Shown: positions 1-64,000 of the stretch, in pieces
How positions within the stretch are numbered: the stretch's first letter is position 1
How the letters are laid out: each line of letters opens with the position of its first letter
DNA from: Elusimicrobiota bacterium
Lineage (GTDB): Bacteria > Elusimicrobiota > Elusimicrobia > 2-02-FULL-39-32
Length of the DNA stretch: 64,000 nucleotides
NCBI GenBank assembly: GCA_021730935.1
Contig: JAKFYJ010000004.1
Location: 142,412-206,411, forward strand
Direction: 5' to 3'
Notes under the pieces: generated by a model
What the model saw: the letters and a program-made list of their open reading frames with translations, nothing else
The model's database searches: none
What the model was told of the DNA's origin: nothing
Made by a program: the position numbers and the translations under genes

Positions 1-35
1 ACGTCGATGAGAGGGATCATGTTGATGTCCGCCAT
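1..35 (-). CDS. TolR/ExbD biopolymer transport protein, N-terminal fragment (runs off the window start)
   Basis: The minus-strand reading MADINMIPLIDV begins at the ATG whose complement lies at 33-35. This is a typical ExbD/TolR N-terminus, immediately downstream of tolQ on the same strand. Confidence 0.5.
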   Translation of the reverse strand, partial: MADINMIPLID

Positions 36-77
36 CAGGGGGAACTTGTCTCGCGGGCCGATGGAAACTTTCACGGA

Positions 78-686
78 TTATTTCCTGGTCAGGAGTTCTG
101 CGATCTCGTCCGCGCAGATTTCCATGGATTCGGTCAGCCGGCGGATTTTGGTGGAATAATAGTTATAAAAGATGAGGGCCGGGATCGCCACGAAAAGGCC
201 GAGCGCTGTGGCCACGAGCGCTTCGGAAATGCCGCCCGCCACGATCTGAGGTCCGCCTCCGCCTGCAACCGCGATGGATTTGAAAGAACGGATGATTCCG
301 ATCACGGTGCCCAAAAGTCCGATGAAGGGCGCGGCCCCGGCGACCGTTCCCAAAAGAGGCACGAACTTTTCCATCTCTGCGATTTCCATGCGGATGCTCC
401 GGTCCATGGAAAGTTCCAGGCCGCTTTTGGAGCCGCCCGCGCTGAGCGCTGACCGCGTGATGGTGAGCATGGGTTCGCCCAGGGTTGCGGCAACCGCGCC
501 GCTGTCTTTCCCGCCCGAGATCACCTTGGGTATTTTGTCCAAAAAGTCCTTCACATTAATTTTCTTTTTCCTGAAATAAACCCACCGTTCCAAAATCACG
601 GCGATCGAGATGATGGAACAGATCAACAGGACCGAAAGGATCGGCCAGCCCAGCAGGAACATTTCTTTGAGGGTGAATGCGTTCAT
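78..686 (-). CDS. tolQ: MotA/TolQ/ExbB family proton channel (TolQ-like)
   Basis: The 202-aa ORF has three TM helices and a conserved C-terminal stretch (GLLGTVIGII...ALVATALGLFVAIPALIFYNY) typical of TolQ/ExbB. It is adjacent to tolB, pal and tolR. Confidence 0.85.
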   Translation of the reverse strand: MNAFTLKEMFLLGWPILSVLLICSIISIAVILERWVYFRKKKINVKDFLDKIPKVISGGKDSGAVAATLGEPMLTITRSALSAGGSKSGLELSMDRSIRMEIAEMEKFVPLLGTVAGAAPFIGLLGTVIGIIRSFKSIAVAGGGGPQIVAGGISEALVATALGLFVAIPALIFYNYYSTKIRRLTESMEICADEIAELLTRK

Positions 687-689
687 GGA

Positions 690-1961
690 TTATGGCTCCC
701 AGGTTGGTGTCGCGGAAGATCCGGGGATTTCGGTCAGTTTCTTCTGCACCGTCCCGTCCAGCGAAGCGATATAAAGCCGGCGTTTGCCTTCGCGCGTTGA
801 AGTGAAGGCCACGAATCTTCCGTCAGGTGAAAAAGCGGGGTTTTCGTTCTTGCCCGAATCCGAAGTGACTTGTATGGTTTTGCCTGAAGCGATGTCCTGG
901 ATGATGATGTCGTGGTGGCCCTGGGTGTCGCCCCGGGAATAAGCGATTTTGTCGCCTGCGGGGGACCAGACGGGAGAATCGCACCAGCCGCCGTCGGTCA
1001 GTTTCTCAACGCCGGTTCCGTCCGCGTTCATCATATAGATTTGCGGGGAACCGCTTCTGCCGGAGACGAATATGATTTTGCGCCCGTCCGCTGAGAAAGA
1101 CGCGGAGGTGTCTTCGGATTTGGATTTGGTGAGGCGCCGGATGATTTTTCCGTCTCGGTCCAGAAGATAAAGGCTGGAATTTCCTTCAAACGAAAGAGTG
1201 GCGACAATCGTTTTTCCATCAGGAGAGAATGAGGCTGAGGTGTTGAGGCCCCGGCGGGTTGAAATCATTCTGGATTTCCCGGTCGCGAGGGTATAGAGCG
1301 CGAGGTCGGGGTTTCCATTCTTGAAAGTGGTATAGAGAATTTCTCCCGCTCCAAGGGGGGCCCATCTGGGGAGGATGTTGATGCTGTTGTCGCTGGTCAG
1401 TTTCCTGAGATTTTTTCCGTCGTAATCAATGATATAAAGCTCTTTCGATTTCGTGTTGTCGTTGGAGAAAACAATCCTTGAAGCGGAAATGCCGCGGTTT
1501 CCCGTGAAGCGATAAATGAAGTCGGCGACGAATTCGTGTCCGATCCTGCGCGCGTTCCTGGCCGGAGTGCGATAGAGTTTCTGAAACACGGGGTTGCCGC
1601 CGGGAAGCTCAAAAACCGCGGCAGTAAACGAAATGTTTCCTTCGCTTTGGCTCACGGTTCCTTTGATCAGGAGGTCCGAACCTTTCGACCAGGCTTCAAA
1701 ATCAATTTTGCCTTCCGTCATCGCCAGACCGCTTTCGCTCAGGTTGAAAAGATGCGTGAAAAGGATATCGTTCTTTGTTGTTTCCAGAATGTCTTTGGAA
1801 GCGGAAAGGGTTTCCGGGGAGGCGTCTTTGGCGATGAAATCGGGGAGGGCGATGACGACTTTTTGTCCTCTCTGGAGCTGGAGATAAACGTCTGCCGCGT
1901 TTAATGCGCCCGAAGCAAGCGCAATAAACGGAACAAAGAGCGCGGCGATCAGTTTCTTCAT
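690..1961 (-). CDS. tolB: Tol-Pal system beta-propeller protein TolB
   Basis: 423 aa with a signal peptide and repeated PDG(K/R)xIAF...LY..D..G beta-propeller blades (SPDGKTIVAT, SADGRKIIFVS, SPDGRFVAFTS). Confidence 0.85.
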   Translation of the reverse strand: MKKLIAALFVPFIALASGALNAADVYLQLQRGQKVVIALPDFIAKDASPETLSASKDILETTKNDILFTHLFNLSESGLAMTEGKIDFEAWSKGSDLLIKGTVSQSEGNISFTAAVFELPGGNPVFQKLYRTPARNARRIGHEFVADFIYRFTGNRGISASRIVFSNDNTKSKELYIIDYDGKNLRKLTSDNSINILPRWAPLGAGEILYTTFKNGNPDLALYTLATGKSRMISTRRGLNTSASFSPDGKTIVATLSFEGNSSLYLLDRDGKIIRRLTKSKSEDTSASFSADGRKIIFVSGRSGSPQIYMMNADGTGVEKLTDGGWCDSPVWSPAGDKIAYSRGDTQGHHDIIIQDIASGKTIQVTSDSGKNENPAFSPDGRFVAFTSTREGKRRLYIASLDGTVQKKLTEIPGSSATPTWEP

Positions 1962-2680
1962 TCGTCCGTTTTTTGAGTTTTTTTGGCCGGGGATTTTTTT
2001 GGTTTTGCTTCCTCGGATAAATTTTTGAGAATGTCTTTGGCCGTGTCCGCTTCCGTCGAGTCCGGGAATTCTTTGATCAGGGTTTCGAGCGTCAGTTTCT
2101 GGTCTTTCTCAAGGTTGGATCCCTCCAGAGCATAGGCGCGTTTCAGGAGAGCCTGTCTGCGATATTCCTGAGAAGTGGCCAGCACCTTGTCGAACTCGGC
2201 GCGGGCGGTTTTATATTCCTTCTTGATGAGATAGCAGTCCGCGAGATAAAACTGGGCGTCGTCTGAAAGATCGCTGTCGGGATATCTCTGAAGAAAGTTT
2301 TCGAATCCTGCGAGAGCCAGGGGAATTTTGCCGGCGACATAATCGCCATAGGCTGTGCGATAAATGTCTCCCGGGACAGGCACGGTGGCCTGGGTGGTGG
2401 CTTCCGAGAGGAGCTTGGAAATAATTTCCATGCGTCCGCCCAGCCGCGATTGGGTGTCATCCAGCTTGGTGGAGAGAGTGGACATGCTCTTGTGGCTGTC
2501 GGAAAGCTTTTCGTTCAGGGACGCGATGGTCTGGTCCAGGTCGTTGATCTTGGTGATGAGGTCCGCCTGGCCTTTCTGCACATTGTTGAGGGAATCCTGA
2601 AGGCGGTCGATGTCCGTGGTCGTGGCCACGCAACCGGAAAGGAGGATGGGGAGGATCAGGAGATAATTTTTTCGGTTCAA
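1958..2680 (-). CDS. CpoB/YbgF-like periplasmic TPR lipoprotein
   Basis: The N-terminus has a lipobox (LLSGC), then a coiled-coil segment and C-terminal TPR-like repeats (AQFYLADCYLIKKEYKTA). It sits between pal and tolB. Start reassigned to the in-frame TTG at 2678-2680, giving MNRKNYLLILPILLSGC; the ORF track's longer ORF would overlap pal. Confidence 0.6.
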   Translation of the reverse strand: MNRKNYLLILPILLSGCVATTTDIDRLQDSLNNVQKGQADLITKINDLDQTIASLNEKLSDSHKSMSTLSTKLDDTQSRLGGRMEIISKLLSEATTQATVPVPGDIYRTAYGDYVAGKIPLALAGFENFLQRYPDSDLSDDAQFYLADCYLIKKEYKTARAEFDKVLATSQEYRRQALLKRAYALEGSNLEKDQKLTLETLIKEFPDSTEADTAKDILKNLSEEAKPKKSPAKKTQKTDE

Positions 2681-2681
2681 A

Positions 2682-3215
2682 TTATTTCGTTTGTTCGGGA
2701 ATTCTCGCTTTGGTTTCCACTCTTCTGTTCTGGGACCAGCAATCTTCGCCCGTATCAATGCAGGCGGGCTTTTCTTTTCCATAGGAAAGGGACCCGATCT
2801 GTTTTTGGCTCAAGCCCAGAGATGCGTAATATTGACGGACGGACTGGGCTCGTTTCTGCCCCAGGGTGAGGTTATATCCCACCGTGCCGCGCTCGTCGGT
2901 GTGGCCTTCGCACAGCACCTGGACGCCGGGATTCTTTTTCAGATATTCCGCGTTCCTTGCGAGGATGTTCCGCGCTTCATCTTTGAGTTCAGACGAATCA
3001 TATTCAAAACGGATCGTCTGAAGTTCCGGCACTGTAACAAAATCTTTTCCGTGAAGATCGAGCTCCGTTGATTCAACGTCGTCCTGGCTGGACGCGTCTT
3101 CGTCCGGCGTTTTTTTAACCGCCTGTTTCTTGGGGCAAGCCGACAGAGAAATCGTCAGCACGCCGAAAACTAACATCCCTAAAACAAAATTTCTGAATCC
3201 TTCAAACTTCTTCAT
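2682..3215 (-). CDS. pal: Peptidoglycan-associated lipoprotein Pal (OmpA-family C-terminal domain)
   Basis: Signal/lipobox LSAC, then an OmpA-like domain with FEYDSSELK...NPGVQVLCEGHTDERGTVGYNLTLGQKRAQSV. Confidence 0.85.
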   Translation of the reverse strand: MKKFEGFRNFVLGMLVFGVLTISLSACPKKQAVKKTPDEDASSQDDVESTELDLHGKDFVTVPELQTIRFEYDSSELKDEARNILARNAEYLKKNPGVQVLCEGHTDERGTVGYNLTLGQKRAQSVRQYYASLGLSQKQIGSLSYGKEKPACIDTGEDCWSQNRRVETKARIPEQTK

Positions 3216-3280
3216 CTGAATCCTCCTGCAAATTCAACTGCTTTTTTACATTCTAATACATCGCGCCCGGCAAAGCAATT

Positions 3281-6106
3281 TTATATAACTTTTTTTAAAT
3301 ATTCTCCAGTATAAGAACGCGGATTTTTCGCGATTTCCGACGGAGGTCCGGACGCGATGAGTTCCCCGCCGCGGTCTCCGCCTTCGGGGCCCATGTCGAT
3401 GATCCAGTCCGCGGTCTTGATGACGTCCAGGTTGTGCTCGATCACGATGATGCTGTTCCCGTTCTCGACGAGCTTGTGCAGAACATCGAGGAGCTTTTTG
3501 ACGTCGGCGAAATGGAGGCCCGTGGTGGGCTCGTCCAGCAGATAAAGCGTGCGGCCCGTCGCGCGCCTGGAAAGTTCCGTGGCGAGTTTCACTCTCTGGG
3601 CTTCTCCGCCGGAAAGCGTTGTCGCGCTCTGTCCCAGGCGGATATATCCCAGGCCCACCTGGTCCAGCGTGTCGAGGACTTTTTTTATGGAGGGGATCGC
3701 GGAGAAAAATTCGAGCGCGTCGCTCACGGGCAGGTCCAGAACTTCGGCGATGTTTTTTCCTTTATATCGGATCTGGAGCGTTTCGTCGTTGAAGCGTTTG
3801 CCGTGGCAGACTTCGCACTTTACATAGACATCGGAGAGGAACTGCATGGAAATTTTTATGGTCCCGTCGCCCTGGCAGTTTTCGCACCGTCCGCCTTTGA
3901 CATTGAATGAGAATCTCCCCGTCTCGTATCCCTTGCGCTTTGCTTCGGGCAGAAGAGAGAAAATTTCCCGGATGGGGCCCCATGCGCCCGTGTAGGTTGC
4001 GGGGTTGGATCTGGGTGTCCTTCCAATGGGCGACTGATCCACGACGATGACTTTGTCGAGGTTGTCGATGCCCTTGATGGCTTTCATCTTTCCAGGCAAG
4101 TCTTTGGCCTGATAAAGTTTCTGCGCGAGAGCTTTGAATAAAATTTCCTGGATGAGGGTGGATTTGCCAGAACCTGAAACGCCCGTCACGCAGACGAAGA
4201 GTCCCAGAGGAATTTTGACGTCGACATTTTTCAAATTAAACTGGGACGCGCCCAGGATTTCGATGGATTTGTTTGTGGGCTTTCTGGGTTCGCGAGACGG
4301 AATGTGGAATTGTCCCGTCAGATATTGCCCCGTGAGAGACCGTTTTTCCGCCATGATTTTTTCCGGCGGTCCTTCCGCCACGATTTCTCCGCCGTGCTCT
4401 CCCGCTCCCGGTCCCAGGTCCAGAACCCAGTCCGCTCGGCGTATGGTTTCCTCGTCGTGTTCAACCACAATCAAAGTGTTTCCCATTTCCTTCAGGGAAG
4501 TGAGGGTGTTCAAAAGCCGGGAATTGTCTCTTTGGTGCAAGCCGATCGAGGGTTCATCCAAAACATACATCACCCCTGTGAGCCCGGAACCGATCTGGGT
4601 GGCCAGGTGGATTCTCTGGGCTTCGCCGCCCGAGAGAGTCTGGCTTTCGCGGTCGAGCGTCAGATAATCCAGGCCGACATTGACCAGGAACGTCAGGCGC
4701 GATTGAATTTCTTTGAGGATCTGTTTGGCGATCACTTTTTCTTTTACAGAGAGAGTCAGGGCGTCGAAAAAGTTTTTGGCGTCTTTGACGGATAAAAGGA
4801 TCGTTTCGCGGATGGATTTGCCGCCGATGAGGATCGCGAGAGCTTCCGGCTTGAGCCGCGCGCCGAGACATTTCGGGCAGATGTGGCGCCGCATATAAAG
4901 GTTCATGATCTCTTCTTTCACGAAATCGGACTCGGACTCCTTGTATCGCCGCATGAGGTTTCCGATCACGCCCTCAAAATCCTGAAAATTGTTCGCCCAG
5001 GACGCCTTCACTTTAATGTCCGTTCCGCCATAAAGCAAAGCGTTTCTCTGTTCCTTGGATATTTTTTTCCACGGCAAGCTCGTGTTGATCTTGAATTGTT
5101 TGCAGACCTGTTTCAGGAGGTCGTCATAATATTCCGACCAGCCGCGTTTCCATCGGTGCGTGCGGGTGGTGATCGGGTTGCTCCAGGCGATGATCGCGCC
5201 GTCATCGATGGATTTCTCTTTGTCGGGCACCACCAGATCCGGGTCCGCTTCAAGTTTGGATCCGATCCCTTCACATTCGGGGCAGGAACCATAAGGAGAA
5301 TTAAAAGAGAAGAGCCGCGGCTCGATTTCCGGCAAAGAAATGCCGCATTCGGCGCAGGCGTGGTGCTCGCTGAAAAGCTTGGATTGCGTTCCGTTTTCGA
5401 TCTCCACGAGCCCCTGGCCTTCTTTGAGGGCGGTCTCGATGGAATCCGCGATGCGGTCGCGCGATTCCGCGGAAATCGTGATGCGGTCGACCAGGAGTTC
5501 GATGGTCTGTTTCTTATATCGGTCAAGTTTTATGCTTTCGTCGAGGCCGAAAATTTTTCCATTCACTCTCACGCGGGCATAACCCGATTTTTTGAGTTTA
5601 TCGAAAAGTTCCCCATAGGTCCCGATGCGGCCGCGCACCAGAGGTGCCAAAATTTGGATTTTACTGCCTTCTCCCATCTCTAAAACTTTGGAAATGATCT
5701 GCGATGCTGACTGAGGCTCGATTTTTTTGCCGCAGTTGGGGCAATGGGGAATGCCCACTCGCGCATAAAGGAGACGCAAATAATCATAAATTTCTGTGAC
5801 GGTGCCGACGGTGCTTCGGGGATTGTGAGACGGGTTTCTCTGCTCAATGGCGATGGCGGGCGACAACCCTTCGATCAGGTCGACATCGGGTTTGTCCATC
5901 ATTTCGAGGAACTGCCTGGCATAGGAGGAAAGGGACTCGACATAACGCCTCTGCCCTTCGGCATAAAGCGTGTCGAACGCGAGAGAAGACTTGCCCGAGC
6001 CCGAGAGTCCCGTGAGAACCACGAGCTTGTTGCGGGGGATTTCCACCGAGATGTTTTTGAGGTTATGTTGCCGCGCGCCCCGAATGACGATTTTGTCTTG
6101 TGACAT
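3281..6106 (-). CDS. uvrA: Excinuclease ABC subunit A (UvrA)
   Basis: 941 aa with two ABC ATPase modules ([14 protein letters not shown]; [10 protein letters not shown]), a zinc-finger CxxC pair, and the LSGGEAQRI signature present twice. Confidence 0.95.
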
Positions 6107-6126
6107 GTTTCAATTATATCAAATGC

Positions 6127-8127
6127 TTAAAACGATCCAGGGCGGATGGTGCGTTGAGGCACGGGGCAATAATCGGAGAAATAGGGCAGGTGAGACTTGA
6201 TTTTGGTGAGAGCTTCCTCGGCGGCGACTTCGCCCAGGGGGATGATTTGCTTTGCGCGGTGAAGGTCGATCCAGGAGAAATTTCCTGTTTCGGGGTGGAT
6301 CATGATGTGGGAGAGGTCGGTGCGCGCGGCCGCAATTTGATATTGCATCGTATAGATCATTTTAAAAAAGACATTGAAAAATCCCGGGGAACTTGAAGGG
6401 AACATGCCCACTCTCCTGAGGGAAACCCGGCGTTCGGAAGCTTTGTTGGTGAGGTTGATCGAGATCAGGATGTTGGCGCCCATGGAGGCGATGATGCTGG
6501 TGGGAACAGGGTTCACGAGGCCGCCGTCCACGAGGAATTTTGTCCCGATCTTATAAGGAACGAAGATCATGGGGAGAGACAGGCTCGCGCGCACGGCTTC
6601 CCAGACTTTGCCTTCGCGCAAAACCACGCCGTCGCCGGTCATGATGTCGGTGGCGGCGCAGGCGAAGGGGGTGGGGAACTCCTCAAAATCGATGTCGCCC
6701 AGGTGTTTGCGCAAAAAATTTGAAATGGTGTCGCCCTTGATGAGGCCGCCGTGGAAAAGCCAGTTGATGTCCCGGAATATGTTGCGCCGGAGCCAATCTT
6801 TGGAGATGGAGTGGGCGATCTCCTCGATCTCGTCAGCGGATTTTCCCGAAGCGGAGAGAGAGCCCAGGAGCGCCCCCATGGAGGTGCCGGAAATATAGTC
6901 GATGGGTATTTTTTCGCGCTCAAAAATTTTGAGCATTCCGATCAGGGTGTATCCATAGGCCGCGCCCGACCCCATGGCGAGCCCCACCTGCACTCTCCCG
7001 ATGGCCCGCCCCATCCGGTCCAGCGCTTTTTTTGTGCCGGAAGCGACCGCGACGCCGTTGGCTGGGCCGTTCCAGGGAACATAAAACTTCGTCGGCGAAG
7101 ATGCCCGCAACGGGCCCAGGATCGCTTCATAAAATCTGGGAATTTCCGGGACCTCGTCTTCATATCTGAACTGCGGCGGCTGGTTCCCCTTGTGGGCATG
7201 GATGAGTCCGTCGCATTCGCTGAGCACATGGCGGACGCTCTCGTCCAGTTTGCCGGGGCTTTCGGGCCGTGATTTTGCCGTGCTCATGTTGATGAGGACA
7301 TAATCATAAACTTCGAGGAGCACCGTCATGAAAGCCGGGACCGCGCGTTGGAACTGGCCCGCGAAAATGTCGTCCGGAAGGAGCAGAAGTTCCAGGCCGG
7401 ATGCGGGGTGCAGGAGAGAAATTTTTTCAAGAATTTTGGGGTTGGTGAGGTCTTCCGAGCGGAACATCGACGAAGTCGAGGTCACGGGTTTGAGTCCGAG
7501 GGCGTCCGCCAGGACCGTCCCCTGGTTTCCGAGCTCCACCAGCAGGACCCGCCTCCGCGTCTGTTCTTTGATCGAGAAAGAGAGGTTCGCCAGGAACGCG
7601 AGCTGTTCGTCGCGCGGCAGTTCCATCATCACGGCCAGGACTTCGGGGCTGAACGAAGGGCTCATGGACTTTTTCGGGCGGATGATGAGGCGCTGGCTGA
7701 TGACGCGGTGAAGATAAGTCGAAGCTCTGGGATTTTTGAGGAGGAAATTTTCAAAATCCATTTTATAGAGGACGAGGAAATGGGCCGGGCTGTCCACTTT
7801 GATGGTTGCGGTGCGGGTGGTTCCGGTCAGGAGCGCGGTTTCCCCGAAAGTTTCGCCGCGCCCGAGGAAATTGAGAATTTTTTCACTGCCCGTCTCGTCG
7901 GGGGTCACGGCCCGGACTCTGCCGGACTGGATGAAATAAAGCGCGTCCGCCCTGTCGTTTTCGCGATAGACGACCGCGCCTTTGGGCAGGGAGAGGGGCT
8001 GAAGTTTGGCCGCGATCTGTTTGAGTTCTTCGGCTTCGAGGTCGTGGAAGAGGGGGGCCCGCCTGAGGAGGTGACTCCATTCGTCCAGGAAGTCTTGGCG
8101 CACCGGTCTCTCGCTCATGATCGGCAT
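6127..8127 (-). CDS. Cyclic-nucleotide-binding-domain patatin-like phospholipase (NTE-like)
   Basis: N-terminal cNMP-binding domain ([18 protein letters not shown]). C-terminal patatin domain with GxSxG (GTSMGALLG) and the catalytic DGG (DGGLVNPVP). Confidence 0.8.
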
Positions 8128-8145
8128 AAACTACTTCATTTTTAG

Positions 8146-8151
8146 TATAAT
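8146..8151 (+). promoter_or_regulatory. Candidate -10 box (TATAAT) for the crp/fnr-like gene, in the 40-bp divergent intergenic region
   Basis: The sequence tagTATAATtac lies 17 bp upstream of the ATG at 8168. The patatin gene starts divergently at 8127. Confidence 0.3.
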
Positions 8152-8167
8152 TACAATCCTAAACCCT

Positions 8168-8860
8168 ATGAAAAACGATAAATTCGCTCTCCTGAGCAGG
8201 GTCTCGCTTCTGCAGGGGCTTTCCACCAAACACCTCAACCAGATCGCGGCCTTCGCCAAGTTCCATCACTTCAAGCGCGGAGAAAGCATTTTTTCCGAAT
8301 CGTCTTCGGGCGAGTGCCTCTATGTTCTCGTCTCGGGGCGCGTGAAGATTTATACTTCGACCGGCGCCAAGACCAAAACATTCGCGCTGCTTGATCCGGG
8401 CGATTTCTTCGGCGAAATGGCGCTCCTCGGCGAACCCACGCGGTCGGCCAGCGCCCGGGCCATTTTGGACACGGAACTCCTCGTGCTGGAACGGAAAGAT
8501 TTTCATAAATTTTTGAAAGACGATTCGTTCCTCTCCCTCACGATTTTGCGCACCCTCTGCGACCGCCTCCGGCGCGCCAACAAGGAAATTGAAAGCCTGT
8601 CGTTTCAGAATGTGGTCGGGCGCACGGCGGCCACGCTCCTGGACCTGGAATCCAAATACGGAAAAGCTTCGAGCGCCGGAACCCTGATCGACGCCGGAAT
8701 CACCCAGCAGGAACTGGCCGACCTCATCGGCACCGCCCGCGAAATGGTGACCCGCGTGCTCACGAAATTCCGCGCCATGGGCGCCATCGCTTTGGACAAA
8801 CCCACCGGCAAAGTCATCATCCTCGACCGAGACAAACTCAAGAACTGCATCTACCAATAA
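8168..8860 (+). CDS. Crp/Fnr family transcriptional regulator (cNMP-binding + HTH)
   Basis: cNMP-binding fold (FGEMALLGEPTRSASARA) and a C-terminal HTH (ITQQELADLIGTAREMVTRVL). Start chosen at MKNDKF; the ORF track's 8117 start would overlap the divergent patatin gene. Confidence 0.85.
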   Translation: MKNDKFALLSRVSLLQGLSTKHLNQIAAFAKFHHFKRGESIFSESSSGECLYVLVSGRVKIYTSTGAKTKTFALLDPGDFFGEMALLGEPTRSASARAILDTELLVLERKDFHKFLKDDSFLSLTILRTLCDRLRRANKEIESLSFQNVVGRTAATLLDLESKYGKASSAGTLIDAGITQQELADLIGTAREMVTRVLTKFRAMGAIALDKPTGKVIILDRDKLKNCIYQ

Positions 8861-10149
8861 TGGAAGAAAAGAAACCGCAGGAACCCCTGCAGGCGGCCCG
8901 CGGGATGCATGACATCCTGCCCTCCCGTTCGGATCGATACGCTTCCATGGAGTCCGCCGCGCGCAAGGTGTTCAGCGCTTTCAATTACACCGAAATCCGC
9001 ACGCCCGTCATGGAACCCGCCGAGCTTTATGAACGCGCCATCGGGGAAACCACCGACATCGTCGAGAAAGAAATGTTCGTCCTGAAAGACCGCGGCGACC
9101 GGCGCCTGTGCCTCAGGCCCGAGGGAACAGCCGGCATCGTGCGGGCTTATATCGAAAATAATCTCGGCCACGAGTTTCCAATAGCCAAGTTTTTTTATAT
9201 CGGGCCCATGTTCCGGGCGGAACGGCCCCAGAAAGGGCGATATCGCGAGTTCGTTCAGATCGGGTCGGAATATTTCGGAAACGAACGGCCCGCGGCGGAC
9301 GCCGAGACGATCATTCTGGCCCATTCCCTCATAAAAAAATTCGGCCTGTCCGACATTCAGATTTTGGTGAACACCATCGGGTGCCCCGCCTGCCGGCCGA
9401 AATATCTTGAAGTCCTGAAAGCGTATCTTGAAGGCAAGAAAAACGATCTCTGCGAGAACTGCCGCACGCGCCTGGTGAAAAATCCCCTGAGAGCGCTCGA
9501 CTGCAAGGAGGATGCGGACAAATTTGGAGACGCTCCCAAGACGGTGGATCACCTTTGCGAAGCGTGCAGGACGCATTATGCTTCCGTCCTGGAACACTTG
9601 AAAAGCGCGCAGGTCCCTTTCGCGGAGCGGCCCCGCCTCGTGAGAGGGCTGGATTATTATACGCGCACCGTTTTTGAAGTTTATTCGACGGGCAATACGG
9701 GTTCGCAGGGCGCGCTCGCCGCGGGCGGCAGATATGACGGGCTCGTGGAACAGCTGGGCGGGAACCCTGTCCCTGCCGTCGGTTTCGCTTTGGGCGTGGA
9801 GCGAGTTTTGAATGAGCTGGACGCCGCGTCTCCGGTTTCAGACGCGAAATCACGGAGAGGCGTTTTCCTCATTCCCTTGGGCGCGCCGGCTTATGAGGTC
9901 GTGCAGAAACTTCTGATTCAGGTGCGGGAGGCGGGCATTCCTGCGGAGTCCGGCGCGGCGGATCAGAGCATCAAATCCCAGATGCGCCTGGCGGATCGGA
10001 TCGGCGCGGAATATTGCGTCATCATCGGAGACAACGAACTTGCGAGCGGCGAATTTGCGCTCAAAAATCTGGAAAGCAAAAGTCAGCAGAACATTCCCAA
10101 AGACAAACTGGTCCAGGTCCTTGTTGATCGCTATTCCGTGAAATCATGA
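8860..10149 (+). CDS. hisS: Histidine--tRNA ligase
   Basis: 429 aa with class II aaRS motifs (RGMHDILP, FRAERPQKGRYREFVQ, GGRYDGL) and a C-terminal anticodon-binding domain. Confidence 0.9.
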   Translation: MEEKKPQEPLQAARGMHDILPSRSDRYASMESAARKVFSAFNYTEIRTPVMEPAELYERAIGETTDIVEKEMFVLKDRGDRRLCLRPEGTAGIVRAYIENNLGHEFPIAKFFYIGPMFRAERPQKGRYREFVQIGSEYFGNERPAADAETIILAHSLIKKFGLSDIQILVNTIGCPACRPKYLEVLKAYLEGKKNDLCENCRTRLVKNPLRALDCKEDADKFGDAPKTVDHLCEACRTHYASVLEHLKSAQVPFAERPRLVRGLDYYTRTVFEVYSTGNTGSQGALAAGGRYDGLVEQLGGNPVPAVGFALGVERVLNELDAASPVSDAKSRRGVFLIPLGAPAYEVVQKLLIQVREAGIPAESGAADQSIKSQMRLADRIGAEYCVIIGDNELASGEFALKNLESKSQQNIPKDKLVQVLVDRYSVKS

Positions 10150-11384
10150 AACAGAAGATTTATTTCGATTACAATTCCACCACGCCGGCGCGTCCGGAAG
10201 TGGTGCAGGCCATGATGCCCTATCTCGATTCTGCGACGGGGCTCTTCGGAAACCCTTCCAGCGTCCACACTTTCGGACAGGCGACGCGGGCGGCGGTGGA
10301 AGACGCGCGCAAAAAAGTCGCGGCGCTTCTCGGATGTTCCGCCGACGAAATCGTTTTCACTTCCTGCGGTTCGGAATCCGACACCACCGCGATCAAGGGA
10401 ACGGCCTTCTCGGCGCGCGAACGCAAAAAGGGCGGACACATCATCACGAGCGCCATCGAGCACGACACGGTCCTTTTCTGTTGCGATTATTTGAGCAAAA
10501 ACGGTTTTGAAGTCACTTATCTGCCGGTGGACAGCGCGGGGCTGGTCCATCCTGACGACGTGAAAAAAGCGATCCGCCAAGACACCATCCTCATCAGCGT
10601 CATGCACGCCAACAATGAGATCGGGACGATTGAGCCGATCGGTGAGATCGGAAAAATCGCGCGCGAAAGGGAAATCCCGTTTCACACCGACGCCGTCCAG
10701 ACCGTGGGGAAAATTCCGACGAAAGTGAATGACTTGAATGTCGACATGCTTTCGCTTTCGGCGCATAAATTTTATGGTCCCAAAGGCGTGGGCGCCCTCT
10801 ATCTCCGGAAAGGCACGCGCCTGCACCCTCTCTTTCACGGGCACCACGAGAAAAATCGGCGGGCCGGGACAGAGAATGTCGCGGGCATCGTGGGCTTGGG
10901 CGTTGCGGCAGAGATCGCCATGAAAGAAATGGAGTCCGACGGCAAGAGAGTCGCCGCCTTGAGAGACCGTCTTGAGCGGGGCATCATCGGATCAATTCCG
11001 AGCATTCATTTGAACGGCCACCCGGCCTTGAGAGTGCCGAGCACCACCAATTTCAGTTTTGAATATGTCGAAGGCGAAGGTTTGGTTGTGCTTCTGGATG
11101 TGGAAGGAGTCGCGGTCTCCACGGGTTCCGCCTGCGCGTCCGGCACGACGCAAGCGTCTCACGTGCTTCGCGCCATCGGCGTCGCTCCCAATGTCGCTCA
11201 GGGCGCGGTCCGTTTTTCCCTGGGCCATTTCAGCACGGAACAGGAAGTGGATGACGTTTTGAAAATAATCCCTCAAGTGGTGGATCGTCTGCGCTCCCTC
11301 TCGCCGCTGTGGGCCGACAAGATCGCCGGGCGCGTGACGGAAATCACTCCCGCGGAACGGTTCATCAAGCCCGCAAAAAAATAA
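10146..11384 (+). CDS. Cysteine desulfurase (NifS/IscS family, PLP-dependent)
   Basis: Class V aminotransferase motifs: SAHKFYGPKGVGALY (PLP lysine) and active-site SGSACAS. The start overlaps the hisS stop (ATGA). Confidence 0.9.
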   Translation: MKQKIYFDYNSTTPARPEVVQAMMPYLDSATGLFGNPSSVHTFGQATRAAVEDARKKVAALLGCSADEIVFTSCGSESDTTAIKGTAFSARERKKGGHIITSAIEHDTVLFCCDYLSKNGFEVTYLPVDSAGLVHPDDVKKAIRQDTILISVMHANNEIGTIEPIGEIGKIAREREIPFHTDAVQTVGKIPTKVNDLNVDMLSLSAHKFYGPKGVGALYLRKGTRLHPLFHGHHEKNRRAGTENVAGIVGLGVAAEIAMKEMESDGKRVAALRDRLERGIIGSIPSIHLNGHPALRVPSTTNFSFEYVEGEGLVVLLDVEGVAVSTGSACASGTTQASHVLRAIGVAPNVAQGAVRFSLGHFSTEQEVDDVLKIIPQVVDRLRSLSPLWADKIAGRVTEITPAERFIKPAKK

Positions 11385-11386
11385 AA

Positions 11387-12238
11387 TTGAAAGACCAAGC
11401 CCTCTCCTTTAAAAAAGCATTGTGGTGGTCCATCTTCTGGATCCTGGCGGCGCTCGCCTTTAACGCGGGGATTTATTTTTGGATGGGAAAAGAAAAGGCG
11501 CTCCTCTTTTTCACGGGTTATGTCATTGAGCGGTCGCTCAGCATGGACAACCTTTTTGTTTTTCTCCTCATCTTCAAATATTTCAAGGTCCCGGACCTGT
11601 ATCAGCCGCGCGTCCTCGAGTGGGGCATCATCGGCGCTTTGGTGATGCGCTTCATCATCATCCTCGGGGGATCGGCGCTCCTCAACATGTTTCAGTGGAT
11701 TTTTTATGTGTTCGGCGTCCTGATCATCTTCACGGCCTATCGCATGATCGTGGACGAAGATAAAGAGCTCAATCACGAAAAAAATGTGATCCTGCGCCTC
11801 TTTAAAAAAATCATGCCGATCTCTTCCGCGAAAGTGGACGGCCACCATTTCTTCACCCGCGAAAACGGGGTCCTTCACGCGACGCCTCTTTTCGTGACGC
11901 TCCTGATCATCGAAAGTTCCGACCTCGTTTTCGCCGTGGACTCCATCCCCGCCATCTTCGCCATCACGACCGACACCTTCATTGTTTATACCTCCAATGT
12001 TTTTGCCATCCTCGGTCTCCGCGCGTTCTATTTCCTCCTCAGCGCCTTGATGCCCATGTTTAAATATCTCAAATACGGGATCTCCATTGTCCTCTTTTTT
12101 GTGGGAGTGAAAATGCTCCTCATGGAGTTTGTTCACATCTCCACCGCCGTTTCCCTGACCGTGGTTTTGGGAGTGCTCACCGCGTCTGTGCTCGTTTCTC
12201 TCCTCTCCAACAGCAAGGAGCCCCATGCCGCAGATTAA
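11387..12238 (+). CDS. TerC family integral membrane protein
   Basis: Multi-TM protein with the TerC signature (ERSLSMDNLFVFLLIF ... ESSDLVFAVDSIPAIFAIT). A TTG start at 11387 directly after the desulfurase stop is assumed; the ORF track's 11309 start overlaps that gene. Confidence 0.75.
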   Translation: MKDQALSFKKALWWSIFWILAALAFNAGIYFWMGKEKALLFFTGYVIERSLSMDNLFVFLLIFKYFKVPDLYQPRVLEWGIIGALVMRFIIILGGSALLNMFQWIFYVFGVLIIFTAYRMIVDEDKELNHEKNVILRLFKKIMPISSAKVDGHHFFTRENGVLHATPLFVTLLIIESSDLVFAVDSIPAIFAITTDTFIVYTSNVFAILGLRAFYFLLSALMPMFKYLKYGISIVLFFVGVKMLLMEFVHISTAVSLTVVLGVLTASVLVSLLSNSKEPHAAD

Positions 12239-14927
12239 AAAGTGGAACATCCTCATTTATTTCGCCATCTTCGCCGTCTTTTCCTTCGGCGGCAGGGCGG
12301 TGAACCTGATCACGGATTATTTCTGGTTTCAGGAAGTCGGCTTCGCCTCCATTTTCTCAAAAGTGTTCGCGGTTCAATCCTCCCTGTGGGGGATCGCCTT
12401 TGCGGTCACGGTCCTCTCTCTTTATATTAATTGGCACATCGCGGCGAAAGTGTGCCGCAGGCCTTTCGTCGTGATCGAGAGGGAAAACATCCTCTCCGCT
12501 ATCCCCTTGCCGCAGGTCGCAGAACTCAAACCATATCTCCGAACCATCCTCATCGCTCTTCTCGCGCTGTTCACTTTCCTCATGTCCAATTGGGCCGGGG
12601 ACCAATGGGAGACTCTGCTCAAGTTTTTTCACGGCGTTCCTTTCGGGAGCAAGGATCCCGTGTTCATGAAGGATATCGGGTTTTATGTTTTTGAGCTTCC
12701 TTTTTATAAATTTCTTTTCCAGTTTTTCATGACGCTCACGCTGGCGTGTTTCGCGATGACGGTGGGGATGTATGTCGTGAACGCCAGGATCTATTGGACG
12801 GCGCGCGGCGTGCAGATCGCGGACGGAGCCAAGATCCAGTGGGCCGTCCTTGGCGGGTTTTTCGCGCTCCTCCTCGCCTATCATTTTCAGGTGGACATGT
12901 ATGACCTCTTGCAGTCCCAGCGCACGCTCGCTCCCGGCGCCGGTTTCTCAGACTTGAACGCCTATCTCCCGGGCTTGAAAATTCTCCGGTTCATCGGCGT
13001 GCTTGCCGCTCTCCTCCTCTGGGCGTCGCCCTATTATTTTGACCTGAAGCTTATTTTCGCGGCCGGGCTCCTGATCGTGCTGGGCCCTCTCCTGGCCCGA
13101 ACCTATTCCGAGACGGTGCAGAAATTTCAGGTGGCCCCCAACGAGATCGTGAAAGAAACGCCTTATATCCAGCAGGCGATCCGCTCCACCCGCGAGGCTT
13201 ATGGACTCTCGAACATCCAGGAACTGGAATTCAATCCCAACGAAAACCTGACGGTCGAAGCGCTCAAGCAGAACGACGTCACCATCAAAAATATCCGCCT
13301 TTGGGAACATAAGCCTTTGCTCACATCCTATGGCCAGCTTCAGGAAATCCGCACCTATTATGATTTTCTGGACGCCGACAATGACCGCTATCTTGTGAAC
13401 GGCGAACTCCGCCAGATCATGCTTTCCGCCCGGGAGCTGGCGCCCGAGAGTCTCCCGTCCCGCATCTGGATCAACGAGCACCTCACCTATACCCACGGCT
13501 ACGGCATCTGCATGGGGCCCGTGAACCGCATTTCTCCCGAGGGGCTTCCGGAATTTTTCATCAAGGATATTCCGCCGAAATCCTCCGTCGACATCGAGAT
13601 CAAGCGGCCCGAAATTTATTTCGGCGAAGCGCGCGCGGGATATTGCATCGTGAAAACTGCGTCCAAGGAATTCGATTATCCGTCGGGCGAAGAAAATGTC
13701 TATACGACCTATACCGGGAAAGGCGGCGTGCCGGTCAAGAATTTCTTTCGGAAACTCCTTTTCGCGGTCCGCTTCGGCGAACTCAAAATATTGCTGTCCG
13801 GAGACATCACGGCCGAGAGCCGGTTCCTCTATAATCGTTCGGTGAGGGAACGCGTGGAAGAAGCCGCGCCGTTCATCCGCTTTGAGACGGACCCTTATGC
13901 AGTCATCACAAAGGAGGGCAGGATCGTCTGGATCATCGACGGATATTCCACCACGGACCATTATCCCTATTCCGAGGCCATCGGCGACTTGAATTATGTC
14001 CGCAACTCCGTGAAAGCCACCGTGGACGCCTATGACGGAACCCTCCATTTTTATATCGCCGACGCCGCGGACCCTTTGATCCAAACCTATGCGAATATAT
14101 TTCCCGGCATTTTTGAGCCGATCCAATCAATGCCTGAAGACCTTCACGCCCACATCCGCTATCCTCAGACGCTCATGAACATCCAGGCCAGGATCTATGC
14201 GACGTATCACATGACGGACCCGCAGGTTTTCTATAACAAAGAAGACATCTGGAAAATTCCCATGCGCGTCGCCGGCGGAGCGAACCAGGCGATGGAACCT
14301 TATTACACGATCATGAAGCTCGCGGGGCAAACGCAGAAGGAGGAATTCATTTTGATGGTGCCCTTCACTCCGTCCAAGAAAGAGAACATGATCAGTTGGA
14401 TGGCCGCCCGTTGCGACGCCCCCAATTATGGCAAACTGCTCGTCTATAATTTCCCCAAACAGAAGCTGGTTTATGGTCCCCAGCAGATTGAGTCCCGCAT
14501 CGATCAGGACGCGGAAATTTCCAAACAGCTGACGCTCTGGGACCAGGGCGGAAGTCGGGTGTTGCGCGGCAGTCTCCTCGTGATCCCCGTCGATCAATCC
14601 TTGCTTTATGTCCAGCCGCTTTATCTGGAAGCGTCCGGCGGGGGACTTCCGGAACTCAAACGCGTCATCGTGGCTTATGGCAACTCGATCGCCATGGAAG
14701 AAAATCTGGAACTCTCTCTCGCGAGAATTTTCGGGGGCAAGATTGATCGGCGTTCCAGCCAGGAAATGTCTTCGCCCTCAACGGGGGACCAGGGGTTCCG
14801 GCGGAGCGCCAGGCAGGCGCAGGAACATTTTGACCGCGCCCAGAAAGCCATGCGCTCGGGCGACTGGGCGGCCTATGGCGCAGAGATGGAAAGCGTCGGA
14901 AAAATTTTAAATTCTCTCGGAAAATAA
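12225..14927 (+). CDS. UPF0182-family large membrane protein
   Basis: 900 aa with about seven N-terminal TM helices, then a large soluble domain. The N-terminal DYFWFQEVGF motif resembles UPF0182 proteins. The identification is from memory, not a search. Confidence 0.6.
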   Translation: MPQIKKWNILIYFAIFAVFSFGGRAVNLITDYFWFQEVGFASIFSKVFAVQSSLWGIAFAVTVLSLYINWHIAAKVCRRPFVVIERENILSAIPLPQVAELKPYLRTILIALLALFTFLMSNWAGDQWETLLKFFHGVPFGSKDPVFMKDIGFYVFELPFYKFLFQFFMTLTLACFAMTVGMYVVNARIYWTARGVQIADGAKIQWAVLGGFFALLLAYHFQVDMYDLLQSQRTLAPGAGFSDLNAYLPGLKILRFIGVLAALLLWASPYYFDLKLIFAAGLLIVLGPLLARTYSETVQKFQVAPNEIVKETPYIQQAIRSTREAYGLSNIQELEFNPNENLTVEALKQNDVTIKNIRLWEHKPLLTSYGQLQEIRTYYDFLDADNDRYLVNGELRQIMLSARELAPESLPSRIWINEHLTYTHGYGICMGPVNRISPEGLPEFFIKDIPPKSSVDIEIKRPEIYFGEARAGYCIVKTASKEFDYPSGEENVYTTYTGKGGVPVKNFFRKLLFAVRFGELKILLSGDITAESRFLYNRSVRERVEEAAPFIRFETDPYAVITKEGRIVWIIDGYSTTDHYPYSEAIGDLNYVRNSVKATVDAYDGTLHFYIADAADPLIQTYANIFPGIFEPIQSMPEDLHAHIRYPQTLMNIQARIYATYHMTDPQVFYNKEDIWKIPMRVAGGANQAMEPYYTIMKLAGQTQKEEFILMVPFTPSKKENMISWMAARCDAPNYGKLLVYNFPKQKLVYGPQQIESRIDQDAEISKQLTLWDQGGSRVLRGSLLVIPVDQSLLYVQPLYLEASGGGLPELKRVIVAYGNSIAMEENLELSLARIFGGKIDRRSSQEMSSPSTGDQGFRRSARQAQEHFDRAQKAMRSGDWAAYGAEMESVGKILNSLGK

Positions 14928-14934
14928 TTATAAA

Positions 14935-16074
14935 ATGGACGAACTAAAAATGTTCCTAAAAGAAAAACCACTTTCATTTAAAATCGCGCTCATCCTTTTC
15001 ATCGCGGGTCTTGTGCTCGCGTTCCGCACCCTCCGCGTGATGTGCACGGAACAGCAGGAAGAGCCGGAGATCGTCGCCAAAATCAGCGTGCAGAAACCCA
15101 AACATGTTCACGGCGTCCACGTCACATCGTGGGCGGCGGGCTCTGTGAGGTTCAGAAAACACATCTGGGCCCTGCTGGACGAAACCGAGATCAACACGCT
15201 CGTGATCGGGATCAAGGAAGTGGACGGAGTGGTGGCGGTTCCGGGCGTGGCCCGGGCCATTCAGTCCAAGGCGTATCAGGACGCGATTCCGGACCTCCCG
15301 CAGTTCATGAACGAACTTAAAAGGCGCGGAATCTATCCCGTGGCCCGCCTGGTGGTGTTCAAGGACAAACATTTCTCTCTCGCCAATCCCCAGCTTTCCA
15401 TCAAGAATCCCGACGGGACAGTTTGGAAGGACCACGCCGGCAATTCCTGGCTGGACCCCTATAACAAAGAAGTTTGGGAATATGTTTTTTCCATCGCCAA
15501 GCGATGCATCGAAGTGGGGTTCCAGGAAATCCAGTTTGATTACATCCGTTATCCCTCCGACGGCGACATCAAGAAGTGCCGATATTCCTATGCGCACCAC
15601 AATTCCAGCTCCGCCGCCGCCAACCTGGAAGCGTTCCTCGCCGAAGCCAACAAGCGGTTCAAGCCCATGGGAGCGAATCTCTCCATTGACATCTTCGGCT
15701 TGATTCCTTCCGTCGACAACGACATGGGCATCGGGCAGAGTTTCCTGCGCATGACGAATCAGGTGGATTATGTCTCCCCGATGGTTTATCCGTCGCATTA
15801 TGCGAAAGGCGAATACGGCATCCCCGAGCCCAACCGCGAGCCGTACAAAGTCGTTCACCGCACCATGACAGACGCCAAGCGCAAACTCGGAGAAAATTTC
15901 ACGAAGCTTCGTCCCTATCTCCAGGACTTTTCTCTGGGCGGCGTGCGTTACGGCCCGGAAGAAATCAAGGCCCAGATCAAGGCCTGCAACGATCTCGGCA
16001 TCGAGGACTGGCTCCTCTGGAACGCCGGATCAAAATATACGATGGACGGATTGAAAGCCAGAGGCAAATCATGA
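14935..16074 (+). CDS. Membrane-anchored hypothetical protein, putative TIM-barrel glycoside-hydrolase-like
   Basis: N-terminal TM anchor and an otherwise conserved-looking soluble domain (WLDPYNKEVWEYVFSIAKRCIEVGFQEIQFDYIRYP) reminiscent of GH-like DUF proteins. Function uncertain. Confidence 0.4.
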   Translation: MDELKMFLKEKPLSFKIALILFIAGLVLAFRTLRVMCTEQQEEPEIVAKISVQKPKHVHGVHVTSWAAGSVRFRKHIWALLDETEINTLVIGIKEVDGVVAVPGVARAIQSKAYQDAIPDLPQFMNELKRRGIYPVARLVVFKDKHFSLANPQLSIKNPDGTVWKDHAGNSWLDPYNKEVWEYVFSIAKRCIEVGFQEIQFDYIRYPSDGDIKKCRYSYAHHNSSSAAANLEAFLAEANKRFKPMGANLSIDIFGLIPSVDNDMGIGQSFLRMTNQVDYVSPMVYPSHYAKGEYGIPEPNREPYKVVHRTMTDAKRKLGENFTKLRPYLQDFSLGGVRYGPEEIKAQIKACNDLGIEDWLLWNAGSKYTMDGLKARGKS

Positions 16075-17357
16075 GCCGCGCCGTTGCTGTCCCACCTATA
16101 TTTAATGAGCATGTGCATATTGAGAATTTTCTTGAGGATTTCGTGCTGGAGGAAAAACGCGATTTAATATTGAAGGACGCTGATCTCAAAACGGAAATAA
16201 ATTTTCGTCAATCAAACGGCATTGAATATCCCGTTTATGTCAATGAATTTTGGACCCCCAGACAGAGGCAGGGAAATGCGTTACATGAAGTGGCTTACCG
16301 TGCCTGTTTCAAGCCTCAGCTTCCAAGATTTTTTATCGAATTGCTGAGCCGCCCCGGAGACGTCGTTTATGATCCATTCAGCGGCAGAGGCACGACAGCG
16401 GTTGAGGCTGGTCTTCTGGGCCGCAATGTCATCGCCAATGACGCGAATCCTTTGAGCAGGATTCTGGCGAAACCTCGGCTGAACGTTCCTTCCCTGGATG
16501 AAATTGAACGGCGATTAACTTCAATAAAGATGGACGATCGCGCAAAGGCAGAATTGGATTTATCAATGTTCTATCATCCCAAAACGGAATCGGAAATCGT
16601 TTCGCTGAAACAATATCTTGAAATGAGGTCTGCCGCGGAAGCTGAAGATCATGTGGATGAATGGATCAGGATGATCGCGACGAACCGTCTGACCGGACAT
16701 TCTCCGGGATTTTTCTCAGTTTATACGTTGCCGCCCAATCAGGCCGTCAGCCCGCAGAGTCAGATAAAAATCAATTTCAAAAGAAATCAGTCTCCGGAAT
16801 ACAGGGACACAAAAAAATTGATCCGTCAAAAGTTTGTGAGCCTTACTTCTGAAATCAATGAAACACTCAGGGAACGTCTTAAAAGGATCAGCAGGGACGC
16901 GAAATTTTTGTCAGAAGACGCAAGGCGGACCACAAAAATACCTAGAGAGTCTGTGGACCTCACGGTCACTTCACCTCCGTTCCTCGATGTCGTCCAGTAT
17001 GCCGACGACAACTGGCTGAGGGGCTGGTTCAATGGAATCAATTTTGAGGAAGTCGAGAAAAAAATCACCGTATCGAAAACGATCGGGGACTGGCGCGGGA
17101 TCATGCAGGATGTTTTGTTAGAGCTTCGCCGGATAACAAAAGCCGGCGGGTGGATCGCATTTGAGGTGGGCGAGATCCGGAATGGGAGCATCAATCTTGA
17201 CGAGCATGTCGCCGGTCTTGGATTGAAGGCAGGGTTGGAATGCGCAGGGGTGGTCGTCAACAGCCAGGCATTTACGAAGACATCAAATATTTGGGGGATC
17301 AAGAACAATTCATCAGGCACGAACACCAATAGAATTGTTTTGTTTCAAAAGAAATGA
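16071..17357 (+). CDS. DNA methyltransferase (N4-cytosine or N6-adenine), R-M system candidate
   Basis: AdoMet-binding motif I (VVYDPFSGRGTTAVEA) and catalytic motif IV (SPPF, as in N4C/N6A MTases). The region is about 42% GC against about 58% flanking. Start overlaps the upstream stop (ATGA). Confidence 0.8.
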   Translation: MSRAVAVPPIFNEHVHIENFLEDFVLEEKRDLILKDADLKTEINFRQSNGIEYPVYVNEFWTPRQRQGNALHEVAYRACFKPQLPRFFIELLSRPGDVVYDPFSGRGTTAVEAGLLGRNVIANDANPLSRILAKPRLNVPSLDEIERRLTSIKMDDRAKAELDLSMFYHPKTESEIVSLKQYLEMRSAAEAEDHVDEWIRMIATNRLTGHSPGFFSVYTLPPNQAVSPQSQIKINFKRNQSPEYRDTKKLIRQKFVSLTSEINETLRERLKRISRDAKFLSEDARRTTKIPRESVDLTVTSPPFLDVVQYADDNWLRGWFNGINFEEVEKKITVSKTIGDWRGIMQDVLLELRRITKAGGWIAFEVGEIRNGSINLDEHVAGLGLKAGLECAGVVVNSQAFTKTSNIWGIKNNSSGTNTNRIVLFQKK

Positions 17358-18019
17358 CGGATTCAGAATACACAAAAAAGCTGGAAAGCGTCATCCGGCA
17401 GATGCTTACGCCTCTGAAAAGCCTGCCTTTTCCGCTTGTGGTTGAAGGGATTTCAAATCATAAAGTCCTTCCCTTCAACAGCAATGACTCTAAAGATTTG
17501 AAAGTGTTGGAGACTCTCAAATCAGTGGCGGTTCATGCAGGCAGGAAGATTAATGAGAATGGGATCCTGAGGTCCCGACCGAATGAAGTTGGGAATGATA
17601 TTGAAGCGTTTGTGAAATCTTCCATGAATGAAATCGGATACAAGGCTGAAACGCCTAAAACGCGCGGAGGTAAAAGAAAAACAACCGGCTATCCGGACCT
17701 TCGCTTCATTGATGAATTTGGACGAGCCCATTATCTTGAGTGCAAGACATTTAATATTGAAAACATCGATACGACTCAGAGGTCATTTTATCTGTCTCCT
17801 TCTGACGATTTTAAGGTGACGGAAGACGCTCTTCATTTTGTAATGTCCTTTGAAATTTTAGAAAAGACAAGAAAGGGATCGCAAAATCTTTACCATTGCC
17901 GAACATGGAAAATATTAACCTTGGATAAGCTATATGTAGATGTTAAATATGAGTTCAATTCTGATAATGCTCGCCTTTATGATGAGGATCTAATTCTGGC
18001 TGAAGGAGACGTCGTTTGA
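17354..18019 (+). CDS. Putative type II restriction endonuclease (PD-(D/E)xK)
   Basis: 221 aa, translationally coupled (ATGA overlap) to the MTase and also low-GC. Contains a PD-x14-ExK motif (YPDLRFIDEFGRAHYLECK). No recognisable family otherwise. Confidence 0.45.
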   Translation: MTDSEYTKKLESVIRQMLTPLKSLPFPLVVEGISNHKVLPFNSNDSKDLKVLETLKSVAVHAGRKINENGILRSRPNEVGNDIEAFVKSSMNEIGYKAETPKTRGGKRKTTGYPDLRFIDEFGRAHYLECKTFNIENIDTTQRSFYLSPSDDFKVTEDALHFVMSFEILEKTRKGSQNLYHCRTWKILTLDKLYVDVKYEFNSDNARLYDEDLILAEGDVV

Positions 18020-19092
18020 AGAAAAGGATCGTCGTCGCCATGTCGGGCGGAGTGGACTCTTCGGTCGCGGCGGCTCTCCTGAAATCGGAGGGACACGAAG
18101 TGATCGGGATCACGCTCCGGCTCTGGGCGCCTTCGTCCTGGAACGACGGCGACAAGTTCGGGAGCTGTTGTTCGCCCCGGGACGTCGCGGACGCCAAGGA
18201 GGTTTGCCGCAAACTCGATGTCCCGCATTACACCTATAACCTCGAGGACAAATTTCGGGAAACGGTCGTGGACAATTTTGTTTCGGAATATGCCGCGGGC
18301 CGAACTCCCAACCCCTGCGTGCGTTGCAACGCCTATGTGAAGTTTGACGTGCTTTTGAAATATGCCGTGGCGCTCAATGCGGATTATTTGGCCACGGGAC
18401 ATTATGCCAAGATCGAAAAATCCGGCGGCGCCTTTCAGCTCAAGAAAGCGGCGGACCTCACCAAGGATCAGTCTTATTTTCTTTATATGCTCGGCCAGAA
18501 AGAGCTTTCCCGCTTGCTGTTCCCTCTTGGGAATTTCACCAAGGTGCAGATCCGCGAGGCGGCCGAGAAATTCGGCCTTCCCACCGCGCGCAAGGCGGAC
18601 AGCCAGGACGTCTGTTTCCTCGAAGGCCGGGACTATCGCGAATTCGTGAGGATGCGGATGCCCGAGAAAAAGAAAGGGCTTATCAAAACCCGAGAGGGAA
18701 AAATTTTGGGTGAGCACGAGGGTCTCCCGTTTTATACGATCGGCCAGAGAGAAGGTTTGGGGATCGCCACAGGCGAGCGCACCTATGTCCTTGAAAAGGA
18801 CCTGGATTCCAACACGCTTTTCGTCGGAAACGCCGAGGAAGGCCTTTCCGGCTCCTGCGTCGTGGATTCCGTCACCTGGTGCAATTCGCTCGATAACAAA
18901 GAGGTCCGGTCCTCCGTCAAAATCCGTTATCGCCATCCAGGGGCCAACGCGCTTGTAAAACAAATCGCCCCCGGCCAGGTGAAAGTGTCTTTTGATGTTC
19001 CGCAGGCCGCCATCGCCATGGGCCAGTCCGCCGTTTTTTATGACGGAGAAACAGTTCTGGGAGGAGGAGTCATTTCCAATGTCAGTTCCTGA
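18016..19092 (+). CDS. mnmA: tRNA-specific 2-thiouridylase MnmA
   Basis: PP-loop motif SGGVDSS at the N-terminus and conserved MnmA cysteines (CVRCN; DVCFLEGRDY). Confidence 0.9.
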   Translation: MKKRIVVAMSGGVDSSVAAALLKSEGHEVIGITLRLWAPSSWNDGDKFGSCCSPRDVADAKEVCRKLDVPHYTYNLEDKFRETVVDNFVSEYAAGRTPNPCVRCNAYVKFDVLLKYAVALNADYLATGHYAKIEKSGGAFQLKKAADLTKDQSYFLYMLGQKELSRLLFPLGNFTKVQIREAAEKFGLPTARKADSQDVCFLEGRDYREFVRMRMPEKKKGLIKTREGKILGEHEGLPFYTIGQREGLGIATGERTYVLEKDLDSNTLFVGNAEEGLSGSCVVDSVTWCNSLDNKEVRSSVKIRYRHPGANALVKQIAPGQVKVSFDVPQAAIAMGQSAVFYDGETVLGGGVISNVSS

Positions 19093-20260
19093 TTCATTAA
19101 AACGCGGCGTAATCGAGATCATTTCCGAGAAAGAGCTTGCGGAAAAATTAGCGAAGGGAAAACCTCTCCGCATCAAGCTGGGCGTGGACCCGACGGCTCC
19201 GGACCTCCACCTGGGCCATACCGTCGTCTTAAACAAACTTAAAAATTTTCAGGACGCGGGACATACCATTGTTTTCATCATAGGAGACTTTACGGCCAAG
19301 ATTGGAGATCCTTCGGGGCGCAGTGAAACCCGCCCGCAGGTGGCCGGCGTGGACATAGAAAAAAATGCCGAAACCTATCTCTCTCAGGTGTCCAAAGTTT
19401 TGGATTCCACAAAAATGGAAGTGCGGAAAAATTCAGAGTGGCTGGAACAGGCATTCAACGTTTCTCAGATTGCTAAAATCGGTTCTGTGTTTTCCACTCT
19501 GTTCACTCGATACACGGTTCAGCAATTGATGCAAAGAGAGGATTTCGCTCAAAGGCTGAAGGCCGGCAGTCCGATCACGTTTATGGAAATGCTCTATCCC
19601 CTTTTTCAGGGCTACGATTCCGTCGCGGTTCAGGCCGATGTTGAAATCGGGGGCACGGATCAGCTTTTTAATCTTCTGATCGGCAGGGAAATTCAGAGGG
19701 ATTTCGGTCAGGTGCCGCAAGTGGTCATGACCCTTCCTTTGTTGGTCGGATTGGACGGCGTCCGGAAGATGTCCAAATCTTATGGAAACCATGTGGCGCT
19801 CAACGATCCTCCGTCGGAAATGTTCGGAAAAGTCATGTCGGTGCCGGATGAGCTTATGTGGCAATATTATGAGCTCCTGACTGACGAGAAACTGGCCGAC
19901 GTCAAAGCCCTTCATCCCAAGGAAGCCAAGGTCCGTCTCGCGAAATTTTTTGTGAGCCGTTATCATGGGGTTTCTGCCGCAGAGGGAGCCCAATCCGAAT
20001 TTGAAAAAGTTTTCTCCAAGGGGCATGTGCCGGAAGAAATTGAGGAGCACACGGCTTCCCAAAGCCGTCTCAACATTTCCAGCCTGCTTTTCGAGTCCGG
20101 CCTTTCGCCTTCCAAGAAAGAGTCCAAGCGTCTCATCGAAGGCGGCGGCGTGAAAATTGACGGAAAGGCGGTCGCGAACGATCAGGAAATCGAAATTTCA
20201 GGCCCGGTGGTCCTTCAGGTCGGCAAACGGAGATTCAAAAGGATTGTGGCCCCCAAATGA
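19079..20260 (+). CDS. tyrS: Tyrosine--tRNA ligase
   Basis: Class I motifs HLGH and KMSKS, and a C-terminal S4-like domain (KRLIEGGGVKIDGKAV). Start placed at MSVPD (19079), a 14-nt overlap with mnmA. Confidence 0.85.
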   Translation: MSVPDSLKRGVIEIISEKELAEKLAKGKPLRIKLGVDPTAPDLHLGHTVVLNKLKNFQDAGHTIVFIIGDFTAKIGDPSGRSETRPQVAGVDIEKNAETYLSQVSKVLDSTKMEVRKNSEWLEQAFNVSQIAKIGSVFSTLFTRYTVQQLMQREDFAQRLKAGSPITFMEMLYPLFQGYDSVAVQADVEIGGTDQLFNLLIGREIQRDFGQVPQVVMTLPLLVGLDGVRKMSKSYGNHVALNDPPSEMFGKVMSVPDELMWQYYELLTDEKLADVKALHPKEAKVRLAKFFVSRYHGVSAAEGAQSEFEKVFSKGHVPEEIEEHTASQSRLNISSLLFESGLSPSKKESKRLIEGGGVKIDGKAVANDQEIEISGPVVLQVGKRRFKRIVAPK

Positions 20261-22050
20261 ATGCCAAAAAAATTCTTTTTATTGTTTTGATGGGCCTGGG
20301 CGGGCGTCTGAGCGCGGAAGAGATTTCGACGCCGACCGTCCAGATTGCGCCTGAAATCCAAATCACCTATCCCCGCGAAGGCATGAAGATTCCTGCGGTC
20401 CGGCGTTCGTTCGTGCTGGGGTTCGTAAAGCCCGCGAGCGCCACGGTCACCTTGAACGGCTCCACCATCGCCGTTTATCACACAGGCTCTTTTTCCGCGA
20501 TGATTCCATATTCGCCGGGCGAGTTCAGGATTTTGGCAGAAGCGGAGCTGAACGGGTCCACGGCCTCCGCAGTCCGCAATGTCCTTGTGAACCAGCCCCC
20601 TGAAACGCTTTCGACCGCGACCCTCGCCATTCTTCCGGACACCCTTGCTCCGACACAAGATCTGAAACTGCCCTCCGGCGAAAATTTCTCCGTCCGTTTC
20701 CGCGGAACTCCCGGCGCCGAAGCCCATTGCCGGTTCAAATCCAAAAACGAGAGCGGCTCCTGGCAGGCCATGCAGGAACGCGACGGCTCGCCCGGGAACT
20801 ATGACGCCCAGATGGTTCTGCCCAAAGAGCAGGGCAAAGAATTTTCAGTGGAGTTTCGTTTATCGAAAGGAAAGAAATCAATCACCGCGGCCGCTTCCGG
20901 GAAAGTGAGATCCTCTGATCCCCAGAAAACCTATGTCGTGGAAGTGAGCACCGGGGAAACCATCCTGCGCACGGGGCCCGCCGTCAACGGAGACACCATG
21001 GGATATGATCTCTTCGTCCCAAGAGGCGTGAAACTGAAAGCTCAGGGTTTTTCCGGGAACGAAGTCCGCCTCAAACTTTCCGACAGCGAAATCTTGTGGG
21101 GCGACGAAAAGCATCTGGCGCTCCTTCCGGAAACCGTTCCGGCCCCGTCTTCCGTGATCGACGGCGTTCATTCGACGAACAGGGAAAAAAGCCTGGTCCT
21201 GTCATTCGATCTGAGGGACAAAGTCCCGTTCCGCGCCATCCTTTCCGACGACAATAAAACATTCAAAGTCCGTCTCTATTACACCGTTTCCAACCTTGAC
21301 CGCATCCGCTATGACACCGCGAGCCCCGACCCCTGGGCTCAGGAAATCCGCTGGGCTCAGAAAGACAAGGATCAGGTTGAAATTTCCATTTCACTCCGGG
21401 AAAAAGTCTGGGGATATCATTTCCGCTATGAAGGCAGCCGTCTCGTCTGCGAGATCGCTTTCGCTCCGGCCCCGAAAAAAATCTGGAGCGGCCTTGAAGG
21501 GATCCTGGTCGCGGTGGATCCCGGACATTCTCCGGTCCTGGGCGACGGAGCCGTGAGTCCCGCCGGACACAAGGAAGGCGACGTCAACTTCATGCTTGCC
21601 GGAGCATTGAAAGATAAACTTGAAAAACTCGGAGCCAAAGTTTTCATGACCCGCGAGAAAGAAGATTATGTCGCGCTTGCGGAACGGGGCAAAAGAGCCG
21701 CCGCGGCAGGGGCCGACCTCTTCGTTTCGGTCCACACCAACGCGGTCCCGGACGGGACAGATCCCATGGCCCGGAGCGGATACAGCGTTTTTTATTTTCA
21801 TCCCATGAGCCTGGCTTTCGCAAAGTTTGTCCATTCCTCTTTTCCAAAGTATGCTAAAATGCAGGACGATGGACTCTATTACGGAAACCTTGCCGTATGC
21901 CGTCCGCCGCAAATCCCCTCCATCCTCGTTGAGGCGGCGTATCTGATCCGCCCTGATGAAGAAGAACTTCTGCTTGATCCCGATTTCCAGAACCGAGCCG
22001 CTGAGGGCATTGCCCAGGGCATCCTCGATTTCATCCGCTCAACGCGATAA
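20257..22050 (+). CDS. N-acetylmuramoyl-L-alanine amidase (Amidase_3) with N-terminal beta-rich domains
   Basis: Signal peptide, then a C-terminal Amidase_3 domain (VAVDPGHSPVLGDGAVSPAGHKEGDVNF...LFVSVHTNA). Confidence 0.85.
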   Translation: MNAKKILFIVLMGLGGRLSAEEISTPTVQIAPEIQITYPREGMKIPAVRRSFVLGFVKPASATVTLNGSTIAVYHTGSFSAMIPYSPGEFRILAEAELNGSTASAVRNVLVNQPPETLSTATLAILPDTLAPTQDLKLPSGENFSVRFRGTPGAEAHCRFKSKNESGSWQAMQERDGSPGNYDAQMVLPKEQGKEFSVEFRLSKGKKSITAAASGKVRSSDPQKTYVVEVSTGETILRTGPAVNGDTMGYDLFVPRGVKLKAQGFSGNEVRLKLSDSEILWGDEKHLALLPETVPAPSSVIDGVHSTNREKSLVLSFDLRDKVPFRAILSDDNKTFKVRLYYTVSNLDRIRYDTASPDPWAQEIRWAQKDKDQVEISISLREKVWGYHFRYEGSRLVCEIAFAPAPKKIWSGLEGILVAVDPGHSPVLGDGAVSPAGHKEGDVNFMLAGALKDKLEKLGAKVFMTREKEDYVALAERGKRAAAAGADLFVSVHTNAVPDGTDPMARSGYSVFYFHPMSLAFAKFVHSSFPKYAKMQDDGLYYGNLAVCRPPQIPSILVEAAYLIRPDEEELLLDPDFQNRAAEGIAQGILDFIRSTR

Positions 22051-22073
22051 AATAATCCTCTTAAAGGGGGAAC

Positions 22074-23180
22074 ATGGAAAAAGGTAACCCGCAAAAGAAG
22101 TCTCAGGAAGAGATCATTTTCAATTCCGTTCCCGCGATGATCTGGTTCAAAGACACCGAGAACCGGTTCCTCCGGGTCAATCGCGCCGCCGCTGAATCCA
22201 CGGGACTCCCCATTCATGAAATCGAAGGCCGTTCGGCCTATGACATTTATCCCAAAGACGCCAAAAAATATCACGACGACGATCTTTCCGTCATCCATTC
22301 CGGAAAGCCCAAGCTCGGCATCGTTGAACAGATGCAGACGGAGAGCGGGGACCGCAGGTGGGTGCGCACCGACAAAATCCCTTATCGCGATGAAGAAAAC
22401 AAAATCATCGGCGTCATTGTTTTCGCTCTCGACATCACGGACCAAAAGAAGGCCGAACATCTGCTCGCCCGCCAGAAAGAAGATTTGATGCGTTCCAACC
22501 ACGACCTGGAACAGTTCGCTTATGTCGCCAGCCATGACCTCAAAGAGCCGCTCCGGAGCGTGTCCAATTATCTTCAGCTCCTCGAATCCAAATATGCAGG
22601 CTCGATCGAAGCCGAAGGCAAACGCATGATCGAGCGCGCAGTCGCGGGGGCCAAGCGGATGAGCACGCTCATTGAAGACCTCCTTCAATATTCCAGAGTG
22701 GGGCTCACGCATGAAGGCGCGGTCAAAGTGTCGTCGGACGCCGTTCTCAGCCACGCGCTGGAAAACCTCAGGCCCATGATTGAGGATTCCAACGCTCAGG
22801 TGACGCGGGACGTTCTTCCTTCCGTGGTCTGCGTGGAAAGCGAACTGATCCAGATTTTTCAGAACCTGATCGGGAACGCCATCAAATTTTCCAGAGACAA
22901 GAAGCCGGAGGTCCACATTTCCTGCCGCGAGAGCGAGGAAGAGTGCGTGTTCTCCGTGAGCGACAACGGCATCGGGATCGAAAAGGAATTTTTCGACAAG
23001 ATATTCATGATTTTTAACCGCCTTCACGGGTGGACCAAATACGAAGGCAACGGGATCGGGCTGTCCATCTGCAAAAAAATTGTTGAAGCGAGAGGGGGGA
23101 AAATCTGGCTCGAGTCGGTCCCCAACCACGGGACTAGTTTTTATTTCTCAATCCCCCGCGTTCAAAATTCAGGCGCATAA
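22074..23180 (+). CDS. Cytoplasmic PAS-domain sensor histidine kinase
   Basis: PAS domain, HisKA H-box (SHDLKEPLRSV), and HATPase N, G1 and G2 boxes (GNAIKFS, DNGIGI, GNGIGLSICK). Confidence 0.85.
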   Translation: MEKGNPQKKSQEEIIFNSVPAMIWFKDTENRFLRVNRAAAESTGLPIHEIEGRSAYDIYPKDAKKYHDDDLSVIHSGKPKLGIVEQMQTESGDRRWVRTDKIPYRDEENKIIGVIVFALDITDQKKAEHLLARQKEDLMRSNHDLEQFAYVASHDLKEPLRSVSNYLQLLESKYAGSIEAEGKRMIERAVAGAKRMSTLIEDLLQYSRVGLTHEGAVKVSSDAVLSHALENLRPMIEDSNAQVTRDVLPSVVCVESELIQIFQNLIGNAIKFSRDKKPEVHISCRESEEECVFSVSDNGIGIEKEFFDKIFMIFNRLHGWTKYEGNGIGLSICKKIVEARGGKIWLESVPNHGTSFYFSIPRVQNSGA

Positions 23181-23190
23181 GGAGAAAACA

Positions 23191-23631
23191 ATGACTTTAG
23201 AGCACGCCGTCAAACCCATAGAAATCCTGCTGGTGGAAGACAACCCGGACGATGTGGACCTCACGAAAGAATCTCTCAAGGGGATGGAACTGCCTTATCA
23301 TCTGAACGTCGCGGAAGACGGAGTGGAAGCGATGGAATATCTGAGGCGTCAGGGGACTTTTTCGGGAGCGGTGAGGCCCGACGTCATTTTGCTGGATTTA
23401 AAGCTGCCCAGGAAAGACGGGCACGAGGTCTTGCGCGAGATCAAAGAAGATCAGGCTCTGAAACGGATTCCGGTGGTGATCCTCACGACCTCACAGGACG
23501 AGCGGGACGTCCTCAAAGCCTATAACCACTATGCGAGCTGTTATATCGTCAAACCCATGGACTTGAATCAGCTGATCGGGGTGGCGCGCTGGCTGGAAAA
23601 CTGGCTCAAGGTGGTCAAGCTTCCCAAATAA
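23191..23631 (+). CDS. Response regulator receiver protein (single REC domain)
   Basis: ILLVEDNPDD...D (phospho-acceptor)...KLPRKDG...VVILTTS. ATG start at 23191; the ORF track's 23080 start overlaps the kinase. Confidence 0.8.
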   Translation: MTLEHAVKPIEILLVEDNPDDVDLTKESLKGMELPYHLNVAEDGVEAMEYLRRQGTFSGAVRPDVILLDLKLPRKDGHEVLREIKEDQALKRIPVVILTTSQDERDVLKAYNHYASCYIVKPMDLNQLIGVARWLENWLKVVKLPK

Positions 23632-24353
23632 TCGTTCTCGCTGATCCGATAATCAAAGCCCAGAAGATATTTCAGGCCGTTCTCAATTTTCCATCCCTGC
23701 CCGTTTTCAAACGCTTCAAGCGCGCGCTGCGGATTTTCCTCAAATCCTCTGATGTTTTCCGAAAGCCATTCATCGAGCCGGCTCTTGATCATGTCGGAGA
23801 GCTCTTTCCGCATCATCCACCGCGCGAAGACGAACGAGTGCCCTTTCCATTTTTTCCAGGACAGCCCCAGGTCCAGCCGATAGGGAAATTCCTGCGTGGT
23901 CCCGCTGTCGAGCAAAGCGAAAAGCGCCTGGTTCCCGATGAGGAGCCGCGCGCTGTCGTCGGTGGACAGCCCCGGGCTGAAGACGGGGGAAACATGATAA
24001 ACTTCCTTCATTAAAAGTTTCAGGAGTTCCGTGGACGTCGCGGACTGCTGAGTCATTCCGATCTGCTTCTGATTCAGTTCCTGGAACGGCCGCCTCGAAA
24101 AGAGGATGACGCTCTGGGCTTCGTTCCTGGCCGTGATCCCGAAGGGCATGGGCTCGAAAGCGCTGAGTTCGTTATTGTTGAGGAGAGAAACGGGGCCGGC
24201 GTCAATTTCCCCTTCTCTTGCCAGGGCGCCCAGCTCTTTGGGGTTGGCGCGCCTCCAGGAGACGTCGCATCCGGGGATGTGGAGGTTTTTGTTCCAGAAG
24301 AACGGGGCCGAATTGAGATAAGGAATTTCCGCGACCACGAGTTTCGATTTCAC
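23568..24353 (-). CDS. MqnA/MqnD-family protein (menaquinone via futalosine)
   Basis: N-terminus AEIPYLNSAPFFW resembles the MqnA/MqnD periplasmic-binding-like fold. It sits immediately downstream of a radical-SAM Mqn-like gene. Confidence 0.6.
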   Translation of the reverse strand: MKSKLVVAEIPYLNSAPFFWNKNLHIPGCDVSWRRANPKELGALAREGEIDAGPVSLLNNNELSAFEPMPFGITARNEAQSVILFSRRPFQELNQKQIGMTQQSATSTELLKLLMKEVYHVSPVFSPGLSTDDSARLLIGNQALFALLDSGTTQEFPYRLDLGLSWKKWKGHSFVFARWMMRKELSDMIKSRLDEWLSENIRGFEENPQRALEAFENGQGWKIENGLKYLLGFDYRISENDYLGSLTTLSQFSSQRATPIS

Positions 24354-25453
24354 GCGAGCGCCAGCCTTTCGTTATGGATGTCCTTGGATGACGGATAAAT
24401 TTTATAAAGCGCGTCCCGCTCTGCGGGAACTCTGGAAGCTGAGCGGATGAGCCGTTCCAGCCGCTCCTTCGCCATTCCCACGGGAGAGGCCGCTTCCGCC
24501 GCGTGCATGATGCGTTCTTCAAAAATGGTTCCGTCCAGGTCGTCCGCGCCGAAAGCGAGGGCCATGGAAGCCGTTTCTTCGCCGAGCGTGACCCAATAGG
24601 ACTTGATGTGGTCAAAGTTGTCGAGGAAAATGCGGGAGATGGCGATGGTCCGCAGATCATCGATGGCGGAAGTCTGGCGGTCCACGACTTTCGTTTTTCC
24701 GGGCTGATAAGCCAGAGGGATGAACGACAAAAATCCGCCCGTCTCATCCTGGAGGTCGCGCAGTTTCTTCAAGTGAACCACGCGCTCTTCAAACGTTTCC
24801 ATGTGGCCATAAAGCAAAGTGGAATTGGACCGGATCCCAAGCTCATGCGCGGCTTTGTGGATCTCAAGCCACCGGGGCGCTCCGATCTTGAAGGGGAACA
24901 GGCTTTTCCTCACGCGTTCCGAAAACACTTCCGCTCCGCCTCCCGGCAGGCACATGAGCCCCGCGTCTTTCAGGCGCGATAAAATCTCTTTCACGGAACA
25001 TTTCTCGATGCGGGCAAAAAAATCGATCTCCACGGCGGTATACGCTTTCACCTGGAGGTTGGGAAATTTCTTGTGGACCTCGCTCACGATCTTGAGATAT
25101 TGCTCAAACGGCCATTCGTGGTTGAGGCCTCCCACGATGTGGACTTCGCGCAGTTCCGGCGAGCATTTGGACAAAATCTCTTCCATCGTCATGGAATAAG
25201 CGTTCGGTCGGCCCTTCTTGGACGCATAATCGCAAAATCGGCACGAGAGCACGCAGAGGTTGGTCGGGTTGATCTGCCGGTTCACGACATAGGTGACCCG
25301 GTCCCCTGTTTTTCTCTCTTTGATATGGTTGGCGATCTTTCCCAGGCCCAGGACATCCTGCGTCTTGAAAAGGGGCAGAACTTCCTCGGGGGAAACGCGT
25401 TCTTGCCTCTGGACTTTCGCCCAGATGGGGTGGAGTTGCGAATCTTTGAACAT
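24350..25453 (-). CDS. Radical SAM enzyme, MqnC/MqnE family (futalosine pathway)
   Basis: CxxxCxxC motif (CVLSCRFCDY) near the N-terminus, about 360 aa, with a GGG motif (VGGLNHEW). Confidence 0.7.
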   Translation of the reverse strand: MFKDSQLHPIWAKVQRQERVSPEEVLPLFKTQDVLGLGKIANHIKERKTGDRVTYVVNRQINPTNLCVLSCRFCDYASKKGRPNAYSMTMEEILSKCSPELREVHIVGGLNHEWPFEQYLKIVSEVHKKFPNLQVKAYTAVEIDFFARIEKCSVKEILSRLKDAGLMCLPGGGAEVFSERVRKSLFPFKIGAPRWLEIHKAAHELGIRSNSTLLYGHMETFEERVVHLKKLRDLQDETGGFLSFIPLAYQPGKTKVVDRQTSAIDDLRTIAISRIFLDNFDHIKSYWVTLGEETASMALAFGADDLDGTIFEERIMHAAEAASPVGMAKERLERLIRSASRVPAERDALYKIYPSSKDIHNERLALA

Positions 25454-25489
25454 CCTTCAATTTTACAATTTTGCTATATTAAATGCACC

Positions 25490-26281
25490 TTGAATAAAAA
25501 ACTCAAAAAAACGGCGGTTTTCGGCCTCATCTTCGGCGTTTCGGCCATGGCGGCCTATCTCTTCTGGCTCCCCTGGGTGCCGGCGCTGCGGCATGAGAAC
25601 CCTCAGAGGACAGCTCTCATGAAACTTCGCGCCGAACAGGCGGCAAAAAAGAAAAAACCCCTGAAACAGCAGATGGTTTGGCGGAATTTAAACGAAATTT
25701 CTTCAAACCTCCGGCGCGCGGTGATGCTCGCGGAAGACGACACTTTTTATGAAAACAACGGGTTCGATTTTGACCAGATTTGGATCGCTTTCAGGATGAA
25801 CTGGGAGAAAAAACGATATGCCTATGGCGGGAGCACCATCACCCAGCAGTTGGCCCGGACCCTTTATCTCTCGCCCAGGAAAAGTATCTTCAGAAAACTC
25901 AAGGAAGCCCTCATCACGGTCTGGCTGGAACATTCGCTCACGAAAAAACGGATTTTGGAGATTTATTTGAATGTCATCGAGTGGGGGGACGGAGTTTACG
26001 GCGCGGAAGCGGCGGCGCGGCATTATTATGGGAAAAGCAGTTCGGAACTGACCGCGGAAGAGTCTGTCGCGCTTGCGTCCATCTTGCCCAGTCCCCGGAA
26101 ATGGAGCCCTCTCAAGGAAACTCCGTTTATGAAACGGCGCCGGGCCAACATTCTTTCCCGGATGGAGCTTCCCTCGATTGAGAAGCCCGACCAACCGGTC
26201 CCGTCGTTTATCGTTCCCGCGTCCGAAGAACCGGAACCAGAAACTCCGGAGGACGACGAAGAAGATCAGAAAGGTCTTTGA
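25490..26281 (+). CDS. mtgA: Monofunctional biosynthetic peptidoglycan transglycosylase (GT51)
   Basis: GT51 motifs (EDDTFYENNGFD, GGSTITQQLAR, RILEIYLNVIEWGDGVYG). TTG start at 25490, preceding the membrane anchor TAVFGLIFGV; the ORF track's 25073 extension has no ATG upstream of the anchor. Confidence 0.8.
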   Translation: MNKKLKKTAVFGLIFGVSAMAAYLFWLPWVPALRHENPQRTALMKLRAEQAAKKKKPLKQQMVWRNLNEISSNLRRAVMLAEDDTFYENNGFDFDQIWIAFRMNWEKKRYAYGGSTITQQLARTLYLSPRKSIFRKLKEALITVWLEHSLTKKRILEIYLNVIEWGDGVYGAEAAARHYYGKSSSELTAEESVALASILPSPRKWSPLKETPFMKRRRANILSRMELPSIEKPDQPVPSFIVPASEEPEPETPEDDEEDQKGL

Positions 26282-26930
26282 CGATGTGGTCCGCCTCAAA
26301 AAGCTTTTCTTTGGAATAAGAGTTCGTCACCGCGATGCACCGCATGCCCGCCCCCTTTGCCGCCTGGATCCCGTGCACGGAATCTTCAATCGCCGCGCAT
26401 TCTCCCGCCTTGAGCGGATTTTTTCTGAACTTGGGCAGCTGATTGAGGGCTTTCAAACCTTTTCGATAACATTCCGGATGAGGCTTCCCGTGCGTCACGT
26501 TTTCCGCGCTTATGATCTTGGAAAAATTCCTGCCGATCCCGGCGTATTTTAAAATCCAGTTGATCTCGTGACGGAGCGCGCCTGACACCACCGCGAGGGC
26601 GCAGTTTTTGCTCAGGGCCTTGGCGAGCTTTTCCACCCCAGGGAATATCCGGATCTCGTCTTGAATGGTTTCTTCATAATAGGCCGCTTTCCGTTCGATC
26701 AATTCCTGAATGATTCTCTTGTTCACGGGTCTTTTGTATCGTTTCAGGACATCGATGAAACAGCTCTTGTCGTCCATCGCGAGGTACCGCTTGAAATATT
26801 CTTTCACGGTGAGAGGGATGCCCTCTTCCTTCAAAACTTTCTGAAACAGTTTCAGGTGGACCGGTTCGTCGTCGGCGATCACGCCGTTGCAGTCGAAGAG
26901 GACGGCTCTTATTTCCATTTTATCGTGCAC
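26208..26930 (-). CDS. HAD-IA family hydrolase (beta-phosphoglucomutase-like)
   Basis: Motif I (VLFDCNGVIAD), motif II (AVVSGA) and motif IV (AIEDSVHGIQAAKGAGM). Confidence 0.8.
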   Translation of the reverse strand: MHDKMEIRAVLFDCNGVIADDEPVHLKLFQKVLKEEGIPLTVKEYFKRYLAMDDKSCFIDVLKRYKRPVNKRIIQELIERKAAYYEETIQDEIRIFPGVEKLAKALSKNCALAVVSGALRHEINWILKYAGIGRNFSKIISAENVTHGKPHPECYRKGLKALNQLPKFRKNPLKAGECAAIEDSVHGIQAAKGAGMRCIAVTNSYSKEKLFEADHIVKDLSDLLRRPPEFLVPVLRTRER

Positions 26931-27452
26931 CCGATCGCGAAAGTTTCAGGCTCGGCCACGGGATTTCCGGACAGAATCGCGTCCAGCGCGTCTCGGAGAT
27001 ATCGTTTGGCGACTTTGGAGGGTTCCTGCCAGTTGTCGTCGATTTTTCCGGTATATCGAAGATCGCCCTGCTGATCAAAAACAAAAATATGAGGGGTGTG
27101 GGTGGCTCCGAACGCGCGCGCGGCCGATTGAGACTCGTCTCTTAAATAAAGAAAATTGAAATTCTTTTCCTTGGCGCGCCGGACCATGTTTTCGAAACTG
27201 TCGTCAGGGTGGTTTGAGGTTTCGTTGGAATTGATGGCCACGACCTGCGCGCCTTTTGAAGCATAATCTCTTTGGATGTCGATCACACGGTCTTCATAGG
27301 CCTGGACATAAGGGCAATGGTTGCAGGAAAAAATAAGGATGAGGGCTTTTTTGTCTTTCAGTTCAGACAGCGAATGGTTCCGTCCGTCCGTTCCGGGCAG
27401 ATCGAAGTCCTGAATTTTTTTTATTGCGGCTTTCGCCGTCGAGATTCCCATA
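26909..27452 (-). CDS. Thioredoxin-fold redoxin (TlpA/AhpC-TSA-like), CxxC = CNHC
   Basis: Redoxin motif LILIFSCNHCPYV. Start at the ATG (complement at 27450-27452) with a GGAGGA RBS 8 nt upstream; the longer ORF in the track is probably an extension. Confidence 0.75.
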
Positions 27453-27526
27453 TTTTTCCTCCGTGGTTCGCCGTTAAAGTGTAACATTTTTTTATTTAGC
27501 GTTAAAACTGATAAAATAAAACGATT

Positions 27527-28495
27527 ATGCCGAACGCTTCGAATGTCACGCTGAATGTCCTCATCGTCGAGGACGATCCGATGATTTCCATGATGATCAC
27601 CAAAATCCTGGAACTCAACAACTATGCCGCCCAGTGCGCGCACGACGGGGAAGAGGCGCTCCGCATGATTGAGGCTCATGTCCCGGACCTGGTGATGCTG
27701 GACATCAACATCCCCAAGATGGACGGCTATGAAGTCTGCCGCCGCCTGCGCCGCGATGCCCGCTTCGAGAAAATTCCCATCCTCATGATCACCGGGAACT
27801 CGGACCGCATGGAACGGATCAAGGGACTGGAGCTCGGCGCGGACGATTTTCTTCTGAAACCTTTCAATTATGACGAGCTCCTGACCCGCGTCCTTTCCAC
27901 GATCCGCCGCTCCAAGAAAGACATTGACGCCAATCCCCTCACCTGTCTTCCGGGCACCAGTTCCGTCGAACGCCTTGCCATGACCCTGATTTCGCAGAAG
28001 AGGCCTTTTGCCGCGCTCAAGCTGGACATCAAAAATTTCAAGGCGTTCAATGAGCGCTATGGTTTTCAGAGAGGCGACGAAGTCATCCGTTCCGTTTCAA
28101 GAGAAATTCTTTCCGCGCTCGACAGCGCTTCCGATTATCTCGCGCATCTGGGTTCGGACGATTTCATGGTGATCACGGAGGCGGAGCGGATTGAAATCAT
28201 CTGCGAAAAAGTTATCCGGAGCTTTGATTCTTCCTGCCCGTCCTATTATGACCTCGAAGATCACCGGGCGGGGTTCATTGAAACGGTGGACCGCAAGGGG
28301 CAGAGACTGCGCCATGCTTTCCTCGTGATTCACATCGGTTGTGTCATTGATACCGGCGGACGGTTTGATTCCCTTGGGCTTGTGCAGAAATTGTGCGACG
28401 AAGTTTTGAACCTTGCCAAGTCCAGAAACGGTTCGGGCTATGAAGTGGATCGGAGAGGGCTTAAGCCCGAGAAGAAGAAAAAGAAGAAATCCTGA
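27527..28495 (+). CDS. Response regulator with REC + degenerate GGDEF domain and lysine-rich tail
   Basis: REC domain (LIVEDDPMI...MLDINIPKMDG). The GGDEF-like domain has the signature degenerated to GSDDF (HLGSDDFMV). C-terminal KPEKKKKKKS tail. Confidence 0.8.
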   Translation: MPNASNVTLNVLIVEDDPMISMMITKILELNNYAAQCAHDGEEALRMIEAHVPDLVMLDINIPKMDGYEVCRRLRRDARFEKIPILMITGNSDRMERIKGLELGADDFLLKPFNYDELLTRVLSTIRRSKKDIDANPLTCLPGTSSVERLAMTLISQKRPFAALKLDIKNFKAFNERYGFQRGDEVIRSVSREILSALDSASDYLAHLGSDDFMVITEAERIEIICEKVIRSFDSSCPSYYDLEDHRAGFIETVDRKGQRLRHAFLVIHIGCVIDTGGRFDSLGLVQKLCDEVLNLAKSRNGSGYEVDRRGLKPEKKKKKKS

Positions 28496-28504
28496 AGTTT
28501 GCCG

Positions 28505-29548
28505 TCAAGTTCCCATGTATGCCGGGTTCCTGGCATACACCATCGCGACCGCTGGCGTAATCTGTCCCGCGTTAACCAAGGCTCTTAAAGAAGAATCCAT
28601 CGTCACCATTCCGGCGTCTTTGCTGGTGAGGATGACGTTTGGGAGGTTCTGGGCTTTTCCTTCCCGGATCAGGTTCCGGACGGCTTCGGTGCCCACCATC
28701 ACCTCGCAGGCCATCACCCGGCGGTTGCGCGTCACATTGGGGATGAGGATCTGGGAAACGATGCCCTGAATGGAAGCGGCGAATTGTCCGATGACGAAGG
28801 ATCGTTCGTGGGGCGGAAAAGCGTTCAGGATGCGGTCCACGGTTTGGGCGGCGTCGTTGGTGTGGAGGGTCGCGATCACGAGGTGTCCGGTCCCTGCGGC
28901 TTCAAGAGCGGTTGAAATGGTGTCCAGGTTCCTCATTTCGCCCACGCAGATGACGTCTGGATCCAGGCGGAGCGCGTGATAGAGCGCTTCATGGAAATTG
29001 CGCACGTCGGTGCCCACTTCCTGCTGAACGATGATGCTCTTCTTGGGTTTGTGGAGGAGTTCGATCGGGTCTTCGACCGTCACGATCTTGCACCGCCGCT
29101 CGGCGTTGATCTGGTCGATCATGGCGTTCATGGTGGTGGTTTTTCCGTGGCCGGTGGGTCCCGTGACCAGAAGCAGGCCGTGGGGTCTCCGGATGAGCTC
29201 TTCAATCACGGGCGGCAATCCCAGTTCGCGGAGAGACAAGATGCCCAGGGTCGGGAGGCGGACGGTCGCTTCCACATGGCCCAGGTGATAATAGACGCTG
29301 ACGCGGAGCTGGGTGGAACCGATCAAAGTTGAGACGGAAGCCCGCATGTCCCGTTCAAAGTGTTTCCTCTGTTCCTCGCTCAAAAGGGAATAAACCATGG
29401 CTTTGCATTCGTCGGCTTTGACGATCTCCATGTTGTCCATGGGCTTGATTTCGCCTGCCACGCGCATCATGGGGGGAACGCCGACGATCAGATGGAGGTC
29501 GGACGCGGTTGCGGCAATGCATTTTTGTATGAGGTTGCGGATTTCCAT
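28505..29548 (-). CDS. pilT: Type IV pilus retraction ATPase PilT/PilU family
   Basis: Walker A GPTGHGKTTT, a Walker B/Asp box, and the typical PilT N-terminus (DLHL..G.PP..R..G). Confidence 0.9.
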   Translation of the reverse strand: MEIRNLIQKCIAATASDLHLIVGVPPMMRVAGEIKPMDNMEIVKADECKAMVYSLLSEEQRKHFERDMRASVSTLIGSTQLRVSVYYHLGHVEATVRLPTLGILSLRELGLPPVIEELIRRPHGLLLVTGPTGHGKTTTMNAMIDQINAERRCKIVTVEDPIELLHKPKKSIIVQQEVGTDVRNFHEALYHALRLDPDVICVGEMRNLDTISTALEAAGTGHLVIATLHTNDAAQTVDRILNAFPPHERSFVIGQFAASIQGIVSQILIPNVTRNRRVMACEVMVGTEAVRNLIREGKAQNLPNVILTSKDAGMVTMDSSLRALVNAGQITPAVAMVYARNPAYMGT

Positions 29549-29573
29549 GGATGGCTCCTCTTGAAGCGTATTG

Positions 29574-29646
29574 TGAGCCCGGGGGGGATCGAACCCCCGA
29601 CAACTCGATTAAAAGTCGAGTGCTCTACCAGCTGAGCTACGGGCTC
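29574..29646 (-). tRNA. tRNA-Lys (anticodon UUU)
   Basis: Minus-strand sequence GAGCCCGTAGCTCAGCTGGTAGAGCACTCGACTTTTAATCGAGTTGTCGGGGGTTCGATCCCCCCCGGGCTCA folds as a cloverleaf. The anticodon loop is CUUUUAA and the T-loop is TTCGATC. CCA is not encoded. Confidence 0.85.
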
Positions 29647-29782
29647 CTGAAACGGAAAATCTGTCCTGACACGCTTTAGGAAACCCTATAATACAAAAAA
29701 AATGCAAATAAGTCTTGAAAGTCATCAAAAACCCTGTTATATTTGATTGGAACCCTTATGGACAGCCGGAGGTAAGGCACGA

Positions 29783-30220
29783 ATGAATGTCATAGAAACA
29801 GACATGAAAACCATTCTCGTGGTGGACGATGATCCGTCCATCTGCGAGTTTATCAACGTTCTCCTGACGAAAGAAGATTTTCAGGTGATCAGCACGTTCC
29901 GCAGCCGTGAAACCCTGAGCTTGCTCAGGCAGGGTTCGTATTTAAAATTCGATTTATTGATCACGGACCTTCAGATGCCGGGTTACGGCGGATATTCCAT
30001 CATCAAGGACATGCAGAAAGAAGGCTATCAGAACACCCCCGTGCTCGTGCTCACCGGACGCAACCTGGATCCCGGAACCGTGGAGATCATCTGCAAGGAA
30101 CCCAATGTCCGCGGCCTCTGCAAGAAACCGATTTCAGCGAACGAGCTCAAGAAGAAAGTGCATGAGCTTCTGGGCACGGCGAACCGTCACCAGCAGCAGC
30201 TTCCGGAATCCATCCCTTGA
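29783..30220 (+). CDS. Stand-alone response regulator receiver protein
   Basis: REC domain (ILVVDDDPSI...LITDLQMPGYGG...VLVLTG). RBS GGAGGT lies 9 nt upstream of the ATG at 29783. Confidence 0.75.
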   Translation: MNVIETDMKTILVVDDDPSICEFINVLLTKEDFQVISTFRSRETLSLLRQGSYLKFDLLITDLQMPGYGGYSIIKDMQKEGYQNTPVLVLTGRNLDPGTVEIICKEPNVRGLCKKPISANELKKKVHELLGTANRHQQQLPESIP

Positions 30221-30230
30221 CGCCGTCCTT

Positions 30231-30827
30231 ATGATTCAAATCCAATGTCCCGCCTGCCAGAAAGTCCAGCCTGAATCGGACCTCATGATCGACGCGGCCC
30301 TCAAACAGCGCTGCAATTATTGCGGCGTCGTGTTCGAGGTGAACATCACCAAGAACGCGTTCCTGGGCACGGAGAAAATCAGCGGCAAAATCGTGAGCAA
30401 GGGCTTGCTGGATTCGGAATCAGACCAGGAGCTCGCCTTCAAAATTGAGCCCACCATCCGCACGGTGTTTGCCGTTTTCCTTTTCCTGCTTGGAGCTTCC
30501 GTGGTTTTCTTTACGCACGGAGAACCTTTCACGAAGATGCTGTTGATCATCCTCGCAGTCATCTGCCTCGCCACCGGCGCCGTTGCCGGCATGCTTGCGG
30601 GACGGGTGGGTTATTCCGAAGTTCTCACGCCCGGCGGAGCGGGAGTGATCGCGGGCCTTGCTCTGGCGGCCATTTTTTCCCTTCAGTCCCGCGGCGAGAT
30701 GCAGTCGGTGATCCAGCATGCGTTCCCCATGTTCGGGGTTTTTGCGGTGGGGTCTTTCGCGGGCGGGATTGTCGCCTGGGTCTTGAGAAAATTTTTCGGA
30801 ATCAGGATGCAGGACGCCGAAAAATAA
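30231..30827 (+). CDS. Hypothetical membrane protein with N-terminal zinc-ribbon (CPAC...CNYC) and four predicted TM helices
   Basis: MIQIQCPACQK...QRCNYCGVVFEV, followed by hydrophobic segments. No family recognised. Confidence 0.45.
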   Translation: MIQIQCPACQKVQPESDLMIDAALKQRCNYCGVVFEVNITKNAFLGTEKISGKIVSKGLLDSESDQELAFKIEPTIRTVFAVFLFLLGASVVFFTHGEPFTKMLLIILAVICLATGAVAGMLAGRVGYSEVLTPGGAGVIAGLALAAIFSLQSRGEMQSVIQHAFPMFGVFAVGSFAGGIVAWVLRKFFGIRMQDAEK

Positions 30828-30848
30828 ACCGCCGCGCTTCATTTTCTG

Positions 30849-30857
30849 TGCTATAAT
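30849..30857 (+). promoter_or_regulatory. Extended -10 promoter element TGcTATAAT
   Basis: The sequence tgTGcTATAATcg lies about 40 bp upstream of the GTG start of the small ORF at 30897. Confidence 0.35.
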
Positions 30858-30896
30858 CGTCAGAGGCCTTAGCATTTAAAGTCAGGAGGTTTTTCG

Positions 30897-31079
30897 GTGG
30901 AAGAAAGCAAGAAATCACGCGAAGATCATCAGCTTGAAAGGCGCACTGTCAGAGACCGCCGCACGGGCAATCTGGACTCCAAATATCAATACTCCGTCAA
31001 AGCGGGCTATTTCCTCGACATGCGGCGCGGTGAACGCAGAAAAACAATCCCAGAAGATTCCCTGATTTCCCTCAACTAA
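30897..31079 (+). CDS. Small highly basic hypothetical protein (60 aa)
   Basis: GTG start preceded by a perfect AGGAGG RBS 8 nt upstream and an extended -10. Arg/Lys-rich (RRTVRDRRTGN...MRRGERRK). Confidence 0.5.
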   Translation: MEESKKSREDHQLERRTVRDRRTGNLDSKYQYSVKAGYFLDMRRGERRKTIPEDSLISLN

Positions 31080-31085
31080 ATTTTT

Positions 31086-32156
31086 TTACTCTCCCCAGCC
31101 CGGCTGATTCATCCAGTCTGATCCCGCCTTCTTGTCGCTTTTGGCCGCCTTGTCCTGAGGCGCTTTCTCTTTCTTTGCAGGAGCCGGGACTTCCTCCTTC
31201 GTTTCCGGCAGGGGCGCGGAGTTGTCGACTCTGGCTTTCGATAGATTGGGTGACGGCACTCCGGGAAGATAAAACTTTTGGGATTGAAGCTCTTTTTCTT
31301 CTTCGGGAGACATCTTCGGTGTTTCCTCAACCGCGGGTTTGGGCGGAGCGACAGGTTCCGGAACGGCAACGGCAGGTTCAACTTTCTTAACGGCGGGCCT
31401 GGGCAGGGCGGCAACCTTCGCTTTTACGGGAACCTTTTTTTCGGCATGGGGCGCCGATTCGCGGATGGGTTTCAGCGGAGCGGGTTTGGCCGTTTCAGGA
31501 GACGGAATCGTCGGGACAGCCTCCTGAATCTCGGGTTTCTTGGGGTGGATCATGGTCATGACCGCTTCTTTCCACACTTTCAGTTTGCCGGATTTAATTC
31601 CCCATGCCGTCAGAACCCCGATGATTAAAACAAGAACGAGAGCGATGGCCGGCTTTCTTAAATCAATTTTTATGGTTGTTTCGGTCAGTTCCGGGGTGGG
31701 CACGATTTCTGCCGCGGCCTGTATTTCAGGCTCAATTTTGGCTGGGATCTGGACAGGAGCTTCCGGAACTGCTTTCTTTTGCTGGCCCAGTTCCTGGGAA
31801 ATTTTGTCCATCAGGTCGAGCATTTCCGAAGCTGAAACGAATTCTTCTTTCGGCTTTTCGGGCTTTATCTCGACCGTCTTGTCGGATGACGGTTCCGGCA
31901 ACGGAGTTTCCAGTTTCGGAGGGGGAGGGGGAGGAGGAACCTGAATGACTTTGGGCACGGGACCTTTTTGCGTCCGGGTGTTGAGGAGGCTCTGCAGTTC
32001 CGCGACCTCAATGACGCGGGTCCACTTTTCTGTCCCGTCTCCGTCGTCGGGAGACACGAGTATTTCCGGGGAAAAACCGTCAAGGAACCTCAGGACTTGC
32101 GGGTCATAAGGCCCTTCCACGCCGTCGTCAATCTTTGCCCAATATTTTGTCGGCAT
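31086..32156 (-). CDS. Proline-rich membrane protein with N-terminal GYF-like (DUF4339-type) domain
   Basis: N-terminus YWAKIDDGVEGPYDPQVLRFL...GDGTEKWTRV, then a PPPPPPP/PEP-rich linker, one TM helix (IALVLVLIIGVLTAWGI), and a Pro/Ala/Lys-rich tail. Start set at MPTKYW; the ORF track's 32267 start overlaps nth divergently. Confidence 0.55.
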   Translation of the reverse strand: MPTKYWAKIDDGVEGPYDPQVLRFLDGFSPEILVSPDDGDGTEKWTRVIEVAELQSLLNTRTQKGPVPKVIQVPPPPPPPKLETPLPEPSSDKTVEIKPEKPKEEFVSASEMLDLMDKISQELGQQKKAVPEAPVQIPAKIEPEIQAAAEIVPTPELTETTIKIDLRKPAIALVLVLIIGVLTAWGIKSGKLKVWKEAVMTMIHPKKPEIQEAVPTIPSPETAKPAPLKPIRESAPHAEKKVPVKAKVAALPRPAVKKVEPAVAVPEPVAPPKPAVEETPKMSPEEEKELQSQKFYLPGVPSPNLSKARVDNSAPLPETKEEVPAPAKKEKAPQDKAAKSDKKAGSDWMNQPGWGE

Positions 32157-32214
32157 CACCCATGATTCTAACAGGGAAACAGGATTTTTCAATCCCCCCA
32201 AAAATGGTATATTC

Positions 32215-32865
32215 ATGGTTATCAAACCCATGTCGCCCGATCCAGCCCGCAATAAGAGCATCCTCAAAATTTTAAAACAGGCCTATCCTCACGCCAATTG
32301 CGCCCTGGACCACGCAACGCCCCTTCAACTGGTGGTTTCCACAATCCTCTCTGCGCAATGCACCGACAAACGCGTGAATATGGTGACCCCGGCTCTCTTT
32401 AAGAAATATAAAACGGCAGAGGATTTTGCGGAGGCCAAACTTCCGGAACTGGAACGGCTGATCCGCTCTACCGGATTTTTTCGTCAGAAAGCGCGCTGGA
32501 TCAAAGCGATGGGGGAACGGGTCGTGAATCGTTTCGGGAGCAAGGTCCCATCCACGATGGATGAACTTCTCACTTTGCCCGGCGTGGCGCGAAAGACCGC
32601 CAATGTCGTGCTGGGCACGGGATTCAACATCGCGGTGGGCATCGTCGTGGACACTCATGTGAAGCGAATCGCCAAAAAGCTGGGGATGACCCGCCAGAGC
32701 GACCCCGTGAAAGTGGAAAAAGACCTTGTGAAAATTGTCCCTCAAAAAGACTGGATATGGTTTTCTCATGCGCTCATCACTCATGGCCGCCAAATCTGCA
32801 AGGCGCCCACGCCTCTTTGCGGGACATGCCCTCTCGCAAACCTTTGTCCCTCGAGCCACATCTGA
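32215..32865 (+). CDS. nth: Endonuclease III (DNA glycosylase/AP lyase Nth)
   Basis: HhH-GPD motif (LPGVARKTANVVL) and a C-terminal 4Fe-4S cluster loop (CKAPTPLCGTCPLANLC). Confidence 0.9.
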   Translation: MVIKPMSPDPARNKSILKILKQAYPHANCALDHATPLQLVVSTILSAQCTDKRVNMVTPALFKKYKTAEDFAEAKLPELERLIRSTGFFRQKARWIKAMGERVVNRFGSKVPSTMDELLTLPGVARKTANVVLGTGFNIAVGIVVDTHVKRIAKKLGMTRQSDPVKVEKDLVKIVPQKDWIWFSHALITHGRQICKAPTPLCGTCPLANLCPSSHI

Positions 32866-33647
32866 TGCCTGATTTTTTTAAAGATAAAGTCGCGATCGTG
32901 ACGGGGGCTTCCAGCGGGATCGGCCTTTGCACGGCCCGGCTCCTGAGTGAACGGGGAGCGCGCGTCGTGCTGGCGGCCAGGTCCAAAGACAAGCTTGAGA
33001 AACTGGCACAGGAATTGCCCAATTCCATTGCAGTTCCGACGGATGTCACGGATAAAAATTCCGTTTTGAATATGGTTCAGCGCACGCTCGACGCTTTCGG
33101 GCGCATTGACATATTAATCAACAACGCCGGAATCCTCATCTATAAGCCCATTGTTCAATCAACGGACGAAGATCTTCGCCGGGTGATGGAAGTGAATTTC
33201 TTTGGAGCTGTGGCCTGCGCGAATGCGGTCTTGCCCGCGATGGAAAAACAGAAGTCCGGAACCATCGTCAACATCTCCTCGATTGCGGGCCGCATCGGGT
33301 TCCCCAACATCGGATATTATTGCGCGAGCAAGTTTGCTTTCACGGGATTTTCTGAAACTTTTCGGCAGGAAGTGGCGTCTAAAGGCATCATCGTGTCGAC
33401 CGTCAATCCCGGGACGACGGAAACGCCCCTGAATCAGACGATCCTTGATGAGGCCAGGAAAAGGGGCAAGAATATTTTGCCCATCACTCCGGAACGGGTT
33501 GCCCGGGCCATTTTGAATGCGGCGGAAAAGGGCAAAGCTGAAGTTTTTGTTCCCTGGTCCACGCGAGTGCTTCACTGGCTGCATTTTTTTGCGCCGCGTT
33601 TCACAGAGTGGCTGGCCTGGCATTTCCGGTCCGCTGAAAAATATTGA
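32865..33647 (+). CDS. Short-chain dehydrogenase/reductase (SDR)
   Basis: TGASSGIG dinucleotide motif, NNAG, and the catalytic YxxxK (YCASK). Its ATG overlaps the nth TGA by 1 nt. Confidence 0.85.
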   Translation: MPDFFKDKVAIVTGASSGIGLCTARLLSERGARVVLAARSKDKLEKLAQELPNSIAVPTDVTDKNSVLNMVQRTLDAFGRIDILINNAGILIYKPIVQSTDEDLRRVMEVNFFGAVACANAVLPAMEKQKSGTIVNISSIAGRIGFPNIGYYCASKFAFTGFSETFRQEVASKGIIVSTVNPGTTETPLNQTILDEARKRGKNILPITPERVARAILNAAEKGKAEVFVPWSTRVLHWLHFFAPRFTEWLAWHFRSAEKY

Positions 33648-34648
33648 AAGGAGAAAGTATGGACAGCGACATTAAACTCATTCACGAGAAGATACAGAAA
33701 GAAAGCGTTTTCGTTCAGGCTTTGAAAGCGGAAATCGCGAAAGTCATCGTGGGCCAGGACGAACTGATCGACCGCATCCTTGTGGGCCTCTTTTCCGATG
33801 GACACATCCTGCTCGAAGGCGTGCCGGGCTTGGCCAAAACCCTCACCATCAAGACTCTCGCCGGCTGTATCCACACTCAATTTAAGCGCATCCAGTTCAC
33901 GCCTGACCTCCTGCCCGCCGACTTGATCGGGACCATGGTTTTTAGCCCCAAAAATCAGGAATTTGCCGTCAGAAAGGGCCCCATTTTTACTCAGCTTCTG
34001 CTCGCGGACGAAATCAACCGCGCTCCGGCCAAGGTGCAGTCTGCGCTCCTTGAAGCCATGCAGGAAAAGCAGGTGACCATCGGCGAAACTTCCTATCAGC
34101 TGCCGGAACTTTTCCTCGTTCTGGCCACCCAAAACCCGATCGAGCAGGAAGGGACCTATCCTCTGCCTGAAGCGCAGGTGGACCGCTTTATGCTGAAGCT
34201 CAAGGTGACTTATCCGACGAAAAAGGAAGAGTCCGCAATTTTGGACCGCATGACCTCCAAAGAAATGCCCCAGGTGAAAGCGATTATTTCTCCTGATGAT
34301 CTTCTGAAAGCGCGCGGGTTCATAAAAGAAATTTATATGGACGATAAAATCAGAAATTATATTTTGGATTTGGTCGCGGCGACCCGGAATCCCGAAGAAT
34401 TTAAACTGCCGGAACTGAAAAAACTGATCAGTTATGGTGCCTCTCCAAGAGCCACCATTTTCCTCGCCAAGGGCGCCAGGGCTTATGCGTTTCTGCAGGG
34501 CCGGGGATATGTGACGCCGGAAGATGTGAAGGCGATCGGCCCGGACATCTTGAGGCACCGCGTCATCTTGTCGTATGAAGCCGAAGCCGAGGAGAAAAAT
34601 TCCGACGACATCCTGAAGACGCTTTTTAACACCGTCGAAGTTCCGTAA
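33644..34648 (+). CDS. MoxR-family AAA+ ATPase
   Basis: Walker A GVPGLAKT and Walker B LLADEINRA, about 330 aa. First gene of a Bat-like operon. Confidence 0.9.
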   Translation: MKGESMDSDIKLIHEKIQKESVFVQALKAEIAKVIVGQDELIDRILVGLFSDGHILLEGVPGLAKTLTIKTLAGCIHTQFKRIQFTPDLLPADLIGTMVFSPKNQEFAVRKGPIFTQLLLADEINRAPAKVQSALLEAMQEKQVTIGETSYQLPELFLVLATQNPIEQEGTYPLPEAQVDRFMLKLKVTYPTKKEESAILDRMTSKEMPQVKAIISPDDLLKARGFIKEIYMDDKIRNYILDLVAATRNPEEFKLPELKKLISYGASPRATIFLAKGARAYAFLQGRGYVTPEDVKAIGPDILRHRVILSYEAEAEEKNSDDILKTLFNTVEVP

Positions 34649-34660
34649 TATTTTCTTGCG

Positions 34661-35554
34661 ATGAGTTCCGCGCAAACCATTCCTTCTGAAGTCTTCAAAC
34701 AGGTCCGCGCCATAGAAATCCGCACGCGGAAACTGGTGAACGACATTTTCATGGGCCAATATTCCAGCGTGTTCAAGGGCATGGGCATGGAGTTTGCCCA
34801 GGTTCGCGAATATCAGCCGGGGGACGATCCCAAACTGATCGACTGGAATGTGACGGCGCGCGCGGGCAGCATATTCACGAAAGAATTTTTGGAAGAGCGG
34901 GAACTCACCGTCATGGTGATGGTGGACGCGAGCCGGAGCCTATTTTTTGGGAGCAAACGCTCTCTCAAATCCGAAACAGCCGCGGAACTCGCCGCGCTCC
35001 TCGCTCTCTCGGCCATCCGCAACAACGACAAAGTGGGCCTCCTCATCTTCACCGATAAAGTTGAAAAATATGTGCCTCCAAGGAAAGGGAGCGGCACAAT
35101 TTTGCGTCTCGTCCGCGAAATTCTCACCTTCAAACCCGAAGGCAAAGGGACGGACCTGTCATCGGGCCTGGAATTCGCCGCGCGCGTTTTGAAGCGGCGG
35201 TCCGTGTGTTTTTTGATCTCGGATTTTCTCACCGAAAAAGATTATCAGGCGCCTCTGAAAATTCTGGCGCGCAAAAACGATGTCATTGCCGTGCGCGTCT
35301 CCGACGCTCTGGAAAACCAGATTCCTGCTCCCGGACGATATCGGCTGAGGGATCAGGAAACGGGTCAAATGCAGACCTTGAAGGTGAGCGGCGCAGACAT
35401 AAAAAAGATTCATTTCAAGGTGGCGGAGCATTTCGACCAATGGAAAAAATCGATCAACCGAGCGAAGGTGGATGTGATTGAGGTTTTGGCAGGAGAACCT
35501 TACGCGAAACAATTTTTGTCGTTTTTTAGGACGAGGGCGAAACGGTTTCGATGA
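34661..35554 (+). CDS. DUF58-domain protein (MoxR partner, vWA-like)
   Basis: Typical DUF58 N-terminus (EVFKQVRAIEIRTRKLVNDIFMGQYSSVFKGMGMEFAQVREYQPGDD). Confidence 0.8.
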   Translation: MSSAQTIPSEVFKQVRAIEIRTRKLVNDIFMGQYSSVFKGMGMEFAQVREYQPGDDPKLIDWNVTARAGSIFTKEFLEERELTVMVMVDASRSLFFGSKRSLKSETAAELAALLALSAIRNNDKVGLLIFTDKVEKYVPPRKGSGTILRLVREILTFKPEGKGTDLSSGLEFAARVLKRRSVCFLISDFLTEKDYQAPLKILARKNDVIAVRVSDALENQIPAPGRYRLRDQETGQMQTLKVSGADIKKIHFKVAEHFDQWKKSINRAKVDVIEVLAGEPYAKQFLSFFRTRAKRFR

Positions 35555-36414
35555 GCCAGGAAAATTCAATCGCGATATCAGCACAGACAGCGGTCCTGCC
35601 CTCCACGACGGTGGCGGTCGCGGGGTCCGTGCGCGTTCAAGTAAGCGCCTATTCCAAGTCACCGATTGAGATCAGCAGTTTCACAGCGCCCACTCTCGAC
35701 AATGCTCAAATCCTGAAATCCGCCGCGACCAAGAGCGCCGCTTCTCCTCAGGGCGGATATGAAACCACCGTTAATTTCGATGTCATGCCTCTGGCTCTGG
35801 GAGCCCTTGAATTTCCGTCTCTTAAAATCGAATACAAACTTGATAATCAAAAACTCGAATTTTTGTCGCCGCCCGTGAAAATGTCCGTGGTCAATCCTTA
35901 TGAAAGCGGACAGATCCAGGTTCAGCCGAGAGATATTAAAGGCCCCGTCTCCGCCGGCATGAGCCCGTGGGTTCCGGCCTTGATCATTTTGGCCGCAGGC
36001 GCAGTTGCCGCCGCCTATTGGTTTTATCGTAAAAATAAAAAAGAGGGTTCTGTTGTGTCGGAACCTCCCAAAGAGCCGCCCCGGCCGTCACACGAAACGG
36101 CCCTGGAAAAATTGAATGCCGCCATGGAAACATATCGAAAGAATCCCGACAGCAAGGTTTTTTATTCAGAAATTTCATTGATCCTGAGGGACTATTTGGG
36201 CGCCCGATATGGCATGGACGCAATTGAAAAAACCACGGCGGAAATTTTTTACGATATGAAACATCGCGGGATCGAGATGAAATTCTGCATGAGCGCAAGG
36301 GACATTTTGTCGTCCTGCGACCTCGTCAAGTTCGCCAAGTTTTTGCCGTCGGAAAAAGACCTTGAAGCGGATTGGGTGCGCGCCAGACAATTTGTTGAGG
36401 ACACGAAATCATGA
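35551..36414 (+). CDS. Hypothetical single-TM protein of the Bat/MoxR operon
   Basis: One TM helix (VPALIILAAGAVAAAYWFY) and a conserved position between DUF58 and BatA. Stop/start are coupled. Confidence 0.5.
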   Translation: MSQENSIAISAQTAVLPSTTVAVAGSVRVQVSAYSKSPIEISSFTAPTLDNAQILKSAATKSAASPQGGYETTVNFDVMPLALGALEFPSLKIEYKLDNQKLEFLSPPVKMSVVNPYESGQIQVQPRDIKGPVSAGMSPWVPALIILAAGAVAAAYWFYRKNKKEGSVVSEPPKEPPRPSHETALEKLNAAMETYRKNPDSKVFYSEISLILRDYLGARYGMDAIEKTTAEIFYDMKHRGIEMKFCMSARDILSSCDLVKFAKFLPSEKDLEADWVRARQFVEDTKS

Positions 36415-37397
36415 TTTTCGCCAATCCTCTCTGGTTTCTTGTTTTGATTCCTGCCGCGGCGCTCTTTGCTTGGCGGTATTATCGCCTTAAGTCCGGGAAA
36501 GTCGCGATCCCATTTTCTGATCTCAATCTCCTGCAGGGCTGGATGAAAGAGTCGCTGAACGAAGATTATGTTATGGAGGCGCTGAAAGCGGCGAGCGTCG
36601 TGTTTATGATCATCGCTCTTGCCCGTCCGCAAAGCATCAACAAATCCGCTGAGCCGCCCAAGCCTGTCGTCGACATCCTGCTTTGCCTGGACACTTCCAT
36701 CAGCATGGCGGCGATGGATTTTGATCCGGACAACCGTCTTGAAGCGGCCAAGAAATCGGCGGTTGATTTCATAAAGAAAAGGCCTGCGGACAGGATGGGT
36801 CTTGTAGTCTTTGGGGGCTCCGCGCTCCTGCAGTGTCCCCTGACATTGGACCATGAGAGTTTGACGGATTTCATTCAATCGATCGAGCTGAACGCGACGC
36901 AAACCAACGGGACCGCCGTGGGGACCGCAATTGCTCTGGCTTCCAGCCGCCTGGCAGACAGCGAAGCCAAAAGCAAAATCATCATCCTCCTCACCGACGG
37001 ACGGAGCAACGCGGGGAGCATTGATCCCCTGACAGCGGCGCAAGCGGCGAATGATCTCGGCATCAAAATATACACGATCGGTTGCGCCGTTCCGGGCGGA
37101 GGGATTCTGCCGGACTTGCCGGAATGGGGGGTTCGGTATGGTACACGGGTGGAAGATTTGGACGAATCCACTCTGTCTTCTGTTGCGGCTCAAACTCACG
37201 CAAAATATTTTAGAGTGACTTCCGAGAAGAAATTAAAGGAAATTTATACGGAAATTGACCGCCTCGAGAAAACCAAGGTGGAGACGCTTGAAATGACGCG
37301 GGTCGAAGACCGCTATCTGCCTTTTGTAATTATTGCACTGATTCTCTTTGGGGTGTCGATGGGACTGAACGTTTTCGTCTGGAGGACCGCCCCGTGA
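36411..37397 (+). CDS. BatA-like vWA-domain membrane protein
   Basis: N- and C-terminal TM helices flank a vWA domain with a MIDAS motif (DTSISM...LTDGRSN). Confidence 0.8.
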   Translation: MIFANPLWFLVLIPAAALFAWRYYRLKSGKVAIPFSDLNLLQGWMKESLNEDYVMEALKAASVVFMIIALARPQSINKSAEPPKPVVDILLCLDTSISMAAMDFDPDNRLEAAKKSAVDFIKKRPADRMGLVVFGGSALLQCPLTLDHESLTDFIQSIELNATQTNGTAVGTAIALASSRLADSEAKSKIIILLTDGRSNAGSIDPLTAAQAANDLGIKIYTIGCAVPGGGILPDLPEWGVRYGTRVEDLDESTLSSVAAQTHAKYFRVTSEKKLKEIYTEIDRLEKTKVETLEMTRVEDRYLPFVIIALILFGVSMGLNVFVWRTAP

Positions 37398-39019
37398 ACT
37401 TCGCTCATCCTGCTCACTTCGGTTGGTTTGCCTTATTCTTCATTCTTGCCGCGGGGGCCTATCTGTTGAGGCGTTTTCAGAAAGCCAGAATTCAGGAATG
37501 GTTTTCGACGCATGCCATAGAAAAGGTTTTTCCGTTTTCCAGGTGGAGGAGTTTCAGTTTCTGGAAAGGCCTGTGCAGAGTTCTTGCCTTGTTTTTCCTC
37601 GTCCTTGCGGTCACGGGCCCGCGCATCGGTCAGGAAATGAAAACGGTGAAAGTGAGCGGGAGCACGGTGTATATCCTCTTTGACTGTTCCGCCTCCATGC
37701 TCGCGGAAGATCTCAAGCCGAACCGTCTGGAAAATTCCAAGATACTTTTGGGAGGGCTTTTAGAAAAAATGCACGGCAACCGCGTGGGCATCATTGCTTT
37801 CGCAGGGGAACCTTTCGTCTTTTGCCCTCTGACTTTTGATCTCTTCGCCGTTCGACAATTTTTAAGGAGTATAGATCCTCAGATGATCCCAGTCCCCGGA
37901 ACCCACATCGGGTCCGCGATTCGTTTGGCTCTGTCGAAGATGCCTGAAACAGGGTCCCGCGCGATCGTGCTTTTGACCGACGGTGAAGACCATAAAAGCG
38001 ATCCTGAAGGAGCCGTAAAAGAAGCCGAAAGCGCGGGGGTGAGAATTTTTGCCATCGGCATCGGAAAACCCGAAGGGGAACCCATTCCCATCAAAGATGC
38101 ATCAGGAAGTGTCACGGGGTTCAAGAAAAACGCGAAGGGAGAAATCGTGATGAGCAAGCTGGGCGAGAAATTTTTGCTGGATGCGGCGCAAACCACGGGC
38201 GGGGCCTATTTTCGGGCGGAACAATCCGGAGAAGCGATCGACATGGTTTCCGCGAAACTGGACGAATCCGCCAACAGCCCTCTCACGAGAAAGGAAGATT
38301 CTTATAGCGACCGATATCAATGGGTCCTGGCTCTTTCCATATTCCTTTTTCTTTTGGGAGAAACATTGGACGCGTTTGGGCAGAAAATATTATGGAGAAG
38401 GACGGCGGTTTTATACTTGCTGCTGGCGTTTGGGTTGAGCGGAAAATCATATGCCGATTCGTTCCGATCAAAAATTGCCGAGGGAAATAAACTGTATCAC
38501 GTCAACAAATATGAACAGGCTCTGCAGGAATATGAAGCGGCGGCCGCGGTCCGGCCTGACGATCCCCGGGCTTCGTTTAATAAGGGAACGGCGCAATATC
38601 GCCTGAAAGCCTGGGATCAATCCGCGGAAGAACTTCAAAAGAGCTCCATGAGCCGCGACCCCAAAATGCGCGCGAGATCGTTGTATAATCTTGGGAACGT
38701 TCATTTGCAGAGCGGGAAATATGCGGAGGCGGTGAAGTCGTATCAGGAAAGTCTCAGGGTGAATCCGCGCGACGAGGACGCCAAGGAAAATTTGAAACTC
38801 GCGCTCCGCTTCATGAAAAATCCGCCGCCGCAGAATAAAGATCAGAAACAGCAGGACAAAAAGGGGCAGGACAAAAGCAAAGAGCAGAAGGCTCAGGAAG
38901 GCGAAAAGAAGGAAAACGCCAAACGCATGCTCAAGGGCGCCTCCGACGAAGATCAGAACAAGCCCAAGTTTAAGCCGAAGCCCAACGGAAAGAAAAAAGA
39001 GGACGACGAAGACTGGTGA
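37394..39019 (+). CDS. BatB/BatC-like vWA + TPR membrane protein
   Basis: vWA MIDAS (DCSASM...LTDGEDH), then TM helices, TPR repeats (YNLGNVHLQSGKYAEAVKSYQESL), and a K/Q/E-rich low-complexity tail. Confidence 0.8.
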   Translation: MNFAHPAHFGWFALFFILAAGAYLLRRFQKARIQEWFSTHAIEKVFPFSRWRSFSFWKGLCRVLALFFLVLAVTGPRIGQEMKTVKVSGSTVYILFDCSASMLAEDLKPNRLENSKILLGGLLEKMHGNRVGIIAFAGEPFVFCPLTFDLFAVRQFLRSIDPQMIPVPGTHIGSAIRLALSKMPETGSRAIVLLTDGEDHKSDPEGAVKEAESAGVRIFAIGIGKPEGEPIPIKDASGSVTGFKKNAKGEIVMSKLGEKFLLDAAQTTGGAYFRAEQSGEAIDMVSAKLDESANSPLTRKEDSYSDRYQWVLALSIFLFLLGETLDAFGQKILWRRTAVLYLLLAFGLSGKSYADSFRSKIAEGNKLYHVNKYEQALQEYEAAAAVRPDDPRASFNKGTAQYRLKAWDQSAEELQKSSMSRDPKMRARSLYNLGNVHLQSGKYAEAVKSYQESLRVNPRDEDAKENLKLALRFMKNPPPQNKDQKQQDKKGQDKSKEQKAQEGEKKENAKRMLKGASDEDQNKPKFKPKPNGKKKEDDEDW

Positions 39020-41478
39020 TAAAAATAAAGCAGATATTGGTTTCGGCCGCCCTGTTCGCGGGTTTATGCTCCGCGCTTCATGCCGATGTCGTCATTTCCG
39101 TTTCGGCGGACAAAAATAAAATTGATTTGAACGACAACATCCGGCTGAATGTGTCGGTCGAAGGGAGCGGAAATGTTCCGCAACCCCAAATGCCGGACCT
39201 CTCGGCTTTCAATGTTTACTCGTCCGGAAGATCCCAAAACATTTCCTTCATCAACGGCAAGATGTCGTCCTCCATTGTCTATAACTATAACCTCATGCCG
39301 AAAAGCACCGGCAAGTTCACGATCGGCGCGTTTTCTGTGACGGTGGACGGAAAAACGGCGCAAAGCCAGCCCCTTGAGATTGAAGTGGTCCCCGCCGGAT
39401 CCTCGCCGCCGCAATCCTCAAAACCGGCCGGGAGGACGAACGCCCCCGGGGCCTTCGTGAAGCTTTTGGCCAGCCGTTCAAAGGTCTTTCTCAACGAGCA
39501 GGTGATATTGCGATTTAAGTTTTATTTCAGAGTGAACCTTCTCGCCAACCCGCAATATCAGCCGCCTGAGTTTAAAGGGTTTATCGCGGAAGACCTGCCT
39601 CCGAAGAATTTTACGGAAACAGTGAACGGCGTCGGTTACCGCGTCCTGGAAATCCAGACCGCTCTCTTTCCGGCTAAAACAGGGAAGATTCTGATCCCTC
39701 CAGCGCAGATCAATATCGCGGTTCAGGACGTCAGCCAGGCGAGCCAGGACGATGTCTTCGGCATGTTTTTCGGCGGCGGCGCGAGAGAGTATGTTTTGAA
39801 AACGGATCCGGTCGAACTGGATGTGATGCCGCTCCCTTCTGACGGGAAACCCGCGGGATTTTCCGGCGGCGTCGGGGCCTTCAATCTGGCGGCGAGCCTG
39901 GACAAACCCAAGTCCGCCGTGGGGGAGGCGATCACGATGACGGTCACCGTTTCCGGAGAAGGCAACGTCAAGTCCCTGGGCGATCCCGTTTTTCCGGATT
40001 TCCCCGGGTTCCGCAAATTCGACACAGCCAGTTCCTTGAACATCGAGAAGGCAAACGAAAAAGTTCAGGGTTCCAAGGTCTATAAAATCGTCCTCATCCC
40101 TCAGTCATCCGGCAAACAGACTTTGCCTTCCGTCACTTTCACATATTTCAGCCTGGCTGAAAAGAAGTATAAAACTTTGAAATCAGCTCCGATCTCCGTT
40201 GACGTGAGTCCGGGGAGCCCGAGCGACGCGCCGAAATATGTCGGCAACTATAAATCGCCCGACATCCAGATGCTTCAGGAAGAAATCCGCTTTATTAAAC
40301 TGAAAAATAATTCCAAAAAACCTTTCACGTGGATCCATAAAAGCAAATATTTCCTTGCGCTCAACATTTTTTCCGTTGCAATTTTGTGCGCCGCTTTAAT
40401 CTATCGCCTCAGAAACATTCTCTCCGCGCTCAATCCGGAGAAACGCAGGAAATCTCGGGCCCTTCAAAACGCATTGGCGGAACTGAAGCGGGACCGGCCC
40501 ATGGACGCCATGCAGGGATTTTTTGCCGACAAGATGCTGGTTCCTCCGCAGGGCCTCACGCAAAAACAGGCGGAAGACTTTTTGGCCAAATCCAAATTGG
40601 ACGCCGAAACGGTTTCTCAAGCCAAAGCGCTCTGGAACGATCTGGACCTCCTCCATTACGCGCCGTCCCACTTTGAAAAGTCCGGGCAGTCAGAACTCTC
40701 GGAGCGCGTCAAAAATCTCCTCAAAAAAATAGAAAAATCTCTCCCGCTTTTCGCGTGCATCCTCCTCGGCAGCGCGCTCGCGTTCGTTCAGGAGACCCAG
40801 GACCCATTTTCATTGGGAAACCAGTTTTATCAGGAGGGAAAATATTCAGAAGCCGTTGAGCAATATGGGCAATATTTGGCAGTGGTCGGCGAAAATCCGG
40901 TTACGGAATACAATTTGGGCAACGCTTATTTCAAGCAGGGCGCTCATGGCGAAGCGATTCTCCATTGGGCCCGGGCGTTCCGCATGGGCTTGACCGATTC
41001 CGATGTGCGATATAATCTTCAGTTTGCTTCCGTCCGCGCTGGAGATCCGTTTTTCTCGGACATTGCTCCTGTCCGGTGGATTTATATTTTGACTCATTTT
41101 TTCAGCATCAATGTTTTTTCGATTGCTTGGATTCTCTCTCTGTGGTCGGCAGGCCTGTGTTTCTCGTTTATGCTTTTCAAAAAAATAAGTCTGAAAAATG
41201 CCGTGAGCGTTTCTTTGATCTTTATTTTATTTGTTTCAGGAATTTTTATGGCCGGCAGGTTGTATGAAGAAGAATGGAACTGCATGGCCGTCGTCACGGG
41301 ACAGAAAGCGGAAGTCCGATCCGGACCGGGGGCGCAATTTTCCGTCGGGTTCACGGTTCCTGAAGGCCGGAGGGTGTTTTTAATGGAGGAAACTTTTTCG
41401 AAAGACTGGGTCCAGGTGGCTGTCCCGAAGGAAGGGCTCAAGGGCTGGGTTTCGTCTCAAACCGTCAAAAAAATTTGA
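39016..41478 (+). CDS. BatD-like large periplasmic protein with C-terminal TPR, TM helices and SH3-like domain
   Basis: Signal peptide, BatD-type beta-rich repeats, TPR (YNLGNAYFKQGAHGEAILHWARA), three C-terminal TM helices, and a terminal SH3b-like segment (AEVRSGPGAQFSVGFTVPEGRRVFLMEE...WVQV). Confidence 0.6.
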   Translation: MIKIKQILVSAALFAGLCSALHADVVISVSADKNKIDLNDNIRLNVSVEGSGNVPQPQMPDLSAFNVYSSGRSQNISFINGKMSSSIVYNYNLMPKSTGKFTIGAFSVTVDGKTAQSQPLEIEVVPAGSSPPQSSKPAGRTNAPGAFVKLLASRSKVFLNEQVILRFKFYFRVNLLANPQYQPPEFKGFIAEDLPPKNFTETVNGVGYRVLEIQTALFPAKTGKILIPPAQINIAVQDVSQASQDDVFGMFFGGGAREYVLKTDPVELDVMPLPSDGKPAGFSGGVGAFNLAASLDKPKSAVGEAITMTVTVSGEGNVKSLGDPVFPDFPGFRKFDTASSLNIEKANEKVQGSKVYKIVLIPQSSGKQTLPSVTFTYFSLAEKKYKTLKSAPISVDVSPGSPSDAPKYVGNYKSPDIQMLQEEIRFIKLKNNSKKPFTWIHKSKYFLALNIFSVAILCAALIYRLRNILSALNPEKRRKSRALQNALAELKRDRPMDAMQGFFADKMLVPPQGLTQKQAEDFLAKSKLDAETVSQAKALWNDLDLLHYAPSHFEKSGQSELSERVKNLLKKIEKSLPLFACILLGSALAFVQETQDPFSLGNQFYQEGKYSEAVEQYGQYLAVVGENPVTEYNLGNAYFKQGAHGEAILHWARAFRMGLTDSDVRYNLQFASVRAGDPFFSDIAPVRWIYILTHFFSINVFSIAWILSLWSAGLCFSFMLFKKISLKNAVSVSLIFILFVSGIFMAGRLYEEEWNCMAVVTGQKAEVRSGPGAQFSVGFTVPEGRRVFLMEETFSKDWVQVAVPKEGLKGWVSSQTVKKI

Positions 41479-41512
41479 TCTATGAGACGGGATTTTGATA
41501 TATTGAGTTTTG

Positions 41513-41773
41513 ATGTCGAATCTAAATACAGCCAACGGATTGCAGGATTTAACTGCCGTATTAAAGGACGTTGAAAAAAAAGTCCTCGAAAACCGTTCCA
41601 AATATGAAGATTCCCAGAAGGCCGTGAAAGATTTTCGCCGCATTTTTGACCAGGCCTCTTCCCGCATGAACAAAGCCATTTTCAACGACAGGTCCGAAGA
41701 GGACATTTATCACGAAACCCTCCACACCGTTTCCAGCCTCATAGAAATTCTGGCGCGAGTCAAGAAAAAATAG
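41513..41773 (+). CDS. Small hypothetical protein (86 aa)
   Basis: ATG at 41513, no homology recognised. Charged, helical-looking sequence. Confidence 0.35.
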   Translation: MSNLNTANGLQDLTAVLKDVEKKVLENRSKYEDSQKAVKDFRRIFDQASSRMNKAIFNDRSEEDIYHETLHTVSSLIEILARVKKK

Positions 41774-41777
41774 TGTA

Positions 41778-42052
41778 GGACTCATCTTGTAAATAGGCGG
41801 TACATTTGGCGGCACGATTTTGGAGCGAAACAAGGAACGAGGACGAAGGCGTACCCATTGAGGTACGTCGAGGACGAGTGACGCAGTTGCAGCCCATAAG
41901 CGTGCCGCTCTTCTTGTTTCCGGGGTGCCCATCTTTGCGCGCTTTCGTCGTTGCTCATCGCTCACGTGCCTCTGGCACGCATCGCTCTTCGCGCCTAGAA
42001 ATCGCATCAAATCTGGGCTCCCAAATGTACCGCCTATTTACAAGATGAGTCC
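41778..42052. repeat. 275-bp element bounded by perfect 32-bp terminal inverted repeats
   Basis: GGACTCATCTTGTAAATAGGCGGTACATTTGG at 41778-41809. Its exact reverse complement is at 42021-42052. The interior is GC-rich and locally palindromic, non-coding. Confidence 0.7.
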
Positions 42053-43148
42053 TTGCCCAAGTTGCGGCCAACCCCTCAAAGACGCGGGCAAACACTGCAC
42101 GCGCTGCGGCATTTCGATCACGCCGAGGAGCCTTGAACTCGCCCAGGTCATTCTGAACTTGGGCTGGATCGCGCGCAGGTCGCTCGGCGGATTTTTGGCG
42201 GGCGGCGTGGGCTGGATTTTGGCAACCGCCATTTCAAGGACGGTTTATTTCACCGCCACCGGAACTCCTGAATTTTCGGCGATCCTCGATTTTTTCCCAG
42301 GCAAAGTCCCCGGGGCGACTGCGATCGCGGGCGCTTTCGTGGGCACCGTCGGAGGAATGATCGAAGGGTCCGCCTATAAATGTTTTCTCGGAGGATTCCT
42401 TGGGGCGGTGGGCGGATTTTTGGGCGGCGTCAGTTATCCGGCCTTTGAAAGTCTTTTCGCCGGCAGTAAATATGCCTATTCCTTTTCGATGGCGGGTTCC
42501 TGGGCGATCGCTTCGGGATTGATCGGACTCACAAGCGGATTGCTGGAAGGCACCAAACGAAAAATTTCCATGGGGATTTTGGGGGGCGCGGCGGGCGGCG
42601 CGCTCGGCGGCGGCGTGGGCTCTCAAATTTACGGCGCGATCTTCATGAGCGTCAGTTCGCTTCAGTCGATGTCCTGGTCCGTCGGGCGCCTCATTGAGCT
42701 GGTGAGCGGCGGGATTGTGGGGATCCATGTCTGGTTTTTCATCGGGATCGCGGAAAAATTTTATATCTTCAGGCGGCGCAAAATCGCGGCGGGGATCAAA
42801 AAAATCTGCGACCACTGCTCGGCTGAAAATGAGCTTTCGGCGTGGTATTGCGCTTCCTGCGGGAACGCGCTTCAGGTAGCGGCGTCCAGCGGCCAGATCC
42901 GCGTCACGCCTTATCGCGGGCTCGAGAGAGTTTCGGACGCGTTTCAATATTTGTCCTGGCTTTCCGCCACGGTCGGGGTTGTGACGACGGGGGTACTTTT
43001 TGTAAGCTTTATAAAGGAAAACTTTCTGTTCGCCGTTTTCGGTTCGCTTCTCCTGGCGCTGTTGCTGTATATGGTCTCAATCCTGTTTCGCGCGATCGCG
43101 GAAGCCATTCGCATCGGAATGAAATTGACGGAAACAAATAAATCGTGA
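42045..43148 (+). CDS. Polytopic membrane protein with two zinc-ribbon motifs and glycine-zipper TM helices
   Basis: N-terminal CPSCGQ...CTRCG, multiple Gly-rich TM segments (GGFLGAVGGFLGG), and an internal CDHCSAEN...CASCGN. The start ATG (42045) lies inside the right inverted repeat. Confidence 0.55.
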   Translation: MSPCPSCGQPLKDAGKHCTRCGISITPRSLELAQVILNLGWIARRSLGGFLAGGVGWILATAISRTVYFTATGTPEFSAILDFFPGKVPGATAIAGAFVGTVGGMIEGSAYKCFLGGFLGAVGGFLGGVSYPAFESLFAGSKYAYSFSMAGSWAIASGLIGLTSGLLEGTKRKISMGILGGAAGGALGGGVGSQIYGAIFMSVSSLQSMSWSVGRLIELVSGGIVGIHVWFFIGIAEKFYIFRRRKIAAGIKKICDHCSAENELSAWYCASCGNALQVAASSGQIRVTPYRGLERVSDAFQYLSWLSATVGVVTTGVLFVSFIKENFLFAVFGSLLLALLLYMVSILFRAIAEAIRIGMKLTETNKS

Positions 43149-43639
43149 GAATCACAAAACTTCACCTTCTCCTCTTTTTCCTGCTCGCCGGCATCGGGGT
43201 CTATGCCGCCTATTTTTTGCACGAGAAACCCGCTGAAATAAAACCGGTTATGGATGCCGTCCCCGCGCCGGAAACGGCTTCAATGCCCGCGGCGCCTCAA
43301 ACGGCCGCGCCTTCCGCTCCTGCCGCGTCAGCGCCTGTCCAAACCAAAGTGAGTTCCGATCCGTCCAAGCCTGTGGTTTATGTCGTAAAGGGCGGGGAAA
43401 CTCTCTGGAAGATCGCCAAGATGCCGGAACATTTCGGCAAGGGCCACCGGTGGTATGACATCTGGAAAGCCAATGAAAACACCCTTCAGGATTTTGATCA
43501 CCTTGTCCGCGGGCAGGAACTTGTGATTCCTCTCGACAAGCCGGACGGATACAAATGGCCGAAGACCGATGACGCGCGCAAAGCCAAAATTTTAGCTCAG
43601 GTCCGAGTCAAGGCTCAAAAGATTCCCGCAACGAATTAA
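43145..43639 (+). CDS. LysM-domain protein
   Basis: N-terminal TM, Pro/Ala-rich linker, and a LysM motif (YVVKGGETLWKIAK...WKAN...L..GQELVIP). Confidence 0.75.
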   Translation: MRITKLHLLLFFLLAGIGVYAAYFLHEKPAEIKPVMDAVPAPETASMPAAPQTAAPSAPAASAPVQTKVSSDPSKPVVYVVKGGETLWKIAKMPEHFGKGHRWYDIWKANENTLQDFDHLVRGQELVIPLDKPDGYKWPKTDDARKAKILAQVRVKAQKIPATN

Positions 43640-43661
43640 TCCATCAACCGAGGAAAATCCC

Positions 43662-44975
43662 ATGACTGAAATTTCCATCCAGAACTGTCTCAAATCCAAT
43701 GTCGGCGCGTTCGGCCTTTCTCCCGCGGACATTCAATCGGCGGGAAAAGCGCTCAAGGCCGCGAACCTTTCTCTCGACGAACAGCGCCGCAGGCACGAAA
43801 TCGGATTTTTTGATCTGCCCGACAACATAAGCGAAGCAAAAAAAATTGCGGCGATCGCAGGAAAGTGGCGCGGCAAATATGAAAACTTCGTCGTGATCGG
43901 CATCGGCGGGTCCGCCCTGGGCAACATCGCTCTCCAGACCGCGCTCCGGCCCTGGACCTGGAACCTGATGTCTGCGTCTCAGAGAAAAGGCTGGCTCAAA
44001 ATTTTTGTGCCCGACAATGTGGACCCCACGCTCATCGGGGGACTTCTGAACACTCTGGACATGAGCAAAACGCTTTTCAACGTGGTCTCCAAATCCGGAA
44101 CCACCGCCGAATGTCTCGCGAATTATTTCATTTTGAGAAACGCCCTGGAAAAGAAAGTCGGCAAAGCGAAGGCGAACGATCACGTCATTTTCACGACGGA
44201 CCCGGAGAAGGGATATCTGAGAGAAAAAGGCCGGAAGGAAGGCATTTTGACTTTGAACATCCCGCCCAATGTCGGAGGCCGTTTCTCCGTGCTCACTCCG
44301 GTGGGCCTGCTCTCGGCGGCAGCTGCCGGCATCGACATCGTTTCTCTTCTGGCCGGAGCCAAAGCCATGAGAGAGCGCTGCGCCAACAGCAATATCTCCA
44401 AAAATCCCGCGGCTCTTTATGCCTGGGCGCACACGCTTTTTTATAAAAAAGGCCGCAACGTCCATGTGATGATGCCCTATTCCAATGAGCTCAAAGACAT
44501 CGCGGACTGGTTCCGCCAGCTTTGGGCTGAATCGCTCGGCAAGAAAACGGACCGCAAAGGCAAAACCGTTTTCGTGGGCCCCACGCCCGTCAAAGCCCTG
44601 GGCGCCACCGACCAGCATTCCCAGGTTCAGCTTTATATCGAAGGCCCGCACGACAAGGTGATCACTTTCCTTTCCGTCGACAAATTCGGGACGGAGCTCA
44701 AAATTCCGTCTTATGACAAGCATCCGCTCGGCGGAAAAAATCTGGGACAACTGCTCAAGGCCGAAGAGAACGCCACCCGGGACGCCCTCGCCAACGAAGG
44801 CCGCCCCAACCTCACGGTGTCGGTTCCCGAGGTGAACGCCAGGTCTGTCGGAGAACTTCTTTTCCTCTTTGAACTCGCCACCGCATACAGCGGAGAATTT
44901 TTCGACATCAACGCTTATGACCAGCCGGGAGTCGAGCTTGGAAAAGTTCTCACCCACAAATATCTTTCTGCCTGA
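43662..44975 (+). CDS. pgi: Glucose-6-phosphate isomerase
   Basis: SIS-domain motifs (VVIGIGGSALG; GGRFSVLTPVGLL) and the active-site region ESLGKK...GPHDK. Confidence 0.9.
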   Translation: MTEISIQNCLKSNVGAFGLSPADIQSAGKALKAANLSLDEQRRRHEIGFFDLPDNISEAKKIAAIAGKWRGKYENFVVIGIGGSALGNIALQTALRPWTWNLMSASQRKGWLKIFVPDNVDPTLIGGLLNTLDMSKTLFNVVSKSGTTAECLANYFILRNALEKKVGKAKANDHVIFTTDPEKGYLREKGRKEGILTLNIPPNVGGRFSVLTPVGLLSAAAAGIDIVSLLAGAKAMRERCANSNISKNPAALYAWAHTLFYKKGRNVHVMMPYSNELKDIADWFRQLWAESLGKKTDRKGKTVFVGPTPVKALGATDQHSQVQLYIEGPHDKVITFLSVDKFGTELKIPSYDKHPLGGKNLGQLLKAEENATRDALANEGRPNLTVSVPEVNARSVGELLFLFELATAYSGEFFDINAYDQPGVELGKVLTHKYLSA

Positions 44976-45393
44976 ATCCGCGCCGGCTCGGCACCTTTTC
45001 CGCTGGGCCAAGGTCCTTCTCTGGGCCGGTCTGATTTTTTATCTTTCCGCGCTTCCCAACCACAAGGGGAAAGTTCCGGACTTTGAAAATCTGATCGGGA
45101 TCCTTCATTTCCTTGCGAGGAAAACGGCGCATTTCCTGGAATTTTTAATCCTCATGTGGTGCGTTTATCGCGCGGTGCAGGGGGAATCCGAAAAAACAAA
45201 GCCCGGCCACTTTTATCTCTGCTTTTTTATGGTCCTGCTTTACGCCATAAGCGATGAGTGGCACCAGACCTTCGTTTTCGGCCGCGACGGCACGCCGTTC
45301 GATGTCTTCGTGGATTCCCTCGGCGCTTTCGCCGGATATATTTATGTTTTTCAGAAAGACCAGGCTCTCCATGAAGAAAAAAAAGAAAATTAA
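44917..45393 (+). CDS. VanZ-like family membrane protein
   Basis: TM helices and a conserved VanZ-like core (FLARKTAHFLEFLIL...SDEWHQTFVFGRDGTPFDVFVDSLGAFAGY). Start uncertain: the first in-frame ATG overlaps the pgi 3' end. Confidence 0.45.
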   Translation: MTSRESSLEKFSPTNIFLPESAPARHLFRWAKVLLWAGLIFYLSALPNHKGKVPDFENLIGILHFLARKTAHFLEFLILMWCVYRAVQGESEKTKPGHFYLCFFMVLLYAISDEWHQTFVFGRDGTPFDVFVDSLGAFAGYIYVFQKDQALHEEKKEN

Positions 45394-45514
45394 AATCCGC
45401 CGCCAATGGAAGATCAAGCCTCTCACCAAGGTTAAAACAAGCGCGAAATTTTATCGCAGGCCGAAAGCCAAAAAGGATGTTCATTATGAAATTGATGGGA
45501 TGTAGGGGCGATTC

Positions 45515-46342
45515 ATGAATCGTCCGTACGGCATGGTTTTGGGATTATTGTCGACGGCCGTGTTTATTATGGCCTGCAGTTCCAAAGGCGATTTCAGCAA
45601 AGCCGAGCGTTCAGAAAAGCTTGGGCGCTTTTCCACCGCGATCTCTCAATATGAAGATTATTGGAAAATGCATTCCAAAGAGGAAAAAGCGCCTCTGGCG
45701 CTCTTCCGCATCGGCGAGATTTATCGCACCGTCATCGTGGATTATGACAAGGCGAGGAAAAATTTCAACAACGTCATTGAATGGTATCCCCAAAGTCCCT
45801 GGGCGAAGGCCGCGGATCTCGCCCTCATCAACTGTCCGGATTATTTTCCGTTTGCCGCCGGCCAAAAAATGTTGGGGGATTCCATGAGCGGCGGCGCCAA
45901 CGCGCGGACGCTGGACGTTTCGGAACTGGACGCAAAGGATCCTTCGATCATGAGAGTGAAACGGCAGGTGCTTGCGGGGGAGCAGAAAGTGAGCGAGAGT
46001 GAAATCGAGTTCCAGAAAAAAACGGGAGAAATCACGGAGAAGCAGAAAGCCGGCGGATTTGCCACTGTGATCCTGCGCGTCCCCGCCGAAAAAGGCAGGA
46101 AATGGGAAACGCTCCGCAACAACAAGCGCGTGCAGTATAACATTGAATCTCTGTCTGAAACCGTTGAGGTCAGGGCCGGAACATTCTCGAATTGCCTCAA
46201 ACTGATCGAAAGAGAACTTGCCCGCCCAGACAGCTTCAAGGCCCAATATTTCGCGCCCGGCAAAGGCCTGGTCCTCGTGACCCAGTCTTCCAACCGGCAG
46301 GAAACCCGTCTCCTCGAACTTCTCCCGCCCGAAAAAAAATAA
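45515..46342 (+). CDS. Hypothetical lipoprotein with TPR-like N-terminal domain
   Basis: Lipobox (FIMAC), then a TPR-like segment (AISQYEDYWKMH...LFRIGEIYR). Confidence 0.55.
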   Translation: MNRPYGMVLGLLSTAVFIMACSSKGDFSKAERSEKLGRFSTAISQYEDYWKMHSKEEKAPLALFRIGEIYRTVIVDYDKARKNFNNVIEWYPQSPWAKAADLALINCPDYFPFAAGQKMLGDSMSGGANARTLDVSELDAKDPSIMRVKRQVLAGEQKVSESEIEFQKKTGEITEKQKAGGFATVILRVPAEKGRKWETLRNNKRVQYNIESLSETVEVRAGTFSNCLKLIERELARPDSFKAQYFAPGKGLVLVTQSSNRQETRLLELLPPEKK

Positions 46343-46344
46343 AT

Positions 46345-47283
46345 TTATTTGAGGTCCGGCCTGGGAGCAACTGTCTTCAGAGTCAGCTCTTTCCCGTCAG
46401 AAGTGATCTCCACGGTTCCGTCCTGGTCGGTGCGATAAATCGTCGCGTTTCTCGATTCAAGTTTGTCCAGAGTTTCCGAGTGCGGGTGTTTGAATTTGTT
46501 GCGCCGCCCGCACGAGATGACCGCGAGCTGAGGGTTGACCGCGTCCAGGAAATCTTCCGTCGAAGAAGTTCTGGACCCATGATGAGGAACTTTCAGGACC
46601 TTGGACTGAAGGTTATGCCCGAGGGTCTGAACCAAAACTTCTTCCGGCCCTTTCTCCGCGTCTCCCGGGAACAAGAACGTGTTGCTTCCGTGGGTGATTT
46701 TTAAAACAACGGATTGGTCGTTCAGGTTCTCTTTTCTTCTTTTTGCTTTTTTCTCTGAGGGTTTTTCAGGAATATCTGCCGGCGCTTCATTTGAAGGCCA
46801 AAGCACCTCCACTTTCAGTTCCGGGTCCCAGTCCAAACGGTCGCCTGCTTTCACGACATGATGTTTGATGCCCCGCAACTCAGCTTCTTTCAGGAATCTT
46901 CCATAAGTCGCCGAAGTCGTGGCTGTCCCCGCGTCCTCCAATTCTTTGACGGAGAAAGATCGGATCACGGCGAACGCTCCGCCATAATGGTCCAGATGGG
47001 GATGAGAGATGAGGACGGCCTCGATCTCTTCAGTCCTGGATGCGTATAAATAAGGCGCCACCACTTTCTTTCCCGCGTCAAAGGTCCCTCCGAACTCCTC
47101 TTCGTTGGGCCCCGCGTCGATCAGATAAGTCTTGTGCTGAGGCGTTTTTAAGACGATGGCGTCTCCTTGCCCGCAGTCGAGGAAGGTGACGGTGAAGGTT
47201 CCGGCGAAGAGAAACGAGGAGGATAATATAAGCGCGAAAATAGAAAGGCTGATTCGTTTTGCCATATTATTTTTTGGGAACAT
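46345..47283 (-). CDS. Secreted MBL-fold metallo-hydrolase (ComEC C-terminal-domain-like)
   Basis: Signal peptide and MBL motifs (DCGQGDAIVL; HPHLDHYGG; VLKVPHHGSRTSS). Confidence 0.8.
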   Translation of the reverse strand: MFPKNNMAKRISLSIFALILSSSFLFAGTFTVTFLDCGQGDAIVLKTPQHKTYLIDAGPNEEEFGGTFDAGKKVVAPYLYASRTEEIEAVLISHPHLDHYGGAFAVIRSFSVKELEDAGTATTSATYGRFLKEAELRGIKHHVVKAGDRLDWDPELKVEVLWPSNEAPADIPEKPSEKKAKRRKENLNDQSVVLKITHGSNTFLFPGDAEKGPEEVLVQTLGHNLQSKVLKVPHHGSRTSSTEDFLDAVNPQLAVISCGRRNKFKHPHSETLDKLESRNATIYRTDQDGTVEITSDGKELTLKTVAPRPDLK

Positions 47284-47304
47284 GATTATTAAAGAGGTGT
47301 CGGA

Positions 47305-47694
47305 TTAAACCAGATGAAGACGGACAACGGAGGAAATTTGACGAAATTCGTTGTCTCGGGTGAGCAAACCGCAATGGTTGTGGCTTGCAGTGATGGCAAT
47401 GGATAGGTCAATCAGAGCAGTTTGAATGCCCTTCCTGGCCAGCCGAAACCGGGCCCAGGCGGCGTCTTCCCATATATTGTCGGGTTCTTTCAATGAAGGC
47501 AGGGCCGAAAGTTTTTCTTTCAGGGCATCAAATTCGCTTTCGGTTCGCGCACCGGACAAAATCTCCGCCTTGATGATTGGAACGATGCAAACGCGGTCTT
47601 CTTCAAGAAGCGAGGTCAATTTTTCAACTTCCTCTGAACGCCCGGATTTAAAGAAATCAATCCAGACGGAGGTGTCCGCCAAAACAAGCGACAT
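47305..47694 (-). CDS. vapC: PIN-domain toxin VapC
   Basis: 129 aa, N-terminal LADTSVWIDFF (PIN Asp), paired with a small upstream antitoxin gene. Confidence 0.8.
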   Translation of the reverse strand: MSLVLADTSVWIDFFKSGRSEEVEKLTSLLEEDRVCIVPIIKAEILSGARTESEFDALKEKLSALPSLKEPDNIWEDAAWARFRLARKGIQTALIDLSIAITASHNHCGLLTRDNEFRQISSVVRLHLV

Positions 47695-47702
47695 GGAACG
47701 AT

Positions 47703-47897
47703 TTAAGCCCTTTCCCTGGAACGCTTGAGATCAATTTTCAGGTTCATTTTGCCCCGCATCGCAAGGAGGCCCGCGATTTTGTCCCGTCTCAGGACTTCTT
47801 TCAGCCCAAGGATGATGGTCTCCGTCTTGCTCCTGGCATGCAGAACGCTCTGCGCTTTTCGAATCAGATCATGCGGCAAGTCGAGTGTGGTGCGCAT
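47703..47897 (-). CDS. vapB: VapB-family antitoxin
   Basis: 64 aa, MRTTLDLPHDLIRKAQ... (classic VapB N-terminus), ending 8 nt before vapC. Start at the ATG whose complement is at 47895-47897. Confidence 0.7.
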   Translation of the reverse strand: MRTTLDLPHDLIRKAQSVLHARSKTETIILGLKEVLRRDKIAGLLAMRGKMNLKIDLKRSRERA

Positions 47898-47912
47898 AAG
47901 AACCTCCTTTAA

Positions 47913-47946
47913 GAATGCATATAAAATATAACAGTTATATGCATTC
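47913..47946. promoter_or_regulatory. Palindromic operator candidate upstream of vapBC
   Basis: Perfect inverted repeat GAATGCATATAA-n10-TTATATGCATTC, 16-49 bp upstream of the vapB start, overlapping AT-rich -10-like sequence. Confidence 0.5.
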
Positions 47947-48034
47947 TTGTCAACTCTCATTTTACTGGCATGCATAATCTCCTAAATTGATGAAATCCCG
48001 AATAAAAAGTCATGTATTATGGTAAAATATAAAC

Positions 48035-48493
48035 ATGCAATTTAACCCCACCATCATCGATCATTTCACCAACCCCAGGAACGCGGGAGAGATCCCGAAC
48101 GCGAGCGGGGTGGGCACTGTGGGACATCCTGTGTGCGGCGACATTGTCCGGCTCTATATCAAGGTGGACAAAAAGGGCGCTGAAGAAGTGATCTCCGAGG
48201 TGAAGTTCAAAACTTTCGGGTGCACGGCGGCCATCGCAACAAGTTCGGTCGCCACGGAGCTCATCAAGGGGAAAACGATCAAAGATGCCCTTGCGATCAA
48301 GGATCAGGAAGTGGCCGACGCTCTCGGGGGGCTTCCGCCCATCAAGATGCATTGCTCCGTTCTCGCGCATGACGCCATCCAGGCCGCTGTGGCGGACTAT
48401 AAGAAAAATTTGGGACAAGCGTCCATGGCGGAAAAAGTCCTGCAGGAAAATTTGAAACACGAAGAAGCCGAGCTTCATCCGAGGAAAAAATAA
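48035..48493 (+). CDS. iscU: Fe-S cluster assembly scaffold IscU/NifU-like
   Basis: HFTNPRNAGE..., the three conserved Cys (VCGD, FGCTAAIA, MHCSVLA) and LPPIK-like motif (GGLPPIKMHC). Confidence 0.9.
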   Translation: MQFNPTIIDHFTNPRNAGEIPNASGVGTVGHPVCGDIVRLYIKVDKKGAEEVISEVKFKTFGCTAAIATSSVATELIKGKTIKDALAIKDQEVADALGGLPPIKMHCSVLAHDAIQAAVADYKKNLGQASMAEKVLQENLKHEEAELHPRKK

Positions 48494-48819
48494 TGTTACT
48501 TTCAATCACCGAAAAAGCCGCAACCAAAGTCAGGCAGATCGCTGAAAAGCAGGGCAAACCCATCACGGCGCTCCGCATTCAAGTCGTGGGGGGCGGCTGT
48601 TCGGGACTGTCGTATAATTTCGGGTTCGCCGAAGCTCTCGACGCCAAAGATAAAATTTTTGAACAGCACGGGGTCAAGGTCGCGGTGGACCCGCGCACGC
48701 TCCTTTATATCGCCGGCTCCGAGCTGGATTATGAAACCACTCTCATGAAGTCCGGGTTTAAAGTGAAAAATCCCAACGCGACCGTGAGCTGTTCCTGCGG
48801 AGACTCTTTCAGTGTCTGA
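48493..48819 (+). CDS. Fe-S cluster insertion protein (IscA/HesB/ErpA family)
   Basis: 108 aa with conserved Cys (GGGCSG) and a C-terminal CSCGDSF. Confidence 0.85.
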   Translation: MLLSITEKAATKVRQIAEKQGKPITALRIQVVGGGCSGLSYNFGFAEALDAKDKIFEQHGVKVAVDPRTLLYIAGSELDYETTLMKSGFKVKNPNATVSCSCGDSFSV

Positions 48820-49066
48820 TCCGCTCGTCGTTGATTTGAACGACCTTTTTCCTCCCAAAACTTCTCCGGCCCAGGTCCGCGAAAAAGTGGACGGCTGGGA
48901 CGTTTCGTCATATAAAGACAAGTCCGTTCAAATCCGCGGCTGTTCCCCGACCTGGGCGCACTTGATCGTGGCCGGAAAATTGTTCGGGACGGCATCCTCC
49001 GTCGATTTTCTGATGGACGATGCGAAAGGCGGAGTCTCCATCCCGGTGTTCCGCAGGTCCAATTAA
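48812..49066 (+). CDS. Small hypothetical protein (84 aa)
   Basis: Overlaps the iscA stop by 8 nt. No family recognised. Confidence 0.35.
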   Translation: MSDPLVVDLNDLFPPKTSPAQVREKVDGWDVSSYKDKSVQIRGCSPTWAHLIVAGKLFGTASSVDFLMDDAKGGVSIPVFRRSN

Positions 49067-50651
49067 AAGGCATCTCCCGCTTCTTTTCCTCGCTTTAATC
49101 GCCGTTCCTCTCGGAGCGGAACCTCCCGCACCCCAGTTCATCCTCGAAACAGAGCCCGGCCGGGCCGCGAAGCAAAACCTCAAAGATTATCAGGGCATGA
49201 ACATCAAGATTATCGACGAAGACGGCAACTTTTTTTGTTATGCTCCGACGCTCGCGAAAAGCCCTTTCATCCAGCGTGAAGATTTCCTGAGCGATGTCCC
49301 GGCGGATCTCGGCAAGCAAATTTATCTCGACTTGTCTCCCCTGCTCCTGCCCCGACTGAACCTGTCGTCTCAGGAACTCGGGAACCTCGTTTCGGGATTT
49401 TCCAATAACTATGTTTTCACGGGCGTCACTCTCCAGCCTCATTCGGAAGAAACGCTTTCTCATGTTTATGTCGCCGCGGCCAACCGCAAAAAGAAACTGA
49501 ACCTCAAGGTGACGAGCCCCGCGTTCGAGAAATATATTTTTGGTTATGCCGGAACGGACCCGATCCTCACGCGGTCTCCGGACCGCTGGATCACGGTGGA
49601 GACGACGGAGACGGTGGCTCTCGGCGACATCGCTTTCAGCCTGGGCCGAGCTCTGGACAAAGACCTTTGGACCCTCTCGGAAAACCATAACCTCCTTCTT
49701 TATCGAGCCGTCCAACATCATCCGAAGGGATATTTTTTGCCCGATGACCCCTCCAGCGAAAAGCTTCGAACGGAGCTTCTGGAAATTTCCGATTCCAAAC
49801 TCCCGGCTGAAAAGAAACCCGTCGCCAACCTCGTTCTGGGTCCATCCGCGGATCTCAAGTTCACAATCCCCCAGCAGTTCAGCGGCATCACAAACGCCCT
49901 CACCGCCAACGGTTTTGACATCCGCGTGACTTTCGAGACTTTCATGGACAAGGCGGATTTGTATTATGTCGTGGGCCGGGAAGCCTGGCTGGACAACCTC
50001 AAGTTTTTTGACGCGCTCCTCCGCCTGATGGATTCCAAGCGGAGCCATGTTTATGTCCCCGTGATCCTGCACCCCTGGGGGGAAATCAGGAATCTCCGCC
50101 GCTGGAAAAAAATACGAAAGCATTTCCATATCCCGGACACCGAAGAAGGCTGGATCAGCGAAATTCCGGCATTCTTGAAAGAGCGCGGGCGGAAAATTGA
50201 GTGGGGCGGCGGCGTCTTGCCCAAAGGCGCGGGGATGACTTTTCTGCGCTCTGAGCCCATCCGTCACGCGGGAGGCAACATCGCTCTCTCGGAGCTTGTC
50301 GGCACCCAGACGCTTGCGCTCATACTCCAGTCCGGCAACCATTTCCTTGTGAACGGATATCCGCTCAAGATGGAAGCGGGATATGTTCTCTCGCGCCTCG
50401 CGGGCGGCGCTCTCAAGGCCCCGACCCTGGCTTATGTTTCCGCGGGCAAATTCCGCACCGCGGCGTTCGCTCTCGAAGAGACCTATCTTTCTCTCAAGCT
50501 TCCCGCTCTGGACCTGCCCAGGGAATGGCGCATGACGGTCTATGGCGCAGACGGCATTCGGGCGGAAGAAACGGCGGTTCCCGGCTCGGAAGCGATTGAC
50601 GCCAGAATCAAGGCGGGAGAACTCCTGCTCATTGAAGCCGTTCTTCCTTGA
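49020..50651 (+). CDS. Hypothetical secreted protein (543 aa)
   Basis: Predicted signal peptide (HLPLLFLALIAVPLGA). No recognisable motifs. Confidence 0.45.
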   Translation: MRKAESPSRCSAGPIKRHLPLLFLALIAVPLGAEPPAPQFILETEPGRAAKQNLKDYQGMNIKIIDEDGNFFCYAPTLAKSPFIQREDFLSDVPADLGKQIYLDLSPLLLPRLNLSSQELGNLVSGFSNNYVFTGVTLQPHSEETLSHVYVAAANRKKKLNLKVTSPAFEKYIFGYAGTDPILTRSPDRWITVETTETVALGDIAFSLGRALDKDLWTLSENHNLLLYRAVQHHPKGYFLPDDPSSEKLRTELLEISDSKLPAEKKPVANLVLGPSADLKFTIPQQFSGITNALTANGFDIRVTFETFMDKADLYYVVGREAWLDNLKFFDALLRLMDSKRSHVYVPVILHPWGEIRNLRRWKKIRKHFHIPDTEEGWISEIPAFLKERGRKIEWGGGVLPKGAGMTFLRSEPIRHAGGNIALSELVGTQTLALILQSGNHFLVNGYPLKMEAGYVLSRLAGGALKAPTLAYVSAGKFRTAAFALEETYLSLKLPALDLPREWRMTVYGADGIRAEETAVPGSEAIDARIKAGELLLIEAVLP

Positions 50652-50707
50652 CTGGGCGTCTCTCATTTAATACGATAAAAAAATCCCGTTAGCTTCACAA
50701 AAAAACT

Positions 50708-51949
50708 ATGGTTCATGTCCTTTGGATTTTTCTTCTCGTTCTCCTCATTGCCAGCTGGGCATTATTCATCCGATATTACCGCGCTTTGGGTTCCGGCCAG
50801 GACCAGACTTCCAGGAAATTTGAAGATCAGCGCCGGCAGATCATGGAACAGTTCGCTTCCATGGGCGTTTTCACGGAACTGCTGGCCGGCATCCACGAGT
50901 TCGTCTCCGGCAACCCCGATCCTGAATCCAAAAAATCTCTCTATAAAATGATCCTGGACGCCGCCTGCCAGATCATGAAATGCCCTTCGGGGTCCCTCAT
51001 GATGGCGGACAAGGACGGCGCGGAGCTGGAAATCGTGGCCTCAAAGGGCCTGAGCGAACCCCAGCAGGCCATGCGCCTCAAATTCGGGGACGGCGTGGCG
51101 GGCCGGGCGGCGGCTCAGGGAAAACCTGTGGTCGTGGACAACATCGACACGGACGCGCGGTTCGTGGGGAAAAAAGAACTGGAAGTCCGTCTGAAATCTC
51201 TCGTCTCGGTTCCCCTCAAGATCAAAAGCCGCGTGATCGGCGTGATCAACACCGATTTCCCGGACGCTCACAGGGCGTTCCATGACCGCGACATCGAGCT
51301 CCTCACCGTCTTGGCGAACCTTTCGGCGATCGCGATCGAAAACCTGGATCTTTACAGCAACCTTCAGCTTTTTTATCTTGAGATGGTGGAGAGCATGGCG
51401 ACTTCGCTTGAATATAAAGAGTTCGAAGCCGGTGTTCACCCAACCGCGGACCCGTCTCTGAACCGAAACCATGCCAGAGCGATCGCGCAGGAAATGAAGC
51501 TCCCGGAATCCATCGTGCGATATGTGGAATATGCCGCTTTGATCCACGCCATCGGCAAAATCGGGATCGGCGAAACCATTTTGAGGAAGCCGGGGAAATT
51601 GACGCCGGAAGAATATGAAAAGATGAAAAAGCATCCCGAGATCGCCCAGCAGATGATCTCGAGGGTCAAATTCCTCTCGCCCATATTGCCCATGGTGCTT
51701 TATCACCAGGAACGCTGGGACGGGAAAGGATATCCCGCGGGACTCAAAGGCGAAGAAATTCCTTTGGGCGCCCGCATCGTGATGGCCGTCACGGCTTATT
51801 CCGCCATGGTCACGGATCGGCCCTATCGCCAGAAATTGAACCTGGAAGACGCGATCGATGAGCTCAAACGCGGGTCCGGCACCCAGTTTGACCCGAAGGT
51901 GGTTGACGCGTTCGTAAAAGTGCTGGAACGGGGCGCGGCGCTTCGTTGA
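50708..51949 (+). CDS. Membrane-anchored GAF + HD-GYP domain cyclic-di-GMP phosphodiesterase
   Basis: N-terminal TM, a GAF domain, the HD motif (IHAIGKIGIGE) and GYP (DGKGYPAGL). Confidence 0.85.
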   Translation: MVHVLWIFLLVLLIASWALFIRYYRALGSGQDQTSRKFEDQRRQIMEQFASMGVFTELLAGIHEFVSGNPDPESKKSLYKMILDAACQIMKCPSGSLMMADKDGAELEIVASKGLSEPQQAMRLKFGDGVAGRAAAQGKPVVVDNIDTDARFVGKKELEVRLKSLVSVPLKIKSRVIGVINTDFPDAHRAFHDRDIELLTVLANLSAIAIENLDLYSNLQLFYLEMVESMATSLEYKEFEAGVHPTADPSLNRNHARAIAQEMKLPESIVRYVEYAALIHAIGKIGIGETILRKPGKLTPEEYEKMKKHPEIAQQMISRVKFLSPILPMVLYHQERWDGKGYPAGLKGEEIPLGARIVMAVTAYSAMVTDRPYRQKLNLEDAIDELKRGSGTQFDPKVVDAFVKVLERGAALR

Positions 51950-52620
51950 GAGGAACGCTTTTCGTCGTCGCCACGCCTCTGGGCCACCTCTCGGACATGA
52001 CGTTCCGGGCTGTTGACACTTTGAAGGCGGTCGACTGGATCCTTTGCGAGGACACCCGCCGCACGCTTCAGCTCCTCAACCATTTCGGCATAAAAAAACC
52101 GCTTCTTACGATCTTCGGCCCCAAGGAAAAACGGGAAACGGCCCGCGTCCTCCGTCTTCTGGACGAGGGGAAATCCGCCGCTCTGGTGTCAGACGCCGGG
52201 ACTCCCGGGCTTTCGGACCCGGGGAACTTTCTCGTGAAGGAAGCGCGTTCGGCGGGGTTCAATGTCGTTCCCATTCCGGGCCCTTCAGCCGGGGCGGCCC
52301 TGGCCTCCGTTTCCGGGGTCTGCGAAGACGGATTCATTTTTTTGGGGTTTTTGCCGCGAAAAAAAAGTAAAATTATCCGAGAGCTTACGGAAGCCGCAGC
52401 CCCCGGGAAGCCCGTCATATTTTTCGAGTCCCCGTTCCGCGTCCTTGAGACGCTCCAGATCGCCCAGGGCGTCTTTGGAGCCGAGGCTTATTGTCTGGTG
52501 GGCCGGGAGATGACCAAGAAGTTCGAAGAGTTCATTTCGGGCAAACTGTCCGAGGTGCCTCTGATGCTGGAAGCAGGAAAAATTTTGGGAGAGTTCACAG
52601 TTTTAATCAAGCCGATATGA
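51946..52620 (+). CDS. rsmI: 16S rRNA (cytidine1402-2'-O)-methyltransferase RsmI
   Basis: LFVVATPLGHLSDMTFRAVDTLKAVDWILCEDTR is the classic RsmI N-terminus (tetrapyrrole-methylase fold). Confidence 0.9.
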   Translation: MRGTLFVVATPLGHLSDMTFRAVDTLKAVDWILCEDTRRTLQLLNHFGIKKPLLTIFGPKEKRETARVLRLLDEGKSAALVSDAGTPGLSDPGNFLVKEARSAGFNVVPIPGPSAGAALASVSGVCEDGFIFLGFLPRKKSKIIRELTEAAAPGKPVIFFESPFRVLETLQIAQGVFGAEAYCLVGREMTKKFEEFISGKLSEVPLMLEAGKILGEFTVLIKPI

Positions 52621-53621
52621 AAACCGTCTCGATCATTGGAGCCACCGGATACACCGGGGGCGAACTTTTAAGATATCTGATCCCTCACCCTGGGGTCAAG
52701 ATTGTCCATGTCACCTCCGAATCTTCAAGCGGCAAAAAAATTTCCGCCGTTCACCAGGATTTATTAGGCAAAATCAGCCTCACGCTCGAGAAAAATAACC
52801 CCGAAAAAATAGCCAAAGACAGCGACCTCGTTTTTTTATGTCTCCCGCACGCCGAGTCCGCCGCGACCGCGAAAAAATATCTCGATGCGGGCGTCAAAGT
52901 CATTGATCTCTCCGCCGATTTCAGGCTGAAAGACGCCAAACTTTATGAGAAGTGGTATAAAGTCCAGCATCCGCATCCCCAGCTTCTCAGCCAGGCGGTT
53001 TATGGTCTTCCGGAATTTTATAGAGAGAAAATAAAAAAAGCCAAACTGATCGCCAACCCCGGATGTTACAGCACCACTTCCATCCTGACGGCGGCGCCTC
53101 TGGTGAAACATAAACTTGTGGTGAAAAATTCCATCGTGATCGACGCCAAGTCGGGCGTTTCGGGCGCGGGGAAAAAAGTGGACGCAAGATATATTTTCTG
53201 CGAGACCCACGAGAATTTTTTGGCTTATGGCGTTTCGGGCCACAGGCATTTGCCGGAGATTGAAGATCAGCTGGGCGCGAAAGTCGTTTTTGTGCCGCAT
53301 TTGCTCCCCGTGAACCGGGGCATTTTATCGACGGTTTATGCGAAACTCGCCAGGAAAATAAGCGCGAAAGATTTGAGAGAAGTTTATGCCGATTTTTACA
53401 AGGACGAAACCTTTGTTCAGGTTTTGGAAGAAGGCAAATATCCCGAACTCAAGAGCGTTCAGCATTCCAATTTCTGCCAGATCGGAGTGGGGCTGGACTC
53501 AAAAGGAGAGACCGCCATTGCGGTCGGCGTGACCGACAATCTGGGCAAGGGAGCGTCCAGCCAGGCCGTGCAGAACATGAACCTGGTTTTGGGCTTCAAG
53601 GAAGAGACCGGGCTTATATAA
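52617..53621 (+). CDS. argC: N-acetyl-gamma-glutamyl-phosphate reductase
   Basis: IIGATGYTGGELLR and the active-site region NPGCYSTT. The ATG overlaps the rsmI stop (ATGA). Confidence 0.9.
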   Translation: MKTVSIIGATGYTGGELLRYLIPHPGVKIVHVTSESSSGKKISAVHQDLLGKISLTLEKNNPEKIAKDSDLVFLCLPHAESAATAKKYLDAGVKVIDLSADFRLKDAKLYEKWYKVQHPHPQLLSQAVYGLPEFYREKIKKAKLIANPGCYSTTSILTAAPLVKHKLVVKNSIVIDAKSGVSGAGKKVDARYIFCETHENFLAYGVSGHRHLPEIEDQLGAKVVFVPHLLPVNRGILSTVYAKLARKISAKDLREVYADFYKDETFVQVLEEGKYPELKSVQHSNFCQIGVGLDSKGETAIAVGVTDNLGKGASSQAVQNMNLVLGFKEETGLI

Positions 53622-53651
53622 GCAAGGAAAAGAAAATAAAGGAGACACAGC

Positions 53652-53888
53652 ATGGGAATTCTCACCATCATCAAGAGCTGGTTCAGCAAAGAAACGGAAG
53701 AAGGACAGGGCCACAAGAACGGAAACGGCAATGGCAACGGAAACGGGAAAGACCTCAAAATCACCTGCGCGGAATGCCGCAAACCTTTCATTTTTGAAGC
53801 GGGGGAACAGAAGTTTTACAAGATGCGGGGATTGACCCCTCCCAAACGATGCACCAACTGCCGCAACAAAAGACGGCGGAGAAGATGA
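53652..53888 (+). CDS. Small zinc-ribbon protein with (Gly-Asn)n repeat
   Basis: 78 aa with HKNGNGNGNGNGKD encoded by an imperfect hexanucleotide repeat, then CAEC...CTNC and an R/K-rich tail. Confidence 0.55.
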   Translation: MGILTIIKSWFSKETEEGQGHKNGNGNGNGNGKDLKITCAECRKPFIFEAGEQKFYKMRGLTPPKRCTNCRNKRRRRR

Positions 53889-53908
53889 TCGAAAATAAAA
53901 ATTGCCGG

Positions 53909-53936
53909 AATGTTCTTTTTTATAAAAAAGAACATT
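53909..53936. terminator. AT-rich perfect palindrome, possible bidirectional terminator/hairpin
   Basis: AATGTTCTTTTTTAT|ATAAAAAAGAACATT, between the small Zn-ribbon gene and argJ. Carries a U-tract on both strands, but the stem is GC-poor. Confidence 0.3.
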
Positions 53937-53958
53937 TCGACAATTTTTATCTGATTTT

Positions 53959-55146
53959 ATGAAGAATTTTCCTCTCGGTTTTCAATCACAGGGACTTCAC
54001 TGCGGGATCGGCAAAAAGAAGACCAAGCCGGACCTGGCGATTTTTATCTCTTGTGAGCCTTGTCAGGCGGCGGGCGTGTTCACCCAAAATCAGGTGAAAG
54101 CGGCTCCTGTTGTTCTCTCACAGGAACGGCTCAAGAAGGGCCGGGCGGCGGCAGTCATCATCAATTCCGGGTGCGCAAATGCCTGCACCGGGGACCAGGG
54201 ACGCAAAGACGCGGTCAAGACGGCGGAACTCGTCGCGCAGAACATGCTCATTCATGCCAACGATGTGTTGGTGGCTTCCACCGGCGTGATCGGCGCGCAC
54301 TTGCCGATGGACAAGATGGCTTCGGGCGTGAAAGACCTTTGTTCCGCCATCTCTGAAGGTCAAAATGACCCGCTTCAGGCCGTCAAAGCCATGATGACCA
54401 CGGACACGGTTCCCAAATTTGAGTCGGTGAAAGTGCATTCGCCCAAAGGGGTTTATCGCATCTGGGGCTGCGTGAAGGGCGCAGGGATGATCCACCCCAA
54501 CATGGCGACCATGATTTCCGTCATTTTGACCGACGCGTTTTTGCCCGCCCCCGCTTTGAAGCGCATTTTGAAAAGTGCGGCGGATGAAAGTTTCAACTGC
54601 GCGAGCGTGGACGGAGACACTTCCACCAACGATTCTGTTTATCTTTTGGCCAACGGAGCTTCAGGGGCCAACCTGACAAGTCCGGCGGACCTGAAAAAAT
54701 TTGAAGAGCATCTCAAGCAAATTTCCCTCAGCCTCGTGCGCCGCATGATCGCCGACGGCGAAGGCGCCACCAAGACGGTGGAGATCACGGTTGAGGGCGG
54801 GAAAACTCCCTCGGACGCCAAAAAAATAGCCGAAACTGTCGCGACGTCGCCCCTCGTCAAGACCGCGTTCTTCGGAAACGACGCCAACTGGGGCCGGATC
54901 ATGGCCGCGATCGGCAGATCAGGCGTAAAAATCGCGCCGGAGAAAATCAGCATTGCTTTCGGAGATTTGCCCGTCGCCAAGAATGGCCAGGCCCTCGCAT
55001 TCTCAGAAAAGAGAGCGCTCGAAATTTTAAAGAAGAAAATTGTTCCTGTCGCCATAAACCTGGGCCAGGGCAAAGCCGTTTCCCGCGCCTTCACCTGCGA
55101 TTTTTCTCTGGACTATGTGAAAATAAACGCTGAATATCGAACATAA
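53959..55146 (+). CDS. argJ: Bifunctional glutamate N-acetyltransferase/amino-acid acetyltransferase
   Basis: ArgJ motifs (MMTTDTVPK; ATMISVILTDA, containing the autocleavage Thr) at about 395 aa. Confidence 0.9.
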   Translation: MKNFPLGFQSQGLHCGIGKKKTKPDLAIFISCEPCQAAGVFTQNQVKAAPVVLSQERLKKGRAAAVIINSGCANACTGDQGRKDAVKTAELVAQNMLIHANDVLVASTGVIGAHLPMDKMASGVKDLCSAISEGQNDPLQAVKAMMTTDTVPKFESVKVHSPKGVYRIWGCVKGAGMIHPNMATMISVILTDAFLPAPALKRILKSAADESFNCASVDGDTSTNDSVYLLANGASGANLTSPADLKKFEEHLKQISLSLVRRMIADGEGATKTVEITVEGGKTPSDAKKIAETVATSPLVKTAFFGNDANWGRIMAAIGRSGVKIAPEKISIAFGDLPVAKNGQALAFSEKRALEILKKKIVPVAINLGQGKAVSRAFTCDFSLDYVKINAEYRT

Positions 55147-55268
55147 TTTTATAATAATCCACTTTGCGGCTTCTGATAAATAGCGTCAGCATTAGGCAGT
55201 CTGATGTTGAACAGTGTGGCTTTATCTGTTATAATAATGGCATTGCTTATGCCAAATATACATGAAAA

Positions 55269-56423
55269 ATGGAATCAGTAAGTAGATTTTTAAAGGCTCC
55301 GGAACAGAGCTTTTTCCTGTTCGGGCCCCGGGGAACGGGCAAGTCAACCTGGGCTCGCGCTCAGTTTAAAGGAGCCCTCCGGATCGATCTGCTGGAACCG
55401 GACCAATTTCGCGCTTACAGCGCCCGCCCCGAGCGGGTCCGGGAATTGCTTGAATCTCAAGCCCTCCCCGGATGGGTTATCATCGATGAAGTTCAAAAGG
55501 TTCCCGCGCTCTTGAGCGTCGTTCACGCGCTCATCGAGGAAAAACGCGGATGGCGTTTTGTCATGACGGGATCGAGCGCGCGAAAACTCAAGCGCGCAGG
55601 CGTGGATCTGCTCGCTGGCCGGGCCCTCATGAAAACGCTCCACCCTTTCATGGCGGCAGAGCTCGAAAAAGGGTTTAAACTGGAAGAAGCTTTGAAATCC
55701 GGGCTTCTCCCTTTGGTTTTGAACGCCGAGCATCCTGACGACATCCTCAAGGCCTATGCGGCGCTTTATTTGAAAGAGGAAGTGCAGATGGAGGGGCTTG
55801 TGAGAAATGTCGGGAACTTCTCGCGGTTTCTGGAGGCCATTAGTTTTTCTCACGGTTCTGTTCTGAACATCAGCAACGTTGCCAGGGACTGCGAAGTTCA
55901 GCGCAAGGTGGTTGAAGGGTATGTTGAGATTTTGGAAGACTTGCTTCTGTCGTTTCGGATTCCGGCTTTTTCAAAGCGGGCGAAACGAGCCATAGTGACG
56001 CACCCAAAATTTTATTATTTCGACGCCGGAGTTTTTCGGTCGCTGAGACCGCAGGGGCCCTTGGACCGGCCTCAGGAAACTGACGGACAATGCTTGGAAG
56101 GGCTTTTGGCTCAGCATTTGCGCGCCTGGGCGGCCTATCGCGGAGACAAATCAAAATTGTTTTTCTGGCGAACCCATTCTGGAAGTGAAGTTGATTTTGT
56201 AGTATATGGCGAAGACGGGTTCTGGGCCATTGAAGTTAAAAATACGGGCAAGGTAAAAGACGAGGATTTGAAGCCCTTGCGCGTTTTTTTGGAAGAATAT
56301 CCCGAAGCCCGAGCCATTTTTCTTTATCGCGGCAAAGAACGGCTTAAACGTAACGGGATTCTATGCATGCCTTGTGAGGATTTTTTGAGAGATCTTCATC
56401 CGGGGAAAACGATTTCGGCGTAA
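55269..56423 (+). CDS. AAA-family ATPase with DUF4143-like C-terminal domain
   Basis: Walker A (LFGPRGTGKST) and Walker B (VIIDEVQ). The architecture matches the widespread ATPase plus DUF4143 proteins. Confidence 0.75.
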   Translation: MESVSRFLKAPEQSFFLFGPRGTGKSTWARAQFKGALRIDLLEPDQFRAYSARPERVRELLESQALPGWVIIDEVQKVPALLSVVHALIEEKRGWRFVMTGSSARKLKRAGVDLLAGRALMKTLHPFMAAELEKGFKLEEALKSGLLPLVLNAEHPDDILKAYAALYLKEEVQMEGLVRNVGNFSRFLEAISFSHGSVLNISNVARDCEVQRKVVEGYVEILEDLLLSFRIPAFSKRAKRAIVTHPKFYYFDAGVFRSLRPQGPLDRPQETDGQCLEGLLAQHLRAWAAYRGDKSKLFFWRTHSGSEVDFVVYGEDGFWAIEVKNTGKVKDEDLKPLRVFLEEYPEARAIFLYRGKERLKRNGILCMPCEDFLRDLHPGKTISA

Positions 56424-56457
56424 AAAATATATCTGAATTATCCGCCAAAGGACTAAC

Positions 56458-58345
<1,888 letters not shown>

Positions 58346-58401
58346 TTATTTACAAATTTAGCCAATTAAAATACTATAGACTGAGTTATGATTAGGTCTA
58401 T

Positions 58402-58974
58402 TTGCCGATGAAAAACTTTAAATCAGGGATTCAAAAAGGGCTGGGCATTCTGCTAGTACTTTTTCTTGCAGCATTATGCTTTGTGGCATGGTGCTCATAT
58501 TGCCCAAAACTTCACTATCTCAATGCTTATCTTCCTAAAGACAATATTCAAATATCCTTAAGTGATGTTCAGATAAAAACACTAAATCAACTTATATCAA
58601 AGGGGATTGTTATTTCCGCAAGCGACCTATATAACGACACTATTGCTTTTTACAGTACACTTATCACCTGGCTCATTGGTATTTTAGGGATCAGCGGAAT
58701 CATTGGCTTTATATATGTGAGGAGTAAATCGCGTGAAGAAGCTGAGCACGAAGCTGAAAAAGCAGTTGATAACTATTTTGCCAAACAATCAGTGCATGAC
58801 ATGTTGGACAATAAGATTAAATCCGAGGTAGATAATCAACTTGAGGATGTGAAGAAAGATCTTGAAAGTTTGGAAGATATACAAGGAATAAAAGATAGCA
58901 TTCAAAAAATTGAAGAGAAAATTGAAGTTCTTGAAACAGATTCGGATAGGGTTATTCCTAAGGAGCCTGATTAA
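58402..58974 (+). CDS. Hypothetical 2-TM protein with C-terminal coiled coil (first gene of the low-GC operon)
   Basis: TM helices (GLGILLVLFLAALCFVAW; LITWLIGILGISGIIGFIYV) followed by an E/K-rich coiled coil. About 35-38% GC. Confidence 0.5.
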   Translation: MPMKNFKSGIQKGLGILLVLFLAALCFVAWCSYCPKLHYLNAYLPKDNIQISLSDVQIKTLNQLISKGIVISASDLYNDTIAFYSTLITWLIGILGISGIIGFIYVRSKSREEAEHEAEKAVDNYFAKQSVHDMLDNKIKSEVDNQLEDVKKDLESLEDIQGIKDSIQKIEEKIEVLETDSDRVIPKEPD

Positions 58975-59523
58975 ATGGCTGTAATTAAGAAGCAGTCCAC
59001 ACTCCTGCTTTCATATCCTGAAACGCTAGAAGAAATTACTCAGCAGAAGCACAGTAATATTTTTCAACAAGCCGAAAAATGGGGTATTAAAACGTATCCA
59101 TTTGATATTGAAAGTTTTATTGAGAGATGCGGAATAAGAATTGTTCGTGAAGAGATGGGCTATGATCTCTCAGGGTACATTGAGAAAAGGCATAAAAATT
59201 GGTTTATCGGATTAAATAAGTATCAATCTGTTCGACGACAAAGGTTTACGTTGGCGCATGAGTTTGTTCATTTTCTTTTTGATAAAAATGAGATTGAAAA
59301 TAGGCGTCATGACGACCATATTTTGTTGCGTAGCGAAGAAAATAATCCTAGGGAAAAACGTGCAAATGAATTTGCTGCTGAGTTGCTTATGCCAAAAACA
59401 ATTTTTAAAGAACAGGTGGATGGAGGGTTGCGCGATATTTCTGAGCTCGCACAGAAATTTGATGTTTCAATGGCCGCAGTTCGTTACAGAGCATATAAGT
59501 TAGGGTATATCAAAAATTACTAA
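58975..59523 (+). CDS. ImmA/IrrE-family zinc metallopeptidase (DUF955/COG2856-like)
   Basis: HEXXH (HEFVH) followed by EaNeFAAELLMP, about 180 aa. Start is 1 nt after the upstream stop. Confidence 0.75.
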   Translation: MAVIKKQSTLLLSYPETLEEITQQKHSNIFQQAEKWGIKTYPFDIESFIERCGIRIVREEMGYDLSGYIEKRHKNWFIGLNKYQSVRRQRFTLAHEFVHFLFDKNEIENRRHDDHILLRSEENNPREKRANEFAAELLMPKTIFKEQVDGGLRDISELAQKFDVSMAAVRYRAYKLGYIKNY

Positions 59524-60561
59524 ATGACAGAATATAATTATTTCCCAATTTTAAAAACAACAGATGCGGAGCTGCGGGCATATGCGGAACTCCCTGAAGG
59601 CGTCCAAGATAATGTCTTGCCCATTTTTGAGCTGACACAATCTCGAAGATCGAAAAATAATAAAGATGGCGATGTTTGGAAAAGAATCAATAATATACAG
59701 GCGAATATGGTCAACAGGCCATTTATTCTGGATTTAACCACTGAAGATTCACTTCAAAATAAGCACATTAAGGAAATGCTTGAAGATTCGTCAAAAGGGT
59801 ATAAGTTGTGGGTCGATCTTGTCAATAAAATACACGATAAGGGTATAAATATTATACCGATAATTCACTACAATCCTGAAGAAGTGGAAGATGTTAAAAT
59901 TCAAATAAATAATCTCAAAAAAAATTCAGACTATCTAGCTTTTCGAGTTGATCCGACTGACAATGTCATAACATACTTAGACCAGATAGAAAATGTATTT
60001 GATCTTTCAAAACTGATCCTTATTTTGGATGCAGGATATATTGCGAGTGACAATGAGAATCCATTTCTACCCGTACTAAAACTGTTGTCCAAAAAAGATT
60101 TAAAGGCTACTGTTTGTGTAGCTTCAAGCTTTCCAAAAAATCCGGCAAAATATGGTGATGTGCAAGGTAGTTTTTCCATTCCAGAGATTGGCATGATTGA
60201 GTCATTACGGAAAGATTATAAAATATTTCATGGTGATTTTGGATCAATTCATCCCGTGAGAGATCCAGCGAAGTGGGGTGGATGGGTTCCTCGAGTCGAT
60301 TTCCTTTCAAAGAGCACATTCTTCTATTATAGATATAGACGTGAGGAAGGGGGATATGTCAAAGCTGCTCGAAATGTGGTAGATGATGAACACTATGAGG
60401 CGATACCTAAATTTAGCGTTTGGGGAGACCAGGAAATCGAGGCTGCATCAAGTGGCCATCCGAATGGACTTAGCCCTTCACATTGGATATCAGTCAGAGT
60501 AAATTTATATATAACTCATCAATTTTTACGTCTTAAAAAGTACCCCAAAATGTCTTTGTAA
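59524..60561 (+). CDS. Hypothetical 345-aa protein, possibly 'beta-protein'/sce7725-like (recollection only)
   Basis: Start immediately after the peptidase stop (TAAATG). Low GC and no catalytic motif recognised by eye. The family assignment is from memory and untested. Confidence 0.45.
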   Translation: MTEYNYFPILKTTDAELRAYAELPEGVQDNVLPIFELTQSRRSKNNKDGDVWKRINNIQANMVNRPFILDLTTEDSLQNKHIKEMLEDSSKGYKLWVDLVNKIHDKGINIIPIIHYNPEEVEDVKIQINNLKKNSDYLAFRVDPTDNVITYLDQIENVFDLSKLILILDAGYIASDNENPFLPVLKLLSKKDLKATVCVASSFPKNPAKYGDVQGSFSIPEIGMIESLRKDYKIFHGDFGSIHPVRDPAKWGGWVPRVDFLSKSTFFYYRYRREEGGYVKAARNVVDDEHYEAIPKFSVWGDQEIEAASSGHPNGLSPSHWISVRVNLYITHQFLRLKKYPKMSL

Positions 60562-61183
60562 GATAATCCAAATCATCTTCTTGAACACGTTTTGATTTTT
60601 CTTTTAAGAAAATTTTGAACCTGTCTTTATATCTTCTAATTAGAGCATTTATGGCAAGTTTTCGAATGATAGCTAGGTTTTGACTTTTTTTCATTCTCCT
60701 TCGCAGCAGTGCGACAGTATCCGTTTTTTTTGTCTGGTATTTTGTAAGATCTTTTTTCCAAAGAAAAAAAAGTAAATTTTCTTTTGATAATCGTTGCTTC
60801 AAATAGGCTTGTTTTATAAAATCAAAATCCAATTTTTTATTATTTATGAAAGCATATCCGATAGATTTTGGTAATGCACGAATTAAATTATTTTTTTTGA
60901 ATTTAGTTGAAAATATAACATAGACTTGATCAAATGTTTTTGTATAGTCCTGTAGCTGTCTGGACATCCTTTTTAATGAATCGAGATCACTTTTAATTTC
61001 GAAAGCAATCATCTCCCCGTTGTTAGTAATTATTAAAACATCAGCCCAGCGTTTTCCAGAGAGAAATGGTATTTCAATGCCCACTATACGAGTTTGATAC
61101 TTCTTCATGATATAATCGAGTAACAGGCATTTTATTTTTTTTTCATTTAGCATAATTAATATTTCTAATGCCGAGTATAACAA
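60533..61183 (-). CDS. Hypothetical PD-(D/E)xK-like protein, possibly sce7726-like (recollection only)
   Basis: D...E-x-K arrangement (WADVLIITNNGEMIAFEIKSD). Basic C-terminus. Convergent with the preceding gene, with a 29-nt overlap. Low GC. Confidence 0.45.
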   Translation of the reverse strand: MLYSALEILIMLNEKKIKCLLLDYIMKKYQTRIVGIEIPFLSGKRWADVLIITNNGEMIAFEIKSDLDSLKRMSRQLQDYTKTFDQVYVIFSTKFKKNNLIRALPKSIGYAFINNKKLDFDFIKQAYLKQRLSKENLLFFLWKKDLTKYQTKKTDTVALLRRRMKKSQNLAIIRKLAINALIRRYKDRFKIFLKEKSKRVQEDDLDYLTKTFWGTF

Positions 61184-61398
61184 TATTAAACGACTTTTGA
61201 CAGATCCACGCTCAAGTCTGCTGGGATACGGGACGTACTTAACTAATTAACTAAATAAACTCTCAGAATCAGTAGAAAACTTTCCTACACACATTGACAT
61301 AATTCGCTCATGGATTTCGTTGGGCGGATTGCTATCCTAGGGTATGAGAAACCGCAATCTTGCGGGGCTCGAATCTAAATGATAGGATGGAATAAATT

Positions 61399-61704
61399 AT
61401 GAAAAAGCAAAAATCAGAATCATTCGTCACCAATTCAGTGTTTGTGAACGAAACCACCTCGATCCGAGCTGACATGCGCTCAATGGAGCAAAGATTGGCT
61501 CTGGCGATTATCAAGACCCAGTCGGACGTTGTCAAGGAATCCATGATCATAAAAATGACTTTGAAAGAAGAAATCGGAAATGTCCTGAACGCCATCGACA
61601 GCTTTACGCACAGGATTGAAACCTATGACCGCAAAACTCTTGTGCACGATGCCCGTCTGAACGATCACGAAGCGCGCATCACCCGCCTGGAACGGCCTGC
61701 CTGA
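61399..61704 (+). CDS. Small hypothetical coiled-coil protein
   Basis: 101 aa with helical heptad-like content. No family recognised. Confidence 0.35.
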   Translation: MKKQKSESFVTNSVFVNETTSIRADMRSMEQRLALAIIKTQSDVVKESMIIKMTLKEEIGNVLNAIDSFTHRIETYDRKTLVHDARLNDHEARITRLERPA

Positions 61705-61709
61705 ACGCT

Positions 61710-62126
61710 ATGCCCACAGAAACTTTCAAAGCTTCGCGCTGGACCAAAGGCAATTTGTTTTTTCCAACCCTGATCGAGGTGTCGGACTCGTCCGTCGTCC
61801 GCAAAAAGCCGGGGCTGATTTCACGCAATGAGATGAGCATCCACATCAAAAACATCGCCTCCGTCCGCATCCAGACAGGGCTCCTCTGGTCCGACATCCT
61901 GATCGAGTCCAGCGGCGGGACAGACGCCATCTCCAGCCACGGGCACAAAAAAGCAGACGCCATCCGCATCAAGGAAATCATTGAATCGTCCCAGACCCGC
62001 CACCTGGGGGCCGTTCCCAAACCCGCTCCCGTTGAGCCCACAAAGACTTGCCCCTATTGCGCCGAAACCATCAAGACCGCCGCCAAAGTCTGCCGCTTCT
62101 GCAACCACGAACTTCCGACGGAGTAA
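61710..62126 (+). CDS. Bacterial PH-domain (YdbS/YdbT-like) protein with C-terminal zinc ribbon
   Basis: N-terminus resembles bPH_2 (KGNLFFPTLIEVSDSSVVRKKPGLISRNEMSIHIKNIASVRIQTGLLWSDILIESSGG). The C-terminus has CPYC...CRFC. Confidence 0.45.
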   Translation: MPTETFKASRWTKGNLFFPTLIEVSDSSVVRKKPGLISRNEMSIHIKNIASVRIQTGLLWSDILIESSGGTDAISSHGHKKADAIRIKEIIESSQTRHLGAVPKPAPVEPTKTCPYCAETIKTAAKVCRFCNHELPTE

Positions 62127-62129
62127 AAT

Positions 62130-62378
62130 ATGAAAAAAACAAACTGTCATTTTTACATGCTGGTCATGCTTCTTTGTTTCTGTTGCGGCACTTCTTATGC
62201 TCATGCAGATGTCGGCATTTCCAAATCCACTCAAACTGTTATTGCATCTCCGTTCGAAAAGGAAAAAGATAGTCCGCGCATCACATGGGTTTCCAGGACG
62301 ATTAGGGTCGTTCGAGGTCTGTTTGGCGTGTTCGATTTGCCGAGTCCAAGAAAGAAGTCCGTTCCCTCCCAGGAATAA
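62130..62378 (+). CDS. Small secreted hypothetical protein
   Basis: 82 aa with a signal-peptide-like N-terminus. Weak support. Confidence 0.3.
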   Translation: MKKTNCHFYMLVMLLCFCCGTSYAHADVGISKSTQTVIASPFEKEKDSPRITWVSRTIRVVRGLFGVFDLPSPRKKSVPSQE

Positions 62379-62409
62379 AATCCCAGGAAAAGATATAATC
62401 TTTTCGGAT

Positions 62410-63462
62410 ATGCTCACCGTTTATGCGACGGCGTTTGTTCTGGCTTTGGCGGGAGGTTTCGCCTTTGTCCCTTTTTCGATATGGCTTGCCGGGAAAGCGA
62501 ATGTCCTCGACATGCCGGACGAACGCAAAGTCCACGGCGTTCCCGTTCCGCGCTGGGGCGGGCTCGGCCTGGCCCTTTCCTTTTTTTTTGCCGTCGGCAC
62601 AGTCTATTTTTTTTCGGACAGTTTCGCCAAACTTTTGTCATTCAAACAGGAAATTTTTAACGGCCCTGAATTCGTGGGGATCCTCTCTTTGAAAAAACAG
62701 CTCCTCGGCATCACTTTCGGTTCCGCGTTCGTTTTGGGCCTGGGCATGTGGGACGACAAGTTCGGGATCAATGCGCCCGTGAAATTTTTGCTCCAGATGA
62801 TCGCGGCATACATCGCGATGGATTATGGCGTGCGCCTCTCCGGCATCGCCATGCCCTGGAAAAACGGCTATGTGGTTTTCCCTCTCATCGTGAGCCAGGT
62901 CGTGACCATTCTTTGGCTCACGGGGTTCATGAACACGGTCAACCTCGTGGACGGCCTGGACGGCTTGGCGGCAGGCATCTGCGCGATTGCGGCAGGCACT
63001 TTCCTTGTGATCGCCATATTGCAGGGCCAAAGCCATGTGATTTTATTTTCCAAACAGCTCAAGCTCGCCGGCGTACTTTCTGCGGCCCTCTGCGGGGCGG
63101 CGGGCAGTTTCCTCTGGTTCAATTTTCATCCGGCGAAAGTTTTCATGGGGGACGGCGGAGCGCTTTTCCTGGGATATATGCTGGCCTCCATCACCGTCGT
63201 GGGAACCCTCAAGACCACGGCTTTTTTTTCCCTCATCATCCCCATTGTCGTTGTGGCGCTCCCCGTCCTCGACGTCGCTTCGGCAATTCTCCGGCGCCTG
63301 CGGAGCGGCCAGCAGGTTTTTCAGCCGGACAAAAACCATTTTCACCACCAGCTCCTGCGCCACGGCTGGACGCATCGCGAAACCGTCCTCGGAATTTATG
63401 TCGTGACTCTCGTCCTCTCCATCTTCTCCATCCTATTGACCGTCTTTAAAGGAAAAGTTTAA
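62410..63462 (+). CDS. Glycosyltransferase family 4 UDP-HexNAc:polyprenol-phosphate HexNAc-1-phosphate transferase (WecA/MraY-like)
   Basis: Polytopic protein with the motifs DDKFGI and [18 protein letters not shown] start at 62410 precedes the first TM helix. Confidence 0.85.
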
Positions 63463-64000
63463 TGAAAAAAATATTGTTTGTTTTCGGAACCCGCCCTGAA
63501 GCCATAAAAATGGCGCCTCTCGTCCACGAACTGCAGAACCGCAAGAAGCAGTTCTCCGTCAAAATTTGTGTCACCGCCCAGCACCGTTCCATGCTGGACG
63601 ATGTGCTCAAAATTTTCCGGATTGTCCCGGATTATGATCTTAACATCATGAAAGACGCCCAATCTCTGGAACACATCACGGAGCTGGTCATGCGCAAAGT
63701 AACTCCTGTCCTCAAAAGCTTTAAACCGGACATGGTGCTGGTTCACGGGGACACTTCCACCACTTTTGTCACGGCGCTCGCCGCGTTTTATCAGCGCATT
63801 CCTGTGGGCCACGTGGAAGCGGGCCTCCGCTCCTATGATTACAACAACCCGTTTCCCGAAGAAGCCAACCGCAGGCTCACCGACGATTTGTCGTCGCTCC
63901 ATTTCGCGGCGACGATGATCGGGAAAGAAAATTTAATCGCGGAAAACATTTCGGAAAAAAATATCTATATCACCGGCAACACCGTGATCGACGCGCTCAA
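63462..64000 (+). CDS. UDP-N-acetylglucosamine 2-epimerase (non-hydrolysing), 5' part; continues beyond the window
   Basis: [21 protein letters not shown]...HVEAGLRS is the classic WecB/MnaA N-terminus. ATG overlaps the wecA-like stop by 1 nt. Confidence 0.8.

Follow-up and report, generated by a model that had tools for sequence, protein, structure and literature searches.

A predicted MjaV-family restriction-modification gene pair at the 5' end of mnmA in an Elusimicrobiota genome

Within the window analysed here, a stretch of 64,000 nucleotides (64 kb) from an Elusimicrobiota contig, two adjacent genes of low GC content stand between a putative glycosyl hydrolase gene and mnmA, which raises the question of what the pair encodes and how it came to lie at this site. 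The initial annotation had proposed a candidate type II restriction-modification system brought in by horizontal transfer. The open reading frame list places both genes on the plus strand with the coordinates and lengths given there: gene 1 (M), coding for a predicted DNA methyltransferase of 428 aa, at 16071-17357, and gene 2 (R), coding for a predicted MjaV-family PD-(D/E)XK type II restriction endonuclease of 221 aa, at 17354-18019. The ATGA in which the stop codon of gene 1 overlaps the start codon of gene 2 is present at 17354-17357 (plus strand). The flanking genes are also as described, a DUF4015 'putative glycosyl hydrolase' (4.5e-103) on the left and mnmA on the right, and the same arrangement was found, identical, in two independent Logan assemblies. 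The contrast in base composition exists, although its size had been overstated: the GC content is 47.2% in gene 1, 41.0% in gene 2 and 45.1% in the module; the genes on either side have 54.8-55.9% and the whole window 52.3%, so that the module differs from its neighbours by about 10 points (45% vs 55%) and not by 16 (42% vs 58%). The GC3 values are 0.52 for gene 1 and 0.41 for gene 2 as compared to 0.58-0.71 in the flanking genes, and among 1949-bp segments of the window only the module and a second island at approximately 57-61 kb fall below 48% GC. Our preferred explanation, to which we assign a probability of roughly 0.72, is that the module is a classical two-gene (type IIP-like) cassette that was horizontally acquired and likely acts on GTAC.

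Gene 2 matched the PADLOC type II REase model over its full length (3.9e-39), the precomputed Pfam label for the exact protein is PF27324 "MjaV", and direct BLASTP comparison with R.MjaV (Q58895) gave 37% identity over 235 columns (E 8e-50); full-length similarity, including that to the prototype R.MjaV, places the protein in PF27324. Searches of NCBIfam, of PDB chain sequences and of a Pfam copy lacking the PF27324 model gave no match; PADLOC, the precomputed Pfam labels and the direct R.MjaV comparison were the only routes by which the family was recognised. The YPD...ECK pattern pointed out initially was found at aa 113-131, with 13 residues between D115 and E129 and not the 14 of the proposed PD-x14-ExK spacing. 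The catalytic core predicted from conservation (17603-17746, plus strand) consists of E84 on a long helix and of P114-D115, E129 and K131 on the following strands; the corresponding core of R.MjaV, to which gene 2 is homologous over the whole length, reads YPDI...IEIK where gene 2 has YPDL...LECK. In 96 diverse full-length members these residues are conserved at 95% (E84), 98% (P114), 96% (D115), 89% (E129) and 100% (K131), and all of them are invariant in a closer homologue set. Furthermore, gene 2 keeps each of the 27 positions whose conservation among the 96 members reaches 85% or more. The protein had been thought to contain nothing else recognisable and to be rapidly evolving; it is instead a full-length member of a named restriction enzyme family, which is large (1667 members at a cut-off of E<=1e-3, with 558 representatives at 50% identity) and has 59-67% identity between phyla with 44 invariant positions. 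Clear homologues were found and they keep the PD-ExK residues, whose loss among homologues the initial annotation had named as evidence against its proposal. The closest nuclease homologues are scattered over Elusimicrobia, Anaerolineae, bacteria of the candidate phyla radiation and archaea, and no match to the nuclease was found in the plasmid and phage collections searched. The predicted fold (pLDDT 89) resembles SwaI, SfiI and EcoRV, yet enzymes of solved structure from the EcoRV-like branch of the PD-(D/E)XK nucleases (SwaI, EcoRV, HincII, NlaIV, ThaI) are only 9-18% identical to gene 2 and their recognition sequences differ. Judged by its sequence and modelled fold, gene 2 encodes an MjaV-family type II restriction endonuclease of the PD-(D/E)XK class, which is predicted to be enzymatically active.

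Gene 1 matched the PADLOC type II methyltransferase model MTase_II (PDLC03325) over aa 49-428 (9.6e-142) and Pfam N6_N4_Mtase (5.1e-18), the latter with its two halves in swapped order. Motif I, VVYDPFSGRGTT, the AdoMet-binding loop (aa 98-109; 16362-16397, plus strand), contains DPFSGRGTT, and motif IV, TSPPF, the catalytic loop assigned from invariance and alignment (aa 300-304; 16968-16982, plus strand), follows at the distance of about 200 aa noted before. Across 63 homologues D101, P102, F103, G105, R106, G107 and T108 of motif I are invariant, as are T300, S301, P302, P303 and F304 of motif IV. Motif I aligns with that of TTHA0409, M.RsrI and M.PvuII, and motif IV with the SPPY/SPPF of M.MjaV, TTHA0409 and M.PvuII. 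The beta-class enzymes M.PvuII (1BOO), M.RsrI (1EG2) and TTHA0409 (2ZIE) align to the AdoMet-binding part (aa 58-137) and the catalytic part (aa 283-321) of gene 1 with E values of 2e-6 to 2e-5, and M.PvuII has the same SPPF loop, but their halves stand in the opposite order to those of gene 1, which carries a helical insert of approximately 150 aa between them. In the AF2 model (pLDDT 83.5) this insert appears as helices at aa 127-276 and is a putative target-recognition domain; the motif order of X/I, helical insert and IV has the features of the alpha type. Within the insert lies a conserved block, WIRMIATNRLTGHSPGFFSVYTLPPNQA (aa 198-225; 16662-16745, plus strand), in which W198, M201, T204, R206, L207, G209, H210, S211, F215, S216, Y218, T219, P221, P222, N223, Q224 and A225 are invariant among the 63 homologues. 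This block, whose residues 217-224 form a low-confidence loop in the predicted model, is a candidate DNA-recognition element. Comparison of the model with the PDB by Foldseek returned only generic Rossmann methyltransferases (Trm11, TrmN; TM ~0.3), because gene 1 is permuted relative to the solved DNA N4/N6 enzymes. The N4 of cytosine is the presumed target because the invariant S-P-P-F loop follows an established correlation (SPPF in M.PvuII, SPPY in M.MjaV). As far as sequence can tell, gene 1 is an intact DNA methyltransferase, of the N4-cytosine type by its catalytic motif, and its product would be N4-methylcytosine.

The association of the two genes is not peculiar to this genome. Of 80 homologous loci in other genomes, 78 carry an SPP(Y/F) methyltransferase beside the nuclease gene; in 75 of those 78 it lies immediately upstream on the same strand, and there the gap between M and R has a median of 8 nt and is 30 nt or less in 55 of the 75 loci; at one homologous locus (L023) there is no methyltransferase within 6 kb. 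In nature the MjaV-like nuclease family occurs together with SPP(Y/F) methyltransferases of three different lineages, namely two mutually divergent families of approximately 415-430 aa, in which motif I precedes motif IV, and the M.MjaV type of approximately 290 aa with the opposite order, which is carried by a homologous locus (L055). In the MjaV system of Methanocaldococcus jannaschii (R.MjaV, MJ1500; M.MjaV, MJ1498; GTAC, m4C) the nuclease gene is followed by a 160-aa ORF and a convergent gene for a 292-aa beta-class methyltransferase. M.MjaV also possesses an m4C-type catalytic loop, SPP(Y/F), but its SPPY is N-terminal and its motif I C-terminal, whereas gene 1 shows the opposite order, exceeds the approximately 290 aa of the M.MjaV type and lies directly upstream of its nuclease on the same strand with the ATGA overlap. 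The two methyltransferases share conserved motifs only, with 28-30% identity over approximately 80 aa each and in swapped order. With separate adjacent genes, a complete nuclease active site and AdoMet and SPPF motifs, the module appears by sequence to be an ordinary two-gene restriction-modification pair of an already catalogued family and not a new kind. The type II candidate of the initial annotation is upheld by the model matches, the identity to R.MjaV, the fold, the catalytic residues and the adjacency of M and R. The ATGA would in addition couple the translation of M and R.

A gene pair of this kind might also be a decaying remnant within a housekeeping operon, its nuclease inactive or unexpressed and its methyltransferase solitary. 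The search for a promoter and a terminator of the module gave no signal of its own above background, the module lies inside the operon, the Shine-Dalgarno sequence of gene 2 is weak, and archaea commonly have orphan m4C methyltransferases that act on GTAC (PMC10609329). Such decay is nevertheless improbable, for gene 2 is full length without frameshift or internal stop and keeps every highly conserved position together with all catalytic residues, the ATGA-coupled arrangement of M followed by R is the family norm, and the GC3 of the module (0.41-0.52) contrasts with approximately 0.70 in the host, a composition still so far from that of the host that little time for decay can have passed.

Comparison with related genomes bears on the origin of the intact pair. 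In L083, whose proteins share with those of the window 82% (Csd), 74% (UPF0182), 75% (DUF4015) and 67% (MnmA) identity, mnmA follows the DUF4015 gene at a distance of 47 nt without any module between, and L084 and L085 are likewise empty, the DUF4015 identities of the three relatives being 75%, 56% and 52%. Once the module is deleted in silico, the window is colinear with L083 at 72% identity. Because DUF4015 directly precedes mnmA in three syntenic relatives without the module, the module is regarded as an insertion, which bears out the horizontal insertion claimed before. The argument then built on the linkage of cysteine desulfurase and mnmA is weak, because the cysteine-desulfurase-like gene (Aminotran_5; 10146-11384) does not adjoin the module, and three other genes (TerC, UPF0182, DUF4015) already stand between it and mnmA.

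The left junction falls somewhere in 16071-16097 and is marked by an ATGA in which the DUF4015 stop overlaps the start of gene 1 (16071-16074, plus strand); between 16070 and 16100 the GC content falls from 0.60-0.63 to 0.27-0.37, and the first 12 nt of the module, ATGAGCCGCGCC, resemble the mnmA start ATGAGCGCC of L083. At the right junction (18003-18019, plus strand) an AAGGAG at 18003-18008 lies within the last codons of R, and a TTG at 18016 overlaps the R stop TGA at 18017-18019. Translation from this TTG would yield MKKRIVVAMSGG, which is colinear with MSAKKRVVVAMSGG of L083, and the codon is likely the new mnmA start, although the gene callers picked the ATG at 18040 instead. Each of the three junctions of the module is a stop/start overlap (ATGA, ATGA and TTGA). 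The ATGA at 16071-16074 and the TTGA at 18016-18019 had been missing from the initial annotation. The in-operon insertion with such overlaps at all three junctions is the sole unusual feature of the module.

Beyond short chance matches no repeats flank the module, and neither a target-site duplication nor terminal repeats were found. An exact 13-nt repeat, GGAGACGTCGTTT, at 16356 and 18005 was considered as a flanking repeat and set aside as a chance match within coding sequence. No integrase or transposase gene is present between hisS and the amidase gene, the only tRNA of the window is at 29574-29646, and the 64 kb contain no rRNA; the module thus shows none of the repeats, integrase or transposase genes or tRNA attachment site of a mobile element. 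The lack of such traces, as well as the seamless junctions, would also suit a module that is ancestral at this site and was deleted in the relatives. This course of events is highly improbable, as three relatives are empty at the same position, the module is much lower in GC and GC3 than the genes around it and its closest homologues are spread over unrelated phyla. Horizontal acquisition, with the cassette placed exactly at the 5' end of mnmA, is supported by the sequence comparisons.

The target of the module is probably GTAC, as judged from family membership only. R.MjaV is active when cloned and M.MjaV gives m4C at GTAC (PMC2615612; PMC11033074), and M.RsaI yields GTA(m4C) (PMC3287169). 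Since the nuclease is related to R.MjaV and both M.MjaV and M.RsaI make GTA(m4C), conversion of GTAC to GTA(m4C) is the most likely specificity; it is not readable from gene 1 either, because this methyltransferase is permuted and, with 428 aa, is not of the M.MjaV type (292 aa, beta order). The RsaI system of Rhodobacter blasticus 28/5 (GT^AC, GTA(m4C); PMC3287169, PMC6256690) is similar in expected site and in modification type. At 3986 bp, the M.RsaI clone exceeds the M.CviQI clone, which has the same vector and 3566 bp, by approximately 0.4 kb (PMC3287169). Alphaproteobacterial members of both gene families of the module occur at loci L032, L077 and L080-L082. Going by vector size, the M.RsaI clone is of a size that presumably suits a methyltransferase comparable to that of gene 1, with some 400 aa or more.

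Site counts were examined as a further source of evidence on specificity. The window contains 16 GTAC sites against 249 expected from base composition, with CTAG, CTAC and GTAG equally rare, and the observed/expected ratio is 0.36 under a first-order Markov model and 1.05 at maximal order. Avoidance of GTAC in the window was rejected as evidence on specificity, since it vanishes at maximal order and is common to CTAG, CTAC and GTAG. Over the syntenic 8 kb there is 1 GTAC site in the window and 7 in the module-free L083 (p ~0.07); this difference was rejected as site-specific, all TAC and GTA words being approximately three-fold rarer in the window. Pooled over the 80 nuclease loci, the observed/expected ratio of GTAC is 0.53 compared to 0.89 in controls that were not taxon-matched, with CTAG and GATC behaving alike; in these loci and in their M+R cassettes the depletion is approximately two-fold and not unique to GTAC. 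The pooled depletion weakly backs GTAC.

A functional type II pair of the same families might also recognise a sequence other than GTAC. At only 37% identity to R.MjaV restriction enzymes can change specificity, the methyltransferase differs in architecture from M.MjaV, and the window lacks GTAC-specific avoidance, its most depleted 4-bp palindrome being ACGT (70 observed vs 157 expected, z -8.4). The depletion of ACGT is not tied to the module, however, because the module-free L083 has a similar ACGT density (12 sites vs 9 in the window over the syntenic 8 kb). Furthermore, the nuclease family is tightly conserved between phyla, its methyltransferase partners are always of the SPP(Y/F), m4C type, which fits one conserved specificity, and GTAC occurs at about half of expectation in genomes with family members. 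We therefore consider another specificity unlikely.

If the module acts as a GTAC-type cassette, gene 1 would use SAM to methylate a base, at its exocyclic amino group, within a short palindromic site, and this methylation would shield the host DNA. Gene 2, Mg2+-dependent and probably homodimeric, would employ E84, D115, E129 and K131 to cleave the same site if unmethylated, e.g. when DNA of a phage or plasmid enters the cell; given the EcoRV/SwaI-like fold, it may plausibly cut GT^AC to blunt ends like RsaI. M followed by R would be co-transcribed with the surrounding operon, and the ATGA coupling and the M-then-R order may favour the methylase before the nuclease. M appears to be initiated from what was once the initiation region of mnmA, and mnmA is now most likely translated from the TTG overlapping the R stop codon. 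A bolder proposal, which in its joint details we hold only tentatively and consider rather doubtful, is that the cassette was inserted between approximately codons 3 and 4 of mnmA and is genetically locked into the housekeeping operon. The methylase would then rely on the ribosome-binding site and start codon that once served mnmA, and MnmA would be made only from the TTG, with the Shine-Dalgarno AAGGAG formed by the conserved A-E-G codons of the nuclease C-terminus. If so, expression of a tRNA-thiolation enzyme would depend on translating a restriction enzyme gene, and mnmA would be damaged if the cassette were simply lost, which would stabilise the cassette in addition to post-segregational killing.

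The seamless entry at the mnmA start offers an example of a cassette joining an operon without visible mobility machinery. The value of the finding lies mainly in annotation, as a probable GTAC / GTA(m4C) system is assigned to an uncultured organism, and the assignment may be used for methylome prediction, for the design of introducible DNA and for matching phages with their hosts through methylation.

The two ORFs lie on the forward strand exactly at the coordinates given in the initial annotation, the methyltransferase gene (gene 1) at 16071-17357 (428 aa) and the nuclease gene (gene 2) at 17354-18019 (221 aa), and share the ATGA overlap it described. The same arrangement was recovered in two independent short-read assemblies. 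GC content is 45.1% for the module (47.2% for gene 1, 41.0% for gene 2) versus 54.8% for the DUF4015 gene on its left, 55.9% for mnmA on its right and 52.3% for the window, while GC3 is 0.52 and 0.41 for genes 1 and 2 versus 0.58-0.71 in neighbouring genes. The low GC content is thus real, but the difference is smaller than the 42 versus 58% first estimated. Among all 1949-bp windows scanned, values below 48% were confined to the module and a second such island at about 57-61 kb. The co-directional run comprises a crp-like regulator, hisS, a class-V aminotransferase, TerC, UPF0182, DUF4015, genes 1 and 2, mnmA, tyrS and an amidase. It includes both the cysteine desulfurase-like aminotransferase (10146-11384) and mnmA, previously placed upstream and downstream of the module, but the former is three genes away and not adjacent, because TerC, UPF0182 and DUF4015 intervene.

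Gene 2, in which nothing else had been recognised beyond a PD-(D/E)xK pattern, is covered over its full length by a PADLOC type II restriction-enzyme model (3.9e-39). Homologues number 1667 at E<=1e-3; the best 120 share 59-67% identity with it despite their origin in Elusimicrobia, Anaerolineae, Bacteroidota, candidate-phyla-radiation bacteria, Deltaproteobacteria and archaea, and all bear the precomputed Pfam label PF27324 (MjaV); a full scan of 1.8 billion representatives gave 558 relatives at the 50% clustering level. Through a Methanothermococcus homologue we reached the family prototype, R.MjaV of Methanocaldococcus jannaschii (Q58895/MJ1500), which is 37% identical to gene 2 over the whole length (E 8e-50). 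Cloned R.MjaV is an active enzyme (PMC2615612). When 96 diverse full-length members were aligned, gene 2 retained all 27 positions conserved at 85% or more, and its catalytic residues are conserved in 95% (E84), 98% (P114), 96% (D115), 89% (E129) and 100% (K131) of members, so that clear homologues retain the PD-ExK residues. The YPD...ECK string spans aa 113-131, and D115 is separated from E129 by 13 residues rather than the proposed 14. The AlphaFold model is confident (pLDDT 89.1, pTM 0.85).

In gene 1, both proposed motifs were located about 200 aa apart, motif I (VVYDPFSGRGTT) at aa 98-109 and motif IV (TSPPF) at aa 300-304. Residues 49-428 match the PADLOC type II methyltransferase model (9.6e-142), and Pfam N6_N4_Mtase (5.1e-18) aligns to aa 55-126 with the C-terminal part of its profile (positions 138-212). 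In alignments to solved structures, TTHA0409, M.RsrI and M.PvuII match the AdoMet half (aa 58-137) with their C-terminal halves and the catalytic half (aa 277-321) with their N-terminal SPPY/DPPY/SPPF regions; relative to M.MjaV the halves are likewise in swapped order. Gene 1 is thus a permuted relative of beta-class N4/N6 enzymes, with the alpha-type order motif I, insert, motif IV. Across 63 homologues (57-64% identity), D101, P102, F103, G105, R106, G107 and T108, T300, S301, P302, P303 and F304, and also a long block of the insert from W198 to A225, are invariant. In the AlphaFold model (pLDDT 83.5), helices at about aa 127-276 form a domain that splits the Rossmann core. An order-dependent structure search with the model matched only generic class I methyltransferases, as would be anticipated from the permutation of the solved DNA N4/N6 relatives. 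N4-cytosine methyltransferases have S-P-P-(Y/F) as their signature, and from its SPPF gene 1 is predicted to be of the m4C type. A homologue of gene 1 (P0286, 718 aa), encoded on a 109-kb contig also bearing a nuclease homologue (P0048), has a transposase-like zinc-ribbon region (PF12760/PF12762) fused at its N-terminus. This fusion hints at the spread of some members of the methyltransferase family with IS1595-type elements.

Linkage of the two genes was followed in 80 nuclease-homologue loci from species-representative genomes. A gene 1 orthologue (48-67% identity) lies immediately upstream on the same strand in 42 of them, as a partial copy immediately upstream in two, downstream on the same strand in one and convergently in one. 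A second, strongly diverged methyltransferase family (415-444 aa, same motif order, SPPY) occupies the immediate upstream position in 31 loci, one has a convergent M.MjaV-type beta enzyme, and for one no upstream sequence was available. The median gap between the two genes is 8 nt. In M. jannaschii the order differs, with the nuclease gene followed by a 160-aa ORF and the convergent 292-aa beta-class M.MjaV. Therefore the nuclease family is essentially always found within a restriction-modification pair, and it is partnered with three different SPP(Y/F) methyltransferase lineages. The sole locus of the 80 with no methyltransferase within 6 kb is in a Deltaproteobacteria MAG (L023, JACRCC010000047.1, nuclease homologue at 6001-6624), where the flanks are ample and none of the three partner types occurs within that distance.

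The MjaV system recognises GTAC and methylates it as m4C (PMC11033074), and m4C methylation of GTAC is common in environmental genomes (bioRxiv 10.64898/2026.06.24.734251). From family membership only, the cassette would share this specificity, and the EcoRV/SwaI-like fold of gene 2, judged by how this structural branch is known to behave, suggests a blunt cut like that of RsaI (GT^AC). The window holds 16 GTAC sites versus 249 expected from base composition, 44 from a first-order and 15.3 from a maximal-order Markov model (observed/expected 1.05 for the last), and CTAG (9), CTAC (11) and GTAG (15) are as rare; the module has none, with about one expected under Markov models. Pooled over the 80 nuclease-carrying loci the maximal-order ratio is 0.53 versus 0.89 in 80 unrelated control loci, but CTAG (0.43 versus 0.80) and GATC (0.54 versus 0.89) shift alike, and the two-gene cassettes of these loci repeat the pattern. 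The syntenic 8 kb contains one GTAC in the window versus seven in the closest relative (L083), yet all TAC and GTA words are about 3-fold rarer in the window. Site avoidance is thus compatible with GTAC without singling it out.

Two further compositional features were observed. In the housekeeping genes at 8860-22050, tyrosine is encoded by 115 TAT versus 15 TAC codons at a GC3 of about 0.70, where C is favoured in all other two-fold NNY pairs (GAC 118:GAT 58, ATC 147:ATT 56); the L083 orthologues have 50 TAT:36 TAC, and TAC and GTA trinucleotides are about 3-fold rarer in the window than in L083. GTAC avoidance alone cannot explain this scarcity, because CTAC falls from 21 to 1. Under the maximal-order model ACGT shows the strongest depletion among 4-bp palindromes and indeed among all 256 tetramers (70 observed versus 157 expected, z -8.4), which could stem from a further restriction system encoded elsewhere in this genome; its density is similar in L083, so the depletion is not linked to the module.

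Scanning metagenomes with the DUF4015 protein turned up three relatives with conserved synteny. L083 (82% identity for Csd, 74% for UPF0182, 75% for DUF4015, 67% for MnmA) has the order Csd-TerC-UPF0182-DUF4015, followed after 47 nt by mnmA-tyrS, with no trace of either module gene; L084 and L085 (52-58% identity) have about 220 nt between DUF4015 and mnmA-tyrS-amidase. Once the module is taken out in silico, the window and L083 are colinear, with 72% nucleotide identity. In L083 mnmA starts with ATGAGCGCCAAAAAAAGGGTTGTGGTGGCCATGTCGGGCGG (MSAKKRVVVAMSGG). Gene 1 starts with the GC-rich ATGAGCCGCGCC (MSRA...), GC falls to 27-37% within 30 nt, and its first approximately nine residues have no counterpart in the homologues, the N-termini of which are shorter. 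At the other end, the gene 2 stop codon sits inside GTTTGAAGAAAAGGATCGTCGTCGCCATGTCGGGCGG, and a TTG at 18016, with AAGGAG 8 nt ahead, yields MKKRIVVAMSGG. In the simplest reading, the cassette would have landed between about codons 3 and 4 of mnmA, gene 1 would have taken over the mnmA initiation region, and mnmA would now start at the TTG overlapping the gene 2 stop. Automated gene calls place the start at ATG 18040 (350 aa), which, given the known structure of MnmA, would drop the strand ahead of the SGGVDS PP-loop; the TTG brings back this conserved N-terminal strand, KKR(I/V)VVA, as in L083. The start in the annotation probably lies too far downstream. Around the module, no noteworthy flanking repeats, mobility genes or nearby tRNA gene were found, and known plasmids and phages yielded no homologues. 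Promoter-like or terminator-like sites in or around the module did not exceed background, which fits expression within the operon. An exact 13-nt direct repeat, GGAGACGTCGTTT, occurs at 16356-16368, encoding PGDVVY at motif I, and at 18005-18017, where it encodes the last nuclease residues (EGDVV*) and supplies the terminal GGAG of the AAGGAG Shine-Dalgarno sequence (18003-18008) of the mnmA TTG. Roughly 0.05 such pairs are estimated by chance in 2.7 kb; we treated the repeat as coincidence.

The second island (58402-61183), flanked by upp and a glycosyltransferase gene and with about 35% GC, is a stronger compositional outlier than the module. It encodes a 190-aa protein of unknown function, an ImmA/IrrE M78 peptidase (PADLOC capP 6.7e-31, also RmrA and PD-Lambda-2_B), a 'Beta protein' (PF14350; PADLOC beta 3.5e-50, PD-Lambda-2_C 4.5e-17) and, on the reverse strand, a match to PADLOC 'cll' (2.8e-28), and just upstream lies an AAA_14/DUF4143 ATPase (55269-56423; PADLOC PDC-S01 3.6e-54). 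Six of the 16 GTAC sites of the window fall in this island, which looks like another horizontally acquired candidate defence cluster.

The type II restriction-modification reading of the initial annotation is supported by the MjaV-family nuclease, the SPPF methyltransferase, intact ORFs and conserved linkage; its figures, and its description of gene 2 as otherwise unrecognisable, are not. Judged from sequence, this is a bona fide and apparently intact cassette, with an MjaV-family PD-(D/E)XK endonuclease next to a permuted methyltransferase of the SPPF (predicted m4C) type, and probably gained horizontally by seamless insertion at the mnmA 5' end. The system is of a known kind and the general interest is low; only two points are mildly unusual, the operon-embedded junctions and the partnership of one nuclease family with three methyltransferase lineages.

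What the first reader, a model, noticed from the sequence alone, without database searches (positions are those of the whole stretch)
41778..42052. 275-bp non-coding element with perfect 32-bp terminal inverted repeats; right repeat contains the start codon of the downstream membrane protein (inverton/MITE/structured RNA?)
GGACTCATCTTGTAAATAGGCGGTACATTTGG (41778-41809) is repeated as an exact reverse complement at 42021-42052, flanking 211 bp of GC-rich, locally palindromic sequence (for example GTACCCATTGAGGTAC) that encodes no convincing protein. Perfect 32-bp inverted repeats of this kind are not expected by chance. The right copy includes the ATG and first codons (MSP...) of the dual-zinc-ribbon membrane protein at 42045-43148, so both repeat copies read outward as ...KMSP. 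Possible explanations include a promoter-containing invertible segment (phase-variable expression of the membrane protein), a miniature inverted-repeat transposable element, or a long-stem structured RNA/attenuator. No recombinase gene is adjacent within about 10 kb, which argues against a classical local inverton but not against a trans-acting invertase.
Basis: seen in the sequence. Interest (0 to 1): 0.7.

Follow-up and report, generated by a model that had tools for sequence, protein, structure and literature searches.

The report
Orphan inverted-repeat insertion between two genes
A 277-bp non-coding DNA segment with perfect 33-bp inverted ends has been inserted exactly where two co-transcribed genes of an Elusimicrobia-like bacterium used to touch; it now supplies the start codon of the second gene and, in the RNA fold prediction, buries it in a hairpin. 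It is most likely a small mobile-element insertion rather than a new kind of system.

Summary
The inverted repeat is perfect over 33 bp (41777-41809 / 42021-42053) and continues imperfectly to 52 nt. It is by far the strongest inverted repeat in the 64-kb window.

Five related loci (58-67% protein identity) lack it. There the 87-aa gene and the zinc-ribbon membrane gene overlap (ATGA) or lie 15-74 bp apart, and in one locus the 87-aa gene is absent. The 277-bp segment is therefore a lineage-specific insertion at a stop/start junction. Its right end supplies ATG-AGT-CCT (MSP) in place of the M-[I/T/V] of relatives.

The core (211 bp, 58% GC) matches no Rfam family, protein or Pfam domain and has no sigma-70-like promoter or intrinsic terminator. 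Two small hairpins sit 73/74 nt from the ends, their stems kept by a compensatory change.

No transposase, recombinase or reverse transcriptase was found among about 60 ORFs of the window. No second copy turned up anywhere I could search. In the predicted read-through mRNA the membrane gene's start region is almost fully paired.

Best reading: an orphan MITE-like insertion (confidence about 0.4). An inverton (about 0.2) cannot be excluded without reads. Interest is modest.

The parts
41777..41809 (.). Left terminal inverted repeat, perfect 33 bp. It extends imperfectly to 41828.
   Evidence: It begins 3 nt after the TAG stop (41771-41773) of the 87-aa gene.
41810..42020 (.). Non-coding core, 211 bp, 57.8% GC.
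   Evidence: No Rfam match. No protein or Pfam match in any of six frames. No promoter-like or terminator-like site. Not homologous to the spacers of relatives. GC figures.
42021..42053 (.). Right terminal inverted repeat, perfect 33 bp (imperfect from 42002). It contains the start codon and first three codons of the membrane-protein gene.
41850..41867 (.). Left subterminal hairpin CGTACC-CATTGA-GGTACG, 73 nt from the left end.
   Evidence: Read from the sequence. Formed in the DNA fold.
41965..41979 (.). Right subterminal hairpin CGTGCC-TCT-GGCACG, 74 nt from the right end. The stem is kept relative to the left one by a compensatory A-T to G-C change; the loops differ.
   Evidence: Read from the sequence. 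Formed in the DNA fold. Half-against-half alignment.
42045..43148 (+). Zinc-ribbon (DZR) multi-pass membrane protein gene, 367 aa. Its ATG AGT CCT lies inside the right repeat.
   Evidence: Homologues begin M[I/T/V]CPSCG; the window protein begins MSPCPSCG.
41510..41773 (+). Conserved 87-aa gene of unknown function. It is the upstream partner in the operon, and its C-terminus and stop codon are intact.
   Evidence: Homologous genes lie directly upstream of the DZR gene in L001, L008, L016 and L017.
41493..41504 (+). Conserved extended -10-like box TTTTGATATATT, 8 nt before ATG 41513. Probably the promoter of the 87-aa / DZR / LysM transcription unit, so the element would be transcribed through.
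   Evidence: One search gives TTGATC-18-TATATT with a TG. The same AATTTGATATATT lies in L001 and 6 nt before the 87-aa gene's ATG in L016 and L017; a variant precedes the DZR gene in L009.
42025..42048 (+). Seven-codon mini-ORF (MYRLFTR*) inside the right repeat. Its TGA overlaps the DZR ATG as ATGA. Significance unknown.
   Evidence: Read from the sequence. Frame +2.

Best explanation
This is a single, 277-bp, non-coding element bounded by terminal inverted repeats. I read it as a MITE-like non-autonomous transposon, or the internally deleted remnant of an insertion sequence. It inserted at the stop/start junction between a conserved 87-aa gene and the downstream zinc-ribbon membrane-protein gene, in a cluster that follows the Bat (MoxR-DUF58-BatA-BatB-BatD) operon of an Elusimicrobia-like genome.

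Shown:
- Relatives have the two genes overlapping or 15-74 bp apart, with no such element.
- The repeat boundary is sharp: 33/33 paired, then 11/19, then close to background.
- The core is non-coding, compositionally unlike local intergenic DNA, and unrelated to the relatives' spacers.
- The right repeat now provides the only usable start codon, ATG-AGT-CCT in frame with the conserved CPSC zinc-ribbon motif.

Inferred:
- The most economical empty site is ...AAAAAATAGTG|TGCCCA..., where a GTG start overlaps the TAG stop. This implies a duplication of 0-1 bp.
- The element is transcribed through from the conserved promoter upstream of the 87-aa gene.
- In that RNA the two repeats form a 33-bp perfect duplex that sequesters the start region (mean predicted unpaired probability 0.066, against 0.23-0.43 in relatives). 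This should uncouple the membrane gene from its upstream partner, lower its translation, or make it depend on RNase III or helicase processing, as described for Correia and ERIC elements.
- The two mirror-image subterminal hairpins, with compensatory stem changes, suggest element-level structural constraint such as recognition sites for a trans-acting enzyme.
For: - Perfect 33-bp repeats, unique in the window and far beyond chance.
- Absent from five independent related loci with conserved synteny: L001 (ATGA overlap), L016 (15 bp), L017 (43 bp), L008 (74 bp) and L009.
- The relatives' spacers are not homologous to the element, and they share no conserved intercistronic hairpin.
- Homologue N-termini are M[I/T/V]CPSCG against MSPCPSCG here.
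- The core is non-coding and matches no RNA family.
- Core GC is 57.8% against 46.8% for other intergenic DNA.
- Length under 500 bp, long TIRs and a stable transcript hairpin fit the MITE description in PMC10969869. That review also records copy numbers as low as 1 per genome (MITEAba12).
- No promoter or terminator inside the element.
Against: - No second copy was found: not in the rest of the window or the fetched loci, nor in GTDB representatives by 32-mer or 18-mer (chance hits only), JGI metagenome contigs by 20-mer (one chance hit), viral contigs, plasmids or phages, nor in the six-frame protein search.
- No recognisable target-site duplication of 2 bp or more. A TA duplication is incompatible with the conserved Cys codon.
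- No transposase among the ~60 ORFs scanned in the window, and no cognate IS identified.
- The core is GC-rich, whereas MITEs are typically AT-rich.
- Perfect TIRs suggest a young insertion, in which a duplication should still be visible.
- The rest of the source genome could not be examined.
Confidence: 0.4

Rival explanations
1. Inverton (phase-variation switch). A site-specific recombinase encoded elsewhere flips the 211-bp core between the 33-bp repeats. This changes the leader of the membrane-protein mRNA, or a promoter inside the core, and so switches the protein ON and OFF. In the other orientation it could drive antisense transcription into the 87-aa gene.
For: - A perfect repeat pair flanks a ~200-bp segment immediately upstream of, and overlapping the start of, a membrane-protein gene.
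- This is the 'partial intergenic' geometry described for invertons (bioRxiv 10.1101/2023.03.11.532203).
- Recombinases can act in trans on distant loci (Mpi, cited in PMC11602134).
- Lack of a target-site duplication and perfectly matched arms are both expected for an inverton.
Against: - No sigma-70-like or extended -10 promoter in either orientation of the core (and inspection).
- The conserved promoter lies upstream of the 87-aa gene.
- No recombinase match among the ~60 ORFs scanned in 64 kb.
- By my inspection of the arm sequence, the arms have no internal dyad of the kind seen in hix- or lox-type core sites; I know those sites from memory, not from a test here.
- Because the arms are identical, inversion leaves -24 to +9 around the ATG unchanged.
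- No related locus carries anything similar.
Confidence: 0.2
2. A host-selected cis-regulatory RNA hairpin. Whatever its origin, the segment is now kept because the long stem controls the ratio of upstream to downstream gene products. It could do so by masking the start codon, serving as an RNase III site, or acting as an mRNA stabiliser.
For: - Very stable predicted structure on the sense strand (-142.5 kcal/mol, z -10.3).
- The start region is almost fully paired in the modelled operon transcript.
- The subterminal hairpins keep their stems through a compensatory change while the loops differ.
- The membrane gene is still intact and full length against its homologues.
Against: - The antisense strand folds equally well (-139.2 kcal/mol, z -9.4), so there is no strand-specific (G-U) signature of selection on RNA.
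- No Rfam match.
- No homologue on which covariation could be tested.
- Relatives manage without any intercistronic hairpin.
- The interior alone is not significantly structured.
Confidence: 0.12
3. In-situ origin without transposition. A pre-existing long spacer acquired its inverted ends by a replication template-switch or fold-back event that copied about 33 nt of one side, including the gene start, in inverted orientation onto the other.
For: - No target-site duplication.
- A sharp step from 33/33 perfect pairing to roughly 58% is what a single recent copying or conversion event would give.
- The repeat runs 9 nt into the coding sequence.
Against: - It still needs an unexplained ~240-bp GC-rich spacer that no relative has (spacers -4 to 74 bp) and that is not homologous to theirs.
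- The mirror-image subterminal hairpins 73/74 nt from both ends show the two ends are related well beyond the 33 bp. This fits a symmetrical element better than a local 33-nt copy.
Confidence: 0.1
4. Assembly or library artefact, such as a chimeric fold-back or an adaptor, in a metagenome-assembled genome.
For: The source appears to be a single NCBI assembly with no close relative in the databases. The junctions therefore have no independent confirmation.
Against: - The interior is not a perfect palindrome, as a fold-back chimera would be.
- The flanks are collinear with the synteny of relatives, and the downstream ORF stays in frame through the right arm.
- By my recollection, not a database test, the termini do not resemble Nextera, SMRTbell or ONT adaptor sequences.
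Confidence: 0.03

Closest known systems
Correia repeat-enclosed elements (CREE/NEMIS) of Neisseria
   Same: Both are small non-coding elements bounded by long TIRs (26 bp in Correia) and found next to or between genes. Both are co-transcribed, with TIRs pairing into an RNA hairpin that RNase III can cleave, which alters expression of adjacent genes (PMC2649163, PMC10969869).
   Different: Correia elements are 100-155 bp and present in tens to hundreds of copies. They have a TA target duplication, an IHF site and promoter-forming ends. The element here is 277 bp, GC-rich and single-copy as far as can be seen, with no TA duplication, no sequence similarity and no promoter-like end.
ERIC / other enterobacterial palindromic MITEs, and low-copy MITEs such as MITEAba12
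   Same: Both are imperfect-palindrome or TIR elements that sit in transcribed intergenic regions of operons and change mRNA fate. Copy number can be as low as 1 per genome for MITEAba12 (PMC10969869).
   Different: Those families are defined by recurrence and, for MITEAba12, by a known mobilising IS and target duplications. None of this could be shown here.
Invertons (fimS, Bacteroides capsule promoters, 'partial intergenic' invertons)
   Same: A perfect inverted-repeat pair brackets a few hundred bp directly upstream of a surface or membrane protein gene, with one repeat overlapping the gene (PMC11602134; bioRxiv 10.1101/2023.03.11.532203).
   Different: No promoter was found in the bracketed segment, no recombinase among the ORFs scanned, and no evidence of two orientations. 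The segment lies inside an operon downstream of its promoter.

Membership tests
MITE (prokaryotic; criteria as in PMC10969869) | Total length under 500 bp with no coding capacity | tested here: met
   277 bp. The six-frame translation has no hit in 5.8 billion proteins at E<=10 or in Pfam at E<=1.
MITE (prokaryotic; criteria as in PMC10969869) | Terminal inverted repeats | tested here: met
   33 bp perfect, 52 nt at 85%. This is at or above the usual 4-30 bp range.
MITE (prokaryotic; criteria as in PMC10969869) | Flanking direct repeat (target-site duplication) | tested here: not met
   The flanks are ...TAGTGT | element | TGCCCA.... At most 1 bp (T), or TGT/TGC at 2 of 3 positions. A TA duplication is incompatible with the conserved Cys codon. 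The review notes that such repeats decay with age.
MITE (prokaryotic; criteria as in PMC10969869) | Dispersed repeated copies, as evidence of mobility | tested here: not met
   No other copy in the window or fetched loci, GTDB representatives, JGI metagenome contigs, viral contigs, or plasmids and phages.
MITE (prokaryotic; criteria as in PMC10969869) | A cognate autonomous IS with matching termini that supplies the transposase in trans | not testable with these tools
   No transposase match among the ~60 ORFs scanned in the 64-kb window. The 18-20-mer terminal searches found no IS-like locus. No ISfinder-type library was available.
MITE (prokaryotic; criteria as in PMC10969869) | AT-rich, inserted in AT-rich intergenic DNA, with a transcript forming a stable stem-loop | tested here: inconclusive
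   The stem-loop criterion is met. AT-richness is not: the core is 57.8% GC and the TIR 42% GC. The insertion site, AAAAAATAGTG, is AT-rich.
Inverton / invertible promoter | Inverted-repeat pair bracketing a short segment next to a regulated gene | tested here: met
Inverton / invertible promoter | Both orientations present in the population (read evidence) | not testable with these tools
   No reads were available and no second assembly of the same species exists: P0001's cluster has 1 member on 1 contig.
Inverton / invertible promoter | Promoter or other orientation-dependent regulatory signal inside the segment | tested here: not met
   No promoter-like or terminator-like site in 41777-42053 on either strand. 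There is no copy of the local TTTGATATAAT-type box at the 2-mismatch level searched.
Inverton / invertible promoter | Site-specific recombinase (often adjacent) | tested here: not met
   No tyrosine or serine recombinase match among ~60 ORFs of the window. A trans-acting enzyme elsewhere in the genome cannot be excluded.
Any curated RNA family (Rfam 15) | Covariance-model match | tested here: not met
   The only gathering-score hit in the window is a tRNA at 29574-29646. There are no hits at E<=10 in 41400-42400.
Retron msr/msd | Flanking a1/a2 repeats plus an adjacent reverse transcriptase | tested here: not met
   The repeats are present, but the downstream gene is a conserved membrane protein and none of the ORFs scanned matches a reverse transcriptase.
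Intrinsic terminator / attenuator | GC-rich stem followed by a U-tract | tested here: not met
   Zero terminator-like sites in 41300-42300. The right arm is followed by TGCCCAAGTTGC.

The most novel reading that the evidence does not exclude
The segment could be a genuine invertible or structure-based switch inside an operon, in a phylum (Elusimicrobiota) for which I found none described. It would act through the RNA rather than by carrying a promoter. The identical repeats pair across 211 nt, bring the upstream stop codon (3 nt before the stem) next to the downstream start codon (6 bp inside the stem), and mask the start. Translation of the membrane protein would then depend on the orientation or processing of the core, or on ribosomes terminating at the foot of the stem. 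The mirror-image subterminal hairpins would be the recognition sites of an unknown trans-acting enzyme.
Probability: 0.12. Interest if true: 0.65.

Novelty: new member of a known kind. Interest (0 to 1): 0.3.

Why it matters
If the main reading is right, this is a clean natural example of a small TIR element landing exactly on a translational-coupling junction. It replaces the start codon of the downstream gene with one from its own terminal repeat and leaves that gene intact but structurally masked. It shows how such insertions can rewire expression within an operon, here in a poorly studied, uncultured lineage. It adds no new principle. Its practical value is as a flagged candidate for read-level checks (inversion, empty site) in the source data set, and as a caution that the membrane gene's annotated start lies inside a repeat.

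Tried and rejected
- **Rfam.** Gathering scan of the whole window and a permissive scan of 41400-42400 gave nothing apart from one tRNA.
- **Looking up the source contig by exact protein.** This failed for the DZR protein (367- and 407-aa versions), PGI and P0001. The rest of the source genome could therefore not be examined. The listing of cluster members gave no name or accession.
- **Exact 32-mer, 18-mer and 20-mer scans** of genome, metagenome and viral collections returned only chance hits that do not extend beyond the seed.
- **blastn** of the element against the masked window and all fetched loci, and against plasmids and phages, found nothing meaningful.
- **Concatenated six-frame translation** against 5.8 billion proteins and Pfam, to catch spurious ORF calls over other copies or a transposase remnant, found nothing.
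- **Whole-element palindrome.** The interior alone is only marginally self-complementary, so I dropped 'full-length palindrome'. The symmetry I retain is the arms plus the subterminal hairpins.
- **Derivation from the ancestral spacer.** There is no homology to the L008 or L017 spacers.
- **A conserved intercistronic hairpin in relatives.** None was found.
- **Similar repeat-bounded segments in relatives' loci.** None was found.
- **TA (IS630, Correia or ERIC type) target duplication.** Rejected because the pre-insertion sequence would lack the conserved first Cys codon.
- **3-bp TGY duplication.** Rejected as the ancestral state because it leaves the membrane gene without a start codon.
- **Sigma-54 promoter.** TGGCACG at 41973-41979 looks like a -24 box, but the GC of a -12 box is at the wrong spacing (8 instead of 10). 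By inspection only.
- **Retron, intrinsic terminator and attC.** Rejected for lack of a reverse transcriptase, a U-tract and an integrase respectively.

Full report
**1. Observation**

The sequence is as described. GGACTCATCTTGTAAATAGGCGGTACATTTGG occurs at 41778-41809. Its exact reverse complement is at 42021-42052. There are no further matches in the window at up to 3 mismatches, and none in 100 shuffles.

The perfect repeat is one base longer on the outside (A41777/T42053), giving 33 bp. It continues inward imperfectly to 52 nt at 85% complementarity. In a scan of the whole 64-kb window for inverted repeats within 2 kb it is by far the longest and best.

The 291-nt stretch folds into one long hairpin on either strand: -142.5 kcal/mol (z -10.3) on + and -139.2 kcal/mol (z -9.4) on -. 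The interior alone (41829-42001) is only marginally better than shuffles, at z -1.9 and -1.4 (half-against-half alignment z 1.7-2.8). The object is therefore a 211-bp core bracketed by long terminal inverted repeats, not a full-length palindrome.

**2. Context**

Pfam annotation of about 60 ORFs was run in six batches. The locus follows a Bat-type operon: MoxR AAA (33644-34648), DUF58, DUF4381, BatA/VWA, VWA-TPR and BatD (39016-41478). Next come a conserved 87-aa gene (41510-41773), the element, a zinc-ribbon (DZR) membrane protein (42045-43148), then LysM, PGI and VanZ.

None of the ORFs scanned matches a recombinase, transposase or reverse-transcriptase family. The closest named homologue of the membrane protein comes from an Elusimicrobia MAG.

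A conserved extended -10-like box (TTTTGATATATT, 41493-41504) lies 8 nt before the ATG of the 87-aa gene. The same AATTTGATATATT box is upstream of the 87-aa gene in three relatives, and a variant sits before the DZR gene in a fourth locus that lacks the 87-aa gene. I take this as the promoter of the 87-aa / DZR / LysM unit. On that reading the element is transcribed through.

**3. Comparative evidence: it is an insertion**

The membrane protein has 27 homologues. The window protein's own record (P0001, NCBI, one contig) is the only one above 67% identity. I fetched the loci of five homologues.

| Locus | Protein identity | Arrangement of the 87/88-aa gene and the DZR gene |
|---|---|---|
| L001 | 61% | Overlap by ATGA |
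| L016 | 58% | 15 bp apart; full BatD / 87-aa / DZR / LysM synteny |
| L017 | 59% | 43 bp apart |
| L008 | 64% | 74 bp apart |
| L009 | 67% | DZR gene directly follows the promoter box; no 87-aa gene |

None of these loci has the repeat or anything resembling it. Their spacers are not homologous to the element. They share no conserved intercistronic hairpin.

The end of the 87-aa gene (AAGAAAAAATAG) is identical to that in L008. The element starts 3 nt after the stop.

All homologues begin M-[I/T/V]-CPSCG, except P0006 (L002-L006), which has a longer N-terminus. The window protein begins M-S-P-CPSCG, and ATG AGT CCT is the outer 9 nt of the right repeat. The element has therefore replaced the native translation start. 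No other in-frame start would keep the N-terminal zinc ribbon.

The only reconstruction of the empty site that leaves a functional gene is ...AAAAAATAGTG|TGCCCA.... There a GTG start overlaps the TAG stop, which implies a 0-1 bp duplication. A TA duplication, or a 3-bp TGY duplication, would destroy the Cys codon or leave no start codon. This reconstruction is inference.

**4. The element itself**

- Core GC is 57.8%, against 46.8% for the other intergenic DNA and 52.6% for coding DNA.
- It matches no Rfam family, even permissively.
- It has no protein or Pfam similarity in any of six frames.
- It has no promoter-like or terminator-like site.
- Two small hairpins sit at mirror positions: CGTACC-CATTGA-GGTACG (41850-41867, 73 nt from the left end) and CGTGCC-TCT-GGCACG (41965-41979, 74 nt from the right end). 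Their 6-bp stems are kept through a compensatory A-T to G-C change while the loops differ in sequence and length. This points to constraint on nucleic-acid hairpins rather than on a double-stranded operator. It also shows the two ends are related beyond the 33 bp.
- A seven-codon mini-ORF in the right repeat ends in a TGA that overlaps the DZR ATG.

**5. Search for other copies**

| Search | Result |
|---|---|
| 32-mer, GTDB species representatives | 0 hits |
| 18-mer, GTDB species representatives | 6 hits in unrelated phyla, none extending past the seed |
| 20-mer, JGI metagenome contigs | 1 chance hit |
| 18-mer, viral contigs | 0 hits |
| blastn, plasmids | No match |
| blastn, phages | Only chance ~30-nt hits |
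| blastn, rest of the window and all fetched loci | Nothing |
| Six-frame translation, 5.8 billion proteins | Nothing at E<=10 |

The source contig could not be retrieved. The rest of the source genome therefore remains unexamined.

**6. Predicted consequence**

I modelled the operon transcript from 41505 to 42150. The -20 to +15 region around the DZR start has a mean unpaired probability of 0.066, and the ATG itself is below 0.001. The same region scores 0.23-0.43 in four relatives and 0.32 in the hypothetical empty site.

The element should therefore break the ancestral translational coupling and mask the start, unless the stem is processed or opened. The upstream stop codon lies 3 nt before the stem and the start codon 6 bp inside it. 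In the folded RNA the two are brought together again, which leaves room for residual coupling. That last point is speculation.

**7. Interpretation**

An inserted TIR-bounded, non-coding element explains the most facts:
- its absence from relatives;
- the sharp repeat boundary;
- the foreign composition;
- the symmetrical subterminal structure;
- the position at a junction.

It resembles Correia or ERIC-type MITEs in how it would act on mRNA (PMC2649163, PMC10969869). Membership in 'MITE' is not established. Size, TIRs, non-coding nature and the stable stem-loop are met. Target duplication and multiple copies are not met. A cognate IS could not be tested.

The inverton reading keeps some weight, because perfect arms and the absence of a duplication are what it predicts, and the geometry matches 'partial intergenic' invertons (bioRxiv 10.1101/2023.03.11.532203). 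Against it, the core has no promoter, the ORFs scanned include no recombinase, and inversion would leave the 33 nt around the ATG unchanged.

A purely local template-switch origin does not explain the 211-bp foreign core or the mirrored hairpins. An assembly artefact is unlikely because the interior is not a perfect palindrome and the reading frame and synteny are preserved.

**8. Verdict**

The feature is real and non-random. It is a lineage-specific insertion, most likely an orphan MITE-like element or IS remnant (confidence about 0.4), with an inverton as the main rival (about 0.2). It is a new member of a known kind and of modest interest (0.3). The question can be settled quickly with the source reads, which can show orientation, the empty site and the copy number.

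Noticed in passing
window 41493-41504, 6113-6124 (-); L001 ~866-878, L016 ~3705-3717, L017 ~3649-3661, L009 ~34-46: A conserved extended -10-like box (A)TTTGATATA(A/T)T lies 6-8 nt before the ATG of the 87-aa gene here and in L016 and L017 (in L001 the called start is about 31 nt downstream), and before uvrA in the window. Many window genes lack a Shine-Dalgarno sequence. This suggests leaderless mRNAs are common in this Elusimicrobia-like lineage.
   Followed up: partly
window 58402-61183: A small island follows upp. It holds an unknown 190-aa ORF, a Peptidase_M78/IrrE-like protein (58975-59523), a PF14350 'Beta protein' (59524-60561) and a weak MmcB-like ORF on the opposite strand, with AT-richer upstream regions. 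It could be a defence or mobile cassette.
   Followed up: no
window 47305-47975 (-): A VapB-VapC (PIN) type II toxin-antitoxin pair lies between a metallo-beta-lactamase-fold gene and nifU.
   Followed up: no
window 53895-53950: A 32-nt near-perfect AT-rich palindrome (94%) lies just upstream of argJ (53959-55146). It is a candidate operator or terminator.
   Followed up: no
window 41561-41785 (-): The outward-facing ATG of the left repeat opens a 75-codon ORF antisense to the 87-aa gene (MSPTLFFLDSRQ...). This is probably fortuitous, but it means both repeat ends supply an ATG to an outward ORF.
   Followed up: no
L009 1-60 versus window 41460-41515: In the closest homologous locus (67% identity) the 87-aa gene is absent. 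The DZR gene follows the BatD-like gene end (…AAAAAAATTTGA) and the promoter box directly. The gene content of this junction therefore varies among relatives.
   Followed up: partly
window 41973-41979: TGGCACG, a perfect sigma-54 -24-type box, sits inside the right subterminal hairpin, but no correctly spaced -12 GC follows. By inspection only.
   Followed up: no

Follow-up and report, generated by a model that had tools for sequence, protein, structure and literature searches.

The window, by which we mean the whole 64-kb stretch of DNA that was analysed, encodes a two-zinc-ribbon, eight-helix membrane protein (ZnR-TM) that is a real and conserved inner-membrane protein, and all 17 of the 17 genome loci in which we found it belong to Elusimicrobiota. 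Profile comparisons indicate that several hundred bacterial proteins carry the same six-helix, glycine-rich core as a module fused to a cytoplasmic FHA domain. Tentatively, we propose that ZnR-TM may have a role in the cell envelope, as a membrane scaffold or as a protein that couples signals. New here are the C-terminal membrane helices, the duplication of a hairpin within the core, the occurrence of the second ribbon and its two helices as a separate small protein, the relationship of the core to FHA-linked proteins and the LysM partner gene.

Architecture and conservation of ZnR-TM

The gene and the parts of its product are the following.

42045..43148, + strand: ZnR-TM gene (open ORF; translation, homologues, alignment, AlphaFold2 model)
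42045..42119, + strand: N-terminal zinc ribbon, predicted cytoplasmic, residues 1-25 (C4, C7, C18, C21; Zn_ribbon_3 below cut-off, conserved CxxC...CxxC)
42123..42767, + strand: six-helix Gly-rich membrane core, residues 27-241 (model, hydropathy, hhalign to the FHA-linked set)
42309..42455, + strand: helical hairpin A, TM2-TM3, residues 89-137 (hhalign against hairpin B)
42474..42650, + strand: helical hairpin B, TM4-TM5, residues 144-202 (internal duplicate of hairpin A)
42792..42884, + strand: second zinc ribbon, predicted cytoplasmic, residues 250-280 (C255, C258, C269, C272; Pfam DZR, invariant Cys)
42915..43142, + strand: C-terminal two-helix membrane hairpin, residues 291-366 (AlphaFold2 model)

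The ORF at 42045-43148 of the + strand translates into 367 residues followed by a stop codon, and all the motifs quoted earlier for this protein were present in the translation. The glycine-rich motifs GGFLGAVGGFLGG and GAAGGALGGGVGS correspond to residues 115-127 and 180-192, and the cysteine motifs CPSCGQ...CTRCG and CDHCSAEN...CASCGN supply C4, C7, C18 and C21, and C255, C258, C269 and C272, respectively. Glycine makes up 14.4% of the protein, and eight of its nine cysteines lie in four CxxC pairs. These features cannot be ascribed to chance, since the CxxC pairs are kept in 27 homologues at 33-67% identity, which together form a small family. Within this set the N-terminal CxxC...CxxC was retained in every homologue whose N-terminus is present, and the four cysteines of the second ribbon were invariant, as were W267 and Y268. 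The earlier note, which had made its description depend on the conservation of the Cys pairs in orthologues, was therefore right that two zinc ribbons and Gly-rich membrane helices constitute the real architecture of this protein.

Both ribbons would be expected to bind zinc. Pfam Zn_ribbon_3 matched residues 3-23 with an E-value of 5.7e-4, which is below the cut-off, and the AlphaFold2 model shows the N-terminal ribbon as short strands with a pLDDT of about 62. The DZR model scored 27.7 bits on the whole protein, marginal against a cut-off of 27.3, with the best stretch at 255-277; the other Pfam ribbon models scored under their cut-offs. The sole PDB sequence match in a profile search was the zinc ribbon of eL40 (E 0.004). 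Both ribbons of ZnR-TM share with DZR (PF12773), Zn_Ribbon_1 (PF13240) and Zn_ribbon_3 (PF13248) the two CxxC knuckles, which in ZnR-TM stand about 10-12 residues apart. Those families, however, are generic modules of approximately 25 residues that occur in hundreds of architectures without any relation to one another; their matches account for less than 15% of ZnR-TM and are uninformative on its membrane part. Staphylococcal TcaA (NCBIfam NF053815) resembles ZnR-TM in having a cytoplasmic N-terminal CxxC...CxxC ribbon followed by the first membrane helix, but the match (E 0.15) covers residues 1-28 only, and TcaA is a single-pass protein with a large extracellular domain.

The AlphaFold2 monomer was a confident, compact and closed bundle (pLDDT 86.3, pTM 0.84). 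About six Gly-rich transmembrane segments had been counted from the sequence in the earlier note; the model and hydropathy confirmed six Gly-rich helices in residues 27-241, but the total is eight, the two non-Gly-rich helices in residues 291-366 having been missed. The core helices in the model span residues 27-68, 89-107, 110-137, 144-168, 171-202 and 211-241, and those of the C-terminal hairpin residues 291-323 and 327-366. GxxxGxxxG motifs on the membrane helices are evident from the sequence itself, at residues 96-104, 116-127, 161-165 and 177-192. The modularity of the protein is also apparent from its C-terminal part, as the second ribbon and its two helices occur in addition as a standalone protein of about 120 residues (P0052, P0057, P0062, P0068 and P0086 match profile positions 252-364).

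In the alignment of homologues the second ribbon, the membrane helices and the turns on the cytoplasmic side were the best conserved (entropy of 0.5-1.2 bits), and the periplasmic loops were the most variable parts (1.8-2.2 bits). Invariant core residues include E107, K112, E168, W211, E218, E237 and K238. The tight cytoplasmic turn of hairpin A, E107-x-S-x-x-K112, was the most conserved segment of all (0.51 bits), and the corresponding turn of hairpin B reads E168-G-T-K-R-K173. When the two hairpins were compared by hhalign they matched with a probability of 96.9% (E 1.8e-10, 42 columns), and the six-helix core arose through duplication of a helical hairpin. Clusters of positive residues (RR44-45, KRK171-173 and RRRK243-246) place both ribbons, by the positive-inside rule, on the cytoplasmic side in the predicted topology.

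No named family covering ZnR-TM emerged from Pfam, NCBIfam, PHROGs, PADLOC or PDB searches, in agreement with the earlier note, whose author could not name one. Pfam and NCBIfam gave matches to zinc ribbons only, PADLOC gave nothing, and PHROGs gave only weak matches, which lay mostly over the ribbons and pointed to families of unknown function (E-values of at least 7e-4). A confident match to a known transporter or sensor family, which the earlier note had named as a refutation, was searched for by sequence and fold and was absent; likewise no known holin or defence family matched. Structure comparison returned no significant fold match among solved or viral structures. Full-text searches of the literature on membrane proteins with glycine zippers, FHA domains or zinc ribbons turned up no account of the family, and the names 'ribosomal protein L40E' and 'MFS permease' borne by some of its members are artefactual.

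ZnR-TM diverges about as fast as the genes around it (58% identity, compared to 44-78% for the neighbouring genes), and the gene is vertically inherited within one phylum with a housekeeping-like divergence. A foreign origin was considered on account of its GC content (0.57 vs 0.52 for the window) and was rejected, because Gly and Ala codons explain the GC content and the rate of divergence matches that of the adjacent genes.

The glycine-rich core and its FHA-linked relatives

An exhaustive profile search detected 58 distant proteins with the ZnR-TM core. A C-terminal domain of the FHA or YscD type was present in 41 of the 58, zinc ribbons in 5 and vWA in 2. A profile restricted to the core retrieved 654 proteins, and among the matches listed most carried FHA, a phosphothreonine-binding domain. 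Comparison of the core with the FHA-linked set by hhalign gave a probability of 99.4% (E 2e-21, 200 columns); this set was drawn from the matches of the ZnR-TM profile itself, so that the comparison is partly circular, but the motifs nevertheless align in register. The motifs common to both are G..G..EG......K..G..GG..GG, W...G..IG......K..GG..GG..GG and, at the end of the last helix, E....(W/Y)(L/I). In both the core is Gly-rich with a duplicated hairpin, and a cytoplasmic binding domain follows directly after the last core helix.

The difference lies in what that domain is. The relatives have one or two FHA domains, rarely vWA, where ZnR-TM has a zinc ribbon and two membrane helices, and most of them are without the N-terminal ribbon. 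Neither FHA nor Yop-YscD_cpl gave a Pfam match in ZnR-TM, in which a zinc ribbon occupies that position. The cytoplasmic location predicted for the second ribbon agrees with this arrangement, since the relatives have their FHA domains at the same place. The FHA-linked proteins form an unnamed family whose only annotation is 'FHA domain-containing protein' (for example MEN6404152.1 and MGE5417186.1) and come from Armatimonadota, Anaerolineales, Acidobacteriota and others. As none of them has been characterised, the match gives no function for ZnR-TM, and the three loci of these relatives that were inspected showed no common neighbourhood theme.

The inverted-repeat element at the gene start

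The start of the gene coincides with the end of an inverted-repeat element.

41777..42053, no strand: palindromic insertion, 277 nt, with 33-nt perfect terminal inverted repeats

The arms of the element lie at 41777-41828 and 42002-42053, with 211 nt between the perfect outer 33-nt arms and 173 nt between the 52-nt arms, which are complementary at 85%. As had been noticed earlier, the start codon at 42045 is inside the right arm, and the ZnR-TM gene takes its ATG and first three codons from the right end of the element. The insertion has replaced the native start region of ZnR-TM in this genome. A longer ORF starting from GTG at 41925 (407 residues) was rejected because its extension sits in the insertion and the homologues begin with M-x-C-P-S-C.

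The earlier note had raised the possibility of switchable expression. On a phase-variable reading, the 277-nt element would be an invertible promoter turning the ZnR-TM gene and the LysM gene downstream of it on and off. Perfect 33-nt repeats around roughly 210 nt, overlapping a start codon, do have the gross anatomy of known invertible promoters. The details speak against such phase variation, which we regard as extremely unlikely. The element was absent from the orthologous loci examined, L001, L003 and L008, where the spacers range from 0 to 43 nt: L001 has 15 nt, L003 has 43 nt, and in L008 the genes overlap. Its interior is palindromic: alignment of the element with its own reverse complement scored 176 vs -8 ± 18 for shuffles, and over its full length it is predicted to fold into a single hairpin (-142.5 kcal/mol, z = -10.3). 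Inversion would therefore give nearly the same sequence. No sigma-70-like promoter was predicted within the element, and tblastn with approximate Hin-, XerD- and FimB-like queries, a crude test, detected no such recombinase in the 64-kb window, the single weak match (E 0.01) being outside any ORF. The window contains no second copy or variant of the element, and exact 22-mers of the repeat arm matched nothing in the public collections of genomes and metagenomes, from which the source genome is apparently missing. Rfam gave no match even at E ≤ 10.

The element can be compared with foldback or MITE-like insertions, with which it shares terminal inverted repeats, its short length (277 nt), a non-coding nature, a position in an intergenic spacer and a presence/absence polymorphism between related genomes. 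One copy of it is known, no transposase was found and its ends show no clear target-site duplication or direct repeat; from invertible promoters it is set apart by its palindromic interior and the failure to find an invertase. We conclude that the element is a strain-specific, internally palindromic insertion and does not look like a promoter switch, and that it probably weakens or uncouples the translation of ZnR-TM rather than switching it.

Gene neighbourhood and possible function

The genes on both sides of ZnR-TM lie in the same orientation.

33644..41478, + strand: Bat-type operon (MoxR ATPase, DUF58, DUF4381-like, BatA, BatB+TPR, BatD+TPR+SH3; Pfam)
41510..41773, + strand: conserved small protein, predicted cytoplasmic, 86-87 residues, no known domain, upstream of the ZnR-TM gene
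43145..43639, + strand: membrane-anchored LysM (peptidoglycan-binding) protein (Pfam LysM, E 7.8e-6)

The start of the LysM gene overlaps the stop of the ZnR-TM gene by 4 nt (GTGA), and in all close orthologue loci a LysM gene overlaps ZnR-TM or follows within about 45 nt downstream. The N-terminus of the LysM protein, MRITKLH followed by a hydrophobic anchor, is conserved, and Pfam found no catalytic or lytic domain in it. Close orthologues are usually preceded by the gene for the small protein (87 residues), which showed 49-59% identity to the equivalently placed ORFs of L001 and L003, is present also in L008, L014 and L017, and has no match in Pfam or PDB; in L008 its stop overlaps the ZnR-TM start. 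The linkage to the LysM and small-protein genes is confined to the closest clade (at least 55% identity), and the neighbours differ in the other clades, where those with a relation to the envelope are a class-A beta-lactamase/S11-like protein, an M23 peptidase, IspA/YciB and kdsA-kdsC-lptC-lptA. Synteny within one phylum may be inherited rather than functional. When ZnR-TM was modelled as a fusion with the N-terminal 37 residues of the LysM protein, no confident docking resulted (pTM 0.69, anchor pLDDT 35-53), the anchor being without alignment depth.

In the reading that we tentatively prefer, ZnR-TM would be a non-enzymatic scaffold or signal coupler built of three modules: the N-terminal ribbon, the six-helix core, and the second ribbon with its two-helix hairpin. 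The Gly-rich helices would pack as a compact intramembrane bundle whose tight cytoplasmic turns carry invariant Glu and Lys, and the zinc ribbons would replace FHA as cytoplasmic sites of protein docking. The bundle could then link a cytoplasmic contact to partners in the envelope, above all to the downstream LysM protein. The anatomy, the pattern of conservation, the core homology, the modularity and the gene linkage are established here; zinc binding, topology, partner contacts and the envelope role are inferred. Because the wider superfamily has no characterised member, the words scaffold and coupler argue from the absence of catalytic features.

Could the core instead form a conduit? A regulated glycine-zipper channel, in which the Gly-rich helices line or assemble a homo-oligomeric pathway for ions or small solutes and the zinc ribbons (FHA in the relatives) gate it, would be consistent with the repeated GxxxGxxxG on four helices, with a conservation that peaks inside the membrane, and with the occurrence of this core joined to regulatory FHA domains, as expected of a gated effector. 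Four invariant Glu residues at or inside the membrane boundary (E107, E168, E218 and E237, of which E218 lies in TM6) would also suit an ion pathway. The transmembrane glycine zipper is a known concept (Pfam Gly-zipper_Omp, PF13488; Gly-zipper_YMGG, PF13441), and its families share with ZnR-TM the GxxxGxxxG runs on paired helices. They are, however, one- or two-helix oligomerising peptides, whereas the zippers of ZnR-TM lie within a single-chain bundle of eight helices, and the HMMs of PF13488, PF13441 and PF05433 did not match ZnR-TM even at E ≤ 1; weak Pfam Gly-zipper matches were obtained in two distant relatives only. ZnR-TM matched no holin or channel family, and structure comparison revealed no likeness to solved channels beyond generic helical hairpins. 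The monomer model is a confident, closed bundle, so that close packing of the helices inside a single chain can account for the glycines. A channel is unlikely in our estimate.

The holin form of this idea has further points against it. Holins are typically shorter than 150 residues, have 1-4 helices and are encoded in phage lysis cassettes beside an endolysin. ZnR-TM resembles them as a membrane protein rich in small residues with a peptidoglycan-related gene adjoining, but it has 367 residues and eight helices, no lysis or holin PHROG match and no viral fold relative. Its locus is chromosomal and vertically inherited, is syntenic across the phylum among housekeeping genes (the Bat operon, LysM, PGI and VanZ), and contains no lysis cassette, the LysM neighbour being without a lytic domain. 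The channel- or holin-like character attributed to the protein in the earlier note, which was drawn from the GxxxG motifs only, is not supported; the eight helices, the housekeeping synteny and the lack of a phage context speak against it.

The upstream genes offer another possible partner. The ZnR-TM start codon lies 567 nt beyond the end of a complete Bat operon in the same orientation, and ZnR-TM might be an accessory membrane subunit of this MoxR-vWA 'aerotolerance' system, possibly one that senses redox state or zinc with its Cys4 ribbons as oxidation-sensitive switches. Bat genes lie upstream of ZnR-TM not only in the window but also in L001/L013, L008, L014, L017 and the distant L010, a MoxR gene is located 2 kb from the homologue in L020, and two distant relatives fuse the same core to vWA. 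Redox-switch zinc ribbons are an established class, with Hsp33 and RsrA as examples. The mycobacterial Ruc protein is described as another oxidation-sensitive switch (PMC7448276). Against this, the linkage is not general, as Bat genes were absent in L003 and L006 (with an SDR gene upstream instead) and in most clade B/C loci with 10-kb flanks, and linkage within a single phylum may simply have been inherited. Neither a redox protein nor a redox motif shows a specific association with ZnR-TM, and ribbons of the DZR type are very common and mostly structural. A place in the Bat system seems improbable to us.

A scaffold or coupling role remains our tentative preference, and on a wider reading, of which we are quite doubtful, the Gly-rich core might define a new and widespread class of intramembrane effectors regulated from the cytoplasm, acting either as channels or as transducers of envelope stress. 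Their state would depend on phosphothreonine binding in the FHA forms and on the zinc or redox status of the ribbons in the Elusimicrobiota form, the latter being coupled to peptidoglycan via the LysM partner and perhaps to Bat.

ZnR-TM bears on no long-standing open question and shows no sign of an exotic mechanism. If the relationship described here is true, the protein gives access to a membrane module that at least several hundred bacterial proteins possess. Their annotation refers solely to the soluble part, FHA or zinc ribbon, and the membrane part is unstudied. The Elusimicrobiota protein would then be a natural domain swap, with a zinc ribbon and two helices in place of FHA, and this swap, together with a tightly linked gene for a peptidoglycan-binding partner, could guide work on the function of the core.

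The ZnR-TM gene and its membrane topology

ZnR-TM, a protein of two zinc ribbons and several membrane helices, is described here from its ORF and from an AlphaFold2 model built on the family alignment.

42045–43148, forward strand: ZnR-TM ORF, 367 residues (ATG at 42045, stop codon at 43146–43148)
ZnR-TM residues 1–25 and about 244–280: zinc ribbons, with short strands in the model
ZnR-TM residues 27–68, 89–107, 110–137, 144–168, 171–202, 211–241, 291–323 and 327–366: modelled helices

All motifs quoted in the earlier note were located: the first ribbon CPSCGQ...CTRCG (C4, C7, C18 and C21), GGFLGAVGGFLGG at residues 115–127, GAAGGALGGGVGS at residues 180–192 and the second ribbon CDHCSAEN...CASCGN (C255, C258, C269 and C272). 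Of nine cysteines, eight belong to the four CxxC pairs, and the glycine content is 14.4%. We placed the start at ATG 42045 and rejected GTG 41925, since the additional 40 residues fell within an inserted element and had no counterpart in the homologues, which begin M-x-C-P-S-C.

The model showed a mean pLDDT of 86.3 and a pTM of 0.84, and its agreement with hydropathy indicated eight membrane helices. Six of these are Gly-rich; the total exceeds the 'about six' segments described previously by two ordinary helices that lie past the second ribbon. Positive clusters (RR44–45, KRK171–173 and RRRK243–246) suggest that both ribbons and two very tight helix–helix turns (E107-G-S-A-Y-K112 and E168-G-T-K-R-K173) would be cytoplasmic, and it is consistent with this topology that a cytoplasmic FHA domain occupies the exact place of the second ribbon in relatives. 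Profile–profile comparison of sub-alignments showed that the hairpin TM2–TM3 duplicates TM4–TM5 (96.9%, E 1.8e-10). Column entropy was lowest in cytoplasmic turn A (0.51 bits), about 1.0–1.3 bits in the helices and second ribbon, and highest in the three periplasmic loops (1.8–2.2 bits), a pattern that points to the intramembrane and cytoplasmic face, not the periplasm, as the selected surface.

The ZnR-TM family and its membrane core

Among 5.8 billion proteins, a word-indexed search detected 27 relatives with 33–67% identity. The CxxC pairs are conserved: all four second-ribbon cysteines were invariant in the homologue alignment, and those of the first ribbon were kept in every homologue whose N-terminus is present. 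Other invariant residues included R65, E107, K112, W153, E168, W211, E218, W230, E237, K238, R244, W267 and Y268. When 1.84 billion cluster representatives were searched exhaustively with a profile, no more than 19 matched below 1e-30, so the family is small, and the loci from one-genome-per-species data were all from Elusimicrobiota or Endomicrobiales (17 of 17). Identity to the orthologue at L001, a locus of another genome, was 58%, with adjacent genes ranging from 44% (BatD) to 78% (MoxR), a divergence that reflects ordinary vertical descent under purifying selection; GC content gave no sign of foreign origin. The names 'MFS family permease' and 'ribosomal protein L40E' on the family members P0022 and P0023 are apparent artefacts, the latter most likely reflecting the likeness of the ribbon to eL40.

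Pfam and NCBIfam matched zinc ribbons in ZnR-TM and nothing else (DZR at 27.7 bits against a Pfam cut-off of 27.3, the remaining ribbon models sub-threshold). The view that the protein belongs to no nameable family was upheld and could be sharpened. Beyond the family, the exhaustive search returned three classes of weaker matches. The first comprised many multi-ribbon proteins that matched via their ribbons alone. The second consisted of standalone proteins of ~120 aa corresponding to the second ribbon and last two helices.

P0052, P0057, P0062, P0068 and P0086: standalone ribbon and two-helix proteins, homologous to ZnR-TM residues 252–364

P0052 also showed a weak, sub-threshold likeness to DUF4282. 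The third class was formed by 58 proteins with a common core at ZnR-TM positions of about 40–240, carrying a C-terminal FHA/Yop-YscD_cpl domain in 41 cases, zinc ribbons in five and vWA in two. These proteins showed both hairpin motifs and an identical last-helix ending, and aligned with ZnR-TM over 200 columns in hhalign (99.4%, E 2e-21, a partly circular comparison because the set was chosen by the ZnR-TM profile). A core-only profile made from the FHA-linked proteins matched 654 proteins at E <= 1e-5, named, where a name was given, as 'FHA domain-containing protein', 'hypothetical protein' or by an FHA/T3SS-domain label; the named matches came from Armatimonadota and Anaerolineales, and one Acidobacteriota member was named in a separate search. 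The core is common to both groups, whereas the FHA-linked proteins carry an FHA domain where ZnR-TM carries its second ribbon. ZnR-TM is a new domain arrangement, confined to one phylum, of a widespread, uncharacterised membrane core.

Genomic neighbourhood and the inverted-repeat element

The gene lies between the following features.

33644–41478: complete Bat-type (MoxR-vWA) operon, upstream
41510–41773: small conserved cytoplasmic ORF (86–87 aa), between the Bat operon and the inserted element
L001:7722–7985, L003:7667–7957 and L008:910–1176: counterparts of the small ORF in other genomes
41777–41828 and 42002–42053: arms of the inverted-repeat element, outer 33 nt perfect
43145–43639: gene of an N-terminally anchored LysM protein, directly downstream, its GTG start overlapping the ZnR-TM stop (GTGA)

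As the earlier note had stated, ZnR-TM starts inside the inverted-repeat element, the right arm of which holds its ATG and first three codons (M-S-P). In orthologous loci only 0–43 nt separate the small ORF from ZnR-TM, without the element, and the native start of the homologues is M-[IT]-C-P-S-C, which indicates that the element was inserted in this lineage and took the place of that start. The whole 277-nt element is an imperfect palindrome (self-reverse-complement alignment 176, versus -8 ± 18 in shuffles) and folds into one hairpin (-142.5 kcal/mol, z = -10.3). The suggestion of switchable expression was not borne out: since the element is palindromic throughout, inversion would scarcely alter its sequence, no promoter-like site was predicted inside it, and no recombinase was found in the 64-kb window. 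It matched no Rfam family, and no second copy was found in the window or public collections. The description that suits it best is that of a foldback or MITE-like insertion. Since the start codon would be buried in the 33-bp perfect stem of read-through transcripts, the element may lower or uncouple ZnR-TM translation. A 32-nt AT-rich palindrome, 94% complementary, was also seen at 53895–53950.

The Bat operon runs MoxR, DUF58, DUF4381-like, BatA, BatB+TPR and BatD+TPR+SH3, the fused genes being BatC-like and BatE-like in their respective additions. The small upstream protein (86–96 aa across loci, motif KDFRRxFDQxSSxxNQAIFN, no Pfam or PDB relative) directly precedes ZnR-TM in most close orthologue loci (L001/L013, L002, L003, L008, L014 and L017), overlapping its start in L008 (ATGA). 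At each of the close orthologue loci (L001/L013, L002, L003, L006/L007/L012, L008, L014 and L023) the LysM gene lies directly 3′, with an overlap or a gap of no more than about 45 nt, and all LysM partners start with MRITKLH or a close variant. Although the two genes share only 4 nt, this cytoplasmic stub ahead of the anchor (43145–43165; L001, L003, L008 and L014) is conserved, and it might act as a signal for contact or insertion.

In the distant locus L010 the order is kdsA, an 86-aa zinc-ribbon membrane protein, ZnR-TM, kdsC, lptC and lptA (L010:4848–8898), within a lipopolysaccharide synthesis/transport cluster. Distant clades had class-A beta-lactamase/S11-like and CarboxypepD_reg-like neighbours (full block in L009, L025, L026 and L027), a beta-lactamase-like gene (L022), an M23 peptidase (L019) or IspA/YciB neighbours overlapping the ZnR-TM start (L018). 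Cell-envelope genes recur among these neighbours, but no partner is universal. Two genes 3′ of a clade-B member lies a giant ORF (L004:9843–17047; called product 6607 aa, extending past the locus end). Elsewhere in the window, a Peptidase_M78 (IrrE/ImmA-like) ORF (58975–59523, Pfam 1.2e-25) follows a 190-aa ORF whose product begins with a hydrophobic segment, ends in an acidic charge-rich tail and has no family match; together (58402–59523) they may be a mobile-element remnant or toxin-antitoxin-like pair.

Possible roles of ZnR-TM

ZnR-TM is modular and without catalytic signatures, and its compact Gly-rich bundle, cytoplasmic turns and ribbons are all conserved. The core has repeatedly been joined in evolution to a cytoplasmic peptide-binding domain, and the gene is tightly linked to that of a peptidoglycan-binding membrane protein, with start/stop overlap in some loci. 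We tentatively propose a membrane scaffold or signal coupler, in which the ribbons would bind a partner in the cytoplasm, perhaps the 87-aa upstream protein, and the bundle would make contact with the LysM anchor or with other proteins of the envelope. In a model of ZnR-TM fused to the LysM anchor, the anchor, which has no alignment depth, was not confidently docked (pLDDT 35–53, pTM 0.69).

The chief alternative is a regulated channel, since an ion pathway would be expected to have features such as the glycine zippers of this protein and its four invariant glutamates, located at or in the membrane. However, ZnR-TM matched no channel family or fold, its confident monomer model is closed and the gene lacks any holin hallmark; we consider a channel unlikely, and the holin-like reading is not supported. 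A Bat-associated, possibly redox-sensing subunit is less probable still, because the linkage is only partial: Bat genes lie upstream of ZnR-TM in only some loci, although the distant L010 is among them. ZnR-TM is of value chiefly because it offers a way into the FHA-linked membrane-core proteins and corrects misleading automatic names.
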